From positions 16,685-80,684 of the forward strand of contig JAKSOV010000001.1 in NCBI GenBank assembly GCA_024405415.1: a stretch of 64,000 nt of DNA, written 5' to 3'. Shown piece after piece: positions 1 through 64,000 of this stretch. The DNA comes from Akkermansia sp. Lineage in GTDB: Bacteria > Verrucomicrobiota > Verrucomicrobiia > Verrucomicrobiales > Akkermansiaceae. Numbering within the stretch: the stretch's first letter is position 1; every line of letters starts with the position of its first letter. The notes under the pieces were generated by a model. It did no database searches, was not told the DNA's origin, and saw only the letters and a program-made list of their open reading frames with translations. The translations under genes were made by a program, and so were the position numbers.

Positions 1-671
1 AGCTGCATCTGCGCTCCATCATCCACGAGCTGCTGTGGTTCCTGAAGGGCAGCACCAACATCAAGTACCTCCAAGACAACGGGGTGACGATTTGGGATGA
101 GTGGGCGGACGAAAACGGTGACCTCGGCCCCGTGTACGGCTCCCAATGGCGCGCGTGGCCGGACGGGCAGGGCGGCACCATCGACCAGATTGCCAAGCTG
201 GTGGACGGGTTGAAAAACAACCCGTGGAGCCGCCGCCACCTCGTCTCCGCATGGAATGTGGCGCAGGTGGACGGCATGGCGCTGCCCCCTTGCCACTGCC
301 TGTTCCAGTTCTGCGTCATCCCCGCGCAGAAGCCCGGGGAGAAACACGGCCTGAGCCTCCAGCTCTACCAGCGCAGCTGCGACCTCTTCCTCGGCGTGCC
401 CTTCAACATCGCCAGCTATGCGCTGCTGCTGCTCATGATGGCGCAGGTCTGCGGCTACGAGGCCCGCGAGTTCATCCACACCTACGGCGACCTGCACCTC
501 TATAAGAACCACCTCGACCAAGCCCGCCTGCAACTGACGCGCGACCCGCGCCCGCTGCCCACGATGAAGCTCAACCCCGCCGTGACGGAGATTGACGGAT
601 TTACCTTTGAGGATTTTGAGCTGGTCGGCTACGATCCGCACCCGCACATCAAAGCCGCTGTCTCCGTATGA
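1..671 (+). CDS. thyA: Thymidylate synthase, 5'-truncated by the window edge
   Basis: Frame 3 is open from the window edge ([16 protein letters not shown]...). ThyA motifs PPCHCLFQF and [16 protein letters not shown] are present. The stop overlaps the folA start (ATGA). Confidence 0.95.
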
Positions 672-1141
672 CCCACCGTTTCACAGGCGTGGTGGCCATG
701 GCCGCCGACCGTGCCATCGGCCTGAACGGCACGATGCCGTGGCACTTGTCGGAGGACCTCAAACTCTTCAAACGCCTCACCATGGGGCACCCCGTGCTCA
801 TGGGGCGCAAGACATGGGATTCCCTCGGCAAATGGAAACCCCTGCCGGGCCGCCAGAACATCGTACTCACCCGCGATGCCTCCTTCGCGGCGGAGGGGGC
901 GACCGTCATCCGCGATCTCGCGGAGCTGGACTCGCTCGAGTTGCAGGACGAGGAAATCATGGTCATCGGCGGCGCTCAGATTTACGCCCTCCTGCTGCCG
1001 CGGATGAGCGCGCTGCATGTCTCGGAGGTGCAGGGGAGCTATGAGGCGGACACCTACTTCCCCGAGTTCGCGCCGCAGTTCGCCCGCCGCGAGGTGCTGG
1101 AGCACCTGACGGGCTTCGACCACGTGCTCTACACCAAGTGA
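668..1141 (+). CDS. folA: Dihydrofolate reductase
   Basis: 157 aa with the DHFR-type N-terminus [18 protein letters not shown]...[11 protein letters not shown]. Translationally coupled to thyA. Confidence 0.92.
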
Positions 1142-1163
1142 GCCGCCCCGCGGCAACCCGGCT

Positions 1164-1928
1164 ATGATGACCTCCCTCGCTACGGCAGATTTTGCGCGTT
1201 GGGGCGCGAGCCACATCGGCGCGCTCGTGCTGCTGATGCTCGCCGTGGCGGGGCTGGTGGCTGCGCGTAGGCTATCGGAGCAGGGGCGCACGCTGCTTTG
1301 CCGCGGGCTGGCGCTTTTTCTGCTGCTGTTGACTGCCGCGGAATACAGCTACCGCGCGCTGGACCCCGTGCCCGACCCCGTGGGCGAGTATCTGCCGCTG
1401 CACTACTGCGGCGTCATGGTGTTCGTGTCCGCCTATGCCCTGTGGAGCCGCTGCCCGTGGGCCTGCGCCATGGTGTACTACTCCGTCCTCACGGCTTGCA
1501 CGCAGGCTCTCATCACCCCCGCGCTCACGCTCGATTTCCCGCACCCGCGCTTTTGCTTCTTCTTTGCCTCCCACGGCGCGCTGCTGCTTGCCGCGCTGGC
1601 TCTGCCCCTGCTGCAAGGCTGGCGCACCCGCAAGTGGGACCCCCTCCTCACCCTCGGGCTGATGGACGTGTACATGCTCTGCGTCATCCCCGTCAACATG
1701 CTGCTCGGCACCAACTACGGCTTCACGCAGGAAGCCCCGCCCGGCAGCATCCTCTCCCACCTCGGCCCCGCGCCGTGGTACTACCTCGTCCTGCACCTCC
1801 CCGGGCTGGCCGTCTTTTGGGTGCTGTCGCGCTTTGTAAAAGTTGGAGGTTGGAGGTTGGAAGTTGGAAGTAACAAATTCGGCTCGCTTCGCCCGCGGAA
1901 AAAGCACAACGCAAAGCGTATGCGGTAG
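1164..1928 (+). CDS. Polytopic integral membrane protein (tentatively TIGR02206/YwaF-like)
   Basis: 254 aa with multiple hydrophobic helices and an LPLHYCG motif. The last ~30 codons (VKVGGWRLEVGSNK...) are encoded by the repeat element at 1838-2034. Confidence 0.6.
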   Translation: MMTSLATADFARWGASHIGALVLLMLAVAGLVAARRLSEQGRTLLCRGLALFLLLLTAAEYSYRALDPVPDPVGEYLPLHYCGVMVFVSAYALWSRCPWACAMVYYSVLTACTQALITPALTLDFPHPRFCFFFASHGALLLAALALPLLQGWRTRKWDPLLTLGLMDVYMLCVIPVNMLLGTNYGFTQEAPPGSILSHLGPAPWYYLVLHLPGLAVFWVLSRFVKVGGWRLEVGSNKFGSLRPRKKHNAKRMR

Positions 1929-2034
1929 TTTGAGCTAAAAGCTGTAGCCCGCGCTTTGCGTTGCGTTTTAACCTTGCGGCGTCGGCCGCACAAATTTCAA
2001 CACTTCCAACTTCCAACCTCCAACTTCCAACTTT
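1838..2034. repeat. Palindromic intergenic element with heptamer-repeat arms
   Basis: A 33 nt left arm (4 x [A/G]GTTGGA) at 1838-1870 is the reverse complement of 2002-2034 with 1 mismatch. The ~130 nt core has internal hairpins. Its inner ends (AAATTCGGC..., ...CCTTGCGGCG..GCCGCAC.AAAT) resemble those of the element at 63312-63509. Confidence 0.8.
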
Positions 2035-2112
2035 CCGCATACTTCCAGCCTAATTCAATGACTTTTCCCTTGAATGCACGCCCTGTTTGTGCTACTTTCT
2101 CCCCGTAACACT

Positions 2113-3513
2113 ATGAACATCACTCCTAAATTCACGCCCGTGCTGGATCCGGACTTCATTGCTCCGGTGCTTTGGACAAAGGCTTATGAAGAGAAGGTCG
2201 CCGCCACCCCCGGCTCCCACGACCTCGATATCGCCATGGTGCGCCCCGACGGCACCTGCTTCCGCTGGCACGGCGTTGTCCTCCCCCACGAGGGCGAGGA
2301 GAACATCGCGCTGAACATCACCTATGTGGAGCGCGTCGTCAAGTTCCTCATCTGGATGAAGGGCGGCAGCCGCCTCATCGTGGCGGGTGATGACAAGATT
2401 GCCGAGACCATCGGTCAGATTTACAGCAAGGACGGCGCCCGCGCCTTCGATTGGGACTGGACCTGCAAGGTGTATGACGAGCCCTTCGTGGTGAGCACGG
2501 TGGCCTCCGCCGCCGACCTGCCCGCCGAGAACAGCACCTCCGTGGCCCTCGGCCGCAACCTGGACGGTTACCGCATCGGCTTCGACCTCGGCGGTTCCGA
2601 CCGCAAGGCCGCCGCCGTGGTGAACGGCGAGGTCGTCTACTCCGAGGAGGTCGTCTGGAACCCCTACCACGAGAAGGACCCCCACTACCATCTGGAAGGT
2701 GTGGATGACTCCCTGCTTCGCGCCGCCAAGCACCTGCCCCAGGTGGACGCCATCGGCGGTTCCGCCGCCGGTGTGTACGTGAACAGCGAGCCCCGCGTGG
2801 CCTCCCTCTTCCGCGGCATCGACCCCGAGGACTTCAAGTCCGTCATCCGCCCCATGTTCGCCACGCTCAAGCAGCGTTGGAGCGAGCGCATGGGCAAGGA
2901 AGTTCCCTTTGAAGTCGTGAACGACGGCGAAGTGACCGCTCTCGCGGGCGCCATGAGCCTCAACGACTCCCAGGTGCTCGGCATCGCCATGGGCACCTCC
3001 CTCGCCGCCGGTTATGTGGACGGCGAAGGCCACATCATGCCCTGGCTCAATGAGCTGGCCTTCGTGCCCGTTGACTATCAGGCTGACGGCGGCGTGGACG
3101 AGTGGTCCGGCGACAAGGGTGTCGGCGCCATGTACTTCTCCCAGCAGGCCGTGGCCCGCCTCGCTCCCCGCGCGGGCTTCGACTTCGGCGATATGCCCTA
3201 TCCCGAGCAGCTGAAGAAGGTGCAGGCCGCCATGGAAGCCGGCGATGACCGCGCCCGCAAGATTTACGAGACCATCGGTGTCGAGTTCGGCTACACCATC
3301 GCCTACTTCGCCAAGAAGTTCTACGGCGTGCGCAACCTCCTCTTCCTTGGCCGCGTGGCCACGGGTGAGGGCGGTCAGATCATCATCGACAAGGCGGACG
3401 AAGTCATCAAGGCCGAGTTCCCCGAGCTGACCATCAACCTCTGCGTGCCCGATGAGAAGATGAAGCGCCACGGCCAGGCCGTTGCCGCCGCCTCGCTTCC
3501 CAAGATCGGCTAA
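2113..3513 (+). CDS. ROK/ASKHA-type sugar-kinase-like protein
   Basis: Motifs GFDLGGSDRKAAAVV, VVNDGEVTALAGA and LGIAMGTSLAAGYV fit the ROK/actin-fold ATPase pattern. The ATG at 2074 lies inside a TTGAAT -35-like box, so 2113 is preferred. Confidence 0.6.
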   Translation: MNITPKFTPVLDPDFIAPVLWTKAYEEKVAATPGSHDLDIAMVRPDGTCFRWHGVVLPHEGEENIALNITYVERVVKFLIWMKGGSRLIVAGDDKIAETIGQIYSKDGARAFDWDWTCKVYDEPFVVSTVASAADLPAENSTSVALGRNLDGYRIGFDLGGSDRKAAAVVNGEVVYSEEVVWNPYHEKDPHYHLEGVDDSLLRAAKHLPQVDAIGGSAAGVYVNSEPRVASLFRGIDPEDFKSVIRPMFATLKQRWSERMGKEVPFEVVNDGEVTALAGAMSLNDSQVLGIAMGTSLAAGYVDGEGHIMPWLNELAFVPVDYQADGGVDEWSGDKGVGAMYFSQQAVARLAPRAGFDFGDMPYPEQLKKVQAAMEAGDDRARKIYETIGVEFGYTIAYFAKKFYGVRNLLFLGRVATGEGGQIIIDKADEVIKAEFPELTINLCVPDEKMKRHGQAVAAASLPKIG

Positions 3514-3540
3514 GGCTGACAAGCACAACGCTTTCCCCCA

Positions 3541-3580
3541 CCGAGGACAGGTGCCCCGCACCTGCCCTCGGTTTTTTCTT
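3541..3580 (+). terminator. Rho-independent terminator after the ROK-like gene
   Basis: GC-rich hairpin CCGAGGACAGGTG-CCCC-GCACCTGCCCTCGG followed by TTTTTTCTT. Confidence 0.7.
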
Positions 3581-3592
3581 CGTCCTCCGTTC

Positions 3593-3621
3593 TTGCCGCC
3601 GCCCCCGCCTTGTGCTAGGAT
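3593..3621 (+). promoter_or_regulatory. Sigma-70-like promoter, leaderless configuration (GH36 gene)
   Basis: TTGCCG-17 nt-(TGc)TAGGAT, with the ATG at 3628 six nt after the -10 box. Confidence 0.5.
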
Positions 3622-3627
3622 GAGGCC

Positions 3628-5784
3628 ATGAGCGCTGCGTTCCACCTCCTTTCCGATTCCGTGCAGGTTTCTCTCCGCGTCACGGAGCAGGGGAAACTCA
3701 TGCTGAGCTACTTCGGGGCGCGGCTTGCGGAGGCGGATGAGGCCTTTGTGGCACCTGCCTGCGAGTGGCCTCTCGCGTCCACGGATTTCGACTCCCGCGG
3801 GCTGTGGGGCAATTACAGCGGGGAGTTCGCCTACCACCTCATCCTACCTGACGGCACGCTGGGCTGGGACCCGCATGTGGTGAGCGCCGAACAGGCAGGG
3901 GCAGGGGCGCTTTCTGCGGTGTTGGCCGACCCGCGCTATCCCGAGCTGGTGCTCTCCCTGCGCCTGACATTGAGCGCGGAGGGCGTGCTGACGCTTTCCC
4001 CCACGCTGCACAACGGCTCGGCGGGTGAGGTGACGATTCTGCGCGCGCTGTCTGCGGCGTTCCCGCTGCGGGCGGAGCAGGGGTATTATCTCACGAGCTT
4101 TCGCGGCGGCTGGGCGGGCGAAAATCTTTTTATGGAGGAAGCGCCTATCGCCCGCGGCTGCACCGTGTCCTGCGGCAGCACCACGGGCGTGAAATGCGCG
4201 CAGGAGGGCACGCCCGGCTTTGTGCTGGGGCTGGGGAACGCCGCGCAGGAGGAGGCGGGGAATGTGCTGCTCGGCGCGCTCGCGTGGAGCGGCAATTACA
4301 CGCTGAGTTTTAAACACAGCACCTACGGGCAGCTTTTCTGCGGTATGGGGCATGACTTTTCTCATGCGCCGCACCGCTTGGGGGCAGGGGAATCGCTCGT
4401 GCTGCCCGATGCCCTGCTGGTGTTCTCTGACTGCGGCAAGGGAGAGGCCTCACGCCGTCTGCACCGCCACTTGCGGGAGCGCGTCATCCCGCGCGGGCGG
4501 GAGACGCGCCGCATCCTGCTCAACAGCTGGGAGGGCGTGCATTTCGATGTGGATGAAGCGACGCTGCATGCCATGATGGAGCAGAGCGCGGACTTGGGCG
4601 TGGAGCTGTTTGTGCTCGATGACGGCTGGTTCGGCAAGCGCAAGGACGACACGTCTTCCCTCGGCGACTGGACCCCCGATGCCGACAAGCTGCCGCACGG
4701 GCTCGCCGCGCTCACGGAGCATGCGCAGCGCGTGGGAATCGACTTCGGCCTGTGGATGGAGCCTGAGATGATTTGCCCCGTCAGCGAGCTGTACGCCGCC
4801 CACCCCGAGCTGGCGCAAACCCTGCCCGGCATCACCCCGCGCGTGGAACGCCACCAGCTTGTGCTCGACCTCGCCAACCCCGCCGCCGACCCCGCGGGTC
4901 GCGTGAGCGCCGTGCTCGATACCGCTCCCGGCATTTCTTATGTGAAGTGGGATTGCAACCGCAAGATGAGCGACACGGGGTCCGCTTACCTCCCCGCCGA
5001 CCGCCAAGGCAATCTGTTTTTCGACTCCGTGCGCCGCTACTACGATGGCCTTGCCCGCCTGCGAAAGGAACACCCCGCTGTCACGCTGCAATGCTGCTCC
5101 GCGGGCGGCGGGCGGCTCGACCTCGGTGCCGCTGCTTACCACGAGGAATTCTGGCTCTCCGACAACACGGACGCGCACGACCGACTCCGCATGCAATGGG
5201 CGGCGACCCACTTCTTCCCCGCGAACGCCCTCGGCTGCCACGTCACCGCCAGCCCGAACCTCTACACGGGCCGCGAAACCTCCCTCAAATTCCGCTTCGA
5301 TGTCGCCCTCATGGGGCGCCTCGGGCTGGAGCTCGACCCCCGCACCCTCACGCCCACCGACCGCGCCGCCCTCCGCGAGCGCATTGCGCTGGCCAAGCGT
5401 CTCCGCCCCATCGTCCAACTCGGCGAGCTCTACCGCCTCGTCTCCCCCTTCACCTCGCCCGACTGCGCCGTCCTCTACCGTCACGGCAAGAGTGCCCTCG
5501 TCCTCGCCTACACCACCGACCGCGCCTACACCGACCAACAGACTACGATTCCCCTCCGCGGCCTGAATCCGCACGCCCGCTACCGCATCGAAGAACTCGC
5601 CCCCGATGAGACAGGTCGGCACTGCCTTCTCTCATCTGCCTCCTCCTTGTCACGCCGTAGCCTTGGCGAAGACGGATGCCCCGACACTCCCCTCTCCGGC
5701 TCCTACCTCCTCACCCGCGGTCTCCCCCTCCGCTGGACCCGCCCCCTCCAATCCTGCGTCCTGCTGCTCACGGAAGAAGCGTGA
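3628..5784 (+). CDS. Alpha-galactosidase, glycoside hydrolase family 36
   Basis: 718 aa with GH36 hallmarks LNSWEGVHFDVDE, FVLDDGWFGKRKDDTSSLGDW and YVKWDCNR. The C-terminal region carries the 31 nt dispersed motif (LSRRSLGEDG). Confidence 0.85.
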   Translation: MSAAFHLLSDSVQVSLRVTEQGKLMLSYFGARLAEADEAFVAPACEWPLASTDFDSRGLWGNYSGEFAYHLILPDGTLGWDPHVVSAEQAGAGALSAVLADPRYPELVLSLRLTLSAEGVLTLSPTLHNGSAGEVTILRALSAAFPLRAEQGYYLTSFRGGWAGENLFMEEAPIARGCTVSCGSTTGVKCAQEGTPGFVLGLGNAAQEEAGNVLLGALAWSGNYTLSFKHSTYGQLFCGMGHDFSHAPHRLGAGESLVLPDALLVFSDCGKGEASRRLHRHLRERVIPRGRETRRILLNSWEGVHFDVDEATLHAMMEQSADLGVELFVLDDGWFGKRKDDTSSLGDWTPDADKLPHGLAALTEHAQRVGIDFGLWMEPEMICPVSELYAAHPELAQTLPGITPRVERHQLVLDLANPAADPAGRVSAVLDTAPGISYVKWDCNRKMSDTGSAYLPADRQGNLFFDSVRRYYDGLARLRKEHPAVTLQCCSAGGGRLDLGAAAYHEEFWLSDNTDAHDRLRMQWAATHFFPANALGCHVTASPNLYTGRETSLKFRFDVALMGRLGLELDPRTLTPTDRAALRERIALAKRLRPIVQLGELYRLVSPFTSPDCAVLYRHGKSALVLAYTTDRAYTDQQTTIPLRGLNPHARYRIEELAPDETGRHCLLSSASSLSRRSLGEDGCPDTPLSGSYLLTRGLPLRWTRPLQSCVLLLTEEA

Positions 5785-5882
5785 CGCTTCACCCATGAGG
5801 ACCGTCCCTCATTCCGTACACTCTTTCCGAGCAAAAATAGCGGTGTATATACACCGTGATGTAATGAATGCCGGGGTGAGGT

Positions 5883-6272
5883 GTGCGTGATTTTCACCTC
5901 GCCGAAGAAGCCGCCGCTTTCATTGCCGACAATCTCGACATTCCCTTCACCACGGATGAGATGAACCGCTACATCCGCACCCACCACACGGAACATCCCG
6001 ACTTTGCCCAAACCATCCCCTCCTCCTTCGCTCGCCTCGTCGCCTACGACCGCGCACAAGCCGCCGAGTCCTCCCCCTTGTCACGCCGTAGCCTTGGCGA
6101 AGGCGGAGCCGCCGCTTACTACATCGCCGTCTTCCAACACTTCGGCTACGCTCTCATTTCCGCCGACGGCACCCGCTCCCTCTCCGAAATCGCCGCCTAC
6201 TCCGACTACATCAACGCGCTCCGCTCCTATCAAGGAAGTGCAACAGAAAATGCCCCCTCTGCTGAATCGTAG
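5883..6272 (+). CDS. Hypothetical protein (GTG start)
   Basis: 129 aa ORF with host-like GC-rich codon usage and no recognisable domain. It contains a second copy of the 31 nt motif (LSRRSLGEGG). Confidence 0.4.
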   Translation: MRDFHLAEEAAAFIADNLDIPFTTDEMNRYIRTHHTEHPDFAQTIPSSFARLVAYDRAQAAESSPLSRRSLGEGGAAAYYIAVFQHFGYALISADGTRSLSEIAAYSDYINALRSYQGSATENAPSAES

Positions 6273-6616
6273 GACACTAAACGCTACACAGACTGACAGC
6301 GTAAAAGGAACAAGCTCTTTTCGATTTTGTTTGCGCATTCCAACACATATGCGCGTCTCCTGAGAGCGCGCTCTTCTGCTTTTGTCGCCACACGCACTCC
6401 CTTAAACATGATGCCGGAACTGATTGGTCTCGTAACTTTAGCTCTTTTAGCAGTAGAGGGGTCTTTTATTTGCGAGCTAAATGCATCACTAGCGTTGAGA
6501 TTATAATTATTGATGTTTGTTTGTGATGCAATCTAATAATTATTATTTTTCTTGACTAGAAGAAATGGAGTTTTAAATTATTATGGATAAGTCTTTATGT
6601 CAGAAAGCTATTCAAT

Positions 6617-9229
6617 ATGGAGAAGAAAATAAATGTAAATTCTATTGCGAAATGGGTAATTGTTCCCCTTTTATTCATGCTGTTTTTTGTTTTTCTTCCT
6701 CTTGCAACTGATCGATTGGGAGAACTCATAATCGTATGGAAAAACTGCCTTTCATGCTTTACACCAAAAAGTGTCGATATCTTGACCATTATCATATCAG
6801 TCGTTATTTTGGAGATTGCTGTCTTATGTGTACATAGGCGATGGCTGTACTGTTTTTCAGTTATTCCAGTGATATGTGTGTGTGCTTTTTGGATTCTGTA
6901 TTACTCAGAAGATAAGCACTGGTTGCTATTTAGGAATTTTGCCGTTTATATTTTCATGGGGATGGGGGTAATCGTTTCTCTTCCCTTTTTTCATGAACGC
7001 GCGAGAAAACAAAAGGAAACTGATGAAAAAGTTGATGTGGGATATGGAAGAGTTGGAATATACAACGCTGGTATAGAACGCATTATTCGCTTGATTCTTA
7101 GAGCCAATGTTGGAAGGAGTATTGCTGTTTTTGGTACATGGGGAAGCGGTAAAACTCATTTTCTGAATTACCTAAAGTATCGATTAAGGGAACTCAACAA
7201 ACATAATGATGGTACTTGTCCGAAAATATCAGTAAAGCACATTAATCTGTGGCAATGCAACGATTTAGAAGATGCATGGAAGAGTATTGTCGACGGATTG
7301 CATGAGGCAATAAGAGGAAAAGCTCAGAGCCCATTCAGAATAGTAGCGCAAAGATTGCTACAGGTATTAAGTCGTTCAGAGATTTCAATTTTAGGCGTTA
7401 CTGGTGCATTAGATACTTTGGTTAATAAAAGAAATAACGCAGGCGTGGAGATTGCGGCTAATACATTAACTGAGAAGATGAATTATCCAACTAACGCAGC
7501 TGTCCTGATTATAGATGATGTTGAACGCGCAGATATCGACATAGTAAATGCCCTTCTTCCATTGTTGGAGAGATTACAAAAAATAAGTGGCTTGGTAGTG
7601 GTTTGTGCAATCGCCAGAGATGAATTGGAAATGCGCTATGAAAATGCAGGACTTTCATCGCAATTGCTACAGGGGTATATGGATAAATTATTTGAGCAGT
7701 CGATATGTTTGCCAACAATACCTAAGCTCCATGCTTCAATCGAGTTTAAAAGGGCAATCGAGAAAAATTATCCACAATGTAAGTTTTTATTGCAATTTTC
7801 GCAGAGGTATATCGTCCCTTTTGATACGCCTCGTCAGATGATGCGCGTTGTGGAACGATTGTCGTCTATAGAACTAGATTATATGACCGATTCGCTCATG
7901 AAAAATGAGACTATTTCATGCGTTTTCTACATGGAGATATTGCGATTACTTTATCTGGGGTTTCTTCAAGATAGTAGGTTCCTTAAACAATTAAAAGCTT
8001 TGCGGGATGTTATTAATGAAATAAAAAAATCAGATTTGTCAAATAATGATGATGAGTCGGTACATCCCGAGGAGCATGATAATAGACTATCCTCAATTAA
8101 TGTTTTTGATGAACTAATAGCTGAATACGCACCTGGTAGCCGATTATTGCCATCTATATGTAATTCTTTGGCGTATTTGGTTAATAGTAATTGCTATGAT
8201 GAATTGCTGAAGGCATATCACATGAGTTATACTAAAAAAGTTTCTTTGAGTGATGTGGAATTATCGCATGTCGTAAGCGAAGTCGCAAATGCACATTATT
8301 ATTCTCAAATTAGTACTTACTTGCATTCATATTGTACTTTTGAAACTAATGTAAACAATTTTTCGGAGGCAACAGCTTCGTTTTTGAAGATTGTACTCTC
8401 TCGCGCTTATGAGAGCACAAATTTCGCAAGATTGCTATATAATGTTGTCAAAATTGAAATGACGTTTAATGGTTCATGTCGTCACCTTATCAATAGAAAA
8501 GAATTTCTTCTTGATTTGATTATTACTAATATCAAGAGTGAAAGAGGTTCGGGGGTTCTAGAAAAATATTTTTTGCATGCGTTGGTATTGCTGTCTCGTA
8601 CTATGCCTTTACATGAATTATATAAATCCGTTGATCAACTATTGCTGTTTGAACTAAATGCTAGTGCATTTTTGACTGGTTTTTGGTATAGTTCCCACCA
8701 TGACGATTTAAAGAGGTTAAAAAAATCAAAGGCTACAGAATCCCTATATTCCCTATTTGCACGTAGAATTATACAAGATTACTCTGGGTATAATTCTATA
8801 CAGTTGTCAGAACTTGGAGATGTTAACATTATTCGCTTTTTTGAGAAGCATTCGTCGCAATTTTCTCCGGATGTGTATGAGAATGCCTATAAAAAGGCGC
8901 ATCAGGGGAATTTGGTGACGTTGTTTGAAAATTATTTTTGTGTAGTTTTAAATGATAATCAGACGCTTTATCCCAATACTATACGGATAGCAAATCTTAT
9001 GTTTATAAGTCAAGGGGCAAAAGAATTTTGGGCGAAATTAAATATTTCTCAGAAAAATAGGACAATAGATATTATTGCGAGACTTAGAGGAATAATCAAC
9101 CAGAGTACTAACTCTCAATTTAGGCAGCTTCTTTCTATTATTGAATTGGTTGGACAGTATGTAAAAGTAGCTAAAATTCGCAGAAATCCTAAAAATATAG
9201 GTGTCGCCGTATCGAATATTAAACGGTAA
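6617..9229 (+). CDS. KAP-family P-loop NTPase with four N-terminal transmembrane helices
   Basis: 870 aa, AT-rich. Four hydrophobic helices in the first ~120 aa. Walker A AVFGTWGSGKTHFLNYL and Walker B VLIIDDVERAD, followed by a long helical C-terminal region. Confidence 0.8.
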   Translation: MEKKINVNSIAKWVIVPLLFMLFFVFLPLATDRLGELIIVWKNCLSCFTPKSVDILTIIISVVILEIAVLCVHRRWLYCFSVIPVICVCAFWILYYSEDKHWLLFRNFAVYIFMGMGVIVSLPFFHERARKQKETDEKVDVGYGRVGIYNAGIERIIRLILRANVGRSIAVFGTWGSGKTHFLNYLKYRLRELNKHNDGTCPKISVKHINLWQCNDLEDAWKSIVDGLHEAIRGKAQSPFRIVAQRLLQVLSRSEISILGVTGALDTLVNKRNNAGVEIAANTLTEKMNYPTNAAVLIIDDVERADIDIVNALLPLLERLQKISGLVVVCAIARDELEMRYENAGLSSQLLQGYMDKLFEQSICLPTIPKLHASIEFKRAIEKNYPQCKFLLQFSQRYIVPFDTPRQMMRVVERLSSIELDYMTDSLMKNETISCVFYMEILRLLYLGFLQDSRFLKQLKALRDVINEIKKSDLSNNDDESVHPEEHDNRLSSINVFDELIAEYAPGSRLLPSICNSLAYLVNSNCYDELLKAYHMSYTKKVSLSDVELSHVVSEVANAHYYSQISTYLHSYCTFETNVNNFSEATASFLKIVLSRAYESTNFARLLYNVVKIEMTFNGSCRHLINRKEFLLDLIITNIKSERGSGVLEKYFLHALVLLSRTMPLHELYKSVDQLLLFELNASAFLTGFWYSSHHDDLKRLKKSKATESLYSLFARRIIQDYSGYNSIQLSELGDVNIIRFFEKHSSQFSPDVYENAYKKAHQGNLVTLFENYFCVVLNDNQTLYPNTIRIANLMFISQGAKEFWAKLNISQKNRTIDIIARLRGIINQSTNSQFRQLLSIIELVGQYVKVAKIRRNPKNIGVAVSNIKR

Positions 9230-9456
9230 TATAATGTGTATGACTATCATCTGTACATTATAGTTTGCATTTCTAACAAATGCGAGCTTTCATGACTGCG
9301 TATGTTTCCTGCTATGTTGCACTTGTTGCGAGTACTAATGAATCTGTGCTGTGGTTCAGGAACTCCCTGCCGTTTGCGCTTTAGCTAAGGCTGGTACTAA
9401 AGTGGGGCATCTCCACCATGAGTGTAGGTGTGACACGGCGGGTGTGTGCTTGTTCA

Positions 9457-10038
9457 TCAGCCCTCGGCGTAGGAATAGCGGATTTGCAGGGGAAGATTGA
9501 ACACGATGCGTCCATCCTCCAGCAGATGAAGTTTGTCGCAGTCGTAGCGAGAAGTAGACGGGTGTTCGAAATAAGTGTGATGGTACAAATAGTCGCGCAG
9601 TTGGGTGCGTTGGTAGGGCTGAAAGGTGTGTTCTCTGATGCGGAAATGTGGAGGAATGGTGATGTCTCCATCCCATGCTTCGTGCGGAGTCATGCCGAGG
9701 GCTAGGGCTTCAAGAAAACGCTGGATTTTGAGTCGGTAGCGCGTGCCGATGCGGAGCGGGTCGGCAGCGGTCAATTCTTCGCAGAGCTCATCCGTCTTAC
9801 AGGTGCAGCCATGATGACGAACAAGAAGTAGCATCTCCGCGAGGACGGCGGGCATGATTTCATCCACATTGAGCAGATTTTCTTTGAATGGCTGCGGAAC
9901 ATCGACCCAAACAAATTTATCGTTCCTCACTTCGTAGGTGAAGCTTGTCTGCGGGGAAGCAGGGAGAAGAATCGTAGACATAGAAAGGGCAGGGGCTCGG
10001 TGTGGTATACCGGACTCCTGCCCGCCTGTCAACAGCAA
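9457..10038 (-). CDS. Hypothetical protein
   Basis: 193 aa ORF of intermediate GC (a likelier start is MSTILLP at 9981). By eye it weakly resembles the 10423-10791 product (DPLRIG..YRLKIQRFLEALALG vs DPLHLG..YFYKMRCLLRAYFLG). Confidence 0.45.
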   Translation of the reverse strand: MLLTGGQESGIPHRAPALSMSTILLPASPQTSFTYEVRNDKFVWVDVPQPFKENLLNVDEIMPAVLAEMLLLVRHHGCTCKTDELCEELTAADPLRIGTRYRLKIQRFLEALALGMTPHEAWDGDITIPPHFRIREHTFQPYQRTQLRDYLYHHTYFEHPSTSRYDCDKLHLLEDGRIVFNLPLQIRYSYAEG

Positions 10039-10056
10039 TGACTGCCGATGTTGGGT

Positions 10057-10443
10057 TTAGTCATCCAAAAGACCCGCCTCTTGGAAAAGTTGGACTAAGC
10101 GTTTTGCTGTTGCTTTATCGATTTGCAGAGTCTGGCTTGTTTTTCGCATATTGTTGTCTTGCCGCTCATCACTCCCGAACATATTGATTTGGAGTATCGA
10201 GTTTTTTGAAATGATGTATTCGGAGACAACAGGTTTGTGCACTGACTTAATGCAGTCTGATGATTTAGTGAAATTGTCTAAGCGGATTCGTGCCATGTGT
10301 GTAGGGGTAACGCTCATTCTATACCCGGAGATAAAGGGAAAGTCAAGTCTCACTTTGGATTCTTGCCGATTCCTGGAAAAAATCTTCTTGATGAGGCTAA
10401 CAGCATCCGGTACGCTGTCGCTATGGAAGCCTATACCATCCAT
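10057..10443 (-). CDS. Small hypothetical protein, C-terminal HTH-like segment
   Basis: Maximal ORF is 128 aa. TTGACT-17-TATAGA on the minus strand (10318-10346) suggests the real start is MARIRLDNF at 10296 (79 aa). The C-terminus QIDKATAKRLVQLFQEAGLL looks like a winged-helix recognition segment. Confidence 0.35.
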   Translation of the reverse strand: MDGIGFHSDSVPDAVSLIKKIFSRNRQESKVRLDFPFISGYRMSVTPTHMARIRLDNFTKSSDCIKSVHKPVVSEYIISKNSILQINMFGSDERQDNNMRKTSQTLQIDKATAKRLVQLFQEAGLLDD

Positions 10444-10791
10444 TTGAAAGAACCGCTGATTATCCCTAAAAATCTGGATGAAAACTTCCTTTTCATGGTT
10501 GACTCATCTCTGGTGCAACTCTGGCCGCAGATAGTACGCCTGTGCGAGATAGAGAAGCTGTCGCTACAATCAGCAACGGAGCGAATGGTAACTCTCGACC
10601 CGCTGCATCTAGGCATGCCCGAATGGTACTTTTACAAAATGCGATGCCTTCTGCGGGCGTATTTTCTGGGTGATGAGGTGATGACTCTTCCTGTAGAAGT
10701 TGTTCGTCAGGAGGGAAACTGCAGCAGGTTCACATTTGAGGAGTCGAGACAACTAGGAACAATGCTGCTCCATGTGGTACAGCTTGCTTGA
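10423..10791 (+). CDS. Hypothetical protein, weak paralog of the 9457-10038 product
   Basis: ORF 10297-10791. The internal start MEAYTIHLKEP at 10423 avoids overlap with the divergent gene. No recognisable domain. Confidence 0.4.
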   Translation: MEAYTIHLKEPLIIPKNLDENFLFMVDSSLVQLWPQIVRLCEIEKLSLQSATERMVTLDPLHLGMPEWYFYKMRCLLRAYFLGDEVMTLPVEVVRQEGNCSRFTFEESRQLGTMLLHVVQLA

Positions 10792-10825
10792 ATTCGGGGA
10801 TCCGGGGTATAGCGTTTTTCGTTTC

Positions 10826-12157
10826 TTAAATGGAACGGATAAATAGACTATATTGAATCCACTGTTTAAGAAATTTTGCAGTGCTGGATATATGCGACAT
10901 CAGGAACCAGTCATCCTCATTCTTAAAAAATGAATCCTCCTTATTAGTGCCTTGAGCAAGATAATAATCAATGACTTGTTGAAGCTCTATGTATTTCATA
11001 CTTGGTGAAGTGAAAATTCTTAAATCGCATGTCTTTAACCCAAGCCGCTCAAATAGCTCGTGCGTACTTATTGATTTTTCTGCTAGCTGAAACGCTGTAT
11101 CTGTATCGAAGGAAATTAGATATGAAATAATGACGATGATATATAAAGATGCGTTTGAAATGTTTTCTAAGGAGTCTATGTTATTTAGCTTTAGAAGATG
11201 GGTTATAGTCCTTACCCAACTTTCTATTTCTCTAAGCTGTAATTTTTTCTTTTTAATAATCGCGAGAATGAGGTCTGGCAACCCCATAGGCTCTGTAAAG
11301 TTATAGTTGTTATGTAGCAAGTAGAAAAAATATTGGCAGTTGTAATCTCTCGTATTCCTATGTTCAAGTGCAATTTCGGGTAATTGAAGAGTCGTCTTTA
11401 TAAATTTATTAAGATATGTTTCAGCATTATTTTCTCTTAAACCATGAGTGCTGCAGATTGAATCAATTAGGGAGTGCTTGTTCATAATCAAAATGAACTT
11501 GCAATCTTTGCTCGTAAATAGGTGCTTAATTGTTTCAAGCATTTGTAAAGCAAATCCTGGGCGACACCTATCTAATTCGTCTATGATTACTATTAGTTCT
11601 TTATCTCTTCTGGCAAGGTCTAGCAATTCTTTTGCTGTGTCAATTCGAAGCCTATCCGTTCCTGCTGCCTGTAAGAAATCCTTGAATTGCTGTAATGTGG
11701 GATTTTCTGCTTTCTCCTGCGCTTTGCTAGTTGCTTCAGAAATCCCTTTTAAATCAAGTCCTGATCCGATGTGGATGATTTGGTTTGCCAATTCTTTCGT
11801 TGCGGCTATAGCCATCGCACTGCACAGCTTAAATCCAGCTTTCGTGAATTGCTCATGCTCTTTAGCGTCCGTTTCCGAATAAAGATTTGCTACAAAAAGG
11901 GGAAGAGGGTCTGCGGCGTAGTCAAAGATAGACGCATTCCAGTAAATGCATTTGTGCGTTTTTTCGTGATTCTCATTGAGGTATTTCATCATGCGCATGG
12001 CATGGGTGCTTTTTCCTGCCCCCCACGGACCTTGCAAGACAACGGGAGATATTGCCTCAGCAGGAGCGGAACAAATAAGTTCGCACATTGATTGCGCGAT
12101 TGCTTCACGTTTAAAAATATCTTCGGGTAGTTCGATGACTTGTGTCTCGTTTGGCAT
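10826..12157 (-). CDS. KAP-family P-loop NTPase (soluble)
   Basis: AT-rich. Walker A VLQGPWGAGKSTHAMRM and the KAP signature IVIIDELDRCRPGFALQMLETIKHLF. The ORF extends to 12223, but that stretch is the groEL terminator hairpin, so MPNETQV at 12157 is preferred. Confidence 0.8.
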   Translation of the reverse strand: MPNETQVIELPEDIFKREAIAQSMCELICSAPAEAISPVVLQGPWGAGKSTHAMRMMKYLNENHEKTHKCIYWNASIFDYAADPLPLFVANLYSETDAKEHEQFTKAGFKLCSAMAIAATKELANQIIHIGSGLDLKGISEATSKAQEKAENPTLQQFKDFLQAAGTDRLRIDTAKELLDLARRDKELIVIIDELDRCRPGFALQMLETIKHLFTSKDCKFILIMNKHSLIDSICSTHGLRENNAETYLNKFIKTTLQLPEIALEHRNTRDYNCQYFFYLLHNNYNFTEPMGLPDLILAIIKKKKLQLREIESWVRTITHLLKLNNIDSLENISNASLYIIVIISYLISFDTDTAFQLAEKSISTHELFERLGLKTCDLRIFTSPSMKYIELQQVIDYYLAQGTNKEDSFFKNEDDWFLMSHISSTAKFLKQWIQYSLFIRSI

Positions 12158-12184
12158 GGTGGTAGGAGGGAGGTGAATAGTAAG

Positions 12185-12228
12185 TTTAAAATCAATGCGG
12201 GGTGTCCATCGGGTGATGGACACCCCGC
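12185..12228 (-). terminator. groEL rho-independent terminator
   Basis: On the minus strand: GCGGGGTGTCCATC-ACCC-GATGGACACCCCGC, followed by ATTGATTTTAAA. Confidence 0.65.
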
Positions 12229-12280
12229 GAAAGGGTTAGTTAGGCTGTGACTTGGATTTATGAAACCGTGCCTGCGGCAC

Positions 12281-14037
<1,757 letters not shown>

Positions 14038-14322
14038 TTAGTCAATGACGGCGAGAATATCGCTCTCGTTCAGGATGACATAGGTCGTGCCGCCGTAAGT
14101 GACTTCCGTGCCGCCGTATTTGGTGATGAGCACCTTGTCGTTGACGGCGACATTGAAGTTGATGGGGTTGCCGTCCTTGTCGTGACCGCCCGTGCCGAGC
14201 GCACGAACAACAGCCTCCTGCGGCTTCTCCTTAGCGGTATCCGGCAGGAAAAGACCGCCGGCGGTTTTCGTTTCAGCTTCCACGCGCTCCACGAGCACAC
14301 GCTGTCCAATCGGTTTAATCAT
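14038..14322 (-). CDS. groES: Co-chaperonin GroES
   Basis: 94 aa. MIKPIGQRVLVERVEAETKTAGGLFLPDTAKEKPQEA... Confidence 0.97.
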   Translation of the reverse strand: MIKPIGQRVLVERVEAETKTAGGLFLPDTAKEKPQEAVVRALGTGGHDKDGNPINFNVAVNDKVLITKYGGTEVTYGGTTYVILNESDILAVID

Positions 14323-14385
14323 AATAGTGTGTTGTTTGGTTTAGTTGTTGAGTTGTATAAAGAAGATAAAAGAAAAATGTGTTGT

Positions 14386-15066
14386 TTAATTTGTGCCGTT
14401 TTTAATAATTTTCATTGTGTTGTCAATGTATTTTCGTGGCTCTCCAGAAACAGAATTTCGCAGTAGAGATAATGAATTTTGAATTTCCTTTTGGGGAATG
14501 CAATCAAAGCGATGCCAAAGTAACTCGTAATGATGAATTCTGCTTCCTTCTATGTACGCTTCAGTATCTTGGAAATAAATGGGAAGATCTTTTGCGTCTT
14601 CTTCTGCCGAATGGTGAACTACAACACCATAATACTTCGTGCTTTCCTGAAGTTGAAATGCGTCAATGAGTGCTTGTCCGAAAAACAACTGCTTTGTAGT
14701 ATCACAAGTTATCTTGCCTTTAGCAATGGCTCCCTTCATTGGTATTTTTTCACCAATAGCATAGCGCATAATGTCCAGCGTAACGTTGGATAAAGAGATT
14801 AGGCTTTTGCGTGAGTCATTTTTGCTGAAAATAACTATGCTGTCAGAAAAAAGACTAATTTGTAGTCCTTCTTCTTTGTGTGATTCCATGGATTCTGAAA
14901 TCTTTTTTTGCAAACCTTGGAGAGTGTTCAATACTTGAGCATGCGTGCTTCTGGCTACTCTATCTTTAAATCCTAGTATATCTAAAAATGCGACAAAACG
15001 GGAACATGTAATAGGTGCGCGCCCTTTTACAATAATAGGAGAGGATGTCCCAGATGTTTCTTGCAT
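14386..15066 (-). CDS. Palm-domain nucleotidyl-cyclase-like protein (class III cyclase / GGDEF / minimal Cas10-polymerase-like; tentative)
   Basis: AT-rich. Three motifs are spaced as in cyclase palm domains: AFLDILGFKDRV, ISLFSDSIVIFS and MKGAIAKGKI. The start MQETSG at 15066 lies 1 nt after the stop of the upstream GIY-YIG gene. The longer ORF to 15186 would overlap that gene by 118 nt. Confidence 0.45.
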   Translation of the reverse strand: MQETSGTSSPIIVKGRAPITCSRFVAFLDILGFKDRVARSTHAQVLNTLQGLQKKISESMESHKEEGLQISLFSDSIVIFSKNDSRKSLISLSNVTLDIMRYAIGEKIPMKGAIAKGKITCDTTKQLFFGQALIDAFQLQESTKYYGVVVHHSAEEDAKDLPIYFQDTEAYIEGSRIHHYELLWHRFDCIPQKEIQNSLSLLRNSVSGEPRKYIDNTMKIIKNGTN

Positions 15067-15067
15067 A

Positions 15068-15367
15068 TTATTCAACGGTGTTTTGTGTAATGACGTAGCA
15101 ATAAACAATTTTTGCAGAGTCATCGCCACCTCCTGGTGCTCCTCGCATACCGCGTTTTTGATAAATCTTTTCAATCTCTCTAGCAACAGTAGATGATTGA
15201 GCTGTGCGATAAATCCACCACATGCCTTCGCGTTTTACGTTGTGCTCATGGAACAATCTTCTGTTGATGTCGGCAGTTACGCCAACATAAAATTCGGAAT
15301 AATATGTTTTTCCGCTCTTATTTATGTGCTCGTCGAAATCTTGTATGATTTCTTCTTTCGTTTTCAT
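15068..15367 (-). CDS. Small GIY-YIG (URI) nuclease-domain protein
   Basis: 99 aa, AT-rich. KTYYSEFYVGVTADINRRLFHEHN followed by AREIEKIYQKRG fits the GIY-YIG core pattern. Confidence 0.55.
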   Translation of the reverse strand: MKTKEEIIQDFDEHINKSGKTYYSEFYVGVTADINRRLFHEHNVKREGMWWIYRTAQSSTVAREIEKIYQKRGMRGAPGGGDDSAKIVYCYVITQNTVE

Positions 15368-15455
15368 GGCGAAATGTTATTTGTTTTAAGTTCGGCGCGG
15401 CCGGAGGCCGCGCGTTACTTAAATGATTTGTACATTGTACTTCGTACTTTGTACA

Positions 15456-15457
<2 letters not shown>
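15368..15457. repeat. GC hairpin plus 4 x heptamer block abutting the dnaK stop
   Basis: AAGTTCGGCGCGGCCGGAGGCCGCGCGTTACTTAAATGA, then TTTGTAC-ATTGTAC-TTCGTAC-TTTGTAC. A near-identical heptamer block occurs at 58462-58494. Confidence 0.75.
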
Positions 15458-17378
<1,921 letters not shown>

Positions 17379-17436
17379 CTATTGGTTTGTTGTTAATAAG
17401 TGGGGCGACTCACACGGAGCCGTACACTTCCCTTGT

Positions 17437-17452
17437 TGCAAACGCTGTGCCA
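17437..17452 (-). promoter_or_regulatory. Sigma-54 (RpoN) -24/-12 promoter upstream of dnaK
   Basis: The minus strand reads TGGCAC-AGCGT-TTGCA, an exact fit to TGGCAC-N5-TTGCW. It lies ~70 nt upstream of the dnaK ATG in the correct orientation. Confidence 0.6.
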
Positions 17453-17480
17453 AAAGTACAACGGTGACACTGTTGCACTG

Positions 17481-17493
17481 CAAATCGTTGATT
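17481..17493 (-). promoter_or_regulatory. IHF consensus site between the upstream palindromes and the -24 element
   Basis: The minus strand reads AATCAACGATTTG, which matches WATCAANNNNTTR. It is centred ~35 nt upstream of the -24 box. Confidence 0.4.
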
Positions 17494-17561
17494 ATCAAGA
17501 GAAATAGGAAAGTGTGGCCCATAAAGGCTTTCAAACTCGCCACAGGGCGGATATGTAGGCG

Positions 17562-17620
17562 TGCGGCAAAATGCCGCATTCGGACAAAATGCCGCAGGCT
17601 GAGTGCGGCAAAATGCCGCA
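17562..17620. promoter_or_regulatory. Candidate enhancer (UAS) array: TGCGGCA-AAA-TGCCGCA palindromes
   Basis: Two perfect 17 bp palindromes (17562-17578 and 17604-17620, centres 42 bp apart) flank one degenerate copy (17579-17596). The array lies ~110-170 nt upstream of the -24 element. Confidence 0.5.
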
Positions 17621-17623
17621 GGT

Positions 17624-17700
17624 GCAGGCAAGTAGGATTTTAATCCTACTTGCCTGCGCGCGCGTGCCAAAAGGATGAATTAAAAATTCATCCTTTTGGC
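17624..17700. other. Two adjacent perfect long hairpins
   Basis: 17624-17657: 15 bp perfect stem GCAGGCAAGTAGGAT, loop TTTA. 17666-17700: 16 bp perfect stem GCCAAAAGGATGAATT, loop AAA. No U-tract on either strand. Confidence 0.85.
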
Positions 17701-18042
17701 GGGGGAAAATCAAATATTCTGCTTGTCTCGCTTTGCCTGTTTGTATACACTTTGTTCGCTTTTCCGCCGACTTGCCGCAAGGAGGGTGCTTCGTCACTCA
17801 TCAGCGGAGAGCACCGACCTAATCTGCTGAGGTGACGTTGCCACATAGGATAACGGAACAACACATGCAAGGTCGGTGGAGACTGATAATATGTCATTGA
17901 AGACAATAGTAGAGTTCTGCATTCTGCTCCTGGAGATACTGCTGTTTTTCCTTGGGGTGAAGTAAGGCTCCGCGCGGTCGGGCTGCAACTCGGCCGCGCG
18001 TTATCTCTTAAACAAAATCGTACGGACTTCCTTTTCGGGGGA

Positions 18043-18070
18043 TTGACAAAAGGCGGGAATGTGGTATGAT
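18043..18070 (+). promoter_or_regulatory. Near-consensus sigma-70 promoter with extended -10 and no ORF downstream
   Basis: TTGACA-16 nt-TGgTATGAT. Confidence 0.55.
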
Positions 18071-18076
18071 TCCCTC

Positions 18077-18150
18077 ATCAAGTCATAGATGACCTCTGAA
18101 CAGTCTCCACGGAACCCCTGATGTTGCAGCATCGGGGGTTCTTTCTTTTT
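18077..18150 (+). ncRNA. Candidate small RNA (~74 nt) defined by a promoter-terminator pair
   Basis: The predicted TSS is ~7 nt after the -10 box. There is a short hairpin GTCAT-AG-ATGAC. The terminator is GAACCCCTGATG-TTGCAG-CATCGGGGGTTC (12 bp, one G.U pair) followed by TTTCTTTTT. No ATG lies at the TSS and no plausible ORF follows. Confidence 0.45.
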
Positions 18151-18157
18151 GGGCGGC

Positions 18158-18520
18158 TCACACGCTGCCGCAGTAGCTGCCGTTGGCGGAGTAGATAACG
18201 GCGTGGCCGTTCGGGGAGTGGCAGATGACGAGTCCGCGGACGACTTGGATGCGGGTGCAGCCGCTTGCGTGGAGGGTGCCGCGGTAGGAGCCGCTTGCGT
18301 CATAGAGGGTGATGGTGCCGTTGCTGAGGAGCACGGCAATCGTGCTGCCGTCCGTCTGTGCGTCTACGGCGTTGCCGGAGCCGCTGATGGTGCCGCGGTA
18401 AGAGCCGCCTGCATCATAGGCGCAGACATTGCCGTCCCTGATGGTGAGGGCGGCGACACCTTCCGCGAGGGCGGGCAGCGCCGCGAGGCAGAGCAGAGCG
18501 GGGAGGACAAGGCGCTTCAT
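18158..18520 (-). CDS. Small secreted repeat protein
   Basis: Start MKRLVLPALLCLAALPALAEG (signal peptide). Three YDA(G/S)GSYRGT-type repeats. The longer ORF start at 18586 lies upstream of the predicted promoter. Confidence 0.6.
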   Translation of the reverse strand: MKRLVLPALLCLAALPALAEGVAALTIRDGNVCAYDAGGSYRGTISGSGNAVDAQTDGSTIAVLLSNGTITLYDASGSYRGTLHASGCTRIQVVRGLVICHSPNGHAVIYSANGSYCGSV

Positions 18521-18526
18521 GCCGCT

Positions 18527-18555
18527 AGCGTAGCATGCGGCGGCGGGGATGGCAA
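18527..18555 (-). promoter_or_regulatory. Sigma-70-like promoter, leaderless configuration
   Basis: Minus strand: TTGCCA-17-(TGc)TACGCT-6 nt-ATG(18520). Confidence 0.45.
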
Positions 18556-18610
18556 GTCGAATGCTTTCCCTACCGCAGTCTATCAATCACCTGTAGCACG
18601 TGATTCGCGC

Positions 18611-18639
18611 TTGCATGGGGGCGGGCGGGCGCGTAGAAT
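18611..18639 (+). promoter_or_regulatory. Sigma-70-like promoter, leaderless configuration
   Basis: TTGCAT-17-TAGAAT-7 nt-ATG(18647). Confidence 0.5.
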
Positions 18640-18646
18640 GACGCGT

Positions 18647-20209
18647 ATGAAGATGAACCGTTCCTTGCTCCCCGTGTTGGCTGTGGGGCTGCCCCTGTCG
18701 GCGGCGGATTTCGCAACAGGTATCCGCGCGGTGTTGCCGCCCGCGGAGAAGGCCGAGGCTCCCGCACCCGCTGCGGCTCCTGCGGAAGCGCCCGCGGCTC
18801 CTGCGGATGCGGCGCCGGAAACACCCGCCCCTGAGGCGAGCACGGCCATGGCCAAGCCGGAGCTGAGCTACACGGATGACGCTGGCCCTGCGGCGGATGT
18901 GACGCCCGCGGCGCATGCCGAGGAGTACAAGCGCTTCTGCTCGATGCTCAAGGAACAGGCGGAAAAGAATCTCTACGACTTCTGCCCCGCGATGGAGCTG
19001 GTGCTCAAGGCTACGAACGATCCCTTTGCCGTGGATGCGTGGATGGACAAGGCCGCCAAGGAGGGCTATTCGGCCGCGCAGCAGTTCATGGCGGACAAGC
19101 GCCTGGTGAACGTTCGCATGGATGAGCTGCAGGCGGCGGATGTGAAGGCGGCCTACGCGCTGGCCCGCAAGGCGGCGGATGCGGGCTATGACCCCGCCAA
19201 GGTGAACGTCTACATGTGCCTCAGGAGCGGCGTGGGCGTGGCGAAGGATGAGAAGGGGGCGGAGAAATACATTCTCAATGCCTGCAAAGGCGGGGGCTTT
19301 ATCCCGCGTTTCAAGTGGATGCAGCTCAGCGGTCGCCTGACGACGTTCGATGACCGCGAACGCGCGGAGGTGAAGGCGGAGCTGGAGCGCAAGAACGACC
19401 ACGTGGCCTACTACATCGCCCAGCTGGCCCCCACGGCGGCTGACAAGGTGGATTGGTATCGCAAGGCGGCGGAGCTGGGCAATGCGGAGGCGCTTTACGC
19501 GCTCTCCGTGATGGTGACGGAGCGCGACCCCAAGGCGGGTTTTGAGCTGCTGAAGGAGGCGATTAAGCACCACAGCTCGGACGCCATGCTGGACCTCGCC
19601 ACGGCGCTGACGGAGGGCGATCCGAATGCCCTTGTCATGAAACAGGCGGGCATCGGCCACGATGATGTAACGGGCCGACACCTGGCGAAACTGGCGGGCA
19701 TGCTCGGCAATGCGAAGGCTTGTTTCTGGCTGGGCCACGTGTACCACGACGGTGTGTACGGCCTGAAGAAGGATGACGCGCTCGCCTACCGTTGGTTTGA
19801 AAAGGGCGCGTTGGCGGGTAGTCTCGCCTGCGGCACCTCGCAGGGCGTCATGCTGCTGACGGGGCTGGGCACCGAGCAGCAGGTGAAGCAGGGGCTCGCC
19901 CACCTGAACGCCGCGGCTAATGCCGGTTCGCCTCATGCGGTGGTCGGTCTGGCCTATGCTCTTTATAACGGGCTGGGGACGGACAAGAACGCCCGCAAGG
20001 CGGCGGAGATTTTGCAGGAGGCTGCGGCCATGGGCAACCCCGAGGCCTACATTTATCTCGCTTACATCACGGCGAAGGGCGGGGCTGATTTGCCCGCCGA
20101 TGCCAAGCGTGCGGAGCGTTATGTGCGTCTCGCTGCGCTGGATATGAAGGACGAGGCTAAGCAGATGTACGAGAAGCTGCTGGCCGAGGGCTGGACCTTG
20201 GAACCCTGA
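18647..20209 (+). CDS. Sel1-repeat (TPR-like) protein with signal peptide
   Basis: MKMNRSLLPVLAVGLPLSAADF, an Ala/Pro-rich linker, then multiple Sel1-type repeats (e.g. GNAKACFWLGHVYHDGVYGLKKDDALAYRWFEKGA). The ORF is open from 18149, but that part overlaps the opposite-strand gene and the promoter. Confidence 0.85.
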   Translation: MKMNRSLLPVLAVGLPLSAADFATGIRAVLPPAEKAEAPAPAAAPAEAPAAPADAAPETPAPEASTAMAKPELSYTDDAGPAADVTPAAHAEEYKRFCSMLKEQAEKNLYDFCPAMELVLKATNDPFAVDAWMDKAAKEGYSAAQQFMADKRLVNVRMDELQAADVKAAYALARKAADAGYDPAKVNVYMCLRSGVGVAKDEKGAEKYILNACKGGGFIPRFKWMQLSGRLTTFDDRERAEVKAELERKNDHVAYYIAQLAPTAADKVDWYRKAAELGNAEALYALSVMVTERDPKAGFELLKEAIKHHSSDAMLDLATALTEGDPNALVMKQAGIGHDDVTGRHLAKLAGMLGNAKACFWLGHVYHDGVYGLKKDDALAYRWFEKGALAGSLACGTSQGVMLLTGLGTEQQVKQGLAHLNAAANAGSPHAVVGLAYALYNGLGTDKNARKAAEILQEAAAMGNPEAYIYLAYITAKGGADLPADAKRAERYVRLAALDMKDEAKQMYEKLLAEGWTLEP

Positions 20210-20213
20210 GCGC

Positions 20214-21356
20214 ATGACGGGGGCCAATCAGGGCGCGGCGCTGCCGCCCGCGCGGGCAGGGGAGGATGTCGGCCTGTACATCCACATCCCCTTCTGCCAC
20301 CGCATCTGCCCCTACTGCGCCTTTTTCAAACATACGCCCGCGCGCACGGACATGCGCGGCTTTGCCGAGGCCGTGGCGCGGGAAGCCGCGCTGCGGTTGC
20401 CGCAGGGCTTCGCGCCGACCACGGTCTATTGCGGCGGCGGAACGCCCAGCATGCTCTCGCCTACGCACTTGGAGCTGATGGTGCAGGGGCTGCGCGAGAC
20501 GGTGGATTTCTCCCGTGTGCAGGAGTGGAGTTTTGAGGCAAACCCCGCCACGCTCACGCCCGCCAAGGTGCGCCAATGGCGGGAGCTGGGCATCACGCGC
20601 GTGTCGTTGGGGGTGCAGAGTTTTGAGCCGGAGCTGCTGAAACTCTTGGGGCGCACCCACACGCCTGAGCAGGTGGCGGCGGATGTGGCCTTGCTGCGCG
20701 CGGCGGGCATCCCGCAGGTGAACCTCGACCTCATGTTTTCCCTGCCGGGGCAGACGCTCGCGCAGTGGGCGCACACGCTGGACGCGGCGTTGGCGCTGAA
20801 ACCTGACCACCTCTCCACTTACAACCTCTCTTATGAGGAGGATACGGACTTTTTCCGCCGCTACGGCGCGGAAGCGGGGGATGAGGAGACGGATGTGGCC
20901 CTCTTCCGTTTGACGGAGGAAAAGCTGACCGCCGCGGGGTACCGTCACTACGAAATTTCTAACTACGCAAAGGAGGGCTGCCGCTCCCTGCACAATCTCG
21001 CCTGCTGGCGCGGGGCGGACTACGCTGCGCTCGGCCCGGGGGCGGTCGGCTCCTGGCAGGGGCTGCGTTACCGCAATGCCGAGAACACGGACGACTACAT
21101 CGCCGCGCTGAAGACGGGCGTCCTCCCGCCGCATGAGGCGGAGCAGGTGTCTGCAGAGGCCCGCCGCACGGAGCTGCTGGGACTCATGCTCCGCACGGAT
21201 GAGGGCTTGCCCGCCTCCTTCCTGCGTCCGCAGGATAGCACCTTTGTCGCCATGCTGCAAGAGCAGGGGCTCGCCACCCTCGGCGCGGAAGGGCGCCTTT
21301 TCCTCACCACGGACGGCCGCCTTGTGGCCGATGAAATCGCCGTGGGGCTGATGTAA
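20214..21356 (+). CDS. hemW: Radical SAM heme chaperone HemW (HemN family)
   Basis: 380 aa. GLYIHIPFCHRICPYCAFF carries the CxxxCxxC cluster motif. HemN-like C-terminal domain. Confidence 0.88.
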   Translation: MTGANQGAALPPARAGEDVGLYIHIPFCHRICPYCAFFKHTPARTDMRGFAEAVAREAALRLPQGFAPTTVYCGGGTPSMLSPTHLELMVQGLRETVDFSRVQEWSFEANPATLTPAKVRQWRELGITRVSLGVQSFEPELLKLLGRTHTPEQVAADVALLRAAGIPQVNLDLMFSLPGQTLAQWAHTLDAALALKPDHLSTYNLSYEEDTDFFRRYGAEAGDEETDVALFRLTEEKLTAAGYRHYEISNYAKEGCRSLHNLACWRGADYAALGPGAVGSWQGLRYRNAENTDDYIAALKTGVLPPHEAEQVSAEARRTELLGLMLRTDEGLPASFLRPQDSTFVAMLQEQGLATLGAEGRLFLTTDGRLVADEIAVGLM

Positions 21357-21374
21357 AATAGGTGTCGAATCTCC

Positions 21375-21403
21375 TTGAAAGGATATCTCTATCCTGATAT
21401 TCT
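21375..21403 (+). promoter_or_regulatory. Sigma-70-like promoter, leaderless configuration
   Basis: TTGAAA-17-TATTCT-8 nt-ATG(21412). Confidence 0.45.
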
Positions 21404-21411
21404 ACACCTGT

Positions 21412-22458
21412 ATGAAACCCAATAAACCCATTGATGCTGTTTTAGTGAAAACGGCTTCTCCCTTTTCCAAGCTGGTGATTCCCGCGCTCGTGCTTGTCGG
21501 TGCTGCAGCGGTCATCATCGGCTCCAACTGCTCCAATGAGCGCGTGGACGGTGGTTATGCCGCCTATGTGTACACGAATCCTATCTTCGGCAAGAAGGAG
21601 TTCAAGGGCGTGCTCATGGGGCCGAGCGGCACGGGTTATGTGTGGCGACAGAAAGCCGTCAACATCTGCGTGACGCCCTACACCATGTCCGAGGAGTTCG
21701 ATGACATCCGCGCCTCCGACCAGCTCAAGATGAACGCGCAGGCCTACATGGTATACCGCATCGACAAGAGCAAGGTCAAGGAGTTCGTGGAGCAGTACGG
21801 CGCGATTGCCGACACCCCGAACAACCCCGATGAAATCGCCAATGATGCGTATGAATCCTTCATCCGCCAGCCCTTCCGCACGGCGGTGCGCACGGCGATT
21901 GCCCGCTTCCGCGGTCTGGAGGCTCCCGCTAAAATCCCCGAGATTACGCAGATGGTGGAGGAGAGCCTGCGCAAGCAGCTGGCAGATTCCCCCTTCATCG
22001 TGGAATCCGTCACCATCGGCTCCACAACGCCGCCCGAGTCCGTGACGCTGGGCATCACCAAGAAGGTGGAAGCCTCTCAGGAGTATGAGCGCCAGGCTAT
22101 CCAGCTGGAGATTGCCAAGCGTTCCGAAGAAATTGCTGATGCCGAAGGCCGCGCCAAGGCCAACCGCATGAATCAGGAAGCGCAGGGTGAGCTTCTCCGC
22201 GCCAAGGCCGAGGCCGACGCCAAGCTTTACGCTCGCCGACAGGAGGCCGCGGCTCACCTCGCCATGAAGCAGGCGGAAGCCGAGGGTATGAAGCTGGAGG
22301 CCGAGGGTAAGAAGGCTCTCAATGAAGCCATCGGCAACAATATCATCCGCATGGAGACTATCAACAACCTCGACAAGATTAAGTTCCCGAACATCCTTGT
22401 CGGCAGCGAGGCCGTTACCCCGCTTTTCGATGCGCTCCGCAACATCAAGAGCGAGTAA
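21412..22458 (+). CDS. SPFH/band-7 (flotillin/prohibitin-like) membrane protein
   Basis: 348 aa. N-terminal TM helix, a globular domain, then an Ala/Glu-rich coiled coil (EYERQAIQLEIAKRSEEIADAEGRAKANRMNQEAQGELLRAKAEADAKL). Confidence 0.6.
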   Translation: MKPNKPIDAVLVKTASPFSKLVIPALVLVGAAAVIIGSNCSNERVDGGYAAYVYTNPIFGKKEFKGVLMGPSGTGYVWRQKAVNICVTPYTMSEEFDDIRASDQLKMNAQAYMVYRIDKSKVKEFVEQYGAIADTPNNPDEIANDAYESFIRQPFRTAVRTAIARFRGLEAPAKIPEITQMVEESLRKQLADSPFIVESVTIGSTTPPESVTLGITKKVEASQEYERQAIQLEIAKRSEEIADAEGRAKANRMNQEAQGELLRAKAEADAKLYARRQEAAAHLAMKQAEAEGMKLEAEGKKALNEAIGNNIIRMETINNLDKIKFPNILVGSEAVTPLFDALRNIKSE

Positions 22459-22514
22459 AGTTTTCGCAAGAAGCTTTTTTCGGGCGAGGCGCGCTGCTGC
22501 GGCGGTGCGCCTCG

Positions 22515-22922
22515 TCAGCGTTTCACCTGTTTCACCACGTAGGTGACGACGCCGAAGAACTCCGCCTGCATGCCGGGGGTGAGGGCGATGGGGGAGAAGG
22601 CGGGGTTCTCGGGCAGGAGGCGCACCGCTTTGCCGCGCTTCTCGAGGCGCTTGACGGTGAAGGCTCCGTCCACCGCGGCGATGATGATGTCGCCGTCGTG
22701 CGCGGGGAGACTGCGGTCCACCACGAGCACGTCGCCGTCTCCGATACCTGCGCCGAGCATGCTCTCGCCGCGCGCGCGGATGAAGTAGGTGGCCGTGGGG
22801 TGGCGCACGCAGAGCTCATCAAGGCTCAGCGTGCTGTCGATGTCGCCGCGCGCGGGGGAGGGGAATCCCGCTGCAACGCTCTCCGCGAAGAGCGGTATCT
22901 TGTCGTCGTTTTCCTCGGGCAT
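22515..22922 (-). CDS. umuD: S24 peptidase, UmuD-like (no HTH domain)
   Basis: 135 aa. YFIRARGESMLGAGIGDGDVLVVDRS...FTVKRL gives an S24 Ser/Lys dyad context. The size fits UmuD rather than LexA. Confidence 0.75.
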   Translation of the reverse strand: MPEENDDKIPLFAESVAAGFPSPARGDIDSTLSLDELCVRHPTATYFIRARGESMLGAGIGDGDVLVVDRSLPAHDGDIIIAAVDGAFTVKRLEKRGKAVRLLPENPAFSPIALTPGMQAEFFGVVTYVVKQVKR

Positions 22923-22944
22923 AGGGTAGGGGGTGTCGGGAAAA

Positions 22945-24597
22945 TTATCGGTCGAGCAGGGCTCGGGCGTGGGCGGCGGCGGTGTCCCCCTTGGTGCCGA
23001 GCATGCGCATCAGCTCGTTCACGCGGGCATCATCCGCCACCTCGCAGAGGCGGGAGACGGTGCGCTCGTTCTCCACGCCCTTGGAGATGAGATAGTGGTG
23101 GTCGGCAAGTGCCGCTACCTGAGGGAAGTGGGTGATGGCAATCACCTGGTGCTCCGTGCCCAGCTCGCGCATCTTCATGCCCACGGCACGGGCAATTTCA
23201 CCGCCCACGTTGGCGTCAATTTCATCGAAGATGAGCAGGGGGGTGTCATCCTGCTTGGCAAGCGCGCTCTTGAGGGCGAGCATCACGCGCGCCAGCTCGC
23301 CCGAGGAGGCGATGAGTCGCAGCGGCTTGAGCGGCTCACCCGGGTTGGGGCCGAAGAGGAACTCCGCGTTCTCCAAACCGTGCGGCGCGGGCTCTTCCTC
23401 CGCATGCAGCTCGGCACGGAAGTGGGACTGCCGGAAGCCCAGCTGCGCGGCATGCATGAGAAAATCTTTCTCCAAGCGCGGCGCTGCTTTGCGGCGGGTG
23501 GCGGAGAGGGCGCGCCCCGCTTCCATGACGGCGGCGCGTGCCTGTTTCTCCGCGGCCTCCAGCTCGGCGAGACGGTCTTCGCGGTTGTCGATGGCGTCCA
23601 AGCGCTCACGGCAGGCGGCGAGGTGGGCTTCAATCGCTTCGAAATCCGCGCCGTACTTGCGTTTGAGCGTGTCCAGCAGGGCCACGCGGGTTTCCAGCGC
23701 AGCCAGCTCCTCGGGGTCGCCGCCGAGGGAATCCGCGTAGTCGTTGAGGGTGTCGGCCACTTCCTCCAGCTCCTCGATGACGGCATCCAGCGGGGCGAGT
23801 TTGCTTTGCAGGGAGGCGTCGAGGCGCGTCAGCTCGCGCCCCATGCGCACGGCTTGGTGCAGCTGGGAGAGCAGGGAATTATCCCCGCCGTCAATGAGCT
23901 GCGCCATGGGCACGGCGGTGTCGCGTAGGCGCCCTGCGTTGCGCGCGCGCTGCCAGCGGGTTTCGAGGCTTGCGACCTCCTCCGCGGTGAAGCGTGCGTT
24001 CTCAATCTCCTCCGTCTGGTGGCGCAGGAAATCCAGCTCGCGCTCGTTGGCTTGTTCGCTCTCAGCCAGCTCGCGGTAGGCGGCGCGGGCATCGATCCAG
24101 CTGCGGTAGGCCGTCTTGTAGGCGGCGAGGGTGTCCGCATTGGCGGCGAAAGCATCCAGCAGGGTGAGCTGGCGCTCCTGCGAGGTGAGGGAGCGGTGCG
24201 CCTCCGGCTGGTGGCGGTCCACCAGGCCCGCGCCGATGTCGCGCAGCAGGTGCTGTGTGACGGGGGTGTTGTTGATGAATTGGCGGTTGCCCGTGGCGGT
24301 GATGACACGGCGGATGAGCAGTTCGCCGTCCTCGCAGGGCGGCACGCCCGCTTCTTCCAGCTGCGCGTTGACGGTCTCGGGGCAGGAGAGGTGGAAGGCG
24401 GCCTCGATGCTGCACTGCGTCTCGCCGCTGCGAATCATCCCTTTGTCCGCGCGTTCGCCCAGCACCAGCGCAATACCGCCCATGATGACGGATTTGCCCG
24501 CGCCCGTTTCCCCCGTGATACCGAGGAACCCGGGGTGCGGTTCCCACGTCAGTTCATCTACGAGGGCGAGGTTGCGAATCTTCAGAAGGGTCAGCAT
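22945..24597 (-). CDS. recN: DNA repair protein RecN
   Basis: 550 aa. MLTLLKIRNLALVDEL...GITGETGAGKSVIMGGI (Walker A), a long coiled coil, and C-terminal LLIFDEIDANVGG. Confidence 0.95.
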   Translation of the reverse strand: MLTLLKIRNLALVDELTWEPHPGFLGITGETGAGKSVIMGGIALVLGERADKGMIRSGETQCSIEAAFHLSCPETVNAQLEEAGVPPCEDGELLIRRVITATGNRQFINNTPVTQHLLRDIGAGLVDRHQPEAHRSLTSQERQLTLLDAFAANADTLAAYKTAYRSWIDARAAYRELAESEQANERELDFLRHQTEEIENARFTAEEVASLETRWQRARNAGRLRDTAVPMAQLIDGGDNSLLSQLHQAVRMGRELTRLDASLQSKLAPLDAVIEELEEVADTLNDYADSLGGDPEELAALETRVALLDTLKRKYGADFEAIEAHLAACRERLDAIDNREDRLAELEAAEKQARAAVMEAGRALSATRRKAAPRLEKDFLMHAAQLGFRQSHFRAELHAEEEPAPHGLENAEFLFGPNPGEPLKPLRLIASSGELARVMLALKSALAKQDDTPLLIFDEIDANVGGEIARAVGMKMRELGTEHQVIAITHFPQVAALADHHYLISKGVENERTVSRLCEVADDARVNELMRMLGTKGDTAAAHARALLDR

Positions 24598-24662
24598 GGT
24601 TAGGCTTGCGTTGCAGCGGTATTATGGCATAATGAGGGGCGAACTTCAATCCCTAGCTTGGC

Positions 24663-25445
24663 ATGCAGATACTTTTCCTCGGCACCGGCACTTCGACAGG
24701 CGTTCCCCAAATCGGGTGCGACTGTGCCGTCTGCACACAGGCGAAGGAACCCGGCTCACGCAACCACCGTTGGCGCTCCTCCATTCTCGTGCGTACGGAG
24801 AAAACAACCCTGCTGGTGGACTCCTGCCCCGACCTGCACGAACAGGCATTGAGGCACGGCCTGCGCGCGATAGACGCTATTCTTTATACCCACGAGCACC
24901 TGGACCACGTGGCTGGCTTCGACGAGCTGCGCGCCTTCTGCTGGCACCGCGACACCCGCCTGCCGCTGTATGCCGGAACGGGCACCATGAAGCAGCTCAA
25001 GCGCATGTACGCCTGGGCTTTCTCGGAGGAGAACACGTGGAAGGGCTACATCCACCCCGAGGCGCACGACCATGCCGGAAACCCCTTCGTCATCGGCGAT
25101 ATCCACGTCACTCCCGTGCTCGTGCAGCATGGTTTTGTGGAGACTTATGGCTACGTGTTCCGCCACGGCGGCAAGAGTTTCGGGTACGTGCCCGACATCA
25201 AAGAGCTGCCCGAGTCCTCCGCTGCCAAGCTGATGCACTTGGACGCCCTCGCCATGGACGGCCTCTGCTACCCGCAGCACCGCACGCACCTCACCGTGGA
25301 TGAAAATATCGCGCTCATGCAGCGCCTCTCCCCCAAGAGCGGCTTTATCACTCACAGCGGCCACCGCTTGGACTACTACCGCCTCGCCGACTCGCTTCCC
25401 GACTTCATGGAACCCGCTTTTGACGGCCTGACGCTGGAGCTGTAA
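24663..25445 (+). CDS. MBL-fold metallo-hydrolase (PhnP-like)
   Basis: 260 aa. MQILFLGTGTSTGVPQIGCDCAVC and the metal-binding motif YTHEHLDHVAG. Confidence 0.8.
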   Translation: MQILFLGTGTSTGVPQIGCDCAVCTQAKEPGSRNHRWRSSILVRTEKTTLLVDSCPDLHEQALRHGLRAIDAILYTHEHLDHVAGFDELRAFCWHRDTRLPLYAGTGTMKQLKRMYAWAFSEENTWKGYIHPEAHDHAGNPFVIGDIHVTPVLVQHGFVETYGYVFRHGGKSFGYVPDIKELPESSAAKLMHLDALAMDGLCYPQHRTHLTVDENIALMQRLSPKSGFITHSGHRLDYYRLADSLPDFMEPAFDGLTLEL

Positions 25446-25510
25446 TCCCCCGCCGCATGACCTCTGCGGGGCAGATGCGCCATCGGGCGTGAGCCTTGCG
25501 GAATAGACGT

Positions 25511-25551
25511 TTTATTTCGCCATTTATTTCGCCAAATATTTCGCCAAGAAT
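25511..25551 (+). repeat. Left 41 nt iteron-like direct repeat flanking fic
   Basis: TTTATTTCGCCA-TTTATTTCGCCA-AATATTTCGCCA-AGAAT (3 x 12 nt units). It differs at 3 positions from the copy at 26544-26584. Confidence 0.85.
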
Positions 25552-25552
25552 G

Positions 25553-25580
25553 TTGACAAGGGCGCTCAATCAGCTATACT
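25553..25580 (+). promoter_or_regulatory. Sigma-70-like promoter, leaderless configuration (fic)
   Basis: TTGACA-16-TATACT-6 nt-ATG(25587). Confidence 0.5.
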
Positions 25581-25586
25581 TACGGT

Positions 25587-26543
25587 ATGCCGTACATGCC
25601 GCCATACACCATTTCGGATGAAGCTCTGAGCCTGCTCTCGGAGTGCGAGGCTTTGCTGCGTGTGTTGCCTTGTGCGGATATTCCGCTGCGCCTGCGCAAG
25701 ACGAACCGAATCCGCTCTATTCACTCCTCTCTGGCGATTGAGGGTAACACCCTGCGTGAGGATGAAATAGCCGCTGTGTTGGCGGGCAAGGTGGTGATAG
25801 CCCCGCAACTGCAGATTCGGGAGGCCGAGAACGCTGCCGAGACCTACGCTGTTTTCCGTGAGCTGAACCCGCACCGTGTCGAGGATATGCTGCGAGCTCA
25901 CGGCTGCATGATGAAGGGGCTTGTTCGCGGGGCTGGTCAGTTCCGTACGGGAGGGGAAGGGGTGTTTGATGAGCAGGGGCATGTCGTGCACATGGCACCG
26001 CCCGCCGACCGTGTGCCCTACCTCATGGCGCAACTGCTCGACTGGCTCCGCACAACACAGGCCCCCGCTTTGGTCAGCAGCGCTGTCTTTCATTACGAGT
26101 TCGAGTTCATCCACCCCTTTACGGACGGCAACGGCCGTATCGGACGCCTGTGGCAGACCCTCATCCTCTCGCGTTGGAATCCCATCTTTGAATACATGCC
26201 TGTCGAGACCATGGTACAGGCACATCAAGCGGAGTACTACCGAGCCTTCGCCCTCAGCACGGAACGCACGGATTCTGCCCCCATGATAGAGTTTATGCTC
26301 CGTGCCGTGCGCGACACACTCAAGGAACAGAAGAAACTCTACACCAAGGACGCCGCACCCACCCCCGCCCGCGTCCTAGGCTTCTTCCGCCGCCACCCCG
26401 GTGCCAACCGCTCCGCGCTTCTTCGCGCCTATCCCGCCCTCTCCCCCCGCCAAGCCGACCGCCTTCTTGCCGATCTTCGCAACTCCGGAAAACTTGAATT
26501 CCGCGGCGCGAAAAAGACGGGCGGTTTCTATCCCCTTGCGTGA
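25587..26543 (+). CDS. Fic-family protein (AMPylase-type) with an intramolecular inhibitory motif
   Basis: 318 aa. Fic motif HPFTDGNGRIGR. N-terminal SLAIEGN fits the (S/T)xxxE(G/N) auto-inhibition helix. The C-terminal region looks winged-helix-like. Confidence 0.9.
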   Translation: MPYMPPYTISDEALSLLSECEALLRVLPCADIPLRLRKTNRIRSIHSSLAIEGNTLREDEIAAVLAGKVVIAPQLQIREAENAAETYAVFRELNPHRVEDMLRAHGCMMKGLVRGAGQFRTGGEGVFDEQGHVVHMAPPADRVPYLMAQLLDWLRTTQAPALVSSAVFHYEFEFIHPFTDGNGRIGRLWQTLILSRWNPIFEYMPVETMVQAHQAEYYRAFALSTERTDSAPMIEFMLRAVRDTLKEQKKLYTKDAAPTPARVLGFFRRHPGANRSALLRAYPALSPRQADRLLADLRNSGKLEFRGAKKTGGFYPLA

Positions 26544-26584
26544 TTTATTTCGCCGTTTATTTCGCCAAATATTTCGCCGAAAAT
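26544..26584 (+). repeat. Right 41 nt iteron-like direct repeat flanking fic
   Basis: TTTATTTCGCCG-TTTATTTCGCCA-AATATTTCGCCG-AAAAT, starting immediately after the fic stop codon. A degenerate remnant lies at 57061-57085. Confidence 0.85.
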
Positions 26585-26640
26585 CGGAATACGCCTGTGG
26601 CGCAAAGTGGGAGACAAGGCACCATTTTCTTTTTTGTCTT

Positions 26641-27131
26641 GTTCCAAAACACGCCCTTTATCTTGTCTTTTGTTAGCGTGTATGATAGCATCCCCACGCC
26701 GCCGCTTTTATCAGCAGCGGCGGTTCCGACATCATGTGGGAATTGATAACACGAATGTGGCCACACATTTGCGACCTGCTCGCGGTGGTCATGAGCTTCG
26801 TTGAAATGATATAAACGAAGCAACCCCGCAGACGCGCCAACGTCTGCGGGGTTTTCGGTTCCTCTTGAGGAATTGATAACTTTGTAGCTTTTTAAGCTCA
26901 AGGGCATTGTAATGAGAGTAGGGGCTCATGTCAACAGTTTTTTCCTGTCCTCAACTGCTAAAACGTCTCTTAGAGGGCGAGCGCCGAGCCGGAAAATTCA
27001 GAACCTCATCCGACGGCACGCCTGATGAGGTTGATAATCCTGCGGCGAACCTGTCTCGGCGTAGCCGTAGGCGAAGACGGAAGCCGCACGAATTCTCTAA
27101 ATCAAAAATCTCAAATCACCTATTTCTTATC
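26641..27131. repeat. Copy A of a ~0.47-0.49 kb structured non-coding module
   Basis: Aligns by eye over its full length with 57090-57554, apart from an extra ~38 nt hairpin-containing insert in copy A. No conserved reading frame. It holds conserved hairpins with a compensatory change and ends exactly at the integrase stop codon. Confidence 0.85.
26824..26858 (+). terminator. Terminator-like hairpin inside module copy A
   Basis: CCCCGCAGACG-CGCCAA-CGTCTGCGGGG followed by TTTTCGG. Copy B keeps a 9 bp stem but lacks the T-tract. Confidence 0.4.
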
Positions 27132-28173
27132 ACATATTCCAAAAGCGCCGTGCTGCGCTTTGGCCGATGGGCGAGAGATAGCGGCTGTGCAGCAGCCGCG
27201 GGGTGGTGTGGCCCATTTCGAGTTGGAGGGCGGGAAGATTGCGGAAGTGCCGTGCGTGGTAGGTGGCGAAGGTGTGGCGGCAGATGTCGGGCCGCCAGCT
27301 GCGGAAGCGGGCGGCGCGGCGCAGGGCGCGCCATCGTTGCTCCCAGCGGTCGGGGATGGTGAGGGCACCGCGGTGCTGTTTGATGTAAGTCGCGACTTTT
27401 CTCAACGGCACCACGCGCCCGCCGCCGGTCTTGCTGGTGTTGGGGCGGATGATGAGTTCATCCCCCACAATATCCCGCTGCGGGTCAATCCGCGTCACCT
27501 CCGTGGGGCGGATGCCGCAGTAGAGCATGAGTTTCAGCGAGAGCTGCATGTCGCGATGCTCGGGGCGTTCCGCAGCGCGCTCCAGCCGCCCCACTTCCTC
27601 CGGCGTCAGCGGTTCGATGGGCTTTTCTTTCACTCGCGGGGCTTCGATAGCATCCACAGGGTTCCTGTCACACCACTCCTGCCGCAGGCCGTAGGCAAAG
27701 ATGGAGTGCAGAATGGAACGCCCCTTGTGGTAACTGCTCGCGCTGTTCCCGAAGGCAGCCGCCAGCATCGCGCGGCACTCCTTCACCCCCATCGCCCGCA
27801 GCGGCCTCTCCGCGACACCCGACACTCGCAACATTCGGTTGGTATAGTGCCGCAGATTCCTCCGCGAGGTCGGCCTCAACCCGCTCCTCGCCGCCAAACT
27901 CTGCCGCACCGCCTCGGCAAAGCTCACCGTCTCCTCCGCTTTCTTTACAGTCTCCACTCCATCTACGACTACCCGCCGCAGCAACACCATCAGCTCCGCT
28001 CGTTCCAGCCCGCCCGTTCTCTCTCCTCCCAATCCCTCACAAGCCTCCGCTACCAACCGCGCCGCATCCGTGGCATTCAGTCCGTACTCTGTCAAAATCT
28101 CATTCGCTGTTCTTCTTTTCATAGTCATCCTTTCAAAGGGTGCGTCAATGCAAATGCAGCAAAAATTGAGCAT
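27130..28173 (-). CDS. Tyrosine recombinase / phage-type integrase
   Basis: 347 aa. C-terminal catalytic region RPTEV...CRHTFATYH...GHTTPRLLHSRY gives the R..H-x-x-R..Y pattern. A possible promoter TTGTCA-18-ATTATA lies 10 nt before the ATG at 28173. Alternative starts are at 28128 and 28122. Confidence 0.85.
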   Translation of the reverse strand: MLNFCCICIDAPFERMTMKRRTANEILTEYGLNATDAARLVAEACEGLGGERTGGLERAELMVLLRRVVVDGVETVKKAEETVSFAEAVRQSLAARSGLRPTSRRNLRHYTNRMLRVSGVAERPLRAMGVKECRAMLAAAFGNSASSYHKGRSILHSIFAYGLRQEWCDRNPVDAIEAPRVKEKPIEPLTPEEVGRLERAAERPEHRDMQLSLKLMLYCGIRPTEVTRIDPQRDIVGDELIIRPNTSKTGGGRVVPLRKVATYIKQHRGALTIPDRWEQRWRALRRAARFRSWRPDICRHTFATYHARHFRNLPALQLEMGHTTPRLLHSRYLSPIGQSAARRFWNM

Positions 28174-28346
28174 TCGCAGATACTATAATGCGTTGAAAAA
28201 GAAGAGTTGACAAGTACTCGGCAAAGGGAGCAATAGATGCCCATCTATAAAACATTGAAAAAATGGCACATTGAGACCTCTCCCTTTGAAAGGGTGTATA
28301 GTGTTTCCGCTTGCGTTTCGGGGCGCAGGATAACATCTCAAGCACT

Positions 28347-31300
28347 ATGAAATTTCATCTCTCTGTCTCGCTTCTTCAAATGCTGTGTTTCTTGTTCGTG
28401 AAACAGCCAATATATGCCCAAAGTTTTGAGCGCTCAGGCAACGTAGATGATGAAGTGATTCCTTATTGCGAGACGCATGGTAATATGTTGCGTTCCGATG
28501 ATAAATACAGGAATGGTGAAATGAACTACGTCGAAAGACAAAGAGACGGCTTCTCTCTTGGTGATTATAAAACGATTAATTTCGGAGGAATCGTAAATGA
28601 TGTATCCAATTCGTCATTATACGCCTCTGGTGGTGCTATTGAGAACGTAGATGTTATTGTTTTGCAAAAAAACGGGGAGGTTTCTTTTTGCGAAAATTTG
28701 GCAATTTCTAAAGCTGCAAATGCATCAGGAGGCGCTGCTTTCAACGCGGGAAAATTTTTATTGCAAGATAATGAGGATGTCCTATTTGTAAATAACTCAA
28801 CAAGCTTCAAATATTCTTCGTCATACACAGAAGCGATGGGCGGTGCGATTTATAATGATGCTAGTTCTAGTTTCATATTATGTGGAAACCAGAATATTAA
28901 TTTTAACTCTAATTCTGTCACTGGACGGAGTTGGGGAAATGTATCTGGTGGTGCTATATATCACAATGGAGCAGCATTCAAAATATGCGATAATGTGAAT
29001 GTTGCCTTTAACAATAATAGCGCGTCAATTTTGTCTGGGGACGGCCATGCAACTGGTGGGGCTATAAGAATCGATGGCAGCGGTACATTTGAGATATATA
29101 ATAATAAATGTGTAACATTTAATGAAAATTCAGTTACTACAGGCAGTAACCTTTACTATGGAGAAAGCTCGTATGGTGGTGCCTTATACAGCAGGTCTTC
29201 ATTTTCTATAAAAGGGAATGAGAAGATTGTATTTAGCAATAATTTGGTATCAGGATCGCACTTTGCGTGGGGGGGCGCAATTTATGCCTATGCTCCATAT
29301 TCTTTATACGGAGACTCTCAAATAATTAGCGAAAATGGGGATATAACCTTTAGGAATAATTCAGCCGCTAGTTATGAACGTGCAGAAGGTGGGGCAATTT
29401 ATATTGCCGTTGCTTCTGGGCGTATAACCTTGAGGAATAATGGTGATATTACCTTTTGCGACAACTCTGCCTCTGCAACGGCTCTTCTGGATAATCAGGA
29501 TGTTTATGCGCGAGGAGGTGCAATTTTCAGCGCGGGAAGTATTAATTTAACTGGTAATGGGAACATTGTGTTTAGTGGAAATTCAGTCTCATCCGAATCT
29601 TCTACTATGAATGTGTATGGAGGCGCAATCTATAGTGAAAACGGTAGTAAAATAACTATTAGTAGAAATAAAAATGTTCTATTTGAGAAGAATGTTGAAA
29701 TTAATAGAGGAGTATACCGTTTACGAAGTATTTATTCAACTGCAGGTAGAGAGTTCGTTGATCTTTGCTCGGATGAGGGGTATTCCATAACTTTTCGAGA
29801 TTCAGTATATGTGGGGAACACGGTATCTATTAATACTAATGGTGAAAAAGGTGACATTATATTCACAGGAGCAACTACAGAGTCAGATTTGCGTGCTGTA
29901 AAAGGAGGAATTGACGGCACTGCACAGGAAATAAAGAATTCACGCACTTCAATCTTTGCTTTGATGAATATCCATGGAGGAAGATTAATTGTAAGCGATG
30001 GAGCTGTCCTAAGAGGTGATGGTATCAAAATTCGGGATAAAGCGAATGCTACTATCCGTTTGAACAATGGTATATTAGATGAGACATTCTATACCATATC
30101 TGTGTCCTCTGGTAGCGGATTAGAGTTTGAGGGCGAGAACTCGCTGACTGCTTCCTCTGTCTCTATGGCAGACAACAGCTTCCTGAGCTTCATCCTCGAT
30201 GATGGCCAGACGGCGGTCAACTGGAATGCTAATCTGGATATTCAGGGTGGCCTGAGCTTCAATCTGACCCACGAGGATAAGCCCGTGCATGACACCTATG
30301 CGCTGCTCGCCATGCAGAGCGGCAATACCGTGATGGGCTGGGATGCAGCAAACCTCAGCATCAGCGGTGCGTCAGCAGAGCATCTGGTGTGGGAGAACAA
30401 CACCCTCTACTACCGCCCCCTGCTGGTGCAGGAGAACGGCGATACCACACTTGACAAGGATGTGGACACCGATGCTGCCGGCGGTGCCATCGGCGGCAAG
30501 GATGACGTGAGCATCGACGGCAAAGGTCATACCCTGAGTGTGAAGAACGAGGTGCAGCTGGTGCAGATGGCGTTGAAGGACGGCATCGTGAAGCTGGAGG
30601 GCGAGAATAACGGCATTGTCTCCGTGACGCTGACAGAGGGCGGTGAGCTGGTGCTGACGGCGGGTGCGGGCCTCAAGACGGGCGACATCATCAGCATGGT
30701 GGCGAGCGGCAAGGGCGAGCTGGTTATCAGTGGCGATATCACTATCGACAGCAAGGGCTTGAAGGGCAAGGCCGGGGAACAGGCGACCGTGAGCCATGCC
30801 GATGCGCAGGTGCTCGGTGATGCCACCATCAGCAACGTGCGCGTGGAGGAGTCTACCATCGACCTTGCCGAGGGCAGCACGGTGGGCTTTGAACACGTGG
30901 TGCTCGCAGCGACCACCCGCATCACGGATGACCCCGCAACGGCGAATCTGGATGATGTGACCGCTGAGCTGGTGATGGGGGGCAATGCCTCGCTGACCGG
31001 TAGCGACCTGCTGTTGGCCGGTACGACCTTGGCGCAGAGCGGCAACACAGGCGTGACACTCACGCTTTCCGATGACGCCTCCGTCCTGATGTTGGAGGCT
31101 ACGACCTTCGACTCCGTTACGCTCACGGGCTCCTCGCTCGTGCTCGAACTGGCAGGCATGGATGTCGAAATCTACAACGGTGCGGAATGGATTGCCGTTT
31201 CTTTCACAAGCGGCACGGACTTCGCAACCTTCGACAGCTCTCTGGCCGTGACGCTCTCCATCGATGGTATCTGCTATGAGTCGGGCTACACCGTGTCCGG

Positions 31301-31427
31301 TGATGACTCCCCGACCACCATGTATTTCCGCGGCGGTAAGGAAATCTGCACGACCCCCGAACCCGCCACGGCGACGCTCTCCCTCCTTGCCCTCGCGGCC
31401 CTCGCCTCCCGCCGCAAGAGAAAGTAA
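28347..31427 (+). CDS. Pmp-like (polymorphic membrane protein repeat) surface protein with a PEP-CTERM anchor
   Basis: Signal peptide MKFHLSVSLLQMLCFLFVKQPIYAQS. At least 10 GGA[ILV] repeats alternate with FxxN (GGAIYND..FNSNS, GGAIYHN..FNNNS, etc.). The C-terminus PEPATATLSLLALAALASRRKRK is a PEP-CTERM sorting signal. The 5' ~1.8 kb is AT-rich and the 3' ~1.3 kb is GC-rich. Confidence 0.8.
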   Translation: MKFHLSVSLLQMLCFLFVKQPIYAQSFERSGNVDDEVIPYCETHGNMLRSDDKYRNGEMNYVERQRDGFSLGDYKTINFGGIVNDVSNSSLYASGGAIENVDVIVLQKNGEVSFCENLAISKAANASGGAAFNAGKFLLQDNEDVLFVNNSTSFKYSSSYTEAMGGAIYNDASSSFILCGNQNINFNSNSVTGRSWGNVSGGAIYHNGAAFKICDNVNVAFNNNSASILSGDGHATGGAIRIDGSGTFEIYNNKCVTFNENSVTTGSNLYYGESSYGGALYSRSSFSIKGNEKIVFSNNLVSGSHFAWGGAIYAYAPYSLYGDSQIISENGDITFRNNSAASYERAEGGAIYIAVASGRITLRNNGDITFCDNSASATALLDNQDVYARGGAIFSAGSINLTGNGNIVFSGNSVSSESSTMNVYGGAIYSENGSKITISRNKNVLFEKNVEINRGVYRLRSIYSTAGREFVDLCSDEGYSITFRDSVYVGNTVSINTNGEKGDIIFTGATTESDLRAVKGGIDGTAQEIKNSRTSIFALMNIHGGRLIVSDGAVLRGDGIKIRDKANATIRLNNGILDETFYTISVSSGSGLEFEGENSLTASSVSMADNSFLSFILDDGQTAVNWNANLDIQGGLSFNLTHEDKPVHDTYALLAMQSGNTVMGWDAANLSISGASAEHLVWENNTLYYRPLLVQENGDTTLDKDVDTDAAGGAIGGKDDVSIDGKGHTLSVKNEVQLVQMALKDGIVKLEGENNGIVSVTLTEGGELVLTAGAGLKTGDIISMVASGKGELVISGDITIDSKGLKGKAGEQATVSHADAQVLGDATISNVRVEESTIDLAEGSTVGFEHVVLAATTRITDDPATANLDDVTAELVMGGNASLTGSDLLLAGTTLAQSGNTGVTLTLSDDASVLMLEATTFDSVTLTGSSLVLELAGMDVEIYNGAEWIAVSFTSGTDFATFDSSLAVTLSIDGICYESGYTVSGDDSPTTMYFRGGKEICTTPEPATATLSLLALAALASRRKRK

Positions 31428-31454
31428 GAGGGGAGAAAACCACTCAATCAAAAA

Positions 31455-31487
31455 ACGGTCTGACCGCAAGGTCAGACCGTTTTCTTT
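31455..31487. terminator. Bidirectional rho-independent terminator between convergent genes
   Basis: AAAAA-ACGGTCTGACC-GCAA-GGTCAGACCGT-TTTCTTT. Confidence 0.75.
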
Positions 31488-31524
31488 ATATCGCGGCGAA
31501 GCCGGGTAATTTGTAATTCTCTAT

Positions 31525-32613
31525 TCAGCTTTCAGCGTCGCCGAAGGAGATGCCGATTTCCTTGGCGGTCTCCACAATCTGGCTCTTGCTGTCCACGAGG
31601 TGCAGGGTACGGACGGCTTCCTCGATGGGCATGGACACCATGTCGATGCCGTTGAGGGCGACGGTCTCGCCGAACTTGCCTTCCTCGATGAGGTCGATGG
31701 CCTTGGCGCCGCAGCGCACGCCGAGCACGCGGTCGAAGGGAATGGGAGAACCGCCGCGCTGGATGTGACCCAGCACGCAGTAGCGCGTCTCAATGCCGGT
31801 GATGGTCTCGAGCTTCGTGGAGAGGAAGTTCGCGATGCCGCCGAGGCGGACTTCGCCCTTCGTCTCTTCATCGAGCGTGAGGAGTTTGCCGGCAATCTTG
31901 GCACCTTCGCTGACCACCACGATGATTTCGCGCTGGCCGAGGGCCTTCAGCAGCTCCACCTTGCGCACCACGTCCTCGAGCGTGAACTCGATTTCGGGCA
32001 TGAGGATGACGTCCGCACCGCCGGCCATACCGCCGTAGAGGGCAATCCAGCCCGCGTGGCGACCCATCACCTCCACCACCATCATGCGCTGGTGGGAGTA
32101 AGCCGTCGTGCGCAGGCGGTCGAGGTTCTGGGACACGATGGAAACGGCCGTCCAGAAACCGAAGGTGTAGTCCGTGGCACCGAGGTCGTTGTCGATGGTC
32201 TTGGGCACGCCGACGATGGGCAGGCCGATTTGGCGCAGCTCGAGGCCGATGGTCTGCGAGCCGTCACCGCCCACGACGATGAGGGCCTCCAGCCCGAGGC
32301 GCTCGACGGTGGCCTTGCTCTGGTCCAGCACGTGCTGGGCAATCTGCATGCGGCCGCCGACACCGCTCTTGACGGTGAAGTTGCCCTTGTTGACGGTGCC
32401 GAGGATGGTGCCGCCTTCGGAGCGGATGTTGTGGCAGTTCTCGGGCGTGAGGATGCGCCAGCGCTCGTTGTCGGGCGTGGAGAGCAGGCCCTCGAAGCCG
32501 TCGTAGAAACCGTAGACGGTCCAGCCGCGGGCGGAGGCGGCGCCGACGGCACCTTCAATCACAGCGTTGAGTCCGGGGCAGTCGCCGCCGGCGTTAAGAA
32601 TACCGATATTCAT
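31525..32613 (-). CDS. pfkA: 6-phosphofructokinase (catalytic motifs intact)
   Basis: 362 aa. GGDCPGLNAV, VVGGDGSQT, PKTIDNDL, MGRHAGW and GHIQRGG are all present. Confidence 0.9.
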   Translation of the reverse strand: MNIGILNAGGDCPGLNAVIEGAVGAASARGWTVYGFYDGFEGLLSTPDNERWRILTPENCHNIRSEGGTILGTVNKGNFTVKSGVGGRMQIAQHVLDQSKATVERLGLEALIVVGGDGSQTIGLELRQIGLPIVGVPKTIDNDLGATDYTFGFWTAVSIVSQNLDRLRTTAYSHQRMMVVEVMGRHAGWIALYGGMAGGADVILMPEIEFTLEDVVRKVELLKALGQREIIVVVSEGAKIAGKLLTLDEETKGEVRLGGIANFLSTKLETITGIETRYCVLGHIQRGGSPIPFDRVLGVRCGAKAIDLIEEGKFGETVALNGIDMVSMPIEEAVRTLHLVDSKSQIVETAKEIGISFGDAES

Positions 32614-32630
32614 GGTAAGAGAGGTTTAAG

Positions 32631-33593
32631 TTAGTTAGGAAGGATGATGAATTTGGAGTGATCCGTGTAGTCGTTGGTGGGCAGCCACTGCTCCCAGACA
32701 TCCCAGCCGTCGCGCAGGAACTTGGCGGCGGTGTTGTAGCGGGTGGAGGAATCGGGCATGCCGAGCATGACGACGAGCAGACGCTGACCATAGGTGCCCT
32801 GCTTCCCGGTGACGGGGTTGATACGCTTGACGGAGACGCGATTGGCGGTGACCATGAGGCAGGCACCCGCGCTGCGGGACTGCCCGGCCTTCAGGCCGTC
32901 CACATGCTCCGAGAACGACAGCAGCTTGTTGTTGTTGCGCACGGTTTGGGTGCGGCTGCCGGCGGGGGAGTGCACGGTGACGGTGGCACCGGGCTGGGAG
33001 GTGATGCCGAGCAACGCAGGGTTGCCGATGGCATACATGCCCATGAGCGCCATGTCGCGCGCCGTGGATTGGGAGATGACGGCACCGCTCGTGCCCTTGA
33101 AGTAGGTGGAGCGCATCAGCAGACGGGCCGCGAGGTGGTTCATCTGGCTGACGAATGCACCGGCGGGGTCGTTGCTGTTGAGCGCCGAACCGCAGGCGTA
33201 GGCCAAGGTCATGGCGCTGGCGCTGTCATCCCACATGAGGGTGGAGTAGAGCGCATCGCGAATCGACATAGTCTCGCCCGCCTGAAGCTTGAGCAGGTTG
33301 GTCTTCGGCCACAGGGTGGCCTGTTGAGGTACCGTAATCTGAGTGTCCAGATTGACATCGGCAGCCTTAATCCAGTCCATGGCCACACAGGCGGTGGCCA
33401 GATTGGCAAGCATGCCGATGGGGCGCTTCTCCGTGGCGTTGGAGGCGTACAACACGCGACCCGAGTTCACCTCAAGGCAGACGTAGCTGGGCTGAGTGTC
33501 GGCCGGCAGCGTCGGTTCCGTCGAGCTACAGGAGGTCAGCAGCGCAGCGCAGACTGCGGCGAGGGAGCAGAGAATGGTCAGGTGCTTCTTCAT
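32631..33593 (-). CDS. Lipoprotein homologous to S11 D-Ala-D-Ala carboxypeptidases, catalytic motifs degenerate
   Basis: Lipobox LLTSC. It aligns by eye with PBP5 (SYVCLEVNSGRVLYASNA..., STARDMALMG, VDGLKAGQSRSAGACL). However, SxxK reads MLAN, SxN is absent and KTG reads KAG. Confidence 0.7.
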   Translation of the reverse strand: MKKHLTILCSLAAVCAALLTSCSSTEPTLPADTQPSYVCLEVNSGRVLYASNATEKRPIGMLANLATACVAMDWIKAADVNLDTQITVPQQATLWPKTNLLKLQAGETMSIRDALYSTLMWDDSASAMTLAYACGSALNSNDPAGAFVSQMNHLAARLLMRSTYFKGTSGAVISQSTARDMALMGMYAIGNPALLGITSQPGATVTVHSPAGSRTQTVRNNNKLLSFSEHVDGLKAGQSRSAGACLMVTANRVSVKRINPVTGKQGTYGQRLLVVMLGMPDSSTRYNTAAKFLRDGWDVWEQWLPTNDYTDHSKFIILPN

Positions 33594-34786
33594 GCCTTCT
33601 TAGAGGACTTTTTGCCCTTGACGGTCTTGGTGCTCTTTGCGGCGCTCTTGGCGTCCTTGGCTGCCGTGATCTGCGCCTGCTCGCTCATGAGCTTGTCGGG
33701 CGTGCGGTCGCCGAAGATGATGCCGAGGTCGCGGGCGGTGCGGATAATCTGGCTGTTAGGCTGCACGAGGCGCAGGGACTTGACGGCGTCTTCGATGGAG
33801 ACTGTCTGCACGTTCGGGCCGTTGAGCGTGAGGGCCTTGCCGAACTCCTTGCGCTCGATGAGCTTCACGGCCTCCACGCCGAAGCGCAGGGCGAGAATAC
33901 GGTCGAAGGCGCAGGGGGTGCCGCCGCGCTGGGTGTGGCCGAGCACGCAGTAGCGCGTTTCGATGCCCGTGAGCTCCTGCAGCATGCGGGAGAGGCGGTT
34001 ACCGATGCCGCCGAGGCGCTCCTCGCCCTTCTCCTTGTTGTGCACGGTGATGAGCTCTCCGTTGAGCTTGGCACCTTCGCAGACCACCACGATGATTTCA
34101 CGCTGACCGGCGGCCTTGCGGGCCTTGATGCAGTCCACGACGTTCTGGAGGTCGAAGTCAATCTCGGGGATGAGCACGACATCCGCCGCGGTGGAGATGC
34201 CGCTGTGCAGGGCAATCCAGCCGGACTGGTCGCCCATCACCTCCACCACCATCATGCGCTGGTGAGAGTTGGCGGTGGTGCGGATGCGGTCGATGGAGTC
34301 GGACACCACGGAGACGGCGCTCTGGAAACCGAAGGTGTAGTCCGAGGCTTCGCAGAGGTCGTTGTTGATGGTCTTGGGGATGGAGATGACGGGCAGGCCC
34401 TCATCGGCCAGCAGGCTGGCGGTGCGGGCGGAGCCGCTGCCGCCCACTACGGCGAGAGCTTCCAGACCGAGAGCGGTAATCGTCTTCTTGGCCTTGGCGA
34501 GCATGTCCTTGTCGATGGAGGCGCGACCGAGCTTGTTGATGTGAATCTTGAAGTTGCCCGTGCTGGTGGTGCCGAGGATGGTACCGCCCGTGGAGCGAAT
34601 CTGGTGCGTCTTCTGCGGGGTGAGCAGCTCGTAGCGGCGACCGCCGGCCACGGGCAGCAGACCTTCGAAACCGTCATGGAAACCGATGACACGCCAGCCG
34701 CGGCGGTAGGCCGCGGAGACGTAACCTTCGATAACGGCGTTAATACCGGGGCAGTCGCCGCCGGAGTTGAGAATACCGATAATCAT
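33590..34786 (-). CDS. Phosphofructokinase-family paralog with substituted catalytic residues and a Lys-rich tail
   Basis: 398 aa. GGDCPGINAV is retained, but GGSGS replaces GGDGS, TINND replaces TIDND and MGDQSGW replaces MGRxxG. The C-terminal ~45 aa are Ala/Lys-rich (...AKSTKTVKGKKSSKKA). The stop overlaps the next gene's start (ATGA). Confidence 0.8.
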   Translation of the reverse strand: MIIGILNSGGDCPGINAVIEGYVSAAYRRGWRVIGFHDGFEGLLPVAGGRRYELLTPQKTHQIRSTGGTILGTTSTGNFKIHINKLGRASIDKDMLAKAKKTITALGLEALAVVGGSGSARTASLLADEGLPVISIPKTINNDLCEASDYTFGFQSAVSVVSDSIDRIRTTANSHQRMMVVEVMGDQSGWIALHSGISTAADVVLIPEIDFDLQNVVDCIKARKAAGQREIIVVVCEGAKLNGELITVHNKEKGEERLGGIGNRLSRMLQELTGIETRYCVLGHTQRGGTPCAFDRILALRFGVEAVKLIERKEFGKALTLNGPNVQTVSIEDAVKSLRLVQPNSQIIRTARDLGIIFGDRTPDKLMSEQAQITAAKDAKSAAKSTKTVKGKKSSKKA

Positions 34787-34810
34787 GGTAGGTGAGGAGA
34801 GAGGAGGGGG

Positions 34811-36007
34811 TTAATGGTGAGTCGTGGGCTCGGGGATGGCGCCGAAGTAGTGGGCGCAGTTCCAAAGCGCACGGGGGTGATGGAAGAAGGATTTCCACAT
34901 GGAGCCCTTGAGGCCGTTGGCGGGGGAGCCGTCGCGCTCGCAGTAGCCGAACCACTCGCCGTGCTCCGGATCCTGGAGGTGGGAGAAGGACCACTCGCGG
35001 ATGCGCTCGTGCCACTCGGCATACTTCTCGTCACCCGTCATCACATAGGCGAGACAGGTGCCGATGAGAGCTTCGTCATGCGGCCACCAGAACTTCATGT
35101 TGTGCCAGTATTCCTGCACGGGACCGCCGAACACGTCCGTGTAGTACAGCAGACCGCCGAACTTGGGGTCCCAGCCGCGCTCGAGCGACCAGTCAATCAT
35201 CTTGCAGGCGGTGTCGATGAGGTCCTTGTGGGTCTCAGCACCGCGGTAGCGGGCTTCCTCGAGAATGAACCAGGCGCCTTCGATGGCGTGTCCGGGGTTC
35301 TGCGTGCGCTCGTCGAAGTGGTCAATGATGCTGCCGTCGGGGGCGACATTCTCCAGCACGGCCTTGATGTCCTCGTGCAGGAAGAGCGTCTGCAGGTCCT
35401 TGATGCAGCGGTCAATCCAAGCGGTGTAGAAGCCGTCCGCGTCGCCGAGATACTTGCGCATCTCCTGCGCGGTGACGAGCATAATCATGCGGCAACCGAG
35501 GTTCTCACCGGGGCGTTTGCCCGTGGTCTTGGGCGCCATCTTGCCGGGGGTGAAGAAGATGTCGGCGAAGATGTCGAACCAGTGGCGGGCGCGCTCCGCG
35601 CTGTGGGCGCTGCCCGTGGCGCCGTAGTGGGCGGCCCAGGCAATGGCGGCAAAGCACTCGCTGTAGGCGTAGCGGCGCTTGCGGATGGGCGTGCCGTCCG
35701 CGGCAACGTGGAAGTACATGCGGCCGTCAGCGGGGTCCACGCACTTCTCCTCCAGGAAGGTCAGCGCGCTTTCGGCGATTTCCTTCCAGTAGGGGCGCTG
35801 CTCGATGCTGTTGTAGCAGGTGAGCAGCATCCACGCCATGCGACCCTGCGCCCAGACGTTCTTGTCGGTATCCACCAAGGTGCCGTCGGCATCATAGCAG
35901 TGGTAGATGCCGCCGTTCACCTTGTCCGCAGAGCGGGGGAACCAGAAAGGCTCCACCTCGTTGAGCAGTTTATCCTTGTAAAACTGACCCAGAGCTTGCG
36001 TATCCAT
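34811..36007 (-). CDS. N-acylglucosamine 2-epimerase (AGE family)
   Basis: 398 aa. FYKDKLLNEVEPFWFPRSADKVNGGIYHCYDADG..., an alpha/alpha-barrel AGE/renin-binding-protein pattern. Adjacent to nanA. Confidence 0.85.
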   Translation of the reverse strand: MDTQALGQFYKDKLLNEVEPFWFPRSADKVNGGIYHCYDADGTLVDTDKNVWAQGRMAWMLLTCYNSIEQRPYWKEIAESALTFLEEKCVDPADGRMYFHVAADGTPIRKRRYAYSECFAAIAWAAHYGATGSAHSAERARHWFDIFADIFFTPGKMAPKTTGKRPGENLGCRMIMLVTAQEMRKYLGDADGFYTAWIDRCIKDLQTLFLHEDIKAVLENVAPDGSIIDHFDERTQNPGHAIEGAWFILEEARYRGAETHKDLIDTACKMIDWSLERGWDPKFGGLLYYTDVFGGPVQEYWHNMKFWWPHDEALIGTCLAYVMTGDEKYAEWHERIREWSFSHLQDPEHGEWFGYCERDGSPANGLKGSMWKSFFHHPRALWNCAHYFGAIPEPTTHH

Positions 36008-36028
36008 AACGGAATGGGGGAGTGAGCT

Positions 36029-36952
36029 TTACTTGTTGATGGCCCAGTCGAAGAAGCCGATGGCGGTGAGCTCATCCTTGAGCTGCTTCACCGTGGCGGC
36101 ATCGGGCGTGCCCATGGGCAGACGGGCAGGGCCGAGATCCACACCCCACCAGCCCATGATCTGCTTGCAGCAGCCCATGTAGCCCTTGGAGGCGATGATG
36201 TTGATCATCTTGACGGACAGGTTCTGCAGATGGCGGGCGTGCTCGATGTCACCCTCGTTGAAGGACTTGATGATGTCCTGATACAGCTTGGGAGCATAGT
36301 TGAAGGAGGAACCCACGCCGCCCTTGGCACCCGTGGCGAGAGCGCCGAGGAACCACTCGTCCACACCCCACGGAATATCCCACTTGCCGCCGTCCTTGGT
36401 GAGGGCATCCATGTAGAGGGCGAGGTCGGGGTTGGTGAACTTGATGCCGCAGAAGTTCGGAATCTTGGCGGCCATCGCGTCGATAATCTTGCAGGGGTTG
36501 AAGGCCACGTGCGTCAGCACGGGGATGTCGTAGAAGTAGTAGGGGAGCTCGGGAGCGCCGGAAGCCTCGAAGGCGGCGCAGTCGGCAAGGGCCTCCACGG
36601 TGCCGGGCTTGAAGTAGCAGGGGGAGTTGCTGGCCGTGCCGTCCGCACCGCACTTGGCGGCGTAGGCGGCGAGCTCGCGGCCGTCGTACACACTGTTGCC
36701 GCCCGTGTGCACCACGAAGCCGATGCCGTACTTCTTCTTGGCTTCACCCCAAGCAGCCATGTTCTCCATGCGCTCGGTGAGCTGCATGTGGGCGGATTCA
36801 CCCGTGGAGCCCGTGATGAAGGTCATCTTGATACCCTGTTCGGCAAGGAACTTCGCCTGCGCGTCAACCGCGTTGGGGTTGCAGGTGCCGTCAGCATTCA
36901 TGGGGGTGTGCGTTGCCGCAACAAGGCCGTGGAGTTTCAGATTGGTTTCCAT
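36029..36952 (-). CDS. nanA: N-acetylneuraminate lyase (DapA/NAL family)
   Basis: 307 aa, DapA-family fold (GLVAATHTPMNADG..., ITGSTGES). The nanA call rests on its context next to the AGE epimerase. Confidence 0.75.
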   Translation of the reverse strand: METNLKLHGLVAATHTPMNADGTCNPNAVDAQAKFLAEQGIKMTFITGSTGESAHMQLTERMENMAAWGEAKKKYGIGFVVHTGGNSVYDGRELAAYAAKCGADGTASNSPCYFKPGTVEALADCAAFEASGAPELPYYFYDIPVLTHVAFNPCKIIDAMAAKIPNFCGIKFTNPDLALYMDALTKDGGKWDIPWGVDEWFLGALATGAKGGVGSSFNYAPKLYQDIIKSFNEGDIEHARHLQNLSVKMINIIASKGYMGCCKQIMGWWGVDLGPARLPMGTPDAATVKQLKDELTAIGFFDWAINK

Positions 36953-37089
36953 AGTAAAATAGCAGGGGGTTCTTTATCCCTACAATTTTTTTAGCGCAAA
37001 CAGGCGGGCTTTACAAGAAGATTCTACACTTTTCCGAAGATTTTGACCGTTTTGCCACGCCGTGCGCGGTTTGCGGACGAAAACCGGGC

Positions 37090-37117
37090 TTGTGGTGTGC
37101 GTGCGTTTTATTATAAT
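37090..37117 (+). promoter_or_regulatory. Sigma-70-like promoter, leaderless configuration
   Basis: TTGTGG-16-TATAAT-6 nt-ATG(37124). Confidence 0.5.
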
Positions 37118-37123
37118 AGGGAC

Positions 37124-37984
37124 ATGAAACGGCGTCTGTGTATTCTCTTCCCTGTCTGTCTGTTGGCTGCCTGCAAGCCCGACTCGAGCGCGCCGGCGGA
37201 GCCGCAGACCCCGCAGGAGATGTATGATAATGCACTTGCGTTGCTGCGCCCGAATACCGAGCACGATGCCTCGGACACGGAGGGTGCTGTGCAGTGGCTG
37301 CGCCGCGCGGCGGAGGCCGGACACCTGCAGGCGCAGACGGATTTGGGCGGTTTGTATCTCTCCGGCGGGCGAGACGGCAAGGTGAAGCCCGATGCCGCAG
37401 AGGCATACAAGTGGTTTACCGCCGCTGCGGAGCAGGGGAGCAAGGAGGCGCACCTTTTCCTCGGTATGTTGCTTTTTGACGGAAAGGGCGTGGCGAAGGA
37501 TGAAGCCGCGGCGCTAGCTCACTGGCGCACGGCGGCGGAGGCCGGTATCGCAGAAGCGCAGTTCCGCCTCGGGCGCGTGTTGGCCCGTACGCCCGAGACG
37601 GCGCAGGAGGGCATTTCTCTTTTGCAGCAGGCGGTGCGCGAGGGGCAGCGCGGCGGTGTGCCGCAGGCGGCCACGGCGCTCGGCTTGGTGTATTATAAGG
37701 GCGTGGGCGTGCCCGCAGACCCGCAGACGGCAGCCAAGTGGTATGCGCTCGGCGCCGCGGGCGGCGACCCGCTCGCGCAGATGGTCTACGCGCAGATGCT
37801 TTTGCTCGGCGACCCCGTCCCCCGCGATGAGCAGCGCGGCATGGCGATGCTGCGCATGGCGGCGGGGCAGGACTACGCCCCCGCCATAGCGGCGCTTATT
37901 CACCTGCTGCGCAATGCTCCCGATGCCGCCGCCAACGAGGCGGAGGCCGAGGCATGGAGCAAGCGCTTGGAGAAACTGCATTGA
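37124..37984 (+). CDS. Sel1-repeat lipoprotein
   Basis: MKRRLCILFPVCLLAAC (lipobox), followed by Sel1 repeats (AQTDLGGLYLSGG..., AQFRLGRVLA..., ATALGLVYYKGVGVPADPQTAAKWY). Confidence 0.8.
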   Translation: MKRRLCILFPVCLLAACKPDSSAPAEPQTPQEMYDNALALLRPNTEHDASDTEGAVQWLRRAAEAGHLQAQTDLGGLYLSGGRDGKVKPDAAEAYKWFTAAAEQGSKEAHLFLGMLLFDGKGVAKDEAAALAHWRTAAEAGIAEAQFRLGRVLARTPETAQEGISLLQQAVREGQRGGVPQAATALGLVYYKGVGVPADPQTAAKWYALGAAGGDPLAQMVYAQMLLLGDPVPRDEQRGMAMLRMAAGQDYAPAIAALIHLLRNAPDAAANEAEAEAWSKRLEKLH

Positions 37985-37991
37985 ATCGGCA

Positions 37992-38020
37992 TTGCCGCAG
38001 GGGCGTTTTTGTGCTATTAT
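37992..38020 (+). promoter_or_regulatory. Sigma-70-like promoter, near-leaderless
   Basis: TTGCCG-17-(TGc)TATTAT-9 nt-ATG(38030). Confidence 0.45.
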
Positions 38021-38029
38021 CCGCCGAGC

Positions 38030-38803
38030 ATGATTCGATTCTCCGTTCTCGCCAGCAGCAGCAAAGGCAATGCCACCGTGGTATCCGCGGGGCAGACCCA
38101 CATCCTCGTGGATGCGGGCATCTCCGCTATGCGCATCCGCAAGGGGCTGGAGGAATGCGGGCTTACCTACGCGCAGCTGTCGGGCATCTTCATCACGCAT
38201 GAGCACACGGACCACATCTGCGGGCTGGGCGTGCTGGGCAAGCGCGGCGGCATGCACCTCTATTGCAGCCGCTATCTCTCGCGCGACCTGCGCGGGGCCG
38301 TGCCGAGTGCGGTGTTCACCTACCTGGAGCCCGGTGCTACGGTGGAGGTCGGCGAGCTGAAGGTGACGCCCTTCAGCACCAGCCACGATGCGTTGGACCC
38401 CCTCGGCTACGTGTTCGAGCACGACGGCAAGCGCCTCGGCTATATCACGGATACGGGCCGCATCATGCGCGGCGTGCCCGAGCTGATGGCGGGGGTGGAT
38501 GCGCTCTACCTAGAGTCTAACTACGATGAGCAGATGCTCGCGAACAGCGGTCGCCCGCTCGCCCTGCAAAACCGCATCAGCGGCAACTGGGGCCACCTCT
38601 CCAACGAACAGGCGGCGGAGTTTGTGCGCAGCATTGCCCACCCCGGCTTGCAGCATATCGTGCTCGCCCACATCAGCCCGGAGTGCAACACCCCCGAGCT
38701 CGCCTACGCGGCCATGCGCCGCACGCTCGACGAACTGCAACTGCCGGCCCGACTGGCCTGTGCCCCCATGGCCAACCGCCTTGACTGGCGGGAAATCGGC
38801 TGA
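38030..38803 (+). CDS. MBL-fold metallo-hydrolase (YycJ-like)
   Basis: MIRFSVLASSSKGNATVV..., ITHEHTDHICG. The ATG at 38009 lies inside the promoter. Confidence 0.8.
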   Translation: MIRFSVLASSSKGNATVVSAGQTHILVDAGISAMRIRKGLEECGLTYAQLSGIFITHEHTDHICGLGVLGKRGGMHLYCSRYLSRDLRGAVPSAVFTYLEPGATVEVGELKVTPFSTSHDALDPLGYVFEHDGKRLGYITDTGRIMRGVPELMAGVDALYLESNYDEQMLANSGRPLALQNRISGNWGHLSNEQAAEFVRSIAHPGLQHIVLAHISPECNTPELAYAAMRRTLDELQLPARLACAPMANRLDWREIG

Positions 38804-38850
38804 GCAAATGTGATAGACGGGGAATGGAAGCTGTATCCCCTATTTCCTCC

Positions 38851-39702
38851 TCACTCTGATCCTTTCAGGAGTAGAAGGGTTACCTCCCCGGGGCAATTGA
38901 GGCGGAGCGGAATGCGGCTCATGCCCAGCCCACGGGTGATGTAGAGCGGCGTGCCGCCCGCGGCTTCGTGCCAACCGCCGCGTGCTTGTTCCCGCGTCAG
39001 TTTGCCGAAGGGGAACAGAGGCATTCCCTGCTTGTCGCAGATTTGACCACCGTGCGTATGCGCGCAAAGAATGAGATCAACGGACGGCAGCGGATGTTTG
39101 TAAAACGACTCGGGATAATGCGCCAGTACAACCTGCGGCACGTTGTCTGCCGTTGCATGGTTTCGCGGCAGATAGCGGTCAAGCTTGGGGCCGTAGCTGT
39201 ATGTAAAGCCCGTGATATCCAGCGGCTGAGATGCGGAAAACCAGTAGCGCCGCGTGTTTTCCCCACAGGGGATGAAGCCCATGTGACGAAACTCCGGCCT
39301 CATGCGGCGAAAATAGATGTCATGATTGCCGATGATGTAGAAGACGGGCGCGGCTTGTGACAGCGGGGCCAACTTGGCATACAACTCCTGCTCGGGCAGC
39401 GAAAGAGCACGCACTACGCCGTAGGGAAAATCCCCGAGCATGAAAATTACATCGGGCTTGAGCGCCTCGATAGTTGCTACTACGCGTTCCAATTTCCTGC
39501 CCTCCCATCGGGCTGTGTGCGGGTCGGCCAGAAGCACGGCACGCACGGCAGGGGTCTCCTTCGGCCAATGCGGCAGCGTTACCTCATGCGTTTCGATGCG
39601 GAACTCGTGCGACTGCACCACCAGATGGCAGAATAGCCCCCACAGCCCCAGTAAAAGAACCGTGAAACACGCACACCAGACCAGGAACCAGCGCAGTCTC
39701 AT
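38851..39702 (-). CDS. Membrane-anchored metallophosphoesterase
   Basis: N-terminal TM helix. Motifs LADPH, GDF, GNHD and CAHTHGGQI match the calcineurin-like phosphoesterase signature. Confidence 0.85.
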   Translation of the reverse strand: MRLRWFLVWCACFTVLLLGLWGLFCHLVVQSHEFRIETHEVTLPHWPKETPAVRAVLLADPHTARWEGRKLERVVATIEALKPDVIFMLGDFPYGVVRALSLPEQELYAKLAPLSQAAPVFYIIGNHDIYFRRMRPEFRHMGFIPCGENTRRYWFSASQPLDITGFTYSYGPKLDRYLPRNHATADNVPQVVLAHYPESFYKHPLPSVDLILCAHTHGGQICDKQGMPLFPFGKLTREQARGGWHEAAGGTPLYITRGLGMSRIPLRLNCPGEVTLLLLKGSE

Positions 39703-39708
39703 CCTAGC

Positions 39709-40467
39709 TTAATCGAGAATCAAGGAAACGGGGCAGTGATCAGACCCCGTGATGTCGGGGTGTATCTCCGCCTCTCGCACACGGGGTATCAGGCTCTCCG
39801 ACACGCCGAAGTAGTCGATGCGCCACCCTACGTTCCTTGCGCGGGCACCGCCTCGGAAACTCCACCACGAGTAACGGTCCCGCTCATCGGGGTGTAAGCG
39901 GCGGAAACTGTCTGCAAAGCCTGCGCCCAACAGCGCCGTAAAGCCTGCGCGCTCCTCATCGGAAAAGCCCGCGGAGAAATGATTAGCCGCGGGGCGTGCA
40001 AGGTCAATTTCCTCATGCGCCACATTCAGGTCCCCGCAGAATACCACGGGCTTCTTCTCCGCCAAGCCGCTCACATACGTGCGAAAGGCGGCATCCCACT
40101 CCATGCGGTAAGGGAGGCGCGCCAGCTCGTTCTGCGAGTTGGGCGTGTAGCAGTTCACCAGATAAAAATCCTCAAACTCCATGGTCGCCACGCGGCCCTC
40201 ATGGTCGTGCTCGTCGACGCCGATACCGGTGCTCACCGACAGCGGCTCCACCTTGGAGAGGATGAGCGTGCCGCTGTAGCCGGGTTTTTCCGCGGGGTTC
40301 CACAGCGCGTGAGGCCACGAGGCCAGCCACAAGTCGCAAACCTGCTCGGGACGGGCCTTAATCTCCTGCAAACAGAGCACATCGGGCGCCAAGGCATCCA
40401 TCTGCTCCGCCAAGCCCTTGCCCAGCGTCGCGCGGAGGCCGTTCACATTCCAACTCACCAATTTCAT
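39709..40467 (-). CDS. xth: Exodeoxyribonuclease III
   Basis: MKLVSWNVNGLRA..., LCLQEIK, SDHCPV. The start at 40467 is supported by the promoter geometry. Confidence 0.92.
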   Translation of the reverse strand: MKLVSWNVNGLRATLGKGLAEQMDALAPDVLCLQEIKARPEQVCDLWLASWPHALWNPAEKPGYSGTLILSKVEPLSVSTGIGVDEHDHEGRVATMEFEDFYLVNCYTPNSQNELARLPYRMEWDAAFRTYVSGLAEKKPVVFCGDLNVAHEEIDLARPAANHFSAGFSDEERAGFTALLGAGFADSFRRLHPDERDRYSWWSFRGGARARNVGWRIDYFGVSESLIPRVREAEIHPDITGSDHCPVSLILD

Positions 40468-40474
40468 TGCTCTT

Positions 40475-40503
40475 ATCTTACGAAGGCGTGAGCGAAGGGT
40501 CAA
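40475..40503 (-). promoter_or_regulatory. Sigma-70-like promoter, leaderless configuration (xth)
   Basis: Minus strand: TTGACC-17-TAAGAT-7 nt-ATG(40467). Confidence 0.5.
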
Positions 40504-40512
40504 GCGACAAAC

Positions 40513-43233
<2,721 letters not shown>

Positions 43234-43275
43234 GGCGTGCGAAAAATACGAAATGATAAAAACGTTTTCGCGCGA

Positions 43276-43303
43276 AGTATACCCCTTTTTTTCGGGGAAT
43301 CAA
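43276..43303 (-). promoter_or_regulatory. Candidate acnA promoter (leadered)
   Basis: Minus strand: TTGATT-16-TATACT, ~40 nt upstream of the ATG. The spacer is itself a small CCCC-A7-GGGG hairpin. Confidence 0.35.
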
Positions 43304-43452
43304 GCAAAAAAGAGAATGTGACTTGTATCCGGAGTCGCGCCGTTTACCATGTATAATTTTTGATTTGAAAGCATCGTGCGTTGTGCCACACACAGTGAAA
43401 CGCTGATTTTAAATCAGAAATTCCATGTCACGTATTTCTTATCATCAATTTC

Positions 43453-46400
43453 TTACTTGCCGCGGGCAATGCGGCCCATGCGCCACCCCGCCAGCAGAAT
43501 GGGGAAGAGGCCCATCAGGAAGAGGTAGATGGCGTCGCGCGTGATGGTGGAGACGGAGCCGATATCGGTTTCCTGATCGAAGCCGAGGAAGGGACGGGCT
43601 TGGCGGGGGGAGAGGTAGAACCCGCGGCGTTCGTCCTTGCGTTCGTCCTTACGGGCTGTTTTCACGCCCTCGCGTATGGAGGCGAGCTTGCGATTGGAGA
43701 AGAAGAATTCGGCAGGCTGATCCGTCGGGGTGACGGTGCGGTTGCTTTCTTCTTCCTGTAGCCGTTCCAGGAAGGCTTCATCGAAGGAGAGCGCTGCTTT
43801 GCGAACGCGGCGCAGAAGGTCCTCCGCCTCTTTGTAATCGGCGGCACTACCGTTGAAGGCGAGCGCTGCGCGGTTGATGAAGCGCAGTTGGTCTTCCGAG
43901 CCGTTGCTGTCCTTCAATGCCTCGCGCACAGTATTCACGCGTTCGTTCTCCGCATCCCAGAGGTTATCTTCCGTTTGGAGTACGAAAATCATCTCAAAGG
44001 CGTAGCGCAGGGGGCAGAACTCGGCGATGAGCGGCACGGGTTTGCTGGTGATGTTGTGCGTCGTCTCGTCCTGATAAGCCACGCGGTGGCGCAGGTTGGA
44101 GAAGGGGCGCTCAATCGCTGCGGGCACCAACCCGTCGGGCAGGTGTACGGTGAACTCGTTCATTTCCTCGAAACGCACCAGAGCTCCCGCCAGCAGAATC
44201 TGCGGCACGAGCAGCAGCGGCACGACATTGAGCGCCGTGCGGTCGGAGCGCACGAAGGCCGATACCATCAGCGAGAGTGCGATACCCACAAAAGCCGTCA
44301 GCAGCATGACGCCGAAGTGCGGCCAGAACATGTGGTGAATTTCCAAAATGGCGTGGCTGACCACCAGATAAAGGGCGCACTGCAAGCCCGCAATGCCCGT
44401 GAGCACCAACGTCTTGGCCAGCAAGTATCCGTGGGTGAAAATCTTGTAGTTGCTTTCGCGGCGCAGGATGGGGCGGTCCTTGAGAATCTCGCAGGCGGCA
44501 TCCGTCAGGCCGAAGAACATTGCGAGCACCAGGGATAGGAAGAGATATTCGCTGAGATGCAGGGATTTGTAGAAGGTGTAAGGTGTGTCATACGAAGCGC
44601 GCAGGGTGCCGGCAATGAGCAGTGCGAGCACGGGGCCTTCCATCAACATGGCATACATACCCATGCGGCTGCGGATGCGAGCGAGCAGCGTGCGGGAGAC
44701 CCACATGCGGAAGAGGCGTACCAACTCGCGCGGTGTGCGCCGCGGCATGGCCGGGATATAGGTGCGGTGGGAAACGGCGGGGGGCGCTTCATCCTCATCG
44801 GGTTCGCTGCCTTGCTCCGCCTGCATGGCTGCATAGGCGGCGGATTTTTCAAAGCGCTCCTGCCAGAAGGAGTTGTTGGCGCTGCGGCGGCGGCCGATGC
44901 GGCGCGAGGGGGCCTCCAACACCTCAAACACGTAGTCCGCGCCGCCTGCCTGTTGGGCTTCCTGCGAGACGTGCAGGTGCATCTCTGCCGCAGCCTCGCG
45001 GAAATAGCGCATCATCTCATCCGGCGTGCCCCAGAAGGCCATCTGGCCGTGGGAGTCCAATACCATCACCTTGTGAAAGCGGTTGAGCAGCACATGCGCA
45101 GGGCGGTGCAATGTGCAGAGCACGATGCGGCCGTGCGACATTTTCTCGATGGTATCAATCACGCGCTCCGAATCGCCGGAGGAAAGCCCGCTGATGGGCT
45201 CGTCAATGAGGAAGACCTCCGCCGTTCCCGTCAGATCGAGGCCGAGGTTGAGACGCGTGCGTTCGCCGTCGGAGATGGTGCGTTCCCCCGCGCGGCCCAC
45301 GTTGCGGTTTGCCAGATGGGCAATGCCTACGAAGTTCAATACCGTGAGCACTCGGCGCATGCGGTCTGCGTGGCTCAGGCGCGGTCGCCGGGCGATGGAG
45401 GCTTGGTAGACGTGCTCTCCCACGGTCATGGACTCATCCAGAATATCCTCGCGCGGGATGAAGGCGATGTGGCGGCGCAAATCCTGCGCCTCGGGGGTCA
45501 TCAGCTCATCATTGTAGCGGATGGTGCCGAATGAGGCGGGCGTGTGGCCTGCCAACATAGAAAGGAGCGTGCTTTTGCCGCTGCCGCTGGGGCCCAGCAC
45601 ACAGGCCATTTCCCCGCGCTTCAGGGTGAAGAGAATGTTGTCCACCACGCGGCGCCCGCGGAGGTAGTCTTTGGTGAGGCCGCGCACTTTCAGCTCGGTG
45701 ATGGTGCAGGCTTCTTCCTCCAGCATGCCTTCCGAGAATCGGCAGCGCAGGAACTGGACCGTGCTGAGACCGATGAGGTCGCCGTCTTTCAGCTCCATTT
45801 CGCCGCGCACGGGAACGTCGCCCACCGTCAGCGTGTGAGATGAGCCCTCAAGCACGCGGATGGTACCCATGTTTTTATGGCGGGAGTAGGTCACCTCGAA
45901 CACGGCGCCGGGGGCCAGACCGGGGGTGAGCATCAGCACGCCCGGGCGGTTCATGTAGGGAAGGTTGGTGACGATGACCTTGCGGTTGCCGGGATCGAGC
46001 TGGAAACTGCGCCCCGTGGAGTCCGAGTCGGAGATGTCGGCAAAGGTGAAGGGGCCCAGGCCACGCACAGAGAAGGGGGTGTAGTACGAGGTGCAGACGG
46101 AATCGCCGTGGGAGAGCATGGCGCCGTCCAGCTCAAGGTACGCATCTTGGCGCAGCACGTCGATTTCCACGTGAATGCCGAAACGCACGCGCGCAATACA
46201 GTTGAGCGGGCGTTGGCGGCTGAGGGTTACATGGTCACCCTCCAATTGCAGATAGCCCACCAGTTTGACGCCTGCGTAACGTGTTTGCAATAGGCGTTGG
46301 ATGGTTGCATAGGTGAAATAGCAATTATCCGTCTCTACCGTCTGCCCCGTGGCGAGCGGCAACACGCCGCCCTTGCGCAGTGTCTGGCCGCGCACGATGA

Positions 46401-47061
46401 TGGGCGTGGCGCCATCGTTAACGATGAGCAGGATGTTTACGCAACGCAGCGCTCGGAAACGCACGCCTTCATCCTCCTTGGGCAGCAGCACGCTGTCCGG
46501 CCCGAGCTCGGGGGCAAAGCTGATACTTTCAATGGGGCGGGGCGCCTCTGTACCGGGGTGGCGTATCAGCTCCGCAATGGCTTGATTATCTCCGTGCAGG
46601 TCCAGCCCGTCCGTCACCTCGGCAAAGAGGGTGGGCTGCGTCAGGTCACCGCCCACGCGGTGCAACAGGGCAAAGATTTCCAGCGCCAGAGAGATGCGCT
46701 CCTCCTTCGTGCGCTGAGCGGCTGCCAGCGTCAGCGTGGCCGAGAGCGGGTAGCGAGCCTCATAGGCGCGTTGGAATCGCTCGGCCAGCCAAATGTGCTC
46801 CACGTTCGGGAAATCGTGGCGCAAAATGTCCATGGCCGTATCCATCTTGTCGATGCCCAGGCCGTCCACGCGGGCCATGATGGAAGCGAAGAGATCCGCA
46901 ATCGTGCCGGCATGGGCTCGGCGGGATTCTTCCTTGGCAGCGAGGCGGTGCGGCACATAGCTGAACAACGTCACCACGGCACTGCGGTAGCGCAGGAAGC
47001 GGCGGCGCGCTCCTTGGAGATAGAGCGCAGAGAGCAAGCGGAGGCGGCGGAGGGTCAGCAT
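43453..47061 (-). CDS. ABC transporter fusion: N-terminal regulatory region, ATPase and ABC-2-type permease
   Basis: 1202 aa. Walker A LGPSGSGKSTLLSMLAG, signature ISDGERTRLNL and Walker B VFLIDEPISGL, then ~6 TM helices. The ~450 aa N-terminal extension is unassigned (possibly FHA-like beta segments). Confidence 0.85.
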   Translation of the reverse strand: MLTLRRLRLLSALYLQGARRRFLRYRSAVVTLFSYVPHRLAAKEESRRAHAGTIADLFASIMARVDGLGIDKMDTAMDILRHDFPNVEHIWLAERFQRAYEARYPLSATLTLAAAQRTKEERISLALEIFALLHRVGGDLTQPTLFAEVTDGLDLHGDNQAIAELIRHPGTEAPRPIESISFAPELGPDSVLLPKEDEGVRFRALRCVNILLIVNDGATPIIVRGQTLRKGGVLPLATGQTVETDNCYFTYATIQRLLQTRYAGVKLVGYLQLEGDHVTLSRQRPLNCIARVRFGIHVEIDVLRQDAYLELDGAMLSHGDSVCTSYYTPFSVRGLGPFTFADISDSDSTGRSFQLDPGNRKVIVTNLPYMNRPGVLMLTPGLAPGAVFEVTYSRHKNMGTIRVLEGSSHTLTVGDVPVRGEMELKDGDLIGLSTVQFLRCRFSEGMLEEEACTITELKVRGLTKDYLRGRRVVDNILFTLKRGEMACVLGPSGSGKSTLLSMLAGHTPASFGTIRYNDELMTPEAQDLRRHIAFIPREDILDESMTVGEHVYQASIARRPRLSHADRMRRVLTVLNFVGIAHLANRNVGRAGERTISDGERTRLNLGLDLTGTAEVFLIDEPISGLSSGDSERVIDTIEKMSHGRIVLCTLHRPAHVLLNRFHKVMVLDSHGQMAFWGTPDEMMRYFREAAAEMHLHVSQEAQQAGGADYVFEVLEAPSRRIGRRRSANNSFWQERFEKSAAYAAMQAEQGSEPDEDEAPPAVSHRTYIPAMPRRTPRELVRLFRMWVSRTLLARIRSRMGMYAMLMEGPVLALLIAGTLRASYDTPYTFYKSLHLSEYLFLSLVLAMFFGLTDAACEILKDRPILRRESNYKIFTHGYLLAKTLVLTGIAGLQCALYLVVSHAILEIHHMFWPHFGVMLLTAFVGIALSLMVSAFVRSDRTALNVVPLLLVPQILLAGALVRFEEMNEFTVHLPDGLVPAAIERPFSNLRHRVAYQDETTHNITSKPVPLIAEFCPLRYAFEMIFVLQTEDNLWDAENERVNTVREALKDSNGSEDQLRFINRAALAFNGSAADYKEAEDLLRRVRKAALSFDEAFLERLQEEESNRTVTPTDQPAEFFFSNRKLASIREGVKTARKDERKDERRGFYLSPRQARPFLGFDQETDIGSVSTITRDAIYLFLMGLFPILLAGWRMGRIARGK

Positions 47062-47064
47062 AGG

Positions 47065-47403
47065 TCAATCGTGGGTAGGCCGGGCAGCACCGGGGCAGCG
47101 CGTTTCCCAGCCGGGGAAGTTCCATTTATGGGGAAAATCGCGGCATTGCTGCGGTTTCACTTCGTTGATGCGGCAGAGATTGTCCGCCGTCAGCATAATA
47201 CAGGCGCCGTCGGGCGCGTCGATGAGCGAGAGCCCCTGTCGGTTGCGTTGCAGGTGGCAGTATTCGTTGATGAAGGCCACCTCATCCATCCCGAGGTAGG
47301 CGGCAATGGCGGTGATGTCCGCATCCGTCAGGCAGACATTGCCCTCCCAGCGGCAACAGGCACCGCAGCAGCGGCAGGAATGGATGATGGGGGAATCGGC
47401 CAT
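47065..47403 (-). CDS. YkgJ-family cysteine-cluster protein
   Basis: MADSPIIHSCRCCGACCRWEG...CPG..., the CxxCxxCC pattern of the UPF0153/YkgJ family. The longer ORF N-terminus looks spurious. Confidence 0.7.
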   Translation of the reverse strand: MADSPIIHSCRCCGACCRWEGNVCLTDADITAIAAYLGMDEVAFINEYCHLQRNRQGLSLIDAPDGACIMLTADNLCRINEVKPQQCRDFPHKWNFPGWETRCPGAARPTHD

Positions 47404-47416
47404 GGCGAGCGAAAAA

Positions 47417-48052
47417 TTACTTGCGGATTTCCCAAGGCTTGTGCAGCGCTGCGGTGATGTGAGGCGGGCGCACATAAATAGGCTCCGCGGGTTTGGCCGC
47501 GGCTGCGGCACGCTGCTCTTCCGTCATGCTCAGCCATGTCTGCACCAACCCTTCGGCGGTGGGTGCAAGCGCCTCTGCCACGGGAGTGATACCCAGCTTA
47601 TCCAGCGCTCCTGCGGGCTCCGTGGAGAGCAGGGGGGTGCCCGTGGCGGCGAGTGTTTGCAACTCCTCGGGCGTCAGCACCTCAATCGTGCCGTCCGGTC
47701 GGCGCACCGTCCAGCCGCCGCGTCGCGCGTCGGAGATGATGCAGGCTTCGCCCCCCGCCAGCTGCTCCCACGAGCAGAGCGAAATCAGCGGCGCCCCTGT
47801 CACCGCGGCAATGCCCACGCCCGCGGCCAGCGCTACGCGTACGCCGCCGTAGCTGCCGGGGCCGGCGCCGATGAGAATGGCGTCAAGCGCTTCCTCTCCG
47901 AGGTTAGCCATGGCCTCCTGCAAAGCGGGGAAGAGCCACGCATCGTGGTTGCGCTCCGCCGTCCAGCTGCGGCGCACGGTGAGGCCTCGCTCGCCTTGGC
48001 GCAGGCAGAGCGTAGCGGTGGGAACGGAGGTCTCGATGGCGAGCAGGTTCAT
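47417..48052 (-). CDS. tsaB: tRNA t6A biosynthesis protein TsaB
   Basis: MNLLAIETSVPTATLCL...GPGSYGGVRVALA. The ATG overlaps the prmA stop (ATGA). Confidence 0.85.
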   Translation of the reverse strand: MNLLAIETSVPTATLCLRQGERGLTVRRSWTAERNHDAWLFPALQEAMANLGEEALDAILIGAGPGSYGGVRVALAAGVGIAAVTGAPLISLCSWEQLAGGEACIISDARRGGWTVRRPDGTIEVLTPEELQTLAATGTPLLSTEPAGALDKLGITPVAEALAPTAEGLVQTWLSMTEEQRAAAAAKPAEPIYVRPPHITAALHKPWEIRK

Positions 48053-48897
48053 GAGCGCACAAGTTGAGCGGTGGTCCATTTGCCGCGGGTGATGACGCGC
48101 ACGGGTGTCAGCCCGGCGGCGCGGGCGGCGGCGAGCGTCTCCTCCGCCTGCGTGCGGAGAATGCCGGAGATGATGAGCACCGCCTCGGGCTTCATAGCCG
48201 CGAGCAGCCTCGGGAACGCCTTTTGCAGCACGGTCGAGAACAGATTGGCCAGCACGACATCCGTCTGTTCCGCGGGCGTCCATTCAAACACATCTGCTTG
48301 GAAAAGGCGCAGCCCCTCCGCACCGCCGTTGCGATCGATATTGCGGCGGGCGACCTCCACAGCCTTGGGGTCAAAGTCAAAACTCTCGGCGCGCGCCGCA
48401 CCGAGCTTCAGCCCCGCCAGCGCCAGCACGCCCGTGCCGCAGCCTACGTCCGTGAGCGTCCACGGGGCCTTGTCGCGGGCCTTCACCCAGTCGCAGAGCA
48501 TGCGCAGGCAGGTGGAGGTGGTCGCGTGATTCCCCGTGCCGAATGCCTGCTCGGCAGGGAAGGAAAGGATGATGCGCTTGGGGTACTGCGCGCGCAGCTC
48601 TGCCAGTATCTCGGTTTTGGAGGAGGCTGAAATGATGATGCGGTCGCGGATGACCAGCGGCGGCGTGTTCTCAGGGGCGGTGGCCGCCACCCAGTCCGTC
48701 TCGGGCAGGGGGCTTACCTTGCCGCCGTAGAGGGCTTGCAGCACATAGGCCTCCTCCGCCTTCTCCGTGTACACATCCACGGAAATGCGCCCCGCCTGAA
48801 ACGCGGCGGAAATCACTGCGCCTGCCACATCGGCCAGCTTTTCCTGCCAAGCCTCCTCCTGCTCCGCCGCTGCTGTTTTATGCCAGAGATACATCAT
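48049..48897 (-). CDS. prmA: Ribosomal protein L11 methyltransferase
   Basis: FGTGNHATTSTCLRML, DVGCGTGVLALAG. The promoter TTGAAT-17-TACAAT (48906-48934, minus strand) lies 8 nt before ATGATG at 48897. Confidence 0.9.
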   Translation of the reverse strand: MMYLWHKTAAAEQEEAWQEKLADVAGAVISAAFQAGRISVDVYTEKAEEAYVLQALYGGKVSPLPETDWVAATAPENTPPLVIRDRIIISASSKTEILAELRAQYPKRIILSFPAEQAFGTGNHATTSTCLRMLCDWVKARDKAPWTLTDVGCGTGVLALAGLKLGAARAESFDFDPKAVEVARRNIDRNGGAEGLRLFQADVFEWTPAEQTDVVLANLFSTVLQKAFPRLLAAMKPEAVLIISGILRTQAEETLAAARAAGLTPVRVITRGKWTTAQLVRS

Positions 48898-48956
48898 GCG
48901 CGCGCATTGTATCAAAAAACGGCGGCTTATTCAATCCCCGAGATAGGCATTCGTGT

Positions 48957-49235
48957 TCAGCTCTTTTGCTTCGGCACAAAGCCCGCCGAAGGGCGGAAGG
49001 TGAGCTTGTGGGCGGCGGGGACTTCTCGTATGCGCCCGCTGTTGATATCGTAGGCGCGGCGGGCAGGGCGAGTGTCGTATTCAAAGGTGCCGAAGTGGGC
49101 TATGTAGACCTTCTCCGCCTCCGCGGCAGAAAGGATGGAAGCAAGCACCGCCTCGGCAGCGGCTGAGGCGGTGGCTTGGGTGGTGCCCGCGCCCATCAGC
49201 TGACGGACACGGGCGATGAGTTGCTTTTTATTCAC
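48957..49235 (-). CDS. HU/IHF-family DNA-binding protein
   Basis: 92 aa. MNKKQLIARV..., FGTFEYDTRPARRAYDINSGRIREVPAAHKLTFRPS (HU beta-arm). Confidence 0.9.
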   Translation of the reverse strand: MNKKQLIARVRQLMGAGTTQATASAAAEAVLASILSAAEAEKVYIAHFGTFEYDTRPARRAYDINSGRIREVPAAHKLTFRPSAGFVPKQKS

Positions 49236-49678
49236 TTGTTCTTGAGTGCATCGCGGATTTCGCGCAGCAGGAGGATGTCCTCGGGCGTAGGCGCGGGGGC
49301 AGGCTCAGGAGCGGGGGCGGCGGCCTCCTCGGCCTCCTTCTTCTTGCCGAGCGCGCGCAGCTTGCAGAGCATGCGGATGGCAAAGAAGATGGCCAGCGAG
49401 ATAATGAGGAAGTCCACGATGGACTGGCAGAATGCACCGTACTTGATGACGGGCGCACCTTCCTCCGTGCTCATTTGGAAGGTCAGCTCCGCCATCCCCT
49501 TGGTGCCGCCCATCACCATGGCGAACGCGGGCATGATGACGTCATTCACCAGCGAGGTGACGATTTTGCCGAAGGCACCGCCGATGATGACACCGACGGC
49601 CATATCCATCACATTGCCCTTGAGCGCGAAGGCTTTAAATTCCTCCACCCAGGCGGGCGTCAGTTTCTTGATTTCCAT
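49232..49678 (-). CDS. mscL: Large-conductance mechanosensitive channel
   Basis: EFKAFALKGNVMDMAVGVIIGGAFGKIVTSLVNDVIMP. Confidence 0.93.
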   Translation of the reverse strand: MEIKKLTPAWVEEFKAFALKGNVMDMAVGVIIGGAFGKIVTSLVNDVIMPAFAMVMGGTKGMAELTFQMSTEEGAPVIKYGAFCQSIVDFLIISLAIFFAIRMLCKLRALGKKKEAEEAAAPAPEPAPAPTPEDILLLREIRDALKNK

Positions 49679-49703
49679 TGTTGTGTATTCGGTTGGTTGA
49701 AAA

Positions 49704-50390
49704 TTACATCACTTTCTTGAAGGCCTTGACGCCCCACTCGGTGCAGGTCCAGCCGCTGCCGTCGTTGGTGAAGATGCAGACGCCGCCCGTGGCGACCTTG
49801 ATGTCGTGCTCGGCGCAGAAGCCCGCGTAGTCTCCCGTGATAGCGGGCGCAAAGCGGATGGTGCCGTTGGAGGAGACGCAGAGGACGGTTTCGCCCTCCT
49901 TCACCTCGGCGGCGAGGGCGGCCCAGTTGTCAAGAATTTCTTGGACGTTCACCTTCCAATCGGGGGGCACGATGGCTTCGGCATTCCAGCGGTCGATGAT
50001 GGCTGCACCCTTGGCATCCAGCTCCTCGGGCGTGAGCGCGGCGGGGTCAATGCCCTCGTCCTCCGCGGCGATGGCGCCGAGGCGGGCCTTCACTTCCTCC
50101 TCCGTCTTGTTCTCATCGGGGCCGTAGTCCACCTCGATGAAACGGTGGTCGGGCTGCACGGGGCAGGGGTTGCCCAGCTCCTCCGCGGCGAGGGCGGCGG
50201 TGCCCATCGTGCGCTTGAGCGGCGCGGCGAGAATGCGATCGGGCATGAGGCCGAGCTGCTTGAGCCACTTGCCGATGCCTCGGCCGCGTTCTTCTTCCAC
50301 CAGCTCCAAATCCGTGCGACCGCCGACTCGTGTCGGCGTCTCACCCTTTCTGAACGTATTGCCATGTCTGGCGATAATAAGCGTTTTCAT
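49704..50390 (-). CDS. Histidine phosphatase family protein (phosphoglycerate-mutase-like)
   Basis: MKTLIIARHGNTF carries the RHG motif. An alternative upstream ATG at 50417 would overlap the preceding gene. Confidence 0.8.
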   Translation of the reverse strand: MKTLIIARHGNTFRKGETPTRVGGRTDLELVEEERGRGIGKWLKQLGLMPDRILAAPLKRTMGTAALAAEELGNPCPVQPDHRFIEVDYGPDENKTEEEVKARLGAIAAEDEGIDPAALTPEELDAKGAAIIDRWNAEAIVPPDWKVNVQEILDNWAALAAEVKEGETVLCVSSNGTIRFAPAITGDYAGFCAEHDIKVATGGVCIFTNDGSGWTCTEWGVKAFKKVM

Positions 50391-50409
50391 AAAATTTAAA
50401 TTGTAATTC

Positions 50410-52269
50410 TTACGCAAGATCTTCTTCGATAATCAGGTTATCCACGATGTACTGCCGGCGGTCATCCGTGTTGTCGCCCATGTAGAAGCGCAGCATGTCC
50501 TTGAGGTTGTGGGCGTGTTCCAGCGTCACCTTCTCCAAGCGGATATCCTCATTAATAAAACCCTTGAACTCGGCAGGGGAGATTTCGCCGAGACCCTTGA
50601 ATCGGGTGATTTCGGGATTGCGACCGAGTTGTTTCACCGCCGCATCGCGTTCGGACTCGCTGTAGCAGTAGATGGTCTTTTGCTTGTTGCGGACGCGGAA
50701 GAGCGGGGTTTGCAGGATGTAGAGGTGCCCCTCGTCGATGAGCGGGCGGAAGTACTGGATGAAGAAAGTGAGCAGCAGCAGGCGGATGTGCATGCCGTCC
50801 ACATCGGCATCGGTGGCGATGATAACCTTGTTGTAGCGCAGGTCGTCGATGCTGCGGTCGATGTTGAGCGCGAGGTGCAGGAAATCCAGCTCCTCGTTGC
50901 GCTTCTCCTCGAAGAGGGCTGCGCGGTTCATGCCGAAGCTGTTGGCGGGCTTGCCGCGCAGGGAGAAGACGGCCTGCGTCTCTGCATCACGGGCGGTGGT
51001 GATGGAACCCGAGGCGGAGTCACCCTCCGTGATGAAAAGCATGGTATCCGCGGCGCGCTTGTGCTTGGTGTCGTAGTGCACGCGGCAGTCGCGCAGCTTG
51101 CGGGTGTGAATCTTCGCCTTTTTGGCGCGCTCCTTGGCCACCTTGCCGGTGACACCCGCCACCTCCTTGCGCGTCTTTTCGTTCTCCTTCACGCGCTCCT
51201 CGATAGCTTCCGCAATCTCGGGGTGGCGGTGAAGGAAATTGTCCAGCTCGCGACCGAGGAAATTCAGCACGAAGGTGCGGATGGTCTCCTTGCCGGGGCC
51301 CATGGTGTTGCTGCCGAGCTTTGTCTTGGTCTGGGATTCAAAGACGGGGTCAATCACCTTGATGCTGATAGCCGCCTGAATCCCTGTGCGGATATCGGAG
51401 GCCTCGTAGCTCTTCTTGAAGAAGTTTTGCAGGGTCTTGGCAATCGCCTCGCGGAAGGCGGCTTGGTGCGTGCCGCCCATGGTGGTGTGCTGGCCGTTCA
51501 CGAAGGAGTAAAAATCCTCCCCATAACCGTCTCCGTGGGTCAGGGCAATCTCAATATCGTCGCCGGTGAGGTGAATCGGCTCGTAGCGCGCTTCGTCCTT
51601 CATCTCCTCTTTCAGCAGGTCGAGAAGCCCGTTCTTGCTGGAGATGTTGCGCCCGTTGAAATTGATGGTGAGCCCTGTGTTCAGGTAGCAGTAGTAGCGG
51701 CACATGCGCTCCACGAACTCCAGATTGAATGCGGCGTTCTCAGCGAAAATCGTGCGGTCCACACGGAAGGCGACGCGGGTGCCGTCCGCCTCCTCCGTGG
51801 CTTCCGTGACATCGCTGCCCGCTACGAGCTCGCCCTGTGCAAAGGTGATGCGGCGCGTCTGCCCCTCGCGGTAGGCCTGAATCTCAAAGTGCTCGGAGAG
51901 CGCGTTGACGGCCTTGATACCCACGCCGTTCAGACCTACGGATTTCTTGAACGCCTCGCCGTCGTACTTGCCGCCCGTGTTGATTTTGGCGGCGCATTCG
52001 TAGAGCTTGCCCAGCGGAATACCGCGGCCGTAGTCACGCACCTCGCAAAGACCGTCGGCGGAGATTTTGACGAAAATCTTCTTGCCGCTGCCCATCACGA
52101 ACTCGTCGATGGAGTTATCCGCCACCTCCTTGAAGAGCACATAGAGACCGTCATCCGCCATCGAGCCGTCGCCCAGCTTGCCGATGTACATGCCGGGACG
52201 CAGGCGGATATGCTCGCGCCAGTCCAGCGTTTGAATGTCGTCCTCGGTATACGTGTACTCCTCTGCCAT
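50410..52269 (-). CDS. parE: Type IIA topoisomerase B subunit (length and N-terminus favour ParE)
   Basis: 619 aa. [37 protein letters not shown], and the TOPRIM motif [11 protein letters not shown]. Confidence 0.8.
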
Positions 52270-52280
52270 ACTTCATCCGT

Positions 52281-52309
52281 ATCTTACAGAAAACCGAAGC
52301 ATCTGGCAA
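52281..52309 (-). promoter_or_regulatory. Sigma-70-like promoter, very short leader
   Basis: Minus strand: TTGCCA-17-TAAGAT-11 nt-ATG(52269). Confidence 0.45.
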
Positions 52310-52344
52310 GAACGATTTGCGGCGAGGGTGCGTTCAAATTCGCT

Positions 52345-52373
52345 TTTACAAAACGGGAAGCGGATGCTAGAAT
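52345..52373 (+). promoter_or_regulatory. Sigma-70-like promoter, leaderless configuration (queE)
   Basis: TTTACA-17-(TGc)TAGAAT-6 nt-ATG(52380). Confidence 0.5.
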
Positions 52374-52379
52374 AGCCCC

Positions 52380-53060
52380 ATGGCGCAGGACGCAACACTC
52401 GTGGTCAACGAAATCTTTGTGAGCATCGACGGCGAAGGCAAGACCGCCGGCATGCTGACAACCTTTGTCCGCCTTGCAGGTTGCAACCTGCGCTGCGCGT
52501 GGTGCGATACGGCCTATGCGTTGAAGAAGGAGCAGGGAACGCCTATGGCGGTGTCGGATGTGGTCGCCGCAGTGACCACGCGCTCAGTCACCCTCACGGG
52601 CGGTGAGCCTCTGGAGCAAAGTGCCGCCCCGGAGCTGGTGAGGCAGCTCATGGCCAAGGGTATTGACGTGAACGTGGAGACGAACGGCAGCCGCGACACC
52701 GCTCCGCTCCTCGCTTTGCCGCAGGCTGACTCGCACCTGATTATCACCTTGGATTGGAAGCTCCCCGCCTCGCGCATGGAGGCGCAGATGCACCGCCCGA
52801 GCTTCGCCGCTCTCCGCGAGCAGGACGTGTTGAAATTCGTTGTGGCCTCCGTCGCCGACCTCGAAAGAGCTTACGCCGTGCTCGATGAGTTGCAACCTCG
52901 TTCCCTCGTTTATTTTTCCCCGGTGTTCGGTGCTATCGAGCCTGTTGTGCTGGTCAATGCTCTGCGCAGTCGCCACGAATCGGGGCACGATGTGAGCCGC
53001 CTGCGCGTGCAGCTCCAGCTCCACAAAATCATCTGGCACCCCGAGGAACGAGGAGTGTAA
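52380..53060 (+). CDS. queE: 7-carboxy-7-deazaguanine synthase (radical SAM)
   Basis: EIFVSIDGEGKTAGMLTTFVRLAGCNLRCAWCDT. Confidence 0.9.
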   Translation: MAQDATLVVNEIFVSIDGEGKTAGMLTTFVRLAGCNLRCAWCDTAYALKKEQGTPMAVSDVVAAVTTRSVTLTGGEPLEQSAAPELVRQLMAKGIDVNVETNGSRDTAPLLALPQADSHLIITLDWKLPASRMEAQMHRPSFAALREQDVLKFVVASVADLERAYAVLDELQPRSLVYFSPVFGAIEPVVLVNALRSRHESGHDVSRLRVQLQLHKIIWHPEERGV

Positions 53061-53139
53061 AGGAAACAAACGCGGGTTCAAGCGCTGACGCGGTTTGTCC
53101 GCTGACCAAATAAGGATTTGTCGGTCTGACGCTGTTACC

Positions 53140-54024
53140 TTAATTCTCGGTAATCAGCTCACGCACTGTCTGCAGCCATGCAGCGGCGGCGCGGGAGACG
53201 GGGCGGGATTTGAGCCATGCGAGCGTCAGGGTGGCCTCCAGCGGCGGGTCGAGCGGGCGGAAGGCCAGCCCGCTGTCGCCCGCGGTGTTGATGATGCCGC
53301 CGAGGGTTACGGCGTAGCCCATGCCCTGCCGCACCATGTGGGAGAGGTTATAGAGCAGATTGCCGCGCGCTGCGATGCGTAGGCGGTGGATGTCCTCCCC
53401 GAACCAGGCGGAGAGCATCGTGTCCACGCGGGATTGGGAGGAGATAAGGAGCGGCTTGTCCCTCAGCTGCTCGGGGCGGATGCGCTCGCAAGCGGCCAAG
53501 GGCGCATCTGCGGGCATTAGCACACCCCATGTATCGCGCACAGGCAGCTCCAGCGTGTGGTAGCGGCTCAGGTCGATGGGGGCGATGAAGAACGCGAAGT
53601 CCAGCACGCCACGCTCCAGCCGCTCCGTCACATCGTTGCCGTTGCCGCTGTAGAGTCGGAAATGCACGCCGGGGTGCGCGTCCTGCACGCGCTTGGCCGC
53701 CTCCGCCGGCAGGGCGAAGCCCGGGCTTTCACCGCCGCCGATGGCAATGTCGCCCGTGATGACGCCCTCCTGCCCGCGGAACTCTGCCTGCGCCGCATCG
53801 GCCAGCGCCACGATTTCCTCCGCGCGGCGGCGGAAGTAGATGCCGCTTTCCGTGAGCGTGGTGCTGCGGCTGCTGCGGCGGAAGAGCCGCGTTCCCAGCT
53901 CTTCCTCTAAATCCATCAGCTGACGGGAGAGGGTCGGCTGGGTGACATGCAGCGCTGCTGCTGCTCGGCTCACGGAGCCTTCGTTCGCCACCGCCAGAAA
54001 ATATCGCAAGACACGCAGTTCCAT
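53140..54024 (-). CDS. LysR-family transcriptional regulator
   Basis: MELRVLRYFLAVANEGSVSRAAAALHVTQPTLSRQLMDLEEELG (HTH), plus a periplasmic-binding-protein-like effector domain. Confidence 0.9.
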   Translation of the reverse strand: MELRVLRYFLAVANEGSVSRAAAALHVTQPTLSRQLMDLEEELGTRLFRRSSRSTTLTESGIYFRRRAEEIVALADAAQAEFRGQEGVITGDIAIGGGESPGFALPAEAAKRVQDAHPGVHFRLYSGNGNDVTERLERGVLDFAFFIAPIDLSRYHTLELPVRDTWGVLMPADAPLAACERIRPEQLRDKPLLISSQSRVDTMLSAWFGEDIHRLRIAARGNLLYNLSHMVRQGMGYAVTLGGIINTAGDSGLAFRPLDPPLEATLTLAWLKSRPVSRAAAAWLQTVRELITEN

Positions 54025-54030
54025 GGGTGG

Positions 54031-54059
54031 ATTATATATGCCTCATGGGCATATCGCAA
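54031..54059 (-). promoter_or_regulatory. lysR promoter (leaderless) with an embedded dyad operator
   Basis: Minus strand: TTGCGA-17-TATAAT-6 nt-ATG(54024). The spacer contains the dyad ATATGCC-N5-GGCATAT (54036-54054). Confidence 0.5.
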
Positions 54060-54075
54060 TATAAAATGAAAGTAT

Positions 54076-54104
54076 TTGTCATAAAAGGCGCGCTTCTGTA
54101 TCAT
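54076..54104 (+). promoter_or_regulatory. Candidate promoter of the divergent hydrolase gene (leadered)
   Basis: TTGTCA-17-TATCAT, 33 nt upstream of the ATG at 54138. Confidence 0.4.
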
Positions 54105-54137
54105 GAAAGGCAAGGGATGTTAAGCCCCGATACCGAT

Positions 54138-55181
54138 ATGAAAAAGACCCTCTTTGCTGCGCTGCTGGCAGCTCTTCTGCTGCCCGCTGCGGCTCAACCC
54201 GCTATGACCGTTATGAATACCATCGCCGATGATACCCGCGTTTTCCGCATCAACCCCGCTGTCACCGCCAAGGATGTGCGCTTCACCAACCGCTTCGGCA
54301 TCGAGCTGGCGGGGCACCTCTACCTGCCCGCGGGCTTCGATGAGACGAAGCATTACCCCGCTATCGCCGTCAGCGGCCCCTTCGGCGCGGTGAAGGAGCA
54401 GTCCTCCGGTCTCTACGCGCAGGAACTCGCCGCCCGCGGCTATGTGACCGTCGCCTTCGACCCCTCCTTTACAGGTGAAAGCGGCGGCACGCCCCGCTAT
54501 GTTGCCTCCCCCGACATCAACACGGAAGACTTTTCCGCCGCCGTGGATTTCCTGTCGCTTCTGCCCTATGTGAAGGCGGATGCCGTCGGCATTCTCGGCG
54601 TTTGCGGATGGGGCGGCTTGGCGCTCAATGCCGCGGCTAACGACCCGCGTATCAAGGCCACCGTGGCCTCCACCATGTACGATATGCACCGTGTAACCGC
54701 CAACGGCTACTTTGACAGCGCGGACAACGCCGATGCCCGCCACGAACTGCGCACGCAGCTCGCCGCCCAGCGCCTGAAGGATGCGACTCTGGATGCCCCC
54801 GAGACCGCGGGCGGTGTGCCCGACGTGTTGCCCGAGGACGCCCCGCAGTTCCTGAAGGACTATTTCGCCTACTATAAGACCCCGCGCGGCTACCATCCCC
54901 GCTCGCTGAACTCCAACGGCGGCTGGAACAAGACGAGCGCGCTCTCCTTCCTTAACACCCCGCTGCTGGCCTATGCAGGGGAAATCCGCTCCGCCGTTCT
55001 CATCATCCATGGTGAAAAGGCGCACTCCCGCTACTTCGGCGAGACGGCCTTCTCTCTCCTGAAAGGCGACAATAAAGAGCTTCACATCATCCCCGGTGCC
55101 AGCCATGTGGACCTCTACGACAACTACGACAAAATTCCCTTCGATAAGCTCGAACGCTTCTACGGCGAGAATCTGAAATAA
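54138..55181 (+). CDS. Secreted alpha/beta hydrolase
   Basis: Signal peptide MKKTLFAALLAALLLPAAAQ. Nucleophile-elbow context GVCGWGG. C-terminal IIPGASHVDLYD (catalytic His region). Confidence 0.8.
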   Translation: MKKTLFAALLAALLLPAAAQPAMTVMNTIADDTRVFRINPAVTAKDVRFTNRFGIELAGHLYLPAGFDETKHYPAIAVSGPFGAVKEQSSGLYAQELAARGYVTVAFDPSFTGESGGTPRYVASPDINTEDFSAAVDFLSLLPYVKADAVGILGVCGWGGLALNAAANDPRIKATVASTMYDMHRVTANGYFDSADNADARHELRTQLAAQRLKDATLDAPETAGGVPDVLPEDAPQFLKDYFAYYKTPRGYHPRSLNSNGGWNKTSALSFLNTPLLAYAGEIRSAVLIIHGEKAHSRYFGETAFSLLKGDNKELHIIPGASHVDLYDNYDKIPFDKLERFYGENLK

Positions 55182-55203
55182 TCGCGCTCCGGCGTTTTTC
55201 TTC

Positions 55204-55233
55204 TTGTCTTCAAGTAACTTGAAGCAATAGAAT
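55204..55233 (+). promoter_or_regulatory. Sigma-70-like promoter, leaderless configuration (dxs)
   Basis: TTGTCT-18-TAGAAT-6 nt-ATG(55240). The spacer contains the palindrome CTTCAAG-TAA-CTTGAAG. Confidence 0.5.
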
Positions 55234-55239
55234 CATCGT

Positions 55240-56988
55240 ATGGAAACCCCTTATCTGAACCGCATTTCTTCTCCGCAGGACATCAAAACGATGAGCACGG
55301 AGGAGCTGAAAGCTCTTGCGGAGGAGATGCGCTACGGTATCATTCACCGCACCAATCTCATCGGCGGACATTTCGGCCCGGATTTGGGCATCGTGGAAGC
55401 CACGATTGCGCTGCACCTTGTCTTTGATTCCCCGAAGGACAAGATGATTTTCGATGTCTCGCACCAGTGCTACCCCCATAAGATGCTGACGGGCCGCAAG
55501 GACGGCTACCTCGACCCCGAGCACCACCGCATCTCGGGCTACACCAGCCCGCACGAGAGCGAGCACGACCTCTTCACCATCGGCCACACCTCGACCTCCG
55601 TCAGCCTCGCCTGCGGCGTGGCGAAGGCTCGTGATTTGAAGGGCGAGGCGTACAACGTTATCGCCATCATCGGTGACGGCTCGCTCTCGGGCGGTGAGGC
55701 CTTGGAAGGCCTGAGCGCGGGTGCCGTGCTGGGCGGTAATCTGATTGTGGTGGTCAACGACAACGAGATGTCCATCTCCCCGACCAACGGCGGCCTGTAC
55801 AAGGGCTTGGCCGAGCTGCGCCGCACAAAGGGTGCCGCCTCCAACAACATCTTTACCTTCATGGGTTACGACTACCTGTATGTGGAGGACGGCAACGACA
55901 TCGACGCGCTGGTGACCGCCTTCCGCAAGGTCAAGAATTCCCCTAAGCCTGTGGTGGTGCATATCCACACCTTGAAGGGCAAGGGCTATGCCCCCGCCGT
56001 GGAAAACAAGGAGCCCTACCACTGGATTATGCCCGGCGAGGTGGACAACGGCCTGCAACGCGGGCTGAGCGTGTTCGACCAAATCACGACCCGCTACCTG
56101 CTGGAGCAGAAGGCCAAGGGTGAGCCCATCGTGGCCGTCACCCCCGCCACAGCGGGCATCTGCGGCTTCACGCCCGAGTTCCGCGCCGCGATGGGCGAAC
56201 ACTACACGGATGTGGACATCTGCGAACAGCACGCCGTCGGCTACATCTCCGGCCTCGCCACCAACGGGGCTAAGCCCGTGCTGCCTATTATGAGCTCCTT
56301 CCTGCAACGCAGCTACGACCAGCTCTCGCAGGACTTGTCCATCAACAAGGCGCCTGCCACCATTTTGGTGGTCTGGGGCGGCATCTCCGGCTCCGATGTC
56401 ACGCACCTGACGCTCTTCGATATCCCGCTGGTCGCCAACATCCCGAACATCGTCTACCTCGCCCCGACCACGACGGAGGAATACGAAGCCATGCTGGATT
56501 GGTCCGTGCACCAGACGGAGCACCCCGTCGCCATCCGTGTTCCCAACGTCCCTCATTCCTGCGGCGTGAAAGACACGACGGATTACAGCGTGCTCAACAC
56601 CTTCAAAATGACCCGCAAGGGCAGCAAGGTGGCCCTCATCGGTGCGGGCAATTTCTACTGGCTTGCCGAGCAGACGGCCGATGCCCTGAAAGCGCGCTTC
56701 GGCTTCGCCCCCACGCTCATTAACCCCGTCTACCTCACCGGTACGGATAAGGCCATGCTGGACAGCCTGAAGACCGACCACGACATCGTCATCACCTTGG
56801 AGGACGGCTGTACCGCGGGCGGCTTCGGTGAAAGCATCGCGGCCTACTACGGCGGCTCCGACATGAAGGTGCTCGTCTACGGCGCCGACAAGGAATTCAC
56901 CGACAGCGTGCCCTTGCCCGAGCTCTATCAGCGCTATCACCTCACCCCCGAGCTGATAGCAGACGACATTGCCCCGCTGCTGGGTTAA
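55240..56988 (+). CDS. dxs: 1-deoxy-D-xylulose-5-phosphate synthase (short form)
   Basis: 582 aa. GGHFGPDLGIVEATIALH, FDVSHQCYPHKMLTGR and IIGDGSLSGGEALE (the TPP-binding GDG motif). Confidence 0.85.
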   Translation: METPYLNRISSPQDIKTMSTEELKALAEEMRYGIIHRTNLIGGHFGPDLGIVEATIALHLVFDSPKDKMIFDVSHQCYPHKMLTGRKDGYLDPEHHRISGYTSPHESEHDLFTIGHTSTSVSLACGVAKARDLKGEAYNVIAIIGDGSLSGGEALEGLSAGAVLGGNLIVVVNDNEMSISPTNGGLYKGLAELRRTKGAASNNIFTFMGYDYLYVEDGNDIDALVTAFRKVKNSPKPVVVHIHTLKGKGYAPAVENKEPYHWIMPGEVDNGLQRGLSVFDQITTRYLLEQKAKGEPIVAVTPATAGICGFTPEFRAAMGEHYTDVDICEQHAVGYISGLATNGAKPVLPIMSSFLQRSYDQLSQDLSINKAPATILVVWGGISGSDVTHLTLFDIPLVANIPNIVYLAPTTTEEYEAMLDWSVHQTEHPVAIRVPNVPHSCGVKDTTDYSVLNTFKMTRKGSKVALIGAGNFYWLAEQTADALKARFGFAPTLINPVYLTGTDKAMLDSLKTDHDIVITLEDGCTAGGFGESIAAYYGGSDMKVLVYGADKEFTDSVPLPELYQRYHLTPELIADDIAPLLG

Positions 56989-57089
56989 ACACTACGCTCA
57001 TCCCCCTATTTCCCGCGGCGTTCGCGAGCCTCCGCGCTCCCGAACGCCGCTTTTTTGTTCGCCGATGATTTCGCCGTGTTATTTGTGTT

Positions 57090-57554
57090 GTTCGAAAATA
57101 CGCCCTTTATCTTGTCTTTTGATAGCAGCGGCGGTACATCGAAATGATGACCTCAATAATCCAAATGTGGCCACACATCTGCGACCTGCTCGCCATGGTC
57201 ATGAGCTTCTTTGAAATGATATAAAAGAAGCAACCCCGCAGACGCGGCCACATCTGCGGGGGGGTTGGTACATCAAAAATGACGTCAATAACCTTGTAGC
57301 TTTTTAAGCTCAAGGCCATTGTAGAGAGAGAAGGGGAGCCTGTCAACAGTTTTTTGCTGCTCGCGAGTGCTAAGACGCAACATGTCCGTGGAAACTACCG
57401 TGATAGGAGCGCTCGTAAGGAAAGGAGCTCATCTGACGGCACGTCAGATGCGGTTGGTAATCATGCGGCGAACCTGTCTCGGCGTAGCCGTAGGCGAAGA
57501 CGGAAGCCGTACGAATTTTCCAAATCAAAAATCTTAAATCACCTATTTCTTATC
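57090..57554. repeat. Copy B of the ~0.47-0.49 kb structured non-coding module
   Basis: Colinear with 26641-27131. It ends exactly at the aroE stop codon and is preceded by a degenerate ATTTCGCC iteron remnant (57061-57085). Confidence 0.85.
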
Positions 57555-58461
57555 CCAAATCTCCCAACGCTTTGCGCATGGGGGCGATGGGGGGCAGGGT
57601 GGCAAACCAGTGGTCAAAAGCAATGGCACCTTGCCAGAGGAGCATGGAGAGGCCCTTGTCCGTGGTGCAGCCGCGGGCAGCGGCGGCGCGGCGGAAGGGG
57701 GTGTCGTGCGTCACGATGTCGTAGACAAAATGATGCGGGTGAAGCCACGCGGCGGGGAGGGGGAGCGGGTCGCCCTCGCGGAGACCGAGGCTGGTGGCGT
57801 TCACAATAAGGTCGGCGTGCTCGACCTCTTTTTGTAGAGCTTTATCATCAAAAGTGTAGGCGGGGATATTGAGCCCTCCTTTTTCTACTAAGCTCTCTAA
57901 TCTTGCCTTAATTGCGGGCAATTCAGGTCTTTGTCGATTTACAAGTATTGGCTTGCAACCCGAAAGGGCGCACTGGCAGGCGAGGGCGGAACCCGCGCCG
58001 CCGCAGGCACCGAGGATGACGATGCGAAGCTCCGCGAGCGCCTTGCCGCCCGTCAGCTCGGCGATGGCACGTTCAAAACCGGGGCCGTCCGTATTGTAAC
58101 CATGCAGCCCGTCCTCGCGCCACACGAGGGTGTTCACCGCGCCGCTCAGCTCCGCGAGGGCATCGCGGTGCTGCGCGGCGAGGAAAGCGCGCTTTTTGAA
58201 AGGCACGGTGACATTGACGCCTATAAAGCCCTTGTCGTGAAGGATGTGCAGCAGGGATTCAAACGCCCCCTCCTCCGTGCCCGCAAGGAGACGGACATAG
58301 GCGGCGTTCACCCCCACGGCATCCAGCGCGGCTTGCTGCATCTGCGGGGATTTGGAGTGAGCAATCGGATTCCCGATGACCCCCAGCTGCACGGGCTTGT
58401 CCTTGAGCACCCAAGGGGTGCTCAACCCCGCAATATCCTCAGCTGTGTAGACGTCCTTCAT
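57550..58461 (-). CDS. aroE: Shikimate dehydrogenase
   Basis: GVIGNPIAHSKSPQMQQAA..., ILGACGGAGSA (NADP-binding site). Confidence 0.9.
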   Translation of the reverse strand: MKDVYTAEDIAGLSTPWVLKDKPVQLGVIGNPIAHSKSPQMQQAALDAVGVNAAYVRLLAGTEEGAFESLLHILHDKGFIGVNVTVPFKKRAFLAAQHRDALAELSGAVNTLVWREDGLHGYNTDGPGFERAIAELTGGKALAELRIVILGACGGAGSALACQCALSGCKPILVNRQRPELPAIKARLESLVEKGGLNIPAYTFDDKALQKEVEHADLIVNATSLGLREGDPLPLPAAWLHPHHFVYDIVTHDTPFRRAAAARGCTTDKGLSMLLWQGAIAFDHWFATLPPIAPMRKALGDLG

Positions 58462-58494
58462 GATTTGTACATTGTACTTTGTACATTGTACATC
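58462..58494. repeat. 4 x heptamer block that fills the entire yajC-aroE spacer
   Basis: GA-TTTGTAC-ATTGTAC-TTTGTAC-ATTGTAC-ATC. It shares the 17 nt TGATTTGTACATTGTAC with 15424-15440. Confidence 0.8.
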
Positions 58495-58821
58495 TCACTT
58501 CGTCTCGGCCTTGCCGTCCTTCGCCACGTTGGCGGCGATGCTGGTCTTGGCAATTTTAATCACGGTGTTGGCCGCAATCTCCAGCTTCACGGTGCTGTCC
58601 TGCACCTCGCGGATGATGCCGTAGATACCGCCCGCGGTCACGACCTTGTCGCCGACCTTGAGCCCCTCGTGGAGCTTCTTCTGCTCCTTCTGCTGCTTCT
58701 GCTGGGGGCGGATGAGCAGGAAGTAGAAAATCACGCCGATGAGGGCGATGGTGATAACCGTCTGAATGGGGCTGCCCTGCTGGTCAGCCGCGGCCTGGGC
58801 CAGAATGAATGCGGTGGTCAT
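58495..58821 (-). CDS. yajC: Preprotein translocase subunit YajC
   Basis: 108 aa. IALIGVIFYFLLIRPQQKQQKEQKKLHEGLKVGDKVVTAGGIYGII. Confidence 0.9.
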   Translation of the reverse strand: MTTAFILAQAAADQQGSPIQTVITIALIGVIFYFLLIRPQQKQQKEQKKLHEGLKVGDKVVTAGGIYGIIREVQDSTVKLEIAANTVIKIAKTSIAANVAKDGKAETK

Positions 58822-59948
58822 TGGATGTCGTTGGCTTGGTAACGCGAGATGAAGCTGCTCTTAAAGGCAGCGAATTCTCCGGCAGCGATGGCGCTTCTCG
58901 CTTGCGCCATGAGCCGTAAATAGAAGTGAAGATTTTGGAAGGAGAGCAAACGCAGCGCCAGCATCTCGCCCGCGCGGAAGAAATGGCGGACGGCGGCGCG
59001 GGAGAAGCGCGTGACATGCGGGTGCCCCTCGGGGTCGATGGGGCGGGTGTCGTACTTCCAGCGCTCGTTGCGGATGTGCATGGGGCCGTCGGGTGTGAGC
59101 GCAATGCCGTGGCGCGCCAGGCGGGTGGGCATCACGCAGTCGAACATGTCGATGCCGCGCTCAATCATCTCCAGCATCTGCGTGGGGGTGCCGAGCCCCA
59201 TGGCGTAGCGCGCCTTGTTCTGCGGCAGGTAGGGGGTGCTGTTCTCGATGGCCTCCAGCATCACCGGCTCCGGCTCGCCCACGGAGACGCCGCCCACGGC
59301 ATAGCCGTCGAAATCCATGGCAGCCAGCTCCTCCGCGCATTGGCGGCGCAGGTCCGCATAGCAGGAGCCTTGCACGATGCCGAAATGTTGCTGCGGCATG
59401 CCGTTGGTCTGCGGTTGGTGCTCATCAATCCAGGCCTTGCAGCGCTTGGCCCAGCGGAGCGTCAGCCCCAGCGATTTGGCGGCGTACTTGCGCTCGCAGG
59501 GGTAGGGCGGGCACTCATCAAAGAGCATGGCGATGTCGCTGCCGAGGTTGGCCTGAATCTCCATGCTGCGCTCGGGCGTGAGCATCATGTACGCGCCGTC
59601 GATGTGGTTGCAGAAGCGCACGCCCTCCTCCGTAATCTTGCGGAGACGCGCGAGGCTGAACACCTGAAAGCCGCCGGAGTCCGTCAGCATGGGCTTGTCC
59701 CAGCCCGCGAAGCGGTGCAGACCGCCCATGTCGCGGATGGGTTCATCGCCGGGGCGTAGGCAGAGGTGGTAGGTGTTGCCAAGGATGATTTGCGCGCCGA
59801 GGGCGTTCAAATCCTCCGGGTGCAGGGTTTTCACCGTGCCCTGTGTGCCCACGGGCATGAAGATGGGGGTCTGCACATCGCCGTGGGGCAGGTGCAGGGT
59901 GCCGAGGCGCGCGCCGCTCGGGTCGGTGGTGTGCAGGTCAAAGGACAT
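58818..59948 (-). CDS. tgt: tRNA-guanine transglycosylase
   Basis: GARLGTLHLPHGDVQTPIFMPVGTQGTVK..., a zinc-site region, 376 aa. Confidence 0.95.
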   Translation of the reverse strand: MSFDLHTTDPSGARLGTLHLPHGDVQTPIFMPVGTQGTVKTLHPEDLNALGAQIILGNTYHLCLRPGDEPIRDMGGLHRFAGWDKPMLTDSGGFQVFSLARLRKITEEGVRFCNHIDGAYMMLTPERSMEIQANLGSDIAMLFDECPPYPCERKYAAKSLGLTLRWAKRCKAWIDEHQPQTNGMPQQHFGIVQGSCYADLRRQCAEELAAMDFDGYAVGGVSVGEPEPVMLEAIENSTPYLPQNKARYAMGLGTPTQMLEMIERGIDMFDCVMPTRLARHGIALTPDGPMHIRNERWKYDTRPIDPEGHPHVTRFSRAAVRHFFRAGEMLALRLLSFQNLHFYLRLMAQARSAIAAGEFAAFKSSFISRYQANDIQ

Positions 59949-60525
59949 GGTTCTTCACGTAGCGGGCGGCGAAGATGGATTTACCCATCGCCTCCCATTG
60001 TTTCTGGAAATCGGTCTTGGGGTAGAAGGGGGCGTTCCACTCCTCGCGGCGGAAGAGGGGCGAGGCATCCAAACGCTCGCAGACCCACTCAAAATACTCC
60101 TCGTGGTCGGTCTTGAACAGGAACTCGCCGTCCTCCGCCAGCGCGCGGTGCAGGATGGGGATGAAGGACTCCTGCACGAGGCGGTTCTTGTGGTGTTTCT
60201 CCTTGGGCCACGGGTCGGGGAAGAGGTAGTGCAGGCGGCTGATGCTGCCCGGCTCCATCATCCATTCGAGGAAGTAGCGGCTCTCCGTGCGCAGCCCGCG
60301 CACATTGTTCAGCCCGCGTTTCTCGCTCTCGTTGCACACCTTGCGGATGCGGCCCAGCAGACGCTCCACACCGAGAAAGCGCGTCTCGGGGTAGTGCTCC
60401 GCCATTTGCAGCAGGAAACCGCCGTCCCCGCAGCCGAGGTCTACTTCACAGGTTTCCCCCGCGCCGAAAATCTCGGCAACGGAGTGGCGGGCAAAGTAAT
60501 CCTGCGGAACAAAGGCGGTATTCAT
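59938..60525 (-). CDS. trmB: tRNA (guanine46-N7)-methyltransferase
   Basis: EVDLGCGDGGFLL, YLFPDPWPKEKHHKNRL. Confidence 0.92.
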   Translation of the reverse strand: MNTAFVPQDYFARHSVAEIFGAGETCEVDLGCGDGGFLLQMAEHYPETRFLGVERLLGRIRKVCNESEKRGLNNVRGLRTESRYFLEWMMEPGSISRLHYLFPDPWPKEKHHKNRLVQESFIPILHRALAEDGEFLFKTDHEEYFEWVCERLDASPLFRREEWNAPFYPKTDFQKQWEAMGKSIFAARYVKNHVL

Positions 60526-60533
60526 CGCGCGCC

Positions 60534-60562
60534 ATTGTAGCGAAACCCGCCGCGAAAGTCAA
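60534..60562 (-). promoter_or_regulatory. Sigma-70-like promoter, leaderless configuration (trmB)
   Basis: Minus strand: TTGACT-17-TACAAT-8 nt-ATG(60525). Confidence 0.5.
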
Positions 60563-60588
60563 ACTGCGAATAGGTGTAAGACACCGTC

Positions 60589-61524
60589 TCAGGGCTTTTC
60601 TTCCCACGCGGGCAGTTCCGTACCGATGAGCCACGGGGTGTATTCTGCCGGAATCTCAGATTGAATCGCCACGCGGTGACCGTCTGCGGGGTGGTTGAAG
60701 GCGAGGCGCCAAGCGTGCAGCATCAGGCGTCCGGGCTTGGCCTTTTGGCGCTGCGGATGGGCGTAGATGGGGTCGCCGATGAGCGGGTGGCCGAGGTGGA
60801 GCATGTGCACGCGGATTTGGTGCGTGCGGCCTGTGTGCAGGGTACACATCACGAGGGAGGAGTCCGAGGCCGCATCATAGCGCAGCACACGCCAGTCCGT
60901 GATGGCGGGCTTGCCGCTGCCGGGGTTGACGACGGCCATTTTGAGGCGGTTCACGGGGTGGCGACCGATGTTCGTGAACACGGTGCCTTCCGCCTCCCGC
61001 GGGCAGCCCTGTACGACGGCAAGGTAGATTTTCGAAGTGTCGCGCTCCGCAAACTGCGTGGTGAGGGAGAGGTGCGCGGCGTCATTCTTGGCGACTACGA
61101 TGCAGCCGCTGGTGTCCTTGTCCAAGCGGTGCACGATGCCGGGGCGCTCTACACCGCCGATGCCCGAGAGATTGCCCGCGCAATGGAAGAGCACGGCGTT
61201 CACCAGCGTGCCGTCCGGGTTGCCCGCGGCGGGGTGCACCACCATGCCGCTCTCCTTGTCGATGACGATGACGTCCTTGTCCTCGTAGAGCACGGAGATG
61301 GGGATATCCTGCGGCTGCGCCTCGGCCGGCTCCGGCTCGGGGATGTCCACCTCGATACGCATGTTGCGCTCCACGGGTGTTTTGGCCTTCGCCGGCTTGC
61401 CGTTCACAAGGATGTCGCCGCTTTTCAGCAGCGCCTGAATGCGCGCGCGGGACAGCTCCGGCAGCTGCTGCGCCAAATACTGGTCGAGGCGCGACCCGAG
61501 GGAGTCTTCTACGATGATAATCAC
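60589..61524 (-). CDS. rluD: RluA-family 23S rRNA pseudouridine synthase (RluD-like)
   Basis: N-terminal S4 domain (LDQYLAQQL...RIQALLKSGDILVNGK), the catalytic motif HRLDKDTSGCIVVAKN, and GRTHQIRVH. Confidence 0.9.
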   Translation of the reverse strand: MIIIVEDSLGSRLDQYLAQQLPELSRARIQALLKSGDILVNGKPAKAKTPVERNMRIEVDIPEPEPAEAQPQDIPISVLYEDKDVIVIDKESGMVVHPAAGNPDGTLVNAVLFHCAGNLSGIGGVERPGIVHRLDKDTSGCIVVAKNDAAHLSLTTQFAERDTSKIYLAVVQGCPREAEGTVFTNIGRHPVNRLKMAVVNPGSGKPAITDWRVLRYDAASDSSLVMCTLHTGRTHQIRVHMLHLGHPLIGDPIYAHPQRQKAKPGRLMLHAWRLAFNHPADGHRVAIQSEIPAEYTPWLIGTELPAWEEKP

Positions 61525-61528
61525 GGCC

Positions 61529-62287
61529 TTACATTCCTGTCGGGTTATCGATAAAAACGGTCTCCAGCCCGAAGCGCTCCTCCAGCAGACGGCCCAGAGC
61601 CTTCACACCGAAGGTCTCCGTGGCGTAGTGCCCGGCGAAGAGGATGTTCATGCCCATGTCCTCTGCGGCGTTCACCACCCAATGGTTCTCCTCGCCCGTC
61701 AGGTAGGTCGTATACCCCTTGTCGTGCATTTGGTAGATGCAGTCGCCGCCGCCGCCGCTACACAGGGCGATGCGGCCCGCGGGGGCATCCGCATTCACGA
61801 TGCAGCCCGTGACGGGAGCGCCTGTCAGCTGGGCAAAAGCCTCTTTCAGCTCACCGACCGTGCCTGCGTAGACGCCCGACAGGCCGATGAGCGTGCCGTG
61901 GTAATCCACCTCGGGCAGCACGTCCTGTAAGCCTAAGCCCTTGGCAATGCCCGCGTTGTTGCCCAGCTCGGGGTGCAGGTCCAGCGGCAGGTGGGCGGCG
62001 TACACCGCGAGGTCAGCGTTGAGACAGGTCTCTACCTTCTTCTTCCACCAGCCCGTCAGCGGGCGCAGGCCGCTCCAGAAAATGCCGTGGTGGAGGATGA
62101 GTAAGTCCGCATCGGCGGCAACGGCGGCTTCAATCGTCTTCTGCGAGCCGTCCACCGCGAGCGCCACCTTGGAGACGCCGCCGCTGTTTTCCACCTGTAA
62201 GCCGTTGAGCGCCACGGGGGCATCCTTCACGCTGTTGATATTCAGCGTGCTGTCCAGCAGGGCGGTGATGTCGGAGAGTGCGGTCAT
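61529..62287 (-). CDS. Nif3-like dinuclear metal centre protein (YbgI family)
   Basis: 252 aa. DADLLILHHGIFW..., a second His-containing metal motif (AGHYATE). Confidence 0.85.
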   Translation of the reverse strand: MTALSDITALLDSTLNINSVKDAPVALNGLQVENSGGVSKVALAVDGSQKTIEAAVAADADLLILHHGIFWSGLRPLTGWWKKKVETCLNADLAVYAAHLPLDLHPELGNNAGIAKGLGLQDVLPEVDYHGTLIGLSGVYAGTVGELKEAFAQLTGAPVTGCIVNADAPAGRIALCSGGGGDCIYQMHDKGYTTYLTGEENHWVVNAAEDMGMNILFAGHYATETFGVKALGRLLEERFGLETVFIDNPTGM

Positions 62288-63270
62288 TTGTCTTCGTTGT
62301 AGGAGCTGAGCTTGGGGGAATTGGCGCGGATTTCGTCGTGCAGACGGCGGTTGAACTCAGCCGCCATGTCGTAACCGCTCTCGCGCAGGTATTGGCCAAG
62401 GGCCGCCACCTCCACCAGACGCGTCATATCGCGGCCGGGCGCAACGGGCAGGGTGATTTTTTCCACCTCCACGCCGAGGATGGTGGTCATGCGCCGCTCC
62501 AGCCCGAGACGTTCATGCTCCGTCATCTCGCCGGACTCGGTGAGGTTGATGACGAGGTTGATTTTCTTCTCTCGGCGGTAGGCCTTGAGGCCGAATAGGT
62601 TGGTGACGTTGATGATGCCGATGCCGCGAATCTCGATGTAGCCGCGGCTCATGGAGGGGGAGGTAGCTACCAGCTCGCCGCTGATGTTGCGGATGCGCAC
62701 CATGTCGTCCGCCACCAGCGAGGCGCCGCGCTCCACCAGGCCGAGAGAGATTTCGCTCTTGCCCACGCCGCCCTTGCCCGTGAGCAGCACGCCGACGCCG
62801 CGCACATCCACCATGCAGGCGTGCAAGGTCGTGCTGTCCGCAAACTCATTCTCGAGAATGAGCGTGGTGCGGTTCATAATCTGCATCGTCGTCAGCTTGG
62901 AGCGGAACACCGATACGGAAAAGCGGTCTGCCATGGAGAGAATATCCTGCGGTACCTCCACATTGTTGGCAAAGATGAGGCAGGGCACATCATCACAGAA
63001 AATGCCTTGCAGACGCTGTTGGCGCAGCTCGCCCTCCAGCGTGGAGAGATAGGCCATTTCCGCTGTGCCGAACACTTGGATTCGCTCGTGCGCAAAGTAG
63101 CCCAGATAGCCCGCCAGCGCTAAGCCGGGGCGGTTGATGGAGGGCTGCAGGATGTTGCGCGACATGCCCAGCGGGCTGTTGAGCAGCCGCAGCTCCAACT
63201 GGCTGCGGTACAGCTCATAAAATCGCGCGACGGAAACCTGTTCCACTTTGCGGACGATGGGGTCTTTCAT
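62284..63270 (-). CDS. hprK: HPr kinase/phosphorylase
   Basis: VDVRGVGVLLTGKGGVGKSEISLGLVERGASLVADD, IEIRGIGIINV. The ATG at 63270 is preferred because the GTG at 63288 lies inside the -10 region. Confidence 0.92.
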   Translation of the reverse strand: MKDPIVRKVEQVSVARFYELYRSQLELRLLNSPLGMSRNILQPSINRPGLALAGYLGYFAHERIQVFGTAEMAYLSTLEGELRQQRLQGIFCDDVPCLIFANNVEVPQDILSMADRFSVSVFRSKLTTMQIMNRTTLILENEFADSTTLHACMVDVRGVGVLLTGKGGVGKSEISLGLVERGASLVADDMVRIRNISGELVATSPSMSRGYIEIRGIGIINVTNLFGLKAYRREKKINLVINLTESGEMTEHERLGLERRMTTILGVEVEKITLPVAPGRDMTRLVEVAALGQYLRESGYDMAAEFNRRLHDEIRANSPKLSSYNEDK

Positions 63271-63279
63271 GCGGGTGAG

Positions 63280-63308
63280 ATTGTACACGAGCGCGCGCGG
63301 AGGGTCAA
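63280..63308 (-). promoter_or_regulatory. Sigma-70-like promoter, near-leaderless (hprK)
   Basis: Minus strand: TTGACC-17-TACAAT-9 nt-ATG(63270). Confidence 0.5.
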
Positions 63309-63311
63309 GCT

Positions 63312-63509
63312 CGACAAATGGGGATTTACTAGGTACTATGTACTAGGTACTATTTGTAAAGTTCGGCGGCTAACGCCGCGAGATAACGACCCCCGTTCTG
63401 ACGCAAGCGTCAGAACGGGGGGGGCCATCCTTGCGGCGAAGCCGCACTCTATTCCCAAATAGTACCTAGTACATAGTACCTAGTAAATCCCGACAAATCC
63501 CCATTTGTC
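63312..63509. repeat. Palindromic intergenic element with heptamer-repeat arms
   Basis: The left arm 63321-63355 (GGGATT + TACTAGG-TACTATG-TACTAGG-TACTATT + TG) is the perfect reverse complement of 63456-63490. The outer GACAAATGGGG/CCCCATTTGTC pairing is interrupted by a 10 nt duplication. The 100 nt core holds three hairpins, including a 14 bp stem CCCCGTTCTGACGC/GCGTCAGAACGGGG. Confidence 0.85.
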
Positions 63510-64000
63510 ATTCCGCGTCCATGGCGGGGGCGGGGGCCGGGTTGCCCGTGCCGTCATCCACGACATCGAGGCCCTGAGCCTGCAGCTGCTGAATCATCTC
63601 GGGCGTGAGCTGCATGGGCATGCCGCCCCGGGGAGCCTCATTCTTGGAGATGTCGTGCAGCTTCACCGTGAAGATGAGGGTGGAGTTGGCACCGATGGGG
63701 CCGGGGGCCTGCTCGCCGTAGCCGAGGGCAGCGGGAATGCAGATTTCCCACTCGGAGCCGATGGGCATGGCCTTCAGCGCCTCGGAGAAACCGGGCACCA
63801 CCTGAGAGATGGGCATGGGGATGGGCTGCTCTGCCTTGTCGAAAGTCTTGCCGTCAATCTTCTTGCCCTCGTAGGTCACGTTGGCGATGGCGTCGGCGCC
63901 GTCTTCCTGCTCGTTGTAGGTGCGGCCCTCACCCTTGGTAAGGACGTGGTTCATCAGGCCTGATTCGGTCTTGGTGACGCCCTCCTGCTTGGCGAACTCG
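63508..64000 (-). CDS. FKBP-type peptidyl-prolyl cis-trans isomerase, N-terminus outside the window
   Basis: YEGKKIDGKTFD..., VVPGFSEALKAMPIGSEWEICIPAALGYGE, STLIFTVKLHDI. The frame stays open to the window end (…EFAKQEGVTKTESGLMNHV). Confidence 0.85.
   Translation of the reverse strand, partial: EFAKQEGVTKTESGLMNHVLTKGEGRTYNEQEDGADAIANVTYEGKKIDGKTFDKAEQPIPMPISQVVPGFSEALKAMPIGSEWEICIPAALGYGEQAPGPIGANSTLIFTVKLHDISKNEAPRGGMPMQLTPEMIQQLQAQGLDVVDDGTGNPAPAPAMDAE

Follow-up and report, generated by a model that had tools for sequence, protein, structure and literature searches.

Two KAP NTPase genes in a probable defence-gene hotspot next to groEL of Akkermansia

We analysed a 64,000-nucleotide stretch (the window) of an Akkermansia MAG (GCA_024405415.1, contig JAKSOV010000001.1), in which an AT-rich block of ~6 kb lies between a gene for a 129-aa protein and groEL. 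The locus is probably a variable defence-gene hotspot, in which KAP-L and KAP-S, two NTPases of the KAP family, are separate single-gene cassettes that would each act alone. The three small ORFs between them are, judging from their sequences, the conserved core of the hotspot and not KAP-specific partners, and appear to be derived from an HpaII restriction-modification operon. The neighbouring genes and family precedent suggest an anti-phage function for both KAP proteins.

The AT-rich island and its versions in other Akkermansia assemblies

The GC content of the block ranges from 0.33 to 0.53, against 0.62-0.68 in its surroundings. Followed along the window, it is 0.58-0.69 at positions 1-6250, 0.33-0.40 at 6250-9250, 0.44-0.53 at 9250-10750, 0.34-0.42 at 10750-12000 and 0.66 past 12250. 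Per gene, the values are 0.359 for KAP-L, 0.385 for KAP-S, 0.526 for ORF-A and 0.635 for groEL, and the GC3 of the two KAP genes is 0.32 and 0.38 versus 0.86 for groEL. This profile agrees with the initial annotation, which had described an abrupt passage from GC-rich DNA into an AT-rich island; the composition of the block is foreign. Its report of an island devoid of integrase, tRNA and flanking direct repeats is likewise matched by our searches: neither an integrase nor, in a tRNA scan, any tRNA was found in the island, a search against Rfam returned no match, and no direct repeats were detected at the flanks.

Both borders of the hotspot are conserved genes. On the left lies the 129-aa gene (5883-6272, forward strand), whose homologues occupy the same relative position in loci L003 (76% amino-acid identity), L094 (75%) and L091 (44%); the DNA homology of the window to L003 and L094 stops at 6280. 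On the right lies groEL (12281-13930, reverse strand), whose product is 95-99% identical to those of L022, L091, L094 and L096. The intrinsic terminator of groEL (12197-12228, reverse strand), a perfect 14-bp stem with 10 GC pairs, is located 39 nt upstream of the KAP-S start codon.

About ten versions of the locus were sampled from other Akkermansia assemblies. ORF-A, ORF-C and ORF-B are the core common to these versions, and cargo is found in three slots: between the 129-aa gene and ORF-A (slot 1), between ORF-A and ORF-B (slot 2), and between ORF-B and groEL (slot 3). Slot contents vary and include RADAR, AbiE, HEC-01, a Schlafen-like helicase, an Mrr-like nuclease, an AIPR-like gene, an intact HpaII system, or nothing. 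The KAP slots are both empty in L091 and L092, where the order is 129-aa homologue, Vsr, ORF-A, Schlafen-like helicase, HTH, ORF-B and groEL. L093 harbors GmrSD, AbiE and HTH-M78 upstream, with the Mrr-like nuclease occupying slot 3. In L094, RADAR lies upstream and slot 3 is filled by 5.6 kb of other cargo; slot 3 of L096 contains the AIPR-like gene and an AAA_15/21 ATPase. The intact HpaII operon sits at this same locus in L022 and L023. L022 comprises groEL, a KAP-S allele (44% amino-acid identity), an intact C5 methylase, a 379-aa R.HpaII, Vsr, HEC-01A/B and ORF-A. These contents bear out the defence or conflict context proposed earlier for the island.

Defence hotspots flanked by core genes have been described for the pan-genomes of E. 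coli and Pseudomonas, and they likewise combine conserved flanks with highly variable low-GC defence cargo and no dedicated site integrase. The present hotspot differs from them in having Akkermansia groESL/dnaK chaperone genes as flanks and an internal conserved core that comes from a dead restriction-modification system. It adjoins the chaperone cluster dnaK-groES-groEL in a GC-rich lineage of Akkermansia, and its cargo appears to be swapped through homologous recombination anchored in the highly conserved flanks and core. Mosaic identity points to such exchange: between groEL and ~10680 the identity of L005 to the window is 99%, and beyond that point it is ~88%. Exchange of this kind would account for the missing integrase, tRNA and target-site repeats.

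KAP-L and KAP-S

The KAP-L cassette (6281-9438), the AT-rich cargo of slot 1 (GC 0.36-0.38), was delimited as a homology gap: in loci that lack KAP-L (L094, L091, L096 and L006), homology to the window ends at ~6280 and restarts at 9427-9439. KAP-L itself (6617-9229, forward strand) is an 870-aa membrane-anchored protein with a match to Pfam PF07693 of 59.8 bits (E 3.5e-16; cut-off 20 bits). A hydropathy scan revealed four hydrophobic segments, at residues 13-31, 47-65, 76-94 and 103-121, all of which precede Walker A, so that no transmembrane (TM) helix lies inside the NTPase domain. The latter spans residues ~145-420, with Walker A at G173-K179 and Walker B at D301-R304, and is followed by an all-alpha C-terminal region (residues ~430-853). 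G173, W175, G176, S177, G178, K179, D301, E303 and R304 are invariant in an alignment of five sequences. The AlphaFold2 (AF2) model has a mean pLDDT of 72 and a helical C-terminus; in this region, no PDB fold match was found beyond generic ATPase/STAND hits. The initial description of an 870-aa KAP NTPase with four N-terminal TM helices hence stands, as do the Walker A and B strings it gave for both KAP proteins, whose key residues are invariant in the homologue alignments.

The search for KAP-L homologues returned five hits. There are only three close homologues, and an exhaustive search yielded 260 distant representative clusters, most of which match residues ~50-450 only. Identity to homologues P0002-P0004 is 66-81% at residues 301-360 versus 21-51% past residue 420. 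The allele of L003 has only 40% amino-acid identity, while its flanks reach 84-92% at the DNA level. KAP-L belongs to a rare but coherent family of ~900-aa proteins made of four TM helices, a KAP domain and a variable C-terminus. TM helices inside the NTPase domain are classical in many KAP members (Aravind et al. 2004, as cited), and 109 of 139 relatives have no segment after Walker A; the insertion is not obligatory for the KAP family.

The KAP-S cassette (10783-12186), the AT-rich cargo of slot 3, is again a homology gap between loci. Homology to the window ends at 10782 in L091, where ORF-B is followed directly by groEL, and resumes past KAP-S at 12187 (L096), 12231 (L094) or 12280 (L091 and L006). 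KAP-S (10826-12157, reverse strand) is a soluble 443-aa KAP NTPase with a C-terminal helical domain, matching PF07693 with 119 bits (E 3.1e-34; cut-off 20 bits) and PHROG 8614 with an E-value of 1.2e-56. It had been annotated as a soluble KAP NTPase of 465 aa. The Pfam match and a hydropathy scan without any convincing hydrophobic segment confirm the former part, but the 465-aa reading was rejected: it starts at a GTG within the terminator hairpin, and the true start is the ATG at 12157. Walker A lies at W45-K49 and Walker B at D193-R197; W45, G46, G48, K49 and D193-R197 are invariant across 76 aligned sequences. In the AF2 model (mean pLDDT 83, pTM 0.80), residues 98-183 form a soluble helical insert, and the NTPase domain contains no TM helices. 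The homologue search gave 326 hits, and nearly all of those with at least 30% identity are ~430-490 aa long. Identity to homologue P0010 is 52-65% in the core versus 0-37% after residue 280. Compared with the L005 allele, KAP-S has six synonymous and five non-synonymous codon differences. Both KAP genes are intact.

The initial annotation had treated the membrane and soluble KAP proteins, with the small ORFs between them, as one system, but this combination of genes does not recur. L022 and L024 carry KAP-S but not KAP-L, and in L024 the KAP-S homologue lies within a type I restriction-modification operon; L023 has KAP-S and ends before the KAP-L slot. Conversely, L002 and L095 have KAP-L relatives but no KAP-S, the relative in L002 being adjacent to RADAR and the AIPR-like gene, and neither KAP gene is present in L006, L091-L094 and L096. 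A single two-NTPase system, with the small ORFs perhaps as adaptors, in which for example the soluble sensor ATPase could boost the membrane effector, is thus very unlikely. In its favour, the two genes are only 1.6 kb apart here, and a tandem of two large TM-KAP genes in L095 shows that KAP genes can occur as pairs. The two KAP genes may also co-occur in L003 and L005, which carry the closest alleles and are not scoreable for the partner gene, since their contigs end inside or at the end of ORF-A (window positions 9859 and 9455, respectively). Moreover, tmn, which encodes a transmembrane KAP protein on E. coli plasmids and has been validated in defence, acts in synergy with further defence systems by way of the sensory ATPase domains of the latter (bioRxiv 10.1101/2022.08.21.504612). 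Against it, the genes are convergent, occupy different slots and separate transcription units, and flank a core that persists without either of them; the family sizes differ (326 for KAP-S versus 5 for KAP-L); PADLOC treats KAP-S as a single-gene candidate; and, with only 24% identity between their P-loop regions (E 0.007), the two proteins did not arise by a recent duplication.

Small core genes and a conserved hairpin

The three small ORFs of the initial annotation are real, but the limits given for them are not all correct. ORF-A (9457-9981, reverse strand) encodes a 174-aa remnant of an HpaII-type restriction endonuclease, namely its C-terminal half only. It matches positions 213-359 of the 359-position Pfam profile RE_HpaII (E 7.4e-24), can be aligned with the intact L022 enzyme (379 aa) over residues 174-379 of the latter and corresponds to the C-terminal 45% of R.HpaII. 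It was found in at least nine other loci, with a stop in the L094 copy, and its dN/dS is 0.21-0.31 versus 0.9-1.5 off-frame. A GC-rich hairpin (9987-10023, reverse strand), ending 5 nt ahead of the ORF-A AUG, separates it from ORF-C. The hairpin is 100% identical in L005 and L094, against 82-95% for adjacent coding DNA, and the fold of 9975-10075 has an MFE of -36.3 kcal/mol (z = -2.4).

ORF-C (10057-10296, reverse strand) encodes a conserved 79-aa protein, which had no match in Pfam, NCBIfam, PADLOC or PHROG. Its frame is kept open in L094, in L096 (61% amino-acid identity) and in L005, where 9 nt are deleted in frame; a 128-aa reading was rejected as the product of a 2-nt deletion that fuses upstream sequence. 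For ORF-B, the most likely limits are 10423-10791 (forward strand, 122 aa), in agreement with the NCBI annotation and most homologues; the lengths of its 43 homologues are all 121-171 aa. Its dN/dS of 0.33 was calculated on a 164-aa reading (10297-10791). Profile-profile comparison aligned ORF-B with ORF-A/HpaII over 115 columns (probability 90%, E 1.7e-6), making it a distant paralogue of the HpaII C-terminus. An HpaII operon consists of a C5 methylase, R.HpaII and Vsr. The window keeps from it only ORF-A and the paralogue ORF-B, as short free-standing genes; an HpaII system was rejected here, as Vsr and the N-terminal nuclease half are missing and no methylase lies within 6273-12230. The core, hairpin included, would then descend from a disrupted operon of this type.

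Could the core be a working module and not debris, for instance a regulator or DNA-binding scaffold built from the HpaII recognition half, that partners any slot cargo including both KAP proteins? We consider this unlikely, although ORF-A and ORF-B have dN/dS values of 0.2-0.33 versus ~1 off-frame, ORF-B is an old, diverged and still intact paralogue with 30 invariant columns across 26 divergent copies, and conservation is higher in the hairpin than in the nearby coding DNA. The ORF-A copy with a stop argues against this reading, as does ORF-B, which is missing from L022 and recovered in L006 (a sister species, 89% amino-acid identity in its alpha-galactosidase) only as an 80-aa tblastn match of 41% identity. 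Gene conversion from an intact R.HpaII could also mimic the constraint on ORF-A, whose last 48 aa are near-identical to the L022 enzyme, and the cargo is too varied for a common partner. It is highly improbable that core and hairpin form a constant functional module linking KAP-L and KAP-S into one sensor-effector circuit, comparable to the enhancement of tmn by companion ATPases.

Likeness to known systems and proposed function

Both proteins match the Pfam KAP_NTPase model, but of the block first proposed as an uncharacterised system, KAP-S is recognised by a defence-annotation tool: PADLOC identifies it as a candidate of PDC-S20. The match (E 4.9e-64) covers residues 34-437 and positions 11-410 of the 450-position profile; PDC-S20 shares with KAP-S its length of ~445 aa and its single-gene layout, and KAP-S stands alone beside varied neighbours in L022 and L024. 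PDC-S20 is a computational candidate, on which a literature search found no experimental paper. KAP-L matches PDC-S20 and PDC-S49 weakly in the P-loop region (E 1e-7 to 5e-6); the match to PDC-S20 (E 5e-7) extends over ~85 residues only, so KAP-L is not a member.

Other systems share the ATPase core. PifA of the F plasmid, which excludes T7, has the same KAP P-loop domain (E 1.1e-13 for KAP-S, 5.9e-6 for KAP-L), but identity with PifA was rejected, as only the NTPase part is matched (profile positions 7-255 and 37-107 of 720, respectively). QatA of QatABCD also shares this domain; it scores 56 bits for KAP-S and 17.7 bits for KAP-L against a cut-off of 600, and no QatB, QatC or QatD (QueC-like, TatD-like) genes were found in the island, so QatABCD was rejected as well. 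Sequence comparison detected no match of either protein to any PDB chain. The best Foldseek PDB hit is RdrA of RADAR (E 4e-7 and TM-score 0.41 for KAP-S, E 9e-7 for KAP-L), reflecting an ATPase core and a helical C-terminal region in both models at low TM-scores of 0.2-0.4; neither protein has a PADLOC RdrA hit and the island contains no RdrB deaminase, which led us to reject RADAR.

The architecture of KAP-L resembles that of single-gene KAP defence proteins validated in 2025-26. Single-gene proteins of gut bacteria that combine TM helices, a KAP domain and an uncharacterised region, namely EF_KAP and three gut-metagenome proteins, confer phage protection that depends on both the Walker B motif and the C-terminal region (PLoS Biol 2026, PMC13552941). 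KAP-L shares with this class the TM helices, the KAP NTPase, the long domain-less C-terminal region and the single gene. EF_KAP, to which KAP-L is likened by architecture alone, has one N-terminal helix, one helix inside the NTPase domain and a 322-aa tail, whereas in KAP-L all four helices are N-terminal, the domain itself is free of them and the tail measures ~450 aa. Similarly, tmn is a membrane-anchored KAP NTPase acting as a one-gene defence, but carries two helices within the P-loop domain, between Walker A and B, where KAP-L has none; PADLOC hits at E <= 0.1 include no tmn model, the presence of which in that PADLOC copy is unconfirmed.

The KAP-L family has no known validated member, which counts against the anti-phage reading. 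The KAP genes might instead be selfish or addictive passengers, or housekeeping or signalling membrane NTPases gathered in a recombination-prone region. Consistent with such roles, neither protein has a recognisable effector domain (Pfam, Foldseek), their function is deduced from neighbours and family precedent only, and PifA itself, as a cited paper notes, probably does not have phage restriction as its primary function (PMC13552941). We nevertheless regard a non-immune role as improbable: the genes come and go among near-identical backbones, are of foreign composition and use the same slots as RADAR, AbiE, HEC-01, restriction-modification and Mrr-like genes, KAP-S is a PADLOC candidate with a PHROG family match, and related architectures have been validated experimentally.

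Under the preferred reading of a defence hotspot, slot 1 of this genome would hold KAP-L and slot 3 KAP-S, as unrelated, separately transcribed, AT-rich single-gene cassettes. Each protein alone may act as a phage-sensing NTP switch. Recognition of a phage component would fall to the alpha-helical C-terminal region, which diverges fast, and oligomerisation or a change of conformation would be driven by the conserved P-loop module. At the membrane, KAP-L would work via its four N-terminal helices, blocking genome entry or perturbing the membrane, and KAP-S would be a soluble sensor of the PDC-S20 type.

KAP NTPases have been recognised as anti-phage proteins only recently. The locus adds two candidates from Akkermansia, a medically interesting gut genus whose phage defence has been little studied: one a PDC-S20 candidate, the other from a rare family (~260 representative clusters) that has four membrane helices at the N-terminus and a C-terminal domain of its own. 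It also illustrates how fragments of a dead restriction-modification operon can survive as conserved small genes. The map of this defence hotspot flanked by chaperone genes covers at least ten versions of the cargo and yields a list of candidate defence genes for Akkermansia.

An AT-rich island beside groESL

The initial annotation placed an AT-rich island beside groESL, and composition bears this out: in this Akkermansia sp. MAG, GC content falls from about 0.65 to 0.33–0.40 from position 6250, rises to 0.44–0.53 at 9250–10750, drops to 0.34–0.42 and is back at 0.66 immediately beyond the groEL terminator. GC3 values are 0.32 for KAP-L, the membrane KAP NTPase, and 0.38 for KAP-S, the soluble one, versus 0.86 for groEL. 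With gene limits corrected, an alpha-galactosidase-like gene (3628–5784, +) to the left of the island and a 129-aa gene (5883–6272, +) are followed by KAP-L (6617–9229, +; 870 aa, identical in a protein search to the NCBI entry “KAP family NTPase [Akkermansia sp.]”), the small genes ORF-A (9457–9981, −), ORF-C (10057–10296, −; 79 aa) and ORF-B (10423–10791, +), and KAP-S (10826–12157, −; 443 aa). A terminator (12197–12228) separates KAP-S from groEL, beyond which come groES, a second AT-rich islet and dnaK. The length of 465 aa first given to KAP-S was discarded, as its start codon falls within the terminator, and homologues of at least 30% identity are nearly all about 430–490 aa long. The three small ORFs are real, while their limits were not: a 128-aa reading proved to be the conserved 79-aa ORF-C lengthened in the window by a 2-nt deletion.

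Rfam, tRNA and flanking-repeat searches of the island returned nothing, in agreement with the initial report of no integrase, tRNA or flanking direct repeat, and a promoter and terminator scan gave counts at or below shuffled expectation, the groEL terminator excepted. A 45-nt direct repeat (89% identical), coding for the motif SRRSLGE(D/G)G, occurs at the 3' end of the alpha-galactosidase gene (5639–5683) and in the 129-aa gene (6070–6114); both copies are left of the island, so they do not flank it.

The islet between groES and dnaK (14347–15383, GC about 0.38–0.40) is a third insertion, unrelated to the KAP cassettes. It carries a 226–266-aa gene (14386–15066 or 15186, −; PHROG 23933, E 5.5e-18), weakly matching Pfam Guanylate_cyc over residues 65–143, FLDILGF included, and a 99-aa gene (15068–15367, −) with a weak GIY-YIG match; it is missing in two loci from other assemblies, L022 and L091, where dnaK adjoins groES. 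A further AT-rich stretch (28000–30500, GC 0.38–0.45) lies within the gene of a 1038-aa protein with Chlamydia-PMP repeats (28311–31427, +), a surface or adhesin-type gene rather than a defence island.

Two KAP families of unequal size

Both proteins clear the Pfam KAP_NTPase threshold by a wide margin, as the initial annotation led one to expect. KAP-L has a membrane-anchor architecture, with four hydrophobic segments all N-terminal to Walker A, and its Walker motifs are intact and invariant. Its C-terminal region is all-alpha in the predicted model, with pLDDT mostly 75–90, the model as a whole being weak (pTM 0.42, built from five sequences). A word-indexed search across 5.8 billion proteins turned up just four relatives (48, 40, 34 and 34% identity), and exhaustive HMMER over 1.84 billion representatives found 260, including 47 with E < 1e-30; most are about 900 aa long and align only to KAP-L residues ~50–450. 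For 146 of these representatives, lengths have a median of 899 aa, with Walker A around residue 181; where this motif could be located (139 proteins), it is preceded by three or four hydrophobic segments in 94 and followed by none in 109. KAP-L is therefore a member of a coherent, rare architecture comprising a 4-TM region, a KAP domain and a variable tail. Scans with the KAP-L alignment gave only distant P-loop matches in JGI metagenomes (20–43% identity, never reaching the C-terminal region) and two distant matches in IMG/VR, while tblastn against plasmids gave zero. An NCBIfam CbiQ match to the KAP-L N-terminus (22 bits, for a cut-off of 112) was dismissed as an artefact of hydrophobic composition.

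KAP-S was recognised in the PADLOC comparison by a full-length match to PDC-S20 (E 4.9e-64), a model for which a literature search found no paper; it also matches PHROG 8614 (E 1.2e-56). It has 326 homologues, many from Akkermansia, and a good predicted structure (mean pLDDT 83, pTM 0.80); tblastn against phages yielded five matches, at 26–30% identity. PDB sequence searches revealed no relative of either KAP. Comparison of the predicted models points to RdrA of RADAR as the best solved-structure match for both, with ORC/Cdc6, clamp-loader and STAND ATPases ranking next, and neither protein contains a recognisable effector domain.

The proposal of an uncharacterised defence system built on paired KAPs holds for its defence-like character and fails for the novel pairing. 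The two genes occupy different cargo slots on opposite strands, the core genes between them persist where both KAPs are absent, and each KAP recurs without the other, in families differing about 65-fold in size. An origin by inverted duplication of a KAP plus HpaII-fragment unit was rejected as well, the KAPs being just 24% identical, within the P-loop.

Probable cassette exchange around an HpaII-derived core

About ten versions of the locus were collected via exact-protein look-ups and one GTDB scan, and recognised by groEL (95–99% aa identity), ORF-A, ORF-B and the 129-aa gene; identities of neighbouring genes rest on PADLOC and Pfam. The GTDB genome scan, run with the alpha-galactosidase, gave 16 loci, groEL synteny being kept only in L006, from a sister species. 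Cargo occupies slot 1 (129-aa gene to ORF-A), slot 2 (ORF-A to ORF-B) and slot 3 (ORF-B to groEL), filled in the window by KAP-L, ORF-C and KAP-S, respectively. L003 has a KAP-L allele (40% aa identity) in slot 1 before its contig ends, leaving slots 2 and 3 out, and L005, whose contig ends at slot 1, has ORF-C and a 99% identical KAP-S. L006 holds AIPR-like, 236-aa and 219-aa genes in slot 1, a 600-aa gene in slot 2 and a 184-aa gene in slot 3. L022 carries a 209-aa gene and IS1595 in slot 1, no ORF-B, and a KAP-S allele (44%) in slot 3; its slot 2, between that allele and ORF-A (L022:9581–14904), contains an intact HpaII-type operon (C5 methylase, 379-aa R.HpaII nuclease, truncated Vsr) and the HEC-01A/B pair. 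On its groEL side, L023 has the L022 arrangement, with groEL, that KAP-S allele, an HTH-methylase gene and a gene resembling R.HpaII, as far as its contig extends. A Schlafen-like helicase fills slot 2 in L091/L092 (with HTH; slot 1 Vsr only, slot 3 empty), in L093 (slot 1 AbiE, HTH-M78, GmrSD and others; slot 3 an Mrr-like nuclease) and in L095. ORF-C fills it in L094 (slot 1 a Vsr remnant, with RADAR farther upstream; slot 3 5.6 kb of other genes) and in L096 (slot 1 an AIPR-like gene, others and Vsr; slot 3 an AAA_15/21 ATPase).

Slot 1 of L095 (L095:1–4965) has two more genes beside two distant TM-KAP genes in tandem, encoding 879 aa (46% identical to the protein P0005) and 890 aa (about 25–30% to the KAP-L family). 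Tandem pairing of KAP genes is thus possible, although this pair is not one of large plus small. Outside the hotspot, a KAP-S homologue lies within a type I restriction-modification operon (L024), and a KAP-L relative lies between RADAR and an AIPR-like gene 95% aa identical to that of the L006 hotspot (L002). RADAR (RdrA + RdrB) is present in the Akkermansia contigs L002:206–11692 and L094:1–3292, followed in L002 by a 255-aa gene, the KAP-L relative and the AIPR-like gene.

Homology breakpoints delimit two separate cassettes, at about 6281–9438 and about 10783–12186, variably present among loci and neighboured by defence genes. L005 and the window share 99% identity between groEL and about 10680, falling to about 88% past it, which places a recombination junction within ORF-B. 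Same-slot KAP alleles are 40–44% identical (protein) versus 84–99% for the flanks (DNA or protein), and the KAPs diverge mostly in their C-terminal regions. From the sequence comparisons, this appears to be the pattern expected of immune-gene cassettes swapped by homologous recombination via conserved flanks, and such replacement would account for the lack of an integrase, tRNA or target-site duplication. Both KAPs belong to an already known kind, located in a defence hotspot.

The core is of HpaII origin. ORF-A covers the last 147 of the 359 RE_HpaII profile positions (E 7.4e-24), and aligns with residues 174–379 of the intact 379-aa enzyme at the same locus in L022; a PDB sequence search with ORF-A gave no match. 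Over the last ~48 residues the two hardly differ, which suggests gene conversion or a fragment serving as a recombination anchor. ORF-B, with 43 homologues of 121–171 aa at 58–100% identity, is a distant paralogue of the HpaII region in profile-profile comparison (probability 90%, E 1.7e-6). The dN/dS values of 0.21–0.31 for ORF-A and 0.33 for ORF-B, versus 0.9–1.5 for off-frame controls, indicate present or recent constraint on both. For ORF-A, whose copy in L094 contains a stop, constraint could look stronger than it is owing to conversion from intact R.HpaII genes; the frame is open in most copies, which together with a dN/dS of 0.2–0.3 rejects a plain decaying pseudogene. The ORF-C frame is open in L094, in L096 and, despite an in-frame 9-nt deletion, in L005, and coding is kept even though the patch 10140–10260 is just 38–63% identical to L005. 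Between ORF-C and ORF-A, a GC-rich minus-strand hairpin (9987–10023; GGGCAGG...CCUGCCC), followed by UUUCU and the ORF-A start codon, is conserved at 100% identity in both L005 and L094, versus 82–95% for the coding DNA around it, and could serve to terminate ORF-C or to gate translation of ORF-A.

Putative anti-phage function

Two precedents lead us to infer that each KAP would be an autonomous anti-phage NTP switch. Four TM-KAP proteins with uncharacterised C-terminal regions shielded Enterococcus faecalis from phage; protection by EF_KAP, the sole one studied in detail, depends on Walker B as well as on the C-terminal region and does not proceed via abortive infection (PMC13552941). The second is tmn, a transmembrane KAP gene whose role in defence has been validated (bioRxiv 10.1101/2022.08.21.504612). 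The variable helical C-terminus of each KAP may sense a phage component, KAP-L presumably acting at the membrane and KAP-S as a soluble protein. Synergy between the two is conceivable by analogy with the companion ATPases that boost tmn, but the comparative data give no call for it, and autonomous switches would be the preferred reading. The points of note are a rare 4-TM KAP family, a chaperone-flanked hotspot in Akkermansia, and the persistence within it of small HpaII-derived genes.

Follow-up and report, generated by a model that had tools for sequence, protein, structure and literature searches.

By sequence comparison, an AT-rich gene pair of about 1 kb, here named A and B, is an insertion in an Akkermansia-like gut bacterium, where it separates dnaK from groES. 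The two genes very probably form a mobile, functional and co-inherited unit, and we infer a function in conflict for it, possibly that of a so far undescribed module for phage defence or addiction. B adds a new branch, so far uncurated, to the class III cyclase/GGDEF palm superfamily and keeps the two-metal core, and A appears to be a minimal GIY-YIG-derived protein that keeps the Tyr of the YIG motif together with the Arg, His and Glu.

In the 64,000-nucleotide stretch analyzed here (the window), dnaK, A, B, groES and groEL are all encoded by the minus strand. Upstream, the insert is flanked by the conserved and GC-rich dnaK (15456..17366, a 636-aa ORF), which lies outside it, and the ORFs of groES (14038-14322) and groEL (12281-13930) form the conserved downstream flank. 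Between them, A (15068..15367) and B (14386..15066) are ORFs for proteins of 99 and 226 aa, respectively. They meet at a junction (15064..15070) made up of the A stop codon TAA (15070-15068), a single base (15067), and the B start codon ATG (15066-15064), which suggests translational coupling. The groES ATG at 14322 is separated from the end of B by exactly 63 nt (14323..14385). The coordinates, the 1-nt gap, the 63-nt spacer and the dnaK and groES flanks given in an initial annotation of this DNA were all reproduced, as was its description of an AT-rich cassette between GC-rich chaperone genes: GC content is 0.35-0.41 over the pair (about 0.38), compared with 0.60-0.69 in dnaK and groEL. The size of the families (1077 protein clusters for the A family profile and 477 homologues for B) and the dN/dS values relative to the closest allele (0.18 for A and 0.24 for B, indicating purifying selection) mark A and B as real genes. 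Chance ORFs or pseudogenes are ruled out by a dN/dS of about 0.2.

Relatives that share an identical GroES but lack the pair delimit the foreign DNA to approximately 14353-15383. Blastn homology between the empty-site relatives L062-L064 and the window ends on the dnaK side at 15384-15435 and restarts on the groES side at 14343-14352, which bounds an insert-specific segment of about 1031 bp (14353..15383) in which A and B are accompanied by a leader of 16 nt and a trailer of ~33 nt. DnaK is 99-100% identical to that of the empty-site relatives, and on the insert-free contigs with identical GroES the dnaK-groES distance is 127-166 nt. Alignment with the empty sites showed that the last ~27-30 nt of the 63-nt spacer (14323-14352) are the native groES leader and the remainder is insert trailer, and that ~75-100 nt of the native dnaK-groES spacer are gone, with the insert in their place. 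On the opposite side, the native region 3' of dnaK (15385..15455) is predicted to fold at -30.9 kcal/mol (z = -5.3) into two hairpins, one TGTACA-rich (~15429-15455) and one GC-rich (~15385-15423), and the insert starts directly after the second of these. A hairpin 3' of dnaK is shared with L064 and L065, two relatives with an empty site, and no U-tract terminator was called within 15385-15455. The insert has tight borders, at which no integrase, transposase or flanking repeats were found.

The same dnaK|groES site is occupied by divergent alleles in three other Akkermansia-like contig sets. Their B proteins are 89% (L069), 60% (L070-72) and 51% (L020, an Akkermansia sp. MAG) identical to that of the window. 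Synonymous divergence among same-site alleles is 0.75-0.99 for the pair versus 0.32-0.48 for the flanking chaperone genes; this two- to threefold excess speaks against divergence in situ as the sole origin of the alleles, an argument that is suggestive only, since the base composition of pair and flanks differs. In one gut metagenome, the insert has a depth of 3-6 compared with 72-96 for the flanks and is therefore a minority allele in that sample.

Neither a sigma-70-like promoter nor an intrinsic terminator was found in the 63-nt spacer, where scans remained at or below chance level, in agreement with the earlier remark that no promoter is recognizable ahead of groES. The spacer also lacks a CIRCE operator and is predicted to be unstructured (MFE 0), and no Rfam RNA family was detected anywhere in 13800-17800. 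The absence of a terminator, the predicted lack of structure and the missing native spacer are consistent with read-through into groES, and groES and groEL are probably transcribed through the insert. A promoter of the module's own is absent in several genomic contexts. Since the insert replaces spacer within dnaK-groES, the module probably rides on transcription of the heat-shock operon, and heat shock may induce the cassette itself. As part of the native spacer was removed, carrier and non-carrier strains may also differ in chaperone regulation. Public sequencing runs cover the allele poorly: the best DNA run contains 39% of the words sampled, and the sole RNA run matches just the flanks.

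In every close B locus of our sample (approximately 45, including 24 genome loci from Bacteroidales, Akkermansia and one untyped MAG), A immediately precedes B, as it does in 8/8 loci that were reached through A homologues. The gap between the genes is -4 to +22 nt in 30 of the 32 other distinct A-B sequences, and the two outliers probably reflect mis-picked start codons. Pairwise identities of A and B are correlated (r = 0.81), a value reached by none of 2000 Mantel permutations. Linkage of the two genes beyond this locus holds for all close B loci of the sample but not for distant ones. In two Akkermansiaceae genomes (at a syntenic site) and in Ferruginibacter, more distant B genes are found without A, and all their motifs are intact, which suggests that B is able to function without A. 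Two distant A relatives do not adjoin B; the A family exceeds the B family in diversity and also occurs without it. Within the clade studied here, A would be an obligate partner of B.

The pair is widespread in gut Bacteroidales, and its homologues are mostly from this order, with spread into Akkermansia. In 39 of 44 loci, the pair has a lower GC content than its flanks. The Bacteroidales copies occupy diverse insertion sites, and neighbors vary between loci, with no conserved third gene. The pair is nearly absent from the 2.9 million viral contigs of IMG/VR (one partial hit), indicating that it is host-encoded; phages and plasmids were found to carry only distant relatives of the B N-terminal domain. 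The initial annotation had proposed to look for the pair in defence islands. In the window, a KAP NTPase (PADLOC PDC-S20, E 5e-64) is located immediately beyond groEL, together with a fragment of a HpaII restriction endonuclease. Some Bacteroidales copies adjoin AAA_21/OLD-type ATPases, MNT-type nucleotidyltransferases, an IS66 element or an LHH toxin, and distant B-like domains are fused to DUF262 or accompany HNH, OLD and ATPase genes in an island on a Bacillus plasmid. However, most Bacteroidales neighbors are polysaccharide-synthesis genes, and defence-type ATPases account for only ~4-5 of 132 neighbors, a weak signal counted without a control set.

In the B protein, a divergent palm domain of the class III cyclase/GGDEF type (residues ~20-182) precedes a pair of C-terminal helices, which bear the invariant motif PRKYID. 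Its AF2 model (pLDDT 89.5) has the order of secondary structure elements expected of a cyclase domain. In Foldseek, class III adenylyl/guanylyl cyclases make up all of the best 50 PDB matches of this model (E down to 3.3e-8, TM 0.5-0.73, ~190 aligned columns), and the seven best hits of the B family profile against PDB sequences are cyclases as well (E 7e-4 to 9e-3). These results bear out the palm or cyclase fold that had been proposed from the spacing of three motifs (FLDILGFKD, FSDSIVIFS and GAIAKGKI), all of which are present in B. The two Asp motifs correspond to D29 and D75, which are invariant across 62 B sequences and occupy the positions of the metal-binding Asp residues of cyclases. 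D29 is located at the end of strand 1 inside the DIxGFK loop and aligns with the Asp of FADIVGF in Rv1625c, while D75 is found in the hairpin between strands 2 and 3 (residues 69-72 and 76-80 of the AF2 model).

B shares with class III cyclases (such as M. tuberculosis Rv1625c; PF00211) the fold and the order of secondary structure elements, the DIxGF phosphate loop with the first metal Asp, the second Asp in the strand 2-3 hairpin, and the [KR]G.....G strand. It differs from them in several respects. Its score against PF00211 is below the cut-off (15.9 versus 21.9 bits; E 0.0099), and only 8 of 62 B relatives match this profile at E <= 0.1. The substrate-specifying Lys four residues ahead of D75 is absent and replaced by Ser in the window and mostly by Ala in the consensus IQLAxFSD. 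An invariant helix, FGQALIDAYxLE, takes the place of the cyclase motif GDxVNxAxRxE; in this match, which was made by eye in a half of the domain that no program aligned, Ile/Asp and Leu/Gln fall on the cyclase Asn and Arg positions, so that B probably lacks the transition-state Asn and Arg. The C-terminal helix pair with PRKYID is a further addition. Given the missing Lys, and by motif alignment the missing Asn and Arg, B is unlikely to be a canonical cAMP/cGMP cyclase and would most likely be an NTP-using nucleotidyltransferase with a non-canonical nucleotide product. That B is enzymatically active as a nucleotidyltransferase at all we consider somewhat better than an even proposition.

The A protein, which contains FYVGVTADINRRLFHEHN, is a small alpha/beta protein with a GIY-YIG-like motif (YIG..R..H..E), a loop rich in Gly (GxxGGGD) and a VYCY strand at the C-terminus. 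Its AF2 model (pLDDT 94.7) is a single compact domain with the order helix-strand-helix-strand-helix-strand, in which a helix (residues 4-16) precedes the YVG strand (26-31) and an extra strand (87-92) is located at the C-terminus. An N-terminal GIY strand paired with the YIG strand is not seen in this model, where a helix is found instead; A is possibly circularly permuted relative to the GIY-YIG fold. Invariant residues are Y27, G29, H42, E66, Y89, Y91 and T97. In B-linked relatives, the putative catalytic set comprises the invariant Y27, H42 and E66 together with R37, which is at least 90% conserved; across the wider A family, conservation of the putative catalytic Arg and Glu falls below 90%, and Y89 is the sole invariant column over 110 diverse relatives.

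The assignment of A to the GIY-YIG proteins in the initial annotation holds for a motif of ~23 residues (YIG..R..H), but A is below the Pfam cut-off and fold searches do not confirm the assignment. The window's A matches PF01541 over residues 25-47 with 14.8 bits (cut-off 22.6; E 0.035), and 55 of 59 A relatives match it at E <= 0.1. When ten relatives were scanned singly, P0233 alone passed (28.5 bits). All these matches are limited to profile positions ~15-37 of 78. Profile alignment with hhalign yielded a probability of 51% over 23 columns for E. coli YhbQ and 4% for the UvrC N-terminus. No GIY-YIG entry is among the Foldseek PDB matches of A (best E 0.66), and in BFVD GIY-YIG proteins appear weakly at ranks 2 and 3 (E 0.19-0.47, TM ~0.5). 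The 150 proteins listed for the A family are all close members, with no canonical GIY-YIG protein among the matches listed, and hence provide no bridge to canonical GIY-YIG proteins. A nuclease function is therefore assigned to A at the level of the motif and remains putative. No recognizable ligand-sensor domain was found in A, nor any cyclic-nucleotide-binding, TIR or transmembrane domain (Pfam, AF2 model). In comparison with small stand-alone GIY-YIG proteins (E. coli YhbQ; PF01541), A has the same size (~100 aa), an alignable YxGxTxDxxxRxxxH segment and strand-helix-strand-helix after the motif. In contrast to them, it has a helix in place of the GIY strand, a Gly-rich loop and a C-terminal strand; only ~23 residues align, with no significant fold match.

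The initial annotation did not recognize the pair as a described system, and our searches agree with this. No PADLOC model matches A, B or their distant relatives (for B, no family at E <= 1), nothing significant was found in NCBIfam and nothing above the cut-off in Pfam, and a literature search yielded no description of a cyclase paired with a GIY-YIG protein. The pair resembles Pycsar in comprising two genes, a cyclase-fold enzyme and a second protein, and in the patchy distribution typical of mobile genes. However, the PADLOC PycC models do not match B, which lacks the canonical cyclase residues, and the cNMP-binding and TIR or transmembrane domains of the Pycsar effector are not found in A. 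CBASS differs in that its CD-NTases have a Pol-beta fold, whereas B is cyclase-type and has no PADLOC match. With GGDEF, Cas10 and mCpol proteins, B shares the two-Asp palm catalytic core, and by sequence reading its FK...H segment (K34 to H42, eight residues) resembles the GGDEF motif DxFKxxNDxxGH. Its hairpin, however, reads FSDS rather than GG[DE]EF or GGDD, its best 50 structures are cyclases as described above, and it has no linked effector of the CARF, SAVED or transmembrane kind. Known relatives of B include phrog_23933, a phage/prophage family that matches residues 23-153 of B (E 3.7e-18), and a single-gene B-like family of ~300 aa (L051-L059). Both share the palm domain, FxDILGFK, FSDS and FGQALIDAY with B, but have other C-terminal regions, no A partner and no conserved neighbor.

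Our preferred explanation is that of a promoter-less two-gene module that was acquired horizontally, moves and is inherited as a unit, and replaced ~75-100 nt of spacer on insertion. It would act in genetic conflict, either by anti-phage abortive infection or as an addiction module. Upon a trigger, B would make a nucleotide product that switches on A, and activated A, probably as an oligomer, would cut nucleic acid. A defence or conflict role, with A under the control of the B product, is a tentative reading, which we regard as possible rather than probable. Strict pairing, co-divergence, purifying selection, foreign GC content, empty sites, the fold and metal core of B and defence-type neighbors argue for the preferred explanation. 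The lack of a PADLOC match, the small size of A (99 aa) without a ligand-binding domain, its motif-level nuclease assignment, the variable Arg and Glu in the wider A family, the two distant A relatives that do not adjoin B, the stand-alone B genes, the cyclase residues missing from B and the polysaccharide neighbors argue against it. A more specific version is unlikely as a whole: here, the pair would be an undescribed conflict module in which an ex-cyclase B acts on, or signals to, a permuted GIY-YIG-derived nuclease of ~100 aa without a sensor, and which drops precisely into highly expressed conserved operons, tying its expression to the host stress response. With a defence or addiction function, the pair would extend the immune repertoire of major gut bacteria by a system that is uncurated and widespread, and the activity proposed for B, if true, would be new for the cyclase fold.

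The two small, tightly coupled and co-inherited genes also resemble a toxin-antitoxin system. In HepT-MntA, a type VII system, the nucleotidyltransferase MntA polyadenylylates HepT. By analogy, B may nucleotidylate A on Y89, Y91 or T97 and so keep a nuclease toxin inactive, and A would be freed upon loss of B activity or of the genes. B retains the generic two-metal transferase core and not the cyclase-specific residues, and Tyr and Thr are the most conserved positions of A, including Y89; strict one-to-one co-inheritance and translational coupling agree with such a pair, and B alone is predicted to be harmless, which fits the stand-alone B genes. On the other hand, we know of no cyclase-fold enzyme that nucleotidylylates a protein, and the nuclease activity of A is itself putative. 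The two distant A relatives without an adjoining B would be lethal unless they have another partner, and the order of the genes, with the small one first, is the reverse of that predicted by the analogy. HepT-MntA offers an analogy only, that of a nucleotidyltransferase controlling an adjoining small nuclease: neither MntA, with its Pol-beta fold, nor the HEPN RNase HepT is homologous to A or B. We consider this explanation improbable, and give equally little credence to a type II-like arrangement, in which B is a toxic nucleotidyltransferase neutralized by the upstream A, so that loss of the pair is costly. The leading position of the small gene, the tight coupling, the patchy distribution, the low GC content and the location in variable regions near toxin-antitoxin genes such as NTP_transf_2 are in line with it. 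Antitoxin families that swap partners are more diverse and also found without their toxin, as is the A family. Yet the intact B alone at a syntenic site in the two Akkermansiaceae genomes would be toxic without A. Most antitoxins autoregulate through a DNA-binding domain, but A has none, and the module lacks its own promoter in several contexts.

Compared with these toxin-antitoxin schemes and with the preferred conflict module, a selfish homing cassette is more doubtful still. In this case, A would cut empty sites such as the dnaK-groES spacer, and repair would copy A and B in, with B as cargo or helper. A position between conserved genes, for which relatives have empty alleles, recalls free-standing GIY-YIG homing genes, which occur in phages. 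The precision of the insertion, the very divergent alleles at the same site in several lineages, and the tight borders without integrase, transposase or repeats would also fit. However, homing GIY-YIG enzymes need a DNA-binding module, and A is a single 99-aa domain with no joined DNA-binding domain, whose GIY-YIG membership is itself doubtful; moreover, the strict conservation of the 226-aa cyclase-fold B under purifying selection is left unexplained, and the Bacteroidales insertion sites are diverse.

Least credible of all is ordinary signaling, with B as a housekeeping second-messenger cyclase for stress or the envelope and A as an unrelated co-transcribed small protein: the cyclase fold with intact metal-binding residues and the location within heat-shock and polysaccharide operons would suit it, but presence and absence among near-identical strains, the minority allele in the metagenome, foreign base composition, co-divergence of A and B, unrelated genomic contexts between taxa and the missing cyclase-specific residues all stand against it. 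The empty, occupied and divergent alleles at the single dnaK|groES site constitute a ready natural experiment.

A and B are a foreign, functional and co-inherited gene pair that is precisely inserted in the spacer between dnaK and groES. Both genes lie on the minus strand, A (99 aa) at 15068–15367 and B (226 aa) at 14386–15066, and the TAA stop codon of A is followed by a single base and then the ATG of B. They are flanked on the same strand by dnaK (15456–17366) on one side and by groES (14038–14322), 63 nt from B, and groEL (12281–13930) on the other. The GC content of A and B is 0.35–0.41, compared with 0.60–0.69 for the chaperone genes. Layout, coupling and base composition are thus all as described in the initial annotation, and the four peptide motifs quoted there are all found in the window's A or B.

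Comparison with close relatives defines the borders of the insertion. Among the contigs with DNA retrieved, seven others encode an identical copy of the window's 94-aa GroES; five of them (L062–L066) reach the end of dnaK, and in these groES directly follows dnaK with a gap of 127–166 nt. The DnaK proteins of these empty-site contigs are 99–100% identical to that of the window. On the dnaK side, they cease to be homologous to the window at 15384–15435, just beyond a GC-rich hairpin that is also carried by empty sites of the L064/L065 type, and on the groES side it restarts at 14343–14352, about 27–30 nt ahead of the groES ATG. Because homology breaks off and restarts at these borders, we place the foreign segment at approximately 14353–15383 (1031 bp, minus strand), comprising A and B with a 16-nt leader before them and a ~33-nt trailer after them, which displaced roughly 75–100 nt of native spacer. 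Directly 3′ of the dnaK stop, 15425–15455 carries short, strain-variable tandem motifs (in the window, TGTACAAAGTAC...); the L062, L063, and L066 spacers have (A)TTACAA(A/T) repeats after the dnaK stop, and comparison of the window with L062–L068 shows that the native spacer and hairpin exist in two distinct types.

Two hairpins are predicted in the dnaK–A spacer (fold z = −5.3), and the B–groES spacer is predicted to be wholly unstructured. Neither spacer contains a promoter-like site, a terminator-like site, a CIRCE operator or an Rfam family, which agrees with the earlier remark that the 63 nt before groES hold no recognizable promoter. The accompanying suggestion, that groES may be transcribed by read-through from the cassette, fits these predictions.

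The same site is occupied in other Akkermansia-like genomes. An Akkermansia sp. MAG (L020), whose DnaK, GroES, and GroEL are 90, 89, and 93% identical to those of the window, carries the pair in the same spacer, with a B that is 51% identical and a pair GC content of 0.48. Other metagenome contigs with an occupied spacer encode B proteins that are 89% (L069) or 60% (L070–72) identical to the window's. In the same comparisons, synonymous divergence is 0.75–0.99 for the pair versus 0.32–0.48 for the chaperone genes on either side. In the gut metagenome run X1, insert contigs (window 14388–14997) have a depth of 3–6 compared with 72–96 for dnaK and groES, so that only a small fraction of the Akkermansia-like cells in that population carry the insert. 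Given the empty alleles, the divergent occupied alleles, the higher synonymous divergence of the pair, and this minority depth, the site is polymorphic, comprising both empty alleles and a number of old ones. This would accord better with repeated gain or with exchange between alleles than with plain vertical descent, an argument that is weakened by base-composition differences.

Beyond this site, A and B form a conserved unit, as a check on their co-occurrence elsewhere revealed. A B homologue lies directly downstream in eight of eight loci reached via A homologues, and an A homologue directly upstream in all loci reached via B homologues. Similarly, when one genome per species was scanned, A lay directly upstream in 24/24 loci whose B is close (~40% identity or more), in Bacteroides, Phocaeicola, Parabacteroides, Prevotella, Alistipes, Muribaculaceae, Paludibacteraceae, Akkermansia, and one untyped MAG. 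The gap between the genes is −4 to +22 nt in 30 of 32 distinct A–B sequences, the two outliers probably being mis-picked start codons. Pairwise identities of A and B are correlated (r = 0.81, reached by 0/2000 Mantel permutations), dN/dS relative to the closest allele is 0.18 (A) and 0.24 (B), and in 39 of 44 loci the pair has a lower GC content than its flanks. The linkage has limits. B proteins of 36–39% identity, with all B motifs intact, occur without A in two Akkermansiaceae genomes and in Ferruginibacter; the two Akkermansiaceae solo B genes (236–246 aa; L043 5962–6672 and L046 5953–6693) share the same position between moaC and rsmI. A more distant B-like family of about 300 aa has only the palm domain in common with B and no conserved neighbor. 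The A family comprises 1273 clusters at 50% identity (E ≤ 0.001), and both distant members looked up are not adjacent to B. An Akkermansia muciniphila MAG (L042, ~5700–6460) carries a decayed pair, with a fragmented B and an A match no better than E 4e-13, and in L026, L037, L048, and L049 B is broken into two or three ORFs; these copies are either pseudogenes or assembly errors.

The initial annotation had described B as palm or cyclase-like, and structural comparison upholds this. B gave no match above cut-off in Pfam (best, Guanylate_cyc, 15.9 bits versus 21.9), no PADLOC model, and a single non-significant match in NCBIfam (E 0.14). When a profile of 62 B relatives was searched against PDB sequences, the seven best matches were class III adenylate cyclases (E 7e-4 to 9e-3), with DILGF of B aligned over FADIVGF of Rv1625c. 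The AF2 model (pLDDT 89.5, pTM 0.85) has the secondary-structure order expected of a cyclase homology domain, with two additional helices after it, and its top 50 Foldseek matches in the PDB are all class III adenylyl or guanylyl cyclases (E down to 3.3e-8). Within its cyclase fold, B retains an intact two-Asp core, in which the invariant D29 and D75 are positioned as the two metal-binding Asp residues. It lacks a Lys four residues ahead of the second Asp. FGQALIDAYxLE, the most conserved motif across the superfamily, stands where cyclases carry GDxVNxAxRxE, so that the Asn and Arg also appear to be absent in our motif alignment. The N-terminal domain matches the uncharacterized family phrog_23933 (E 3.7e-18). 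From the fold, D29/D75, and the missing Lys and apparently Asn and Arg, we conclude that B forms a new branch within the cyclase/GGDEF palm superfamily, that its two-metal center is probably active, and that B is probably not a canonical cAMP/cGMP cyclase.

For A, the proposed GIY-YIG identity proved weaker than initially put forward. The Pfam GIY-YIG profile scores 14.8 bits against the window's A, below the cut-off of 22.6, and matches 55/59 A relatives at E ≤ 0.1, each over only ~20–24 residues corresponding to the YxGxT..R...H segment. A 110-sequence profile of the A family aligns by hhalign over the same 23 columns with E. coli YhbQ (51% probability) and at 4% probability with the UvrC N-terminus. 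In the AF2 model (pLDDT 94.7), a helix takes the N-terminal position that the GIY strand has in GIY-YIG domains, and an extra strand at the C-terminus bears the invariant Y89 and Y91. Foldseek found no significant match in the PDB and only weak ones in BFVD, where two of the top three are GIY-YIG proteins (E 0.19–0.47). A conserved Gly-rich loop, GxxGGxGGGD, is specific to A. A may be GIY-YIG-derived, possibly in permuted form. Nuclease activity is plausible in the B-linked clade, where Y27, H42, and E66 do not vary and R37 is ≥90% conserved; in the wider family, the Arg and Glu are not conserved.

The pair is not described in the libraries searched (Pfam, the 2023 version of PADLOC, NCBIfam) or in our literature search, consistent with the earlier remark that the pair was not recognized as a described system. 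By membership tests, A and B fall outside Pycsar and CBASS, and B falls outside canonical cyclases; the general logic of each is common by analogy only. Candidate systems of this kind are numerous; this one is widespread in important gut bacteria, is uncurated, and has an insertion place that is unusual and handy for experiments. As to function, we infer that B would be an active nucleotidyltransferase making a non-canonical product, with A as its partner, maybe a nuclease, in a module acting in genetic conflict. That the nucleotide chemistry of B controls A in such a module is our leading, still tentative reading; within it, the diffusible signal originally envisaged is somewhat favored over a covalent nucleotidylylation of A. 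We consider it improbable that A and B are a classical toxin–antitoxin pair, and equally so that they are under covalent type VII-like control. A homing cassette seems very unlikely, and ordinary signaling, the least probable of these explanations, marginally more so. The remaining probability falls to something else.

In Bacteroidales, the pair resides in variable regions, inside or beside polysaccharide loci. Its neighbors in Bacteroidales include DUF3987, DUF4248, HU-HIG, MNT-type nucleotidyltransferases, an IS66 element, an LHH toxin, and AAA_21 ATPases. In two loci (L017, L018), it lies between cytidylyltransferase and acetyltransferase genes, with the end of B overlapping the next gene by 17 nt. 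Among 132 neighbor proteins from 27 loci, the recurring families are mostly glycosyltransferases and sugar-modifying enzymes, and about 4–5 of the 132 are ABC/OLD-type ATPases matching AriA, GajA, Old, or mad8 models. The pair hardly occurs in the 2.9 million viral contigs searched. Distant B-like domains are fused to DUF262 or located on a Bacillus plasmid, in an island alongside HNH, ATPase, and OLD genes. On the Bacillus wiedmannii plasmid p536 (L073, 4419–5735), a 438-aa DUF262-annotated protein has a GmrSD/DndB-type N-terminal domain fused to a B-like palm at residues ~195–356.

In the window, an AT-rich gene directly downstream of groEL (10826–12223, minus strand) encodes a 465-aa KAP-family P-loop NTPase (Pfam KAP_NTPase, E 3e-34) that matches the PADLOC candidate system PDC-S20 (E 4.9e-64). 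It is strain-specific, since the homology of L062 to the window stops at 12231. A 193-aa ORF (9457–10038, minus strand) aligns solely with the C-terminal part of HpaII endonuclease (Pfam RE_HpaII, profile positions 213–359 of 359, E 7e-24) and is probably a truncated remnant. Furthermore, an AT-rich 870-aa ORF (6617–9229, plus strand) has hydrophobic N-terminal segments and, by eye only, a KAP-like P-loop, FGTWGSGKTHFLNYL. Together, these three genes make up a defense-island-like, strain-specific, AT-rich stretch of ~5.6 kb beside groEL. The dnaK–groESL block, with limits at ~17610–17624 and 12231, is the sole part of the window common to the close relatives L062 and L064; the sequences preceding dnaK and following groEL vary from strain to strain, which places the chaperone operon between two variable regions.

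Follow-up and report, generated by a model that had tools for sequence, protein, structure and literature searches.

The dnaK gene of this Akkermansia sp., a gut bacterium, is very probably transcribed from an enhancer-dependent sigma-54 (RpoN) promoter, and that promoter probably serves the whole dnaK-groES-groEL cluster. We analysed a 64-kb stretch of DNA (64,000 nucleotides, 59% G+C; hereafter the window) together with the dnaK loci of related Verrucomicrobiota. A sequence-only reading of the window had proposed that dnaK has the canonical sigma-54 layout, with upstream activator sites (UAS) followed by a -24/-12 element. We found that this layout is supported by conservation, by the specificity of the motifs, by their helical phasing and by their recurrence at hsp20 operons.

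The cluster downstream of the predicted promoter includes the following features.

15456-17366, minus strand: dnaK (Hsp70), 636 aa, with Pfam HSP70 on record
14386-15367, minus strand: A+T-rich, strain-specific cassette of two ORFs (99 aa and about 226-266 aa) between dnaK and groES
14038-14322, minus strand: groES, downstream member of the conserved dnaK-groES-groEL cluster
12281-13930, minus strand: groEL

Assembly GCA_024500545.1 contains an identical DnaK sequence. The nearest relatives by DnaK were Akkermansia and Akkermansiaceae genomes (81-93% identical), and a later protein search returned contigs with DnaK that is 94-100% identical. None of the DnaK matches retrieved was labelled A. 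muciniphila, and that species is absent from the set of relatives.

The genes dnaK, groES and groEL are probably co-transcribed. Across 80 Verrucomicrobiota loci, dnaK is followed in nearly every case by groES and groEL on the same strand, and the dnaK-groES gap in those loci is about 100-170 nt and contains a hairpin without a T-run. Because the three genes form a conserved cluster, they are probably an operon, and the promoter upstream of dnaK probably serves all of them. The gap in the window is 1134 nt and contains the cassette, which is absent from a conspecific contig (L212, DnaK 99% identical) with a gap of 167 nt. We found no terminator-like site inside the cassette. It is outside the regulatory element and inside the presumed operon, and would be co-transcribed. 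A cassette downstream of groEL in another locus (L213) had no homology to the one in the window. Rfam and tRNA scans of the whole window gave no match.

The promoter element upstream of dnaK is an exact match to the sigma-54 consensus. We assigned the following positions to it and to the start of the predicted mRNA.

17437-17452, minus strand: predicted sigma-54 type promoter, TGGCAC-AGCGT-TTGCA, exact consensus
17451/17450 and 17439/17438, minus strand: GG at -25/-24 and GC at -13/-12
17426 +/-2 nt, minus strand: predicted transcription start, from the usual geometry of sigma-54 promoters
17406-17422, minus strand: short stem-loop, CGGCTC-CGTGT-GAGTCG, near the 5' end of the predicted mRNA

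On the dnaK strand, from 17452 to 17437, the element reads TGGCACAGCGTTTGCA, with GG-N10-GC in a TGGCAC-N5-TTGCW context. The dnaK ATG is at 17366, and the element spans 86 to 71 nt upstream of it. We set +1 at 24 nt downstream of the -24 G, which gives a start at about 17426 and a predicted leader of about 60 nt. The exact motif TGGCAC-N5-TTGCW occurs once in the window, versus 0.13 expected from shuffled sequence. Allowing one mismatch, there were three matches versus 3.03 expected, and the other two were intragenic. The sequence-only reading had described an exact TGGCAC-N5-TTGCA at 17437-17452, about 70 nt from the ATG, as the only TGGCAC-N5-TTGC seen by eye in the window; its coordinates were right, the -12 element ends 71 nt from the ATG, and the exact TGGCAC-N5-TTGCW match is unique. 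Further -24/-12-like matches, in the window and in the related loci, were intragenic or lacked dyads and we judged them to be chance.

Three dyad sites stand 110-168 nt upstream of the promoter element. Their positions, along with those of the features on either side, are as follows.

17453-17561, minus strand: enhancer-promoter spacer, holding the IHF-like sequence AATCAACGATTTG
17562-17578, minus strand: UAS-3, proximal putative enhancer site, a perfect 17-bp dyad with its centre at about -144
17580-17596, minus strand: UAS-2, middle putative enhancer site, TGCGGCATTTTGTCCGA, with the 5' half intact, the 3' half degenerate and its centre at about -162
17604-17620, minus strand: UAS-1, distal putative enhancer site, a perfect dyad, TGCGGCA-TTT-TGCCGCA, with its centre at about -186 from the predicted start
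17624-17657 and 17667-17699, minus strand: two long perfect hairpins directly upstream of the enhancer

The two perfect 17-bp palindromes (TGCGGCAAAATGCCGCA, at 17562-17578 and 17604-17620) have their centres 42 bp apart with a degenerate copy between them, as had been described from the letters alone; one half of that copy (TCGGACAAAATGCCGCA, 17580-17596) is intact. We looked for at least two inverted repeats about 80-200 bp upstream of the -24 element and found them at -144, -162 and -186. No further palindrome site was present in the 64-kb window at three or fewer mismatches (0.58 expected). Dyads of the UAS-1 type were found again in related species, and a centre at -144, as for UAS-3, was seen again in several of the scored loci.

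The arrangement of the three sites is itself conserved. The same three-part layout was present in five other loci (L001, L005, L006, L213 and L215), in which a good site is followed 24-27 bp on by a middle site and 18-19 bp further by another good site. The promoter-distal half of the middle site in those loci is intact and the proximal half is poor. Because this layout recurs, the seemingly degenerate middle copy is a retained feature and not decay.

The promoter element is conserved among relatives of the Akkermansia strain. TGGCA[CT]-N5-TTGC[AT] was present in 11 of the 11 closest relatives of other species, 82-107 nt upstream of the ATG. In these sequences, the five spacer bases and the flanks varied, and the columns TTGGCA and TTTGC did not. 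We then scored 79 loci over the 250 nt preceding dnaK, with 6979 windows from the same loci as background; the loci come from Akkermansiaceae, relatives of Luteolibacter, Haloferula and Roseibacillus, Chthoniobacterales, Opitutales, Methylacidiphilales, Limisphaerales and one Lentisphaerae contig. A score of at least 14 of 15 was reached in 61% of the loci and in 0.3% of the background windows, and a score of at least 13 of 15 in 87% and 3.7%, respectively. A conspecific strain is about 96% identical in this region. Its substitutions (about 4%) spare the GG and GC pairs and all three dyads; they affect the N5 spacer, which changes from AGCGT to GGGGT, the sequence separating the dyads, and the leader.

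The dyads are conserved as well and are largely confined to the region upstream of dnaK. We generalised the dyad to TGYGNCA-N3-TGNCRCA. In 976 kb (the window plus 80 loci), 59 of the 67 matches at 11 or more of 12 positions, the two window sites included, were no more than 400 nt upstream of dnaK. At least one dyad (10 or more of 12 positions, within 260 bp upstream) was found in 56 of the 68 regions with a scored promoter (82%; 67 loci and the window), compared to a background rate of 2.2% of 230-nt windows. The genes upstream of dnaK vary among lineages, and we therefore conclude that the conserved upstream elements belong to dnaK and travel with it. The sequence-only reading would have had to be given up if the promoter and the palindromes were not conserved in related genomes, and both are.

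The distance between dyads and promoter is periodic. Measured from the -24 G, dyad centres clustered at -99, -111, -122, -133, -144, -154, -165 and -186. The dyad-promoter distances had a period of 10.5-11 bp (R of 0.54-0.60, n=94), as would place the sites on one face of the helix relative to the promoter. The nominal Rayleigh p (about 1e-12 to 1e-15) ignores phylogeny and treats related genomes as independent. Different lineages occupy different multiples of the period, indicating that the phasing is not the product of shared ancestry alone. The two perfect sites in the window (-144 and -186, 42 bp apart) are in phase with each other, and the middle dyad (-162) departs from the preferred phase by about 3 bp.

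The pair of dyad and predicted sigma-54 promoter marks at least two types of heat-shock operon. Starting from an hsp20 gene at the edge of one dnaK locus (L072), we retrieved tandem hsp20 operons on six distinct contigs, three of which are labelled Verrucomicrobia, Verrucomicrobiota or Limisphaerales; these are distant lineages, not Akkermansia. All six operons had TGGCAY-N5-WWGCT with the exact GG-N10-GC spacing, 51-71 nt from the ATG. Dyad-like sites were present at -111 to -123 and at -149 to -163, the same preferred distances as upstream of dnaK. For example, the hsp20 operon on one contig (L207) had TGTGTCATGATGGCACA at -117 and TGTGCCATGATTTCACA at -149, and that on another (L210) had sites at -111 and -154. 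The same sites are thus found with sigma-54 type promoters at other operons, in other lineages.

Other searches for the regulon yielded little beyond hsp20. A search with signature motifs for other chaperone or protease genes in the 80 dnaK loci and the window found only two hsp20 genes, both at the edge of L072, and one further match that was false. A metagenome scan with the exact palindrome returned at least 120 stretches, almost all of which look like chance matches on soil or water contigs. Among the metagenome matches listed, none had a dyad and a -24/-12 element before a chaperone gene.

We considered whether the dyads might bind an ordinary transcription factor or a nucleoid protein that only modulates a real sigma-54 promoter, the true activator binding elsewhere or having no DNA-binding domain, as is the case for Chlamydia CtcC. 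Activators without such a domain exist in the related phylum Chlamydiota (PMC7482065). However, the 7-3-7 geometry of the dyads is like that of NtrC-type sites, two or three sites are found at -100 to -190 in phase with the promoter, and the dyads strictly co-occur with -24/-12 elements at two operon types. Taken together, geometry, phasing and co-occurrence are characteristic of an enhancer bound by an activator with its own DNA-binding domain, and we consider a purely modulating role improbable.

There was no indication of the more familiar types of heat-shock control. The earlier reading had seen neither CIRCE nor a sigma-32-type promoter, and our searches agree: there was no CIRCE inverted repeat (TTAGCACTC-N9-GAGTGCTAA) at three or fewer mismatches anywhere in the window, and the best match to a sigma-32 promoter (CTTGAAA-N13-15-CCCCATNT) was 11 of 14 with too short a spacer (11 nt), a score that about 5% of background windows equal. 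No sigma-70-like promoter was found between the dyads and the dnaK ATG. The only sigma-70-like match on the dnaK strand, TTGGCA-16-TAGGAT (9 of 12, 17670-17643), is within and between the hairpins upstream of the dyads. These hairpins probably act as terminators or insulators and shut off transcription from upstream. In relatives, the dyad array begins 10-25 nt past the terminator hairpin of the upstream gene.

If that weak sigma-70-like match were the promoter, the dyads would be at about +16 to +74 of the transcript and could be operators for a heat-shock repressor, comparable to HrcA/CIRCE or HspR/HAIR, with the -24/-12 element incidental. We regard this as quite unlikely. The match is among terminator-like hairpins, and the spacing in relatives leaves no room for a promoter between the upstream terminator and the dyads. 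Moreover, the -24/-12 element is itself conserved phylum-wide, and the dyads are phased to it and not to any upstream feature. It is hardly credible that the motifs arose by chance or are non-functional relics, with dnaK read from an unrecognised housekeeping promoter: one-mismatch -24/-12-like strings do occur at chance frequency in the window and the rules for housekeeping promoters in Verrucomicrobiota are poorly known, but the position and spacing of the motif are kept where DnaK is only 64-93% identical and the surrounding non-coding DNA is unalignable, and the enrichment is about 200-fold over background.

The spacer between enhancer and promoter is A+T-rich, and an architectural protein may help a loop to form there. 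The 90 bp adjoining the promoter are 58% A+T, compared to 41% for the window as a whole. The sequence-only reading had placed an IHF site in this spacer. The sequence is there: AATCAACGATTTG, read from 17493 to 17481 on the minus strand and centred near -61, matches the IHF consensus WATCAANNNNTTR between enhancer and promoter. The consensus by itself is weak evidence, with 3 matches in the window versus 1.05 expected, and it is not conserved: only 6 of the 68 scored regions (the window and 67 relatives) contain it, the window among them, and the 11 closest relatives of other species all lack it. The conspecific contig L212 keeps it, along with nearly everything else in that region. What recurs in relatives is only the A+T-rich spacer next to the promoter, and the putative IHF site at 17481-17493 is without comparative support. 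A gene for a protein of the HU/IHF family is in the window at 48957-49235.

The predicted leader has a feature of its own. A stem-loop starting in the first 3-15 nt of the predicted leader was present in 12 of 12 sequences from the Akkermansia clade, with stem sequences that differ. This fits an RNA-level 5' element, such as a stabiliser, and a transcription start just upstream; it is supportive of the predicted start and not proof. The distance from the stem-loop to the start codon is too great for a classical RNA thermometer.

The genes for sigma-54 and for candidate activators are known from A. muciniphila. We found no RpoN box in the window or the dnaK loci. In A. muciniphila, RpoN is Amuc_0021, and there is an NtrB/NtrC-like pair, Amuc_0311 and Amuc_0312, the former an NtrB-like kinase and the latter a sigma-54-specific response regulator of the Fis family (PMC12552655, PMC5945754). 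Amuc_0021 carries all three RpoN domains. A permissive survey counts six activator genes in that species, and Amuc_0312 is therefore one candidate only. We clustered all ORFs up to 6 kb upstream of dnaK and found no conserved regulator; in no lineage was an activator gene linked to dnaK. A search for GAFTGA and Walker motifs gave a match in one locus only (L080), in a gene for an NtrC-type regulator that is separated from dnaK by unrelated genes. In the searchable literature we found neither a map of transcription start sites for Akkermansia nor a named heat-shock activator in Bacteroidota.

Based on the elements and their arrangement, we propose how the predicted promoter would work. RNA polymerase with sigma-54 would be held in a closed complex at TGGCAC-N5-TTGCA, and the three 17-bp dyads (about -144, -162 and -186) would be occupied by dimers of a bacterial enhancer-binding protein, which presumably is of the NtrC type and carries a Fis-type helix-turn-helix. 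The dimers on the dyads would assemble into an active AAA+ ring, the DNA would loop via the A+T-rich spacer, possibly with an HU/IHF-type protein, and ATP hydrolysis would open the promoter for transcription from near 17426. The transcript would include dnaK and probably groES-groEL, along with the inserted cassette in this strain. The same activator-promoter pair would also control the hsp20 operons in other Verrucomicrobiota, making up a heat-shock or proteotoxic-stress regulon that replaces control by sigma-32 or HrcA/CIRCE. The inducing signal could be temperature, unfolded protein or chaperone titration.

This arrangement raises a physiological question that also counts against the model. 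Sigma-54 promoters give no transcript unless an activator is at work, whereas the chaperone operon that apparently depends on one here is essential and abundant, and the cell needs DnaK and GroEL constantly. We therefore suppose that the activator would be partly active at all times, or that there would be an unrecognised second promoter. It is conceivable, and in our view rather unlikely, that Verrucomicrobiota are without any sigma-32 or HrcA circuit and that dnaK-groESL and hsp20 are wholly dependent on sigma-54 and one dedicated, phylum-wide AAA+ activator that recognises TGYGNCA-N3-TGNCRCA and itself senses proteotoxic stress, for instance if DnaK or GroEL kept it inactive. If so, this would be a principle of heat-shock sensing not yet described, and rpoN would be essential in Akkermansia.

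Control of heat-shock genes by sigma-54 has emerged recently in Bacteroidota, Planctomycetota and Chlamydia, and the locus described here carries the predicted circuit into Verrucomicrobiota, including the medically studied Akkermansia. Hsp70 control by RpoN had been called an unusual heat-shock circuit in the sequence-only reading; it is less unusual than that, having been mapped in Flavobacterium, predicted in Planctomycetota and Bacteroidota, and reported in Chlamydia (PMC9723704, PMC12316311, PMC7482065, PMC8762339). The sigma-54 chaperone circuit is thus already known, and our comparisons appear to extend it to another phylum of the PVC superphylum. We found no description in the searchable literature of the enhancer dyad, of how it is phased and conserved phylum-wide, or of joint control of hsp20 and the fused dnaK-groESL cluster, and none that identifies the activator or the signal of sigma-54 heat-shock control in Bacteroidota, Planctomycetota or Chlamydia. 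The dyad (17 bp, two or three phased copies) defines the enhancer sharply and provides both a bait for the activator and a search key for the regulon.

In Flavobacterium psychrophilum, sigma-54 promoters (motif SM4) have been mapped by their transcription start sites at groES-groEL, dnaK, grpE-dnaJ, htpG, clpB and lon (PMC9723704). As we propose here, genes for protein quality control in that organism are under sigma-54 instead of sigma-32 or HrcA. Unlike here, dnaK and groESL are separate units in F. psychrophilum, a member of the Bacteroidota, and no enhancer motif was reported (PMC9723704). In addition, those promoters have mapped starts, whereas the promoter in Verrucomicrobiota is predicted here by sequence comparison. 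In a 2025 PSSM survey, the genes for DnaJ, GrpE, GroES, GroEL and IbpA, along with DnaK, were enriched for predicted sigma-54 promoters in Planctomycetota, which belong to the same PVC superphylum as Verrucomicrobiota, and in Bacteroidota (PMC12316311). The survey included A. muciniphila and other Verrucomicrobiota, did not name the phylum for chaperones, and gave no enhancer sites (PMC12316311).

Another parallel within the PVC superphylum is Chlamydia trachomatis, in which tandem promoters, one for sigma-66 and one for sigma-54, precede hrcA-grpE(-dnaK), and CtcC, the activator, lacks a DNA-binding domain (PMC7482065, PMC8762339). As predicted here, a dnaK-containing operon responds to a sigma-54 activator. 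In contrast to the Akkermansia locus, which has no CIRCE, HrcA/CIRCE and a sigma-66 promoter are present at the same site in Chlamydia. Because CtcC is without a DNA-binding domain, there is no enhancer in Chlamydia, whereas the Verrucomicrobiota loci have a conserved enhancer array.

The dyads can also be compared with the sites of enteric NtrC at glnAp2. Those are 17-bp dyads of the same 7-3-7 form, TGCACCA-N3-TGGTGCA, with two strong sites plus some weaker ones. They lie at about -100 to -140 and share one face of the helix, and NtrC bound there activates by DNA looping. At the dnaK locus, the half-site is TGCGGCA, the target would be chaperones and not nitrogen assimilation, and the sites are somewhat further upstream (-144 to -186).

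Individual heat-shock genes that depend on sigma-54 are known as well, including lonD of Myxococcus xanthus, controlled by HsfA and HsfB, and ibpB of E. coli, which has a sigma-54 promoter. HsfA is a precedent for heat-shock control by a two-component enhancer-binding protein. Both lonD and ibpB are individual accessory genes, and their hosts use sigma-32 as well, whereas in the Verrucomicrobiota described here it is the core chaperone operon itself that has the predicted sigma-54 promoter.

The region between dnaK and groES, within the presumed dnaK-groES-groEL operon, holds an inserted, A+T-rich (about 39% G+C) two-gene cassette (window 14330-15420). Its open reading frames are:

15367..15068, minus strand, first cassette ORF
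about 15066..14386, minus strand, second and larger cassette ORF

The two ORFs are tightly coupled through a TAATATG junction. The sole match of the larger one was phrog_23933, a family of unknown function; searches of the cassette against Pfam and with PADLOC gave no matches, and we found no terminator-like site within it. The conspecific contig L212 does not have the cassette, and the distance from dnaK to groES there is 167 nt.

A G+C-rich hairpin that is not followed by a T-run lies after the dnaK stop codon (window 15385-15455, minus strand) and is present in all close relatives (loci L001-L011), some of which also have repeated GTACGAAGT-like words in the dnaK-groES intergenic region. 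The hairpin may be a signal for intercistronic processing, mRNA stability, or partial termination that fixes the ratio of dnaK to groESL.

The predicted dnaK mRNA also has a short stem-loop near its 5' end (window 17406-17422, minus strand). There is an equivalent stem-loop at the corresponding positions in every Akkermansia-clade sequence (L001-L011), with stems that vary in sequence, and its function is possibly to stabilise the mRNA. In loci from Opitutales and Methylacidiphilales (L057, L060, L076, and L079), there are only 27 nt from the beginning of the -24/-12 element, the predicted sigma-54 promoter, to the dnaK ATG. The predicted transcription start in these loci is at the start codon or 1-2 nt before it, suggesting that dnaK mRNA made from this promoter is leaderless, unless the true start codon is further downstream.

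Beyond Verrucomicrobiota, the enhancer half-site seems to have been kept but to be arranged differently. Upstream of dnaK in the Lentisphaeraceae locus L065 (about 5660-5790), several TGTGACA(CA) direct repeats take the place of the dyads and stand upstream of TGGCACGTCTCCTGCT. The window also encodes a protein that bears on the idea that DNA looping, possibly helped by an HU/IHF-type protein, operates at the dnaK promoter:

48957-49235, minus strand, HU/IHF-family DNA-binding protein of 92 aa (PF00216)

The long stretch upstream of the dnaK enhancer (window 17700-18150) has several features on the plus strand:

17892-17966, plus strand, hydrophobic ORF of 24 codons, MSLKTIVEFCILLLEILLFFLGVK
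17971-18000, plus strand, G+C-rich hairpin after this ORF
18043-18070, plus strand, near-consensus sigma-70-like promoter (11/12, with TG)
18111-18142, plus strand, terminator-like hairpin

These could represent a small RNA or a gene for a small toxic peptide; Rfam had no match in this stretch. Next to it is a gene on the dnaK strand:

18158-18586, minus strand, small protein, apparently secreted, in which 'YDAxGSYRGT' motifs recur

A gene caller called the same gene in L212 (120 aa). It overlaps the 5' part of ORF 18149-20209, a mechanical call on the plus strand, so the true start of the plus-strand Sel1-repeat gene is probably near 18696.

Directly 3' of groEL is a low-G+C island of roughly 6 kb (window 6200-12200) that encodes the C-terminal fragment of a restriction enzyme of the HpaII type and two KAP-family P-loop NTPases, one of which strongly matches PDC-S20, a candidate system in PADLOC. 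In related Akkermansia contigs a different KAP NTPase occupies this place (L212 8288-9911; L214 8116-9426), in one case alongside a DNA methylase, and the region looks like a variable defence-island hotspot.
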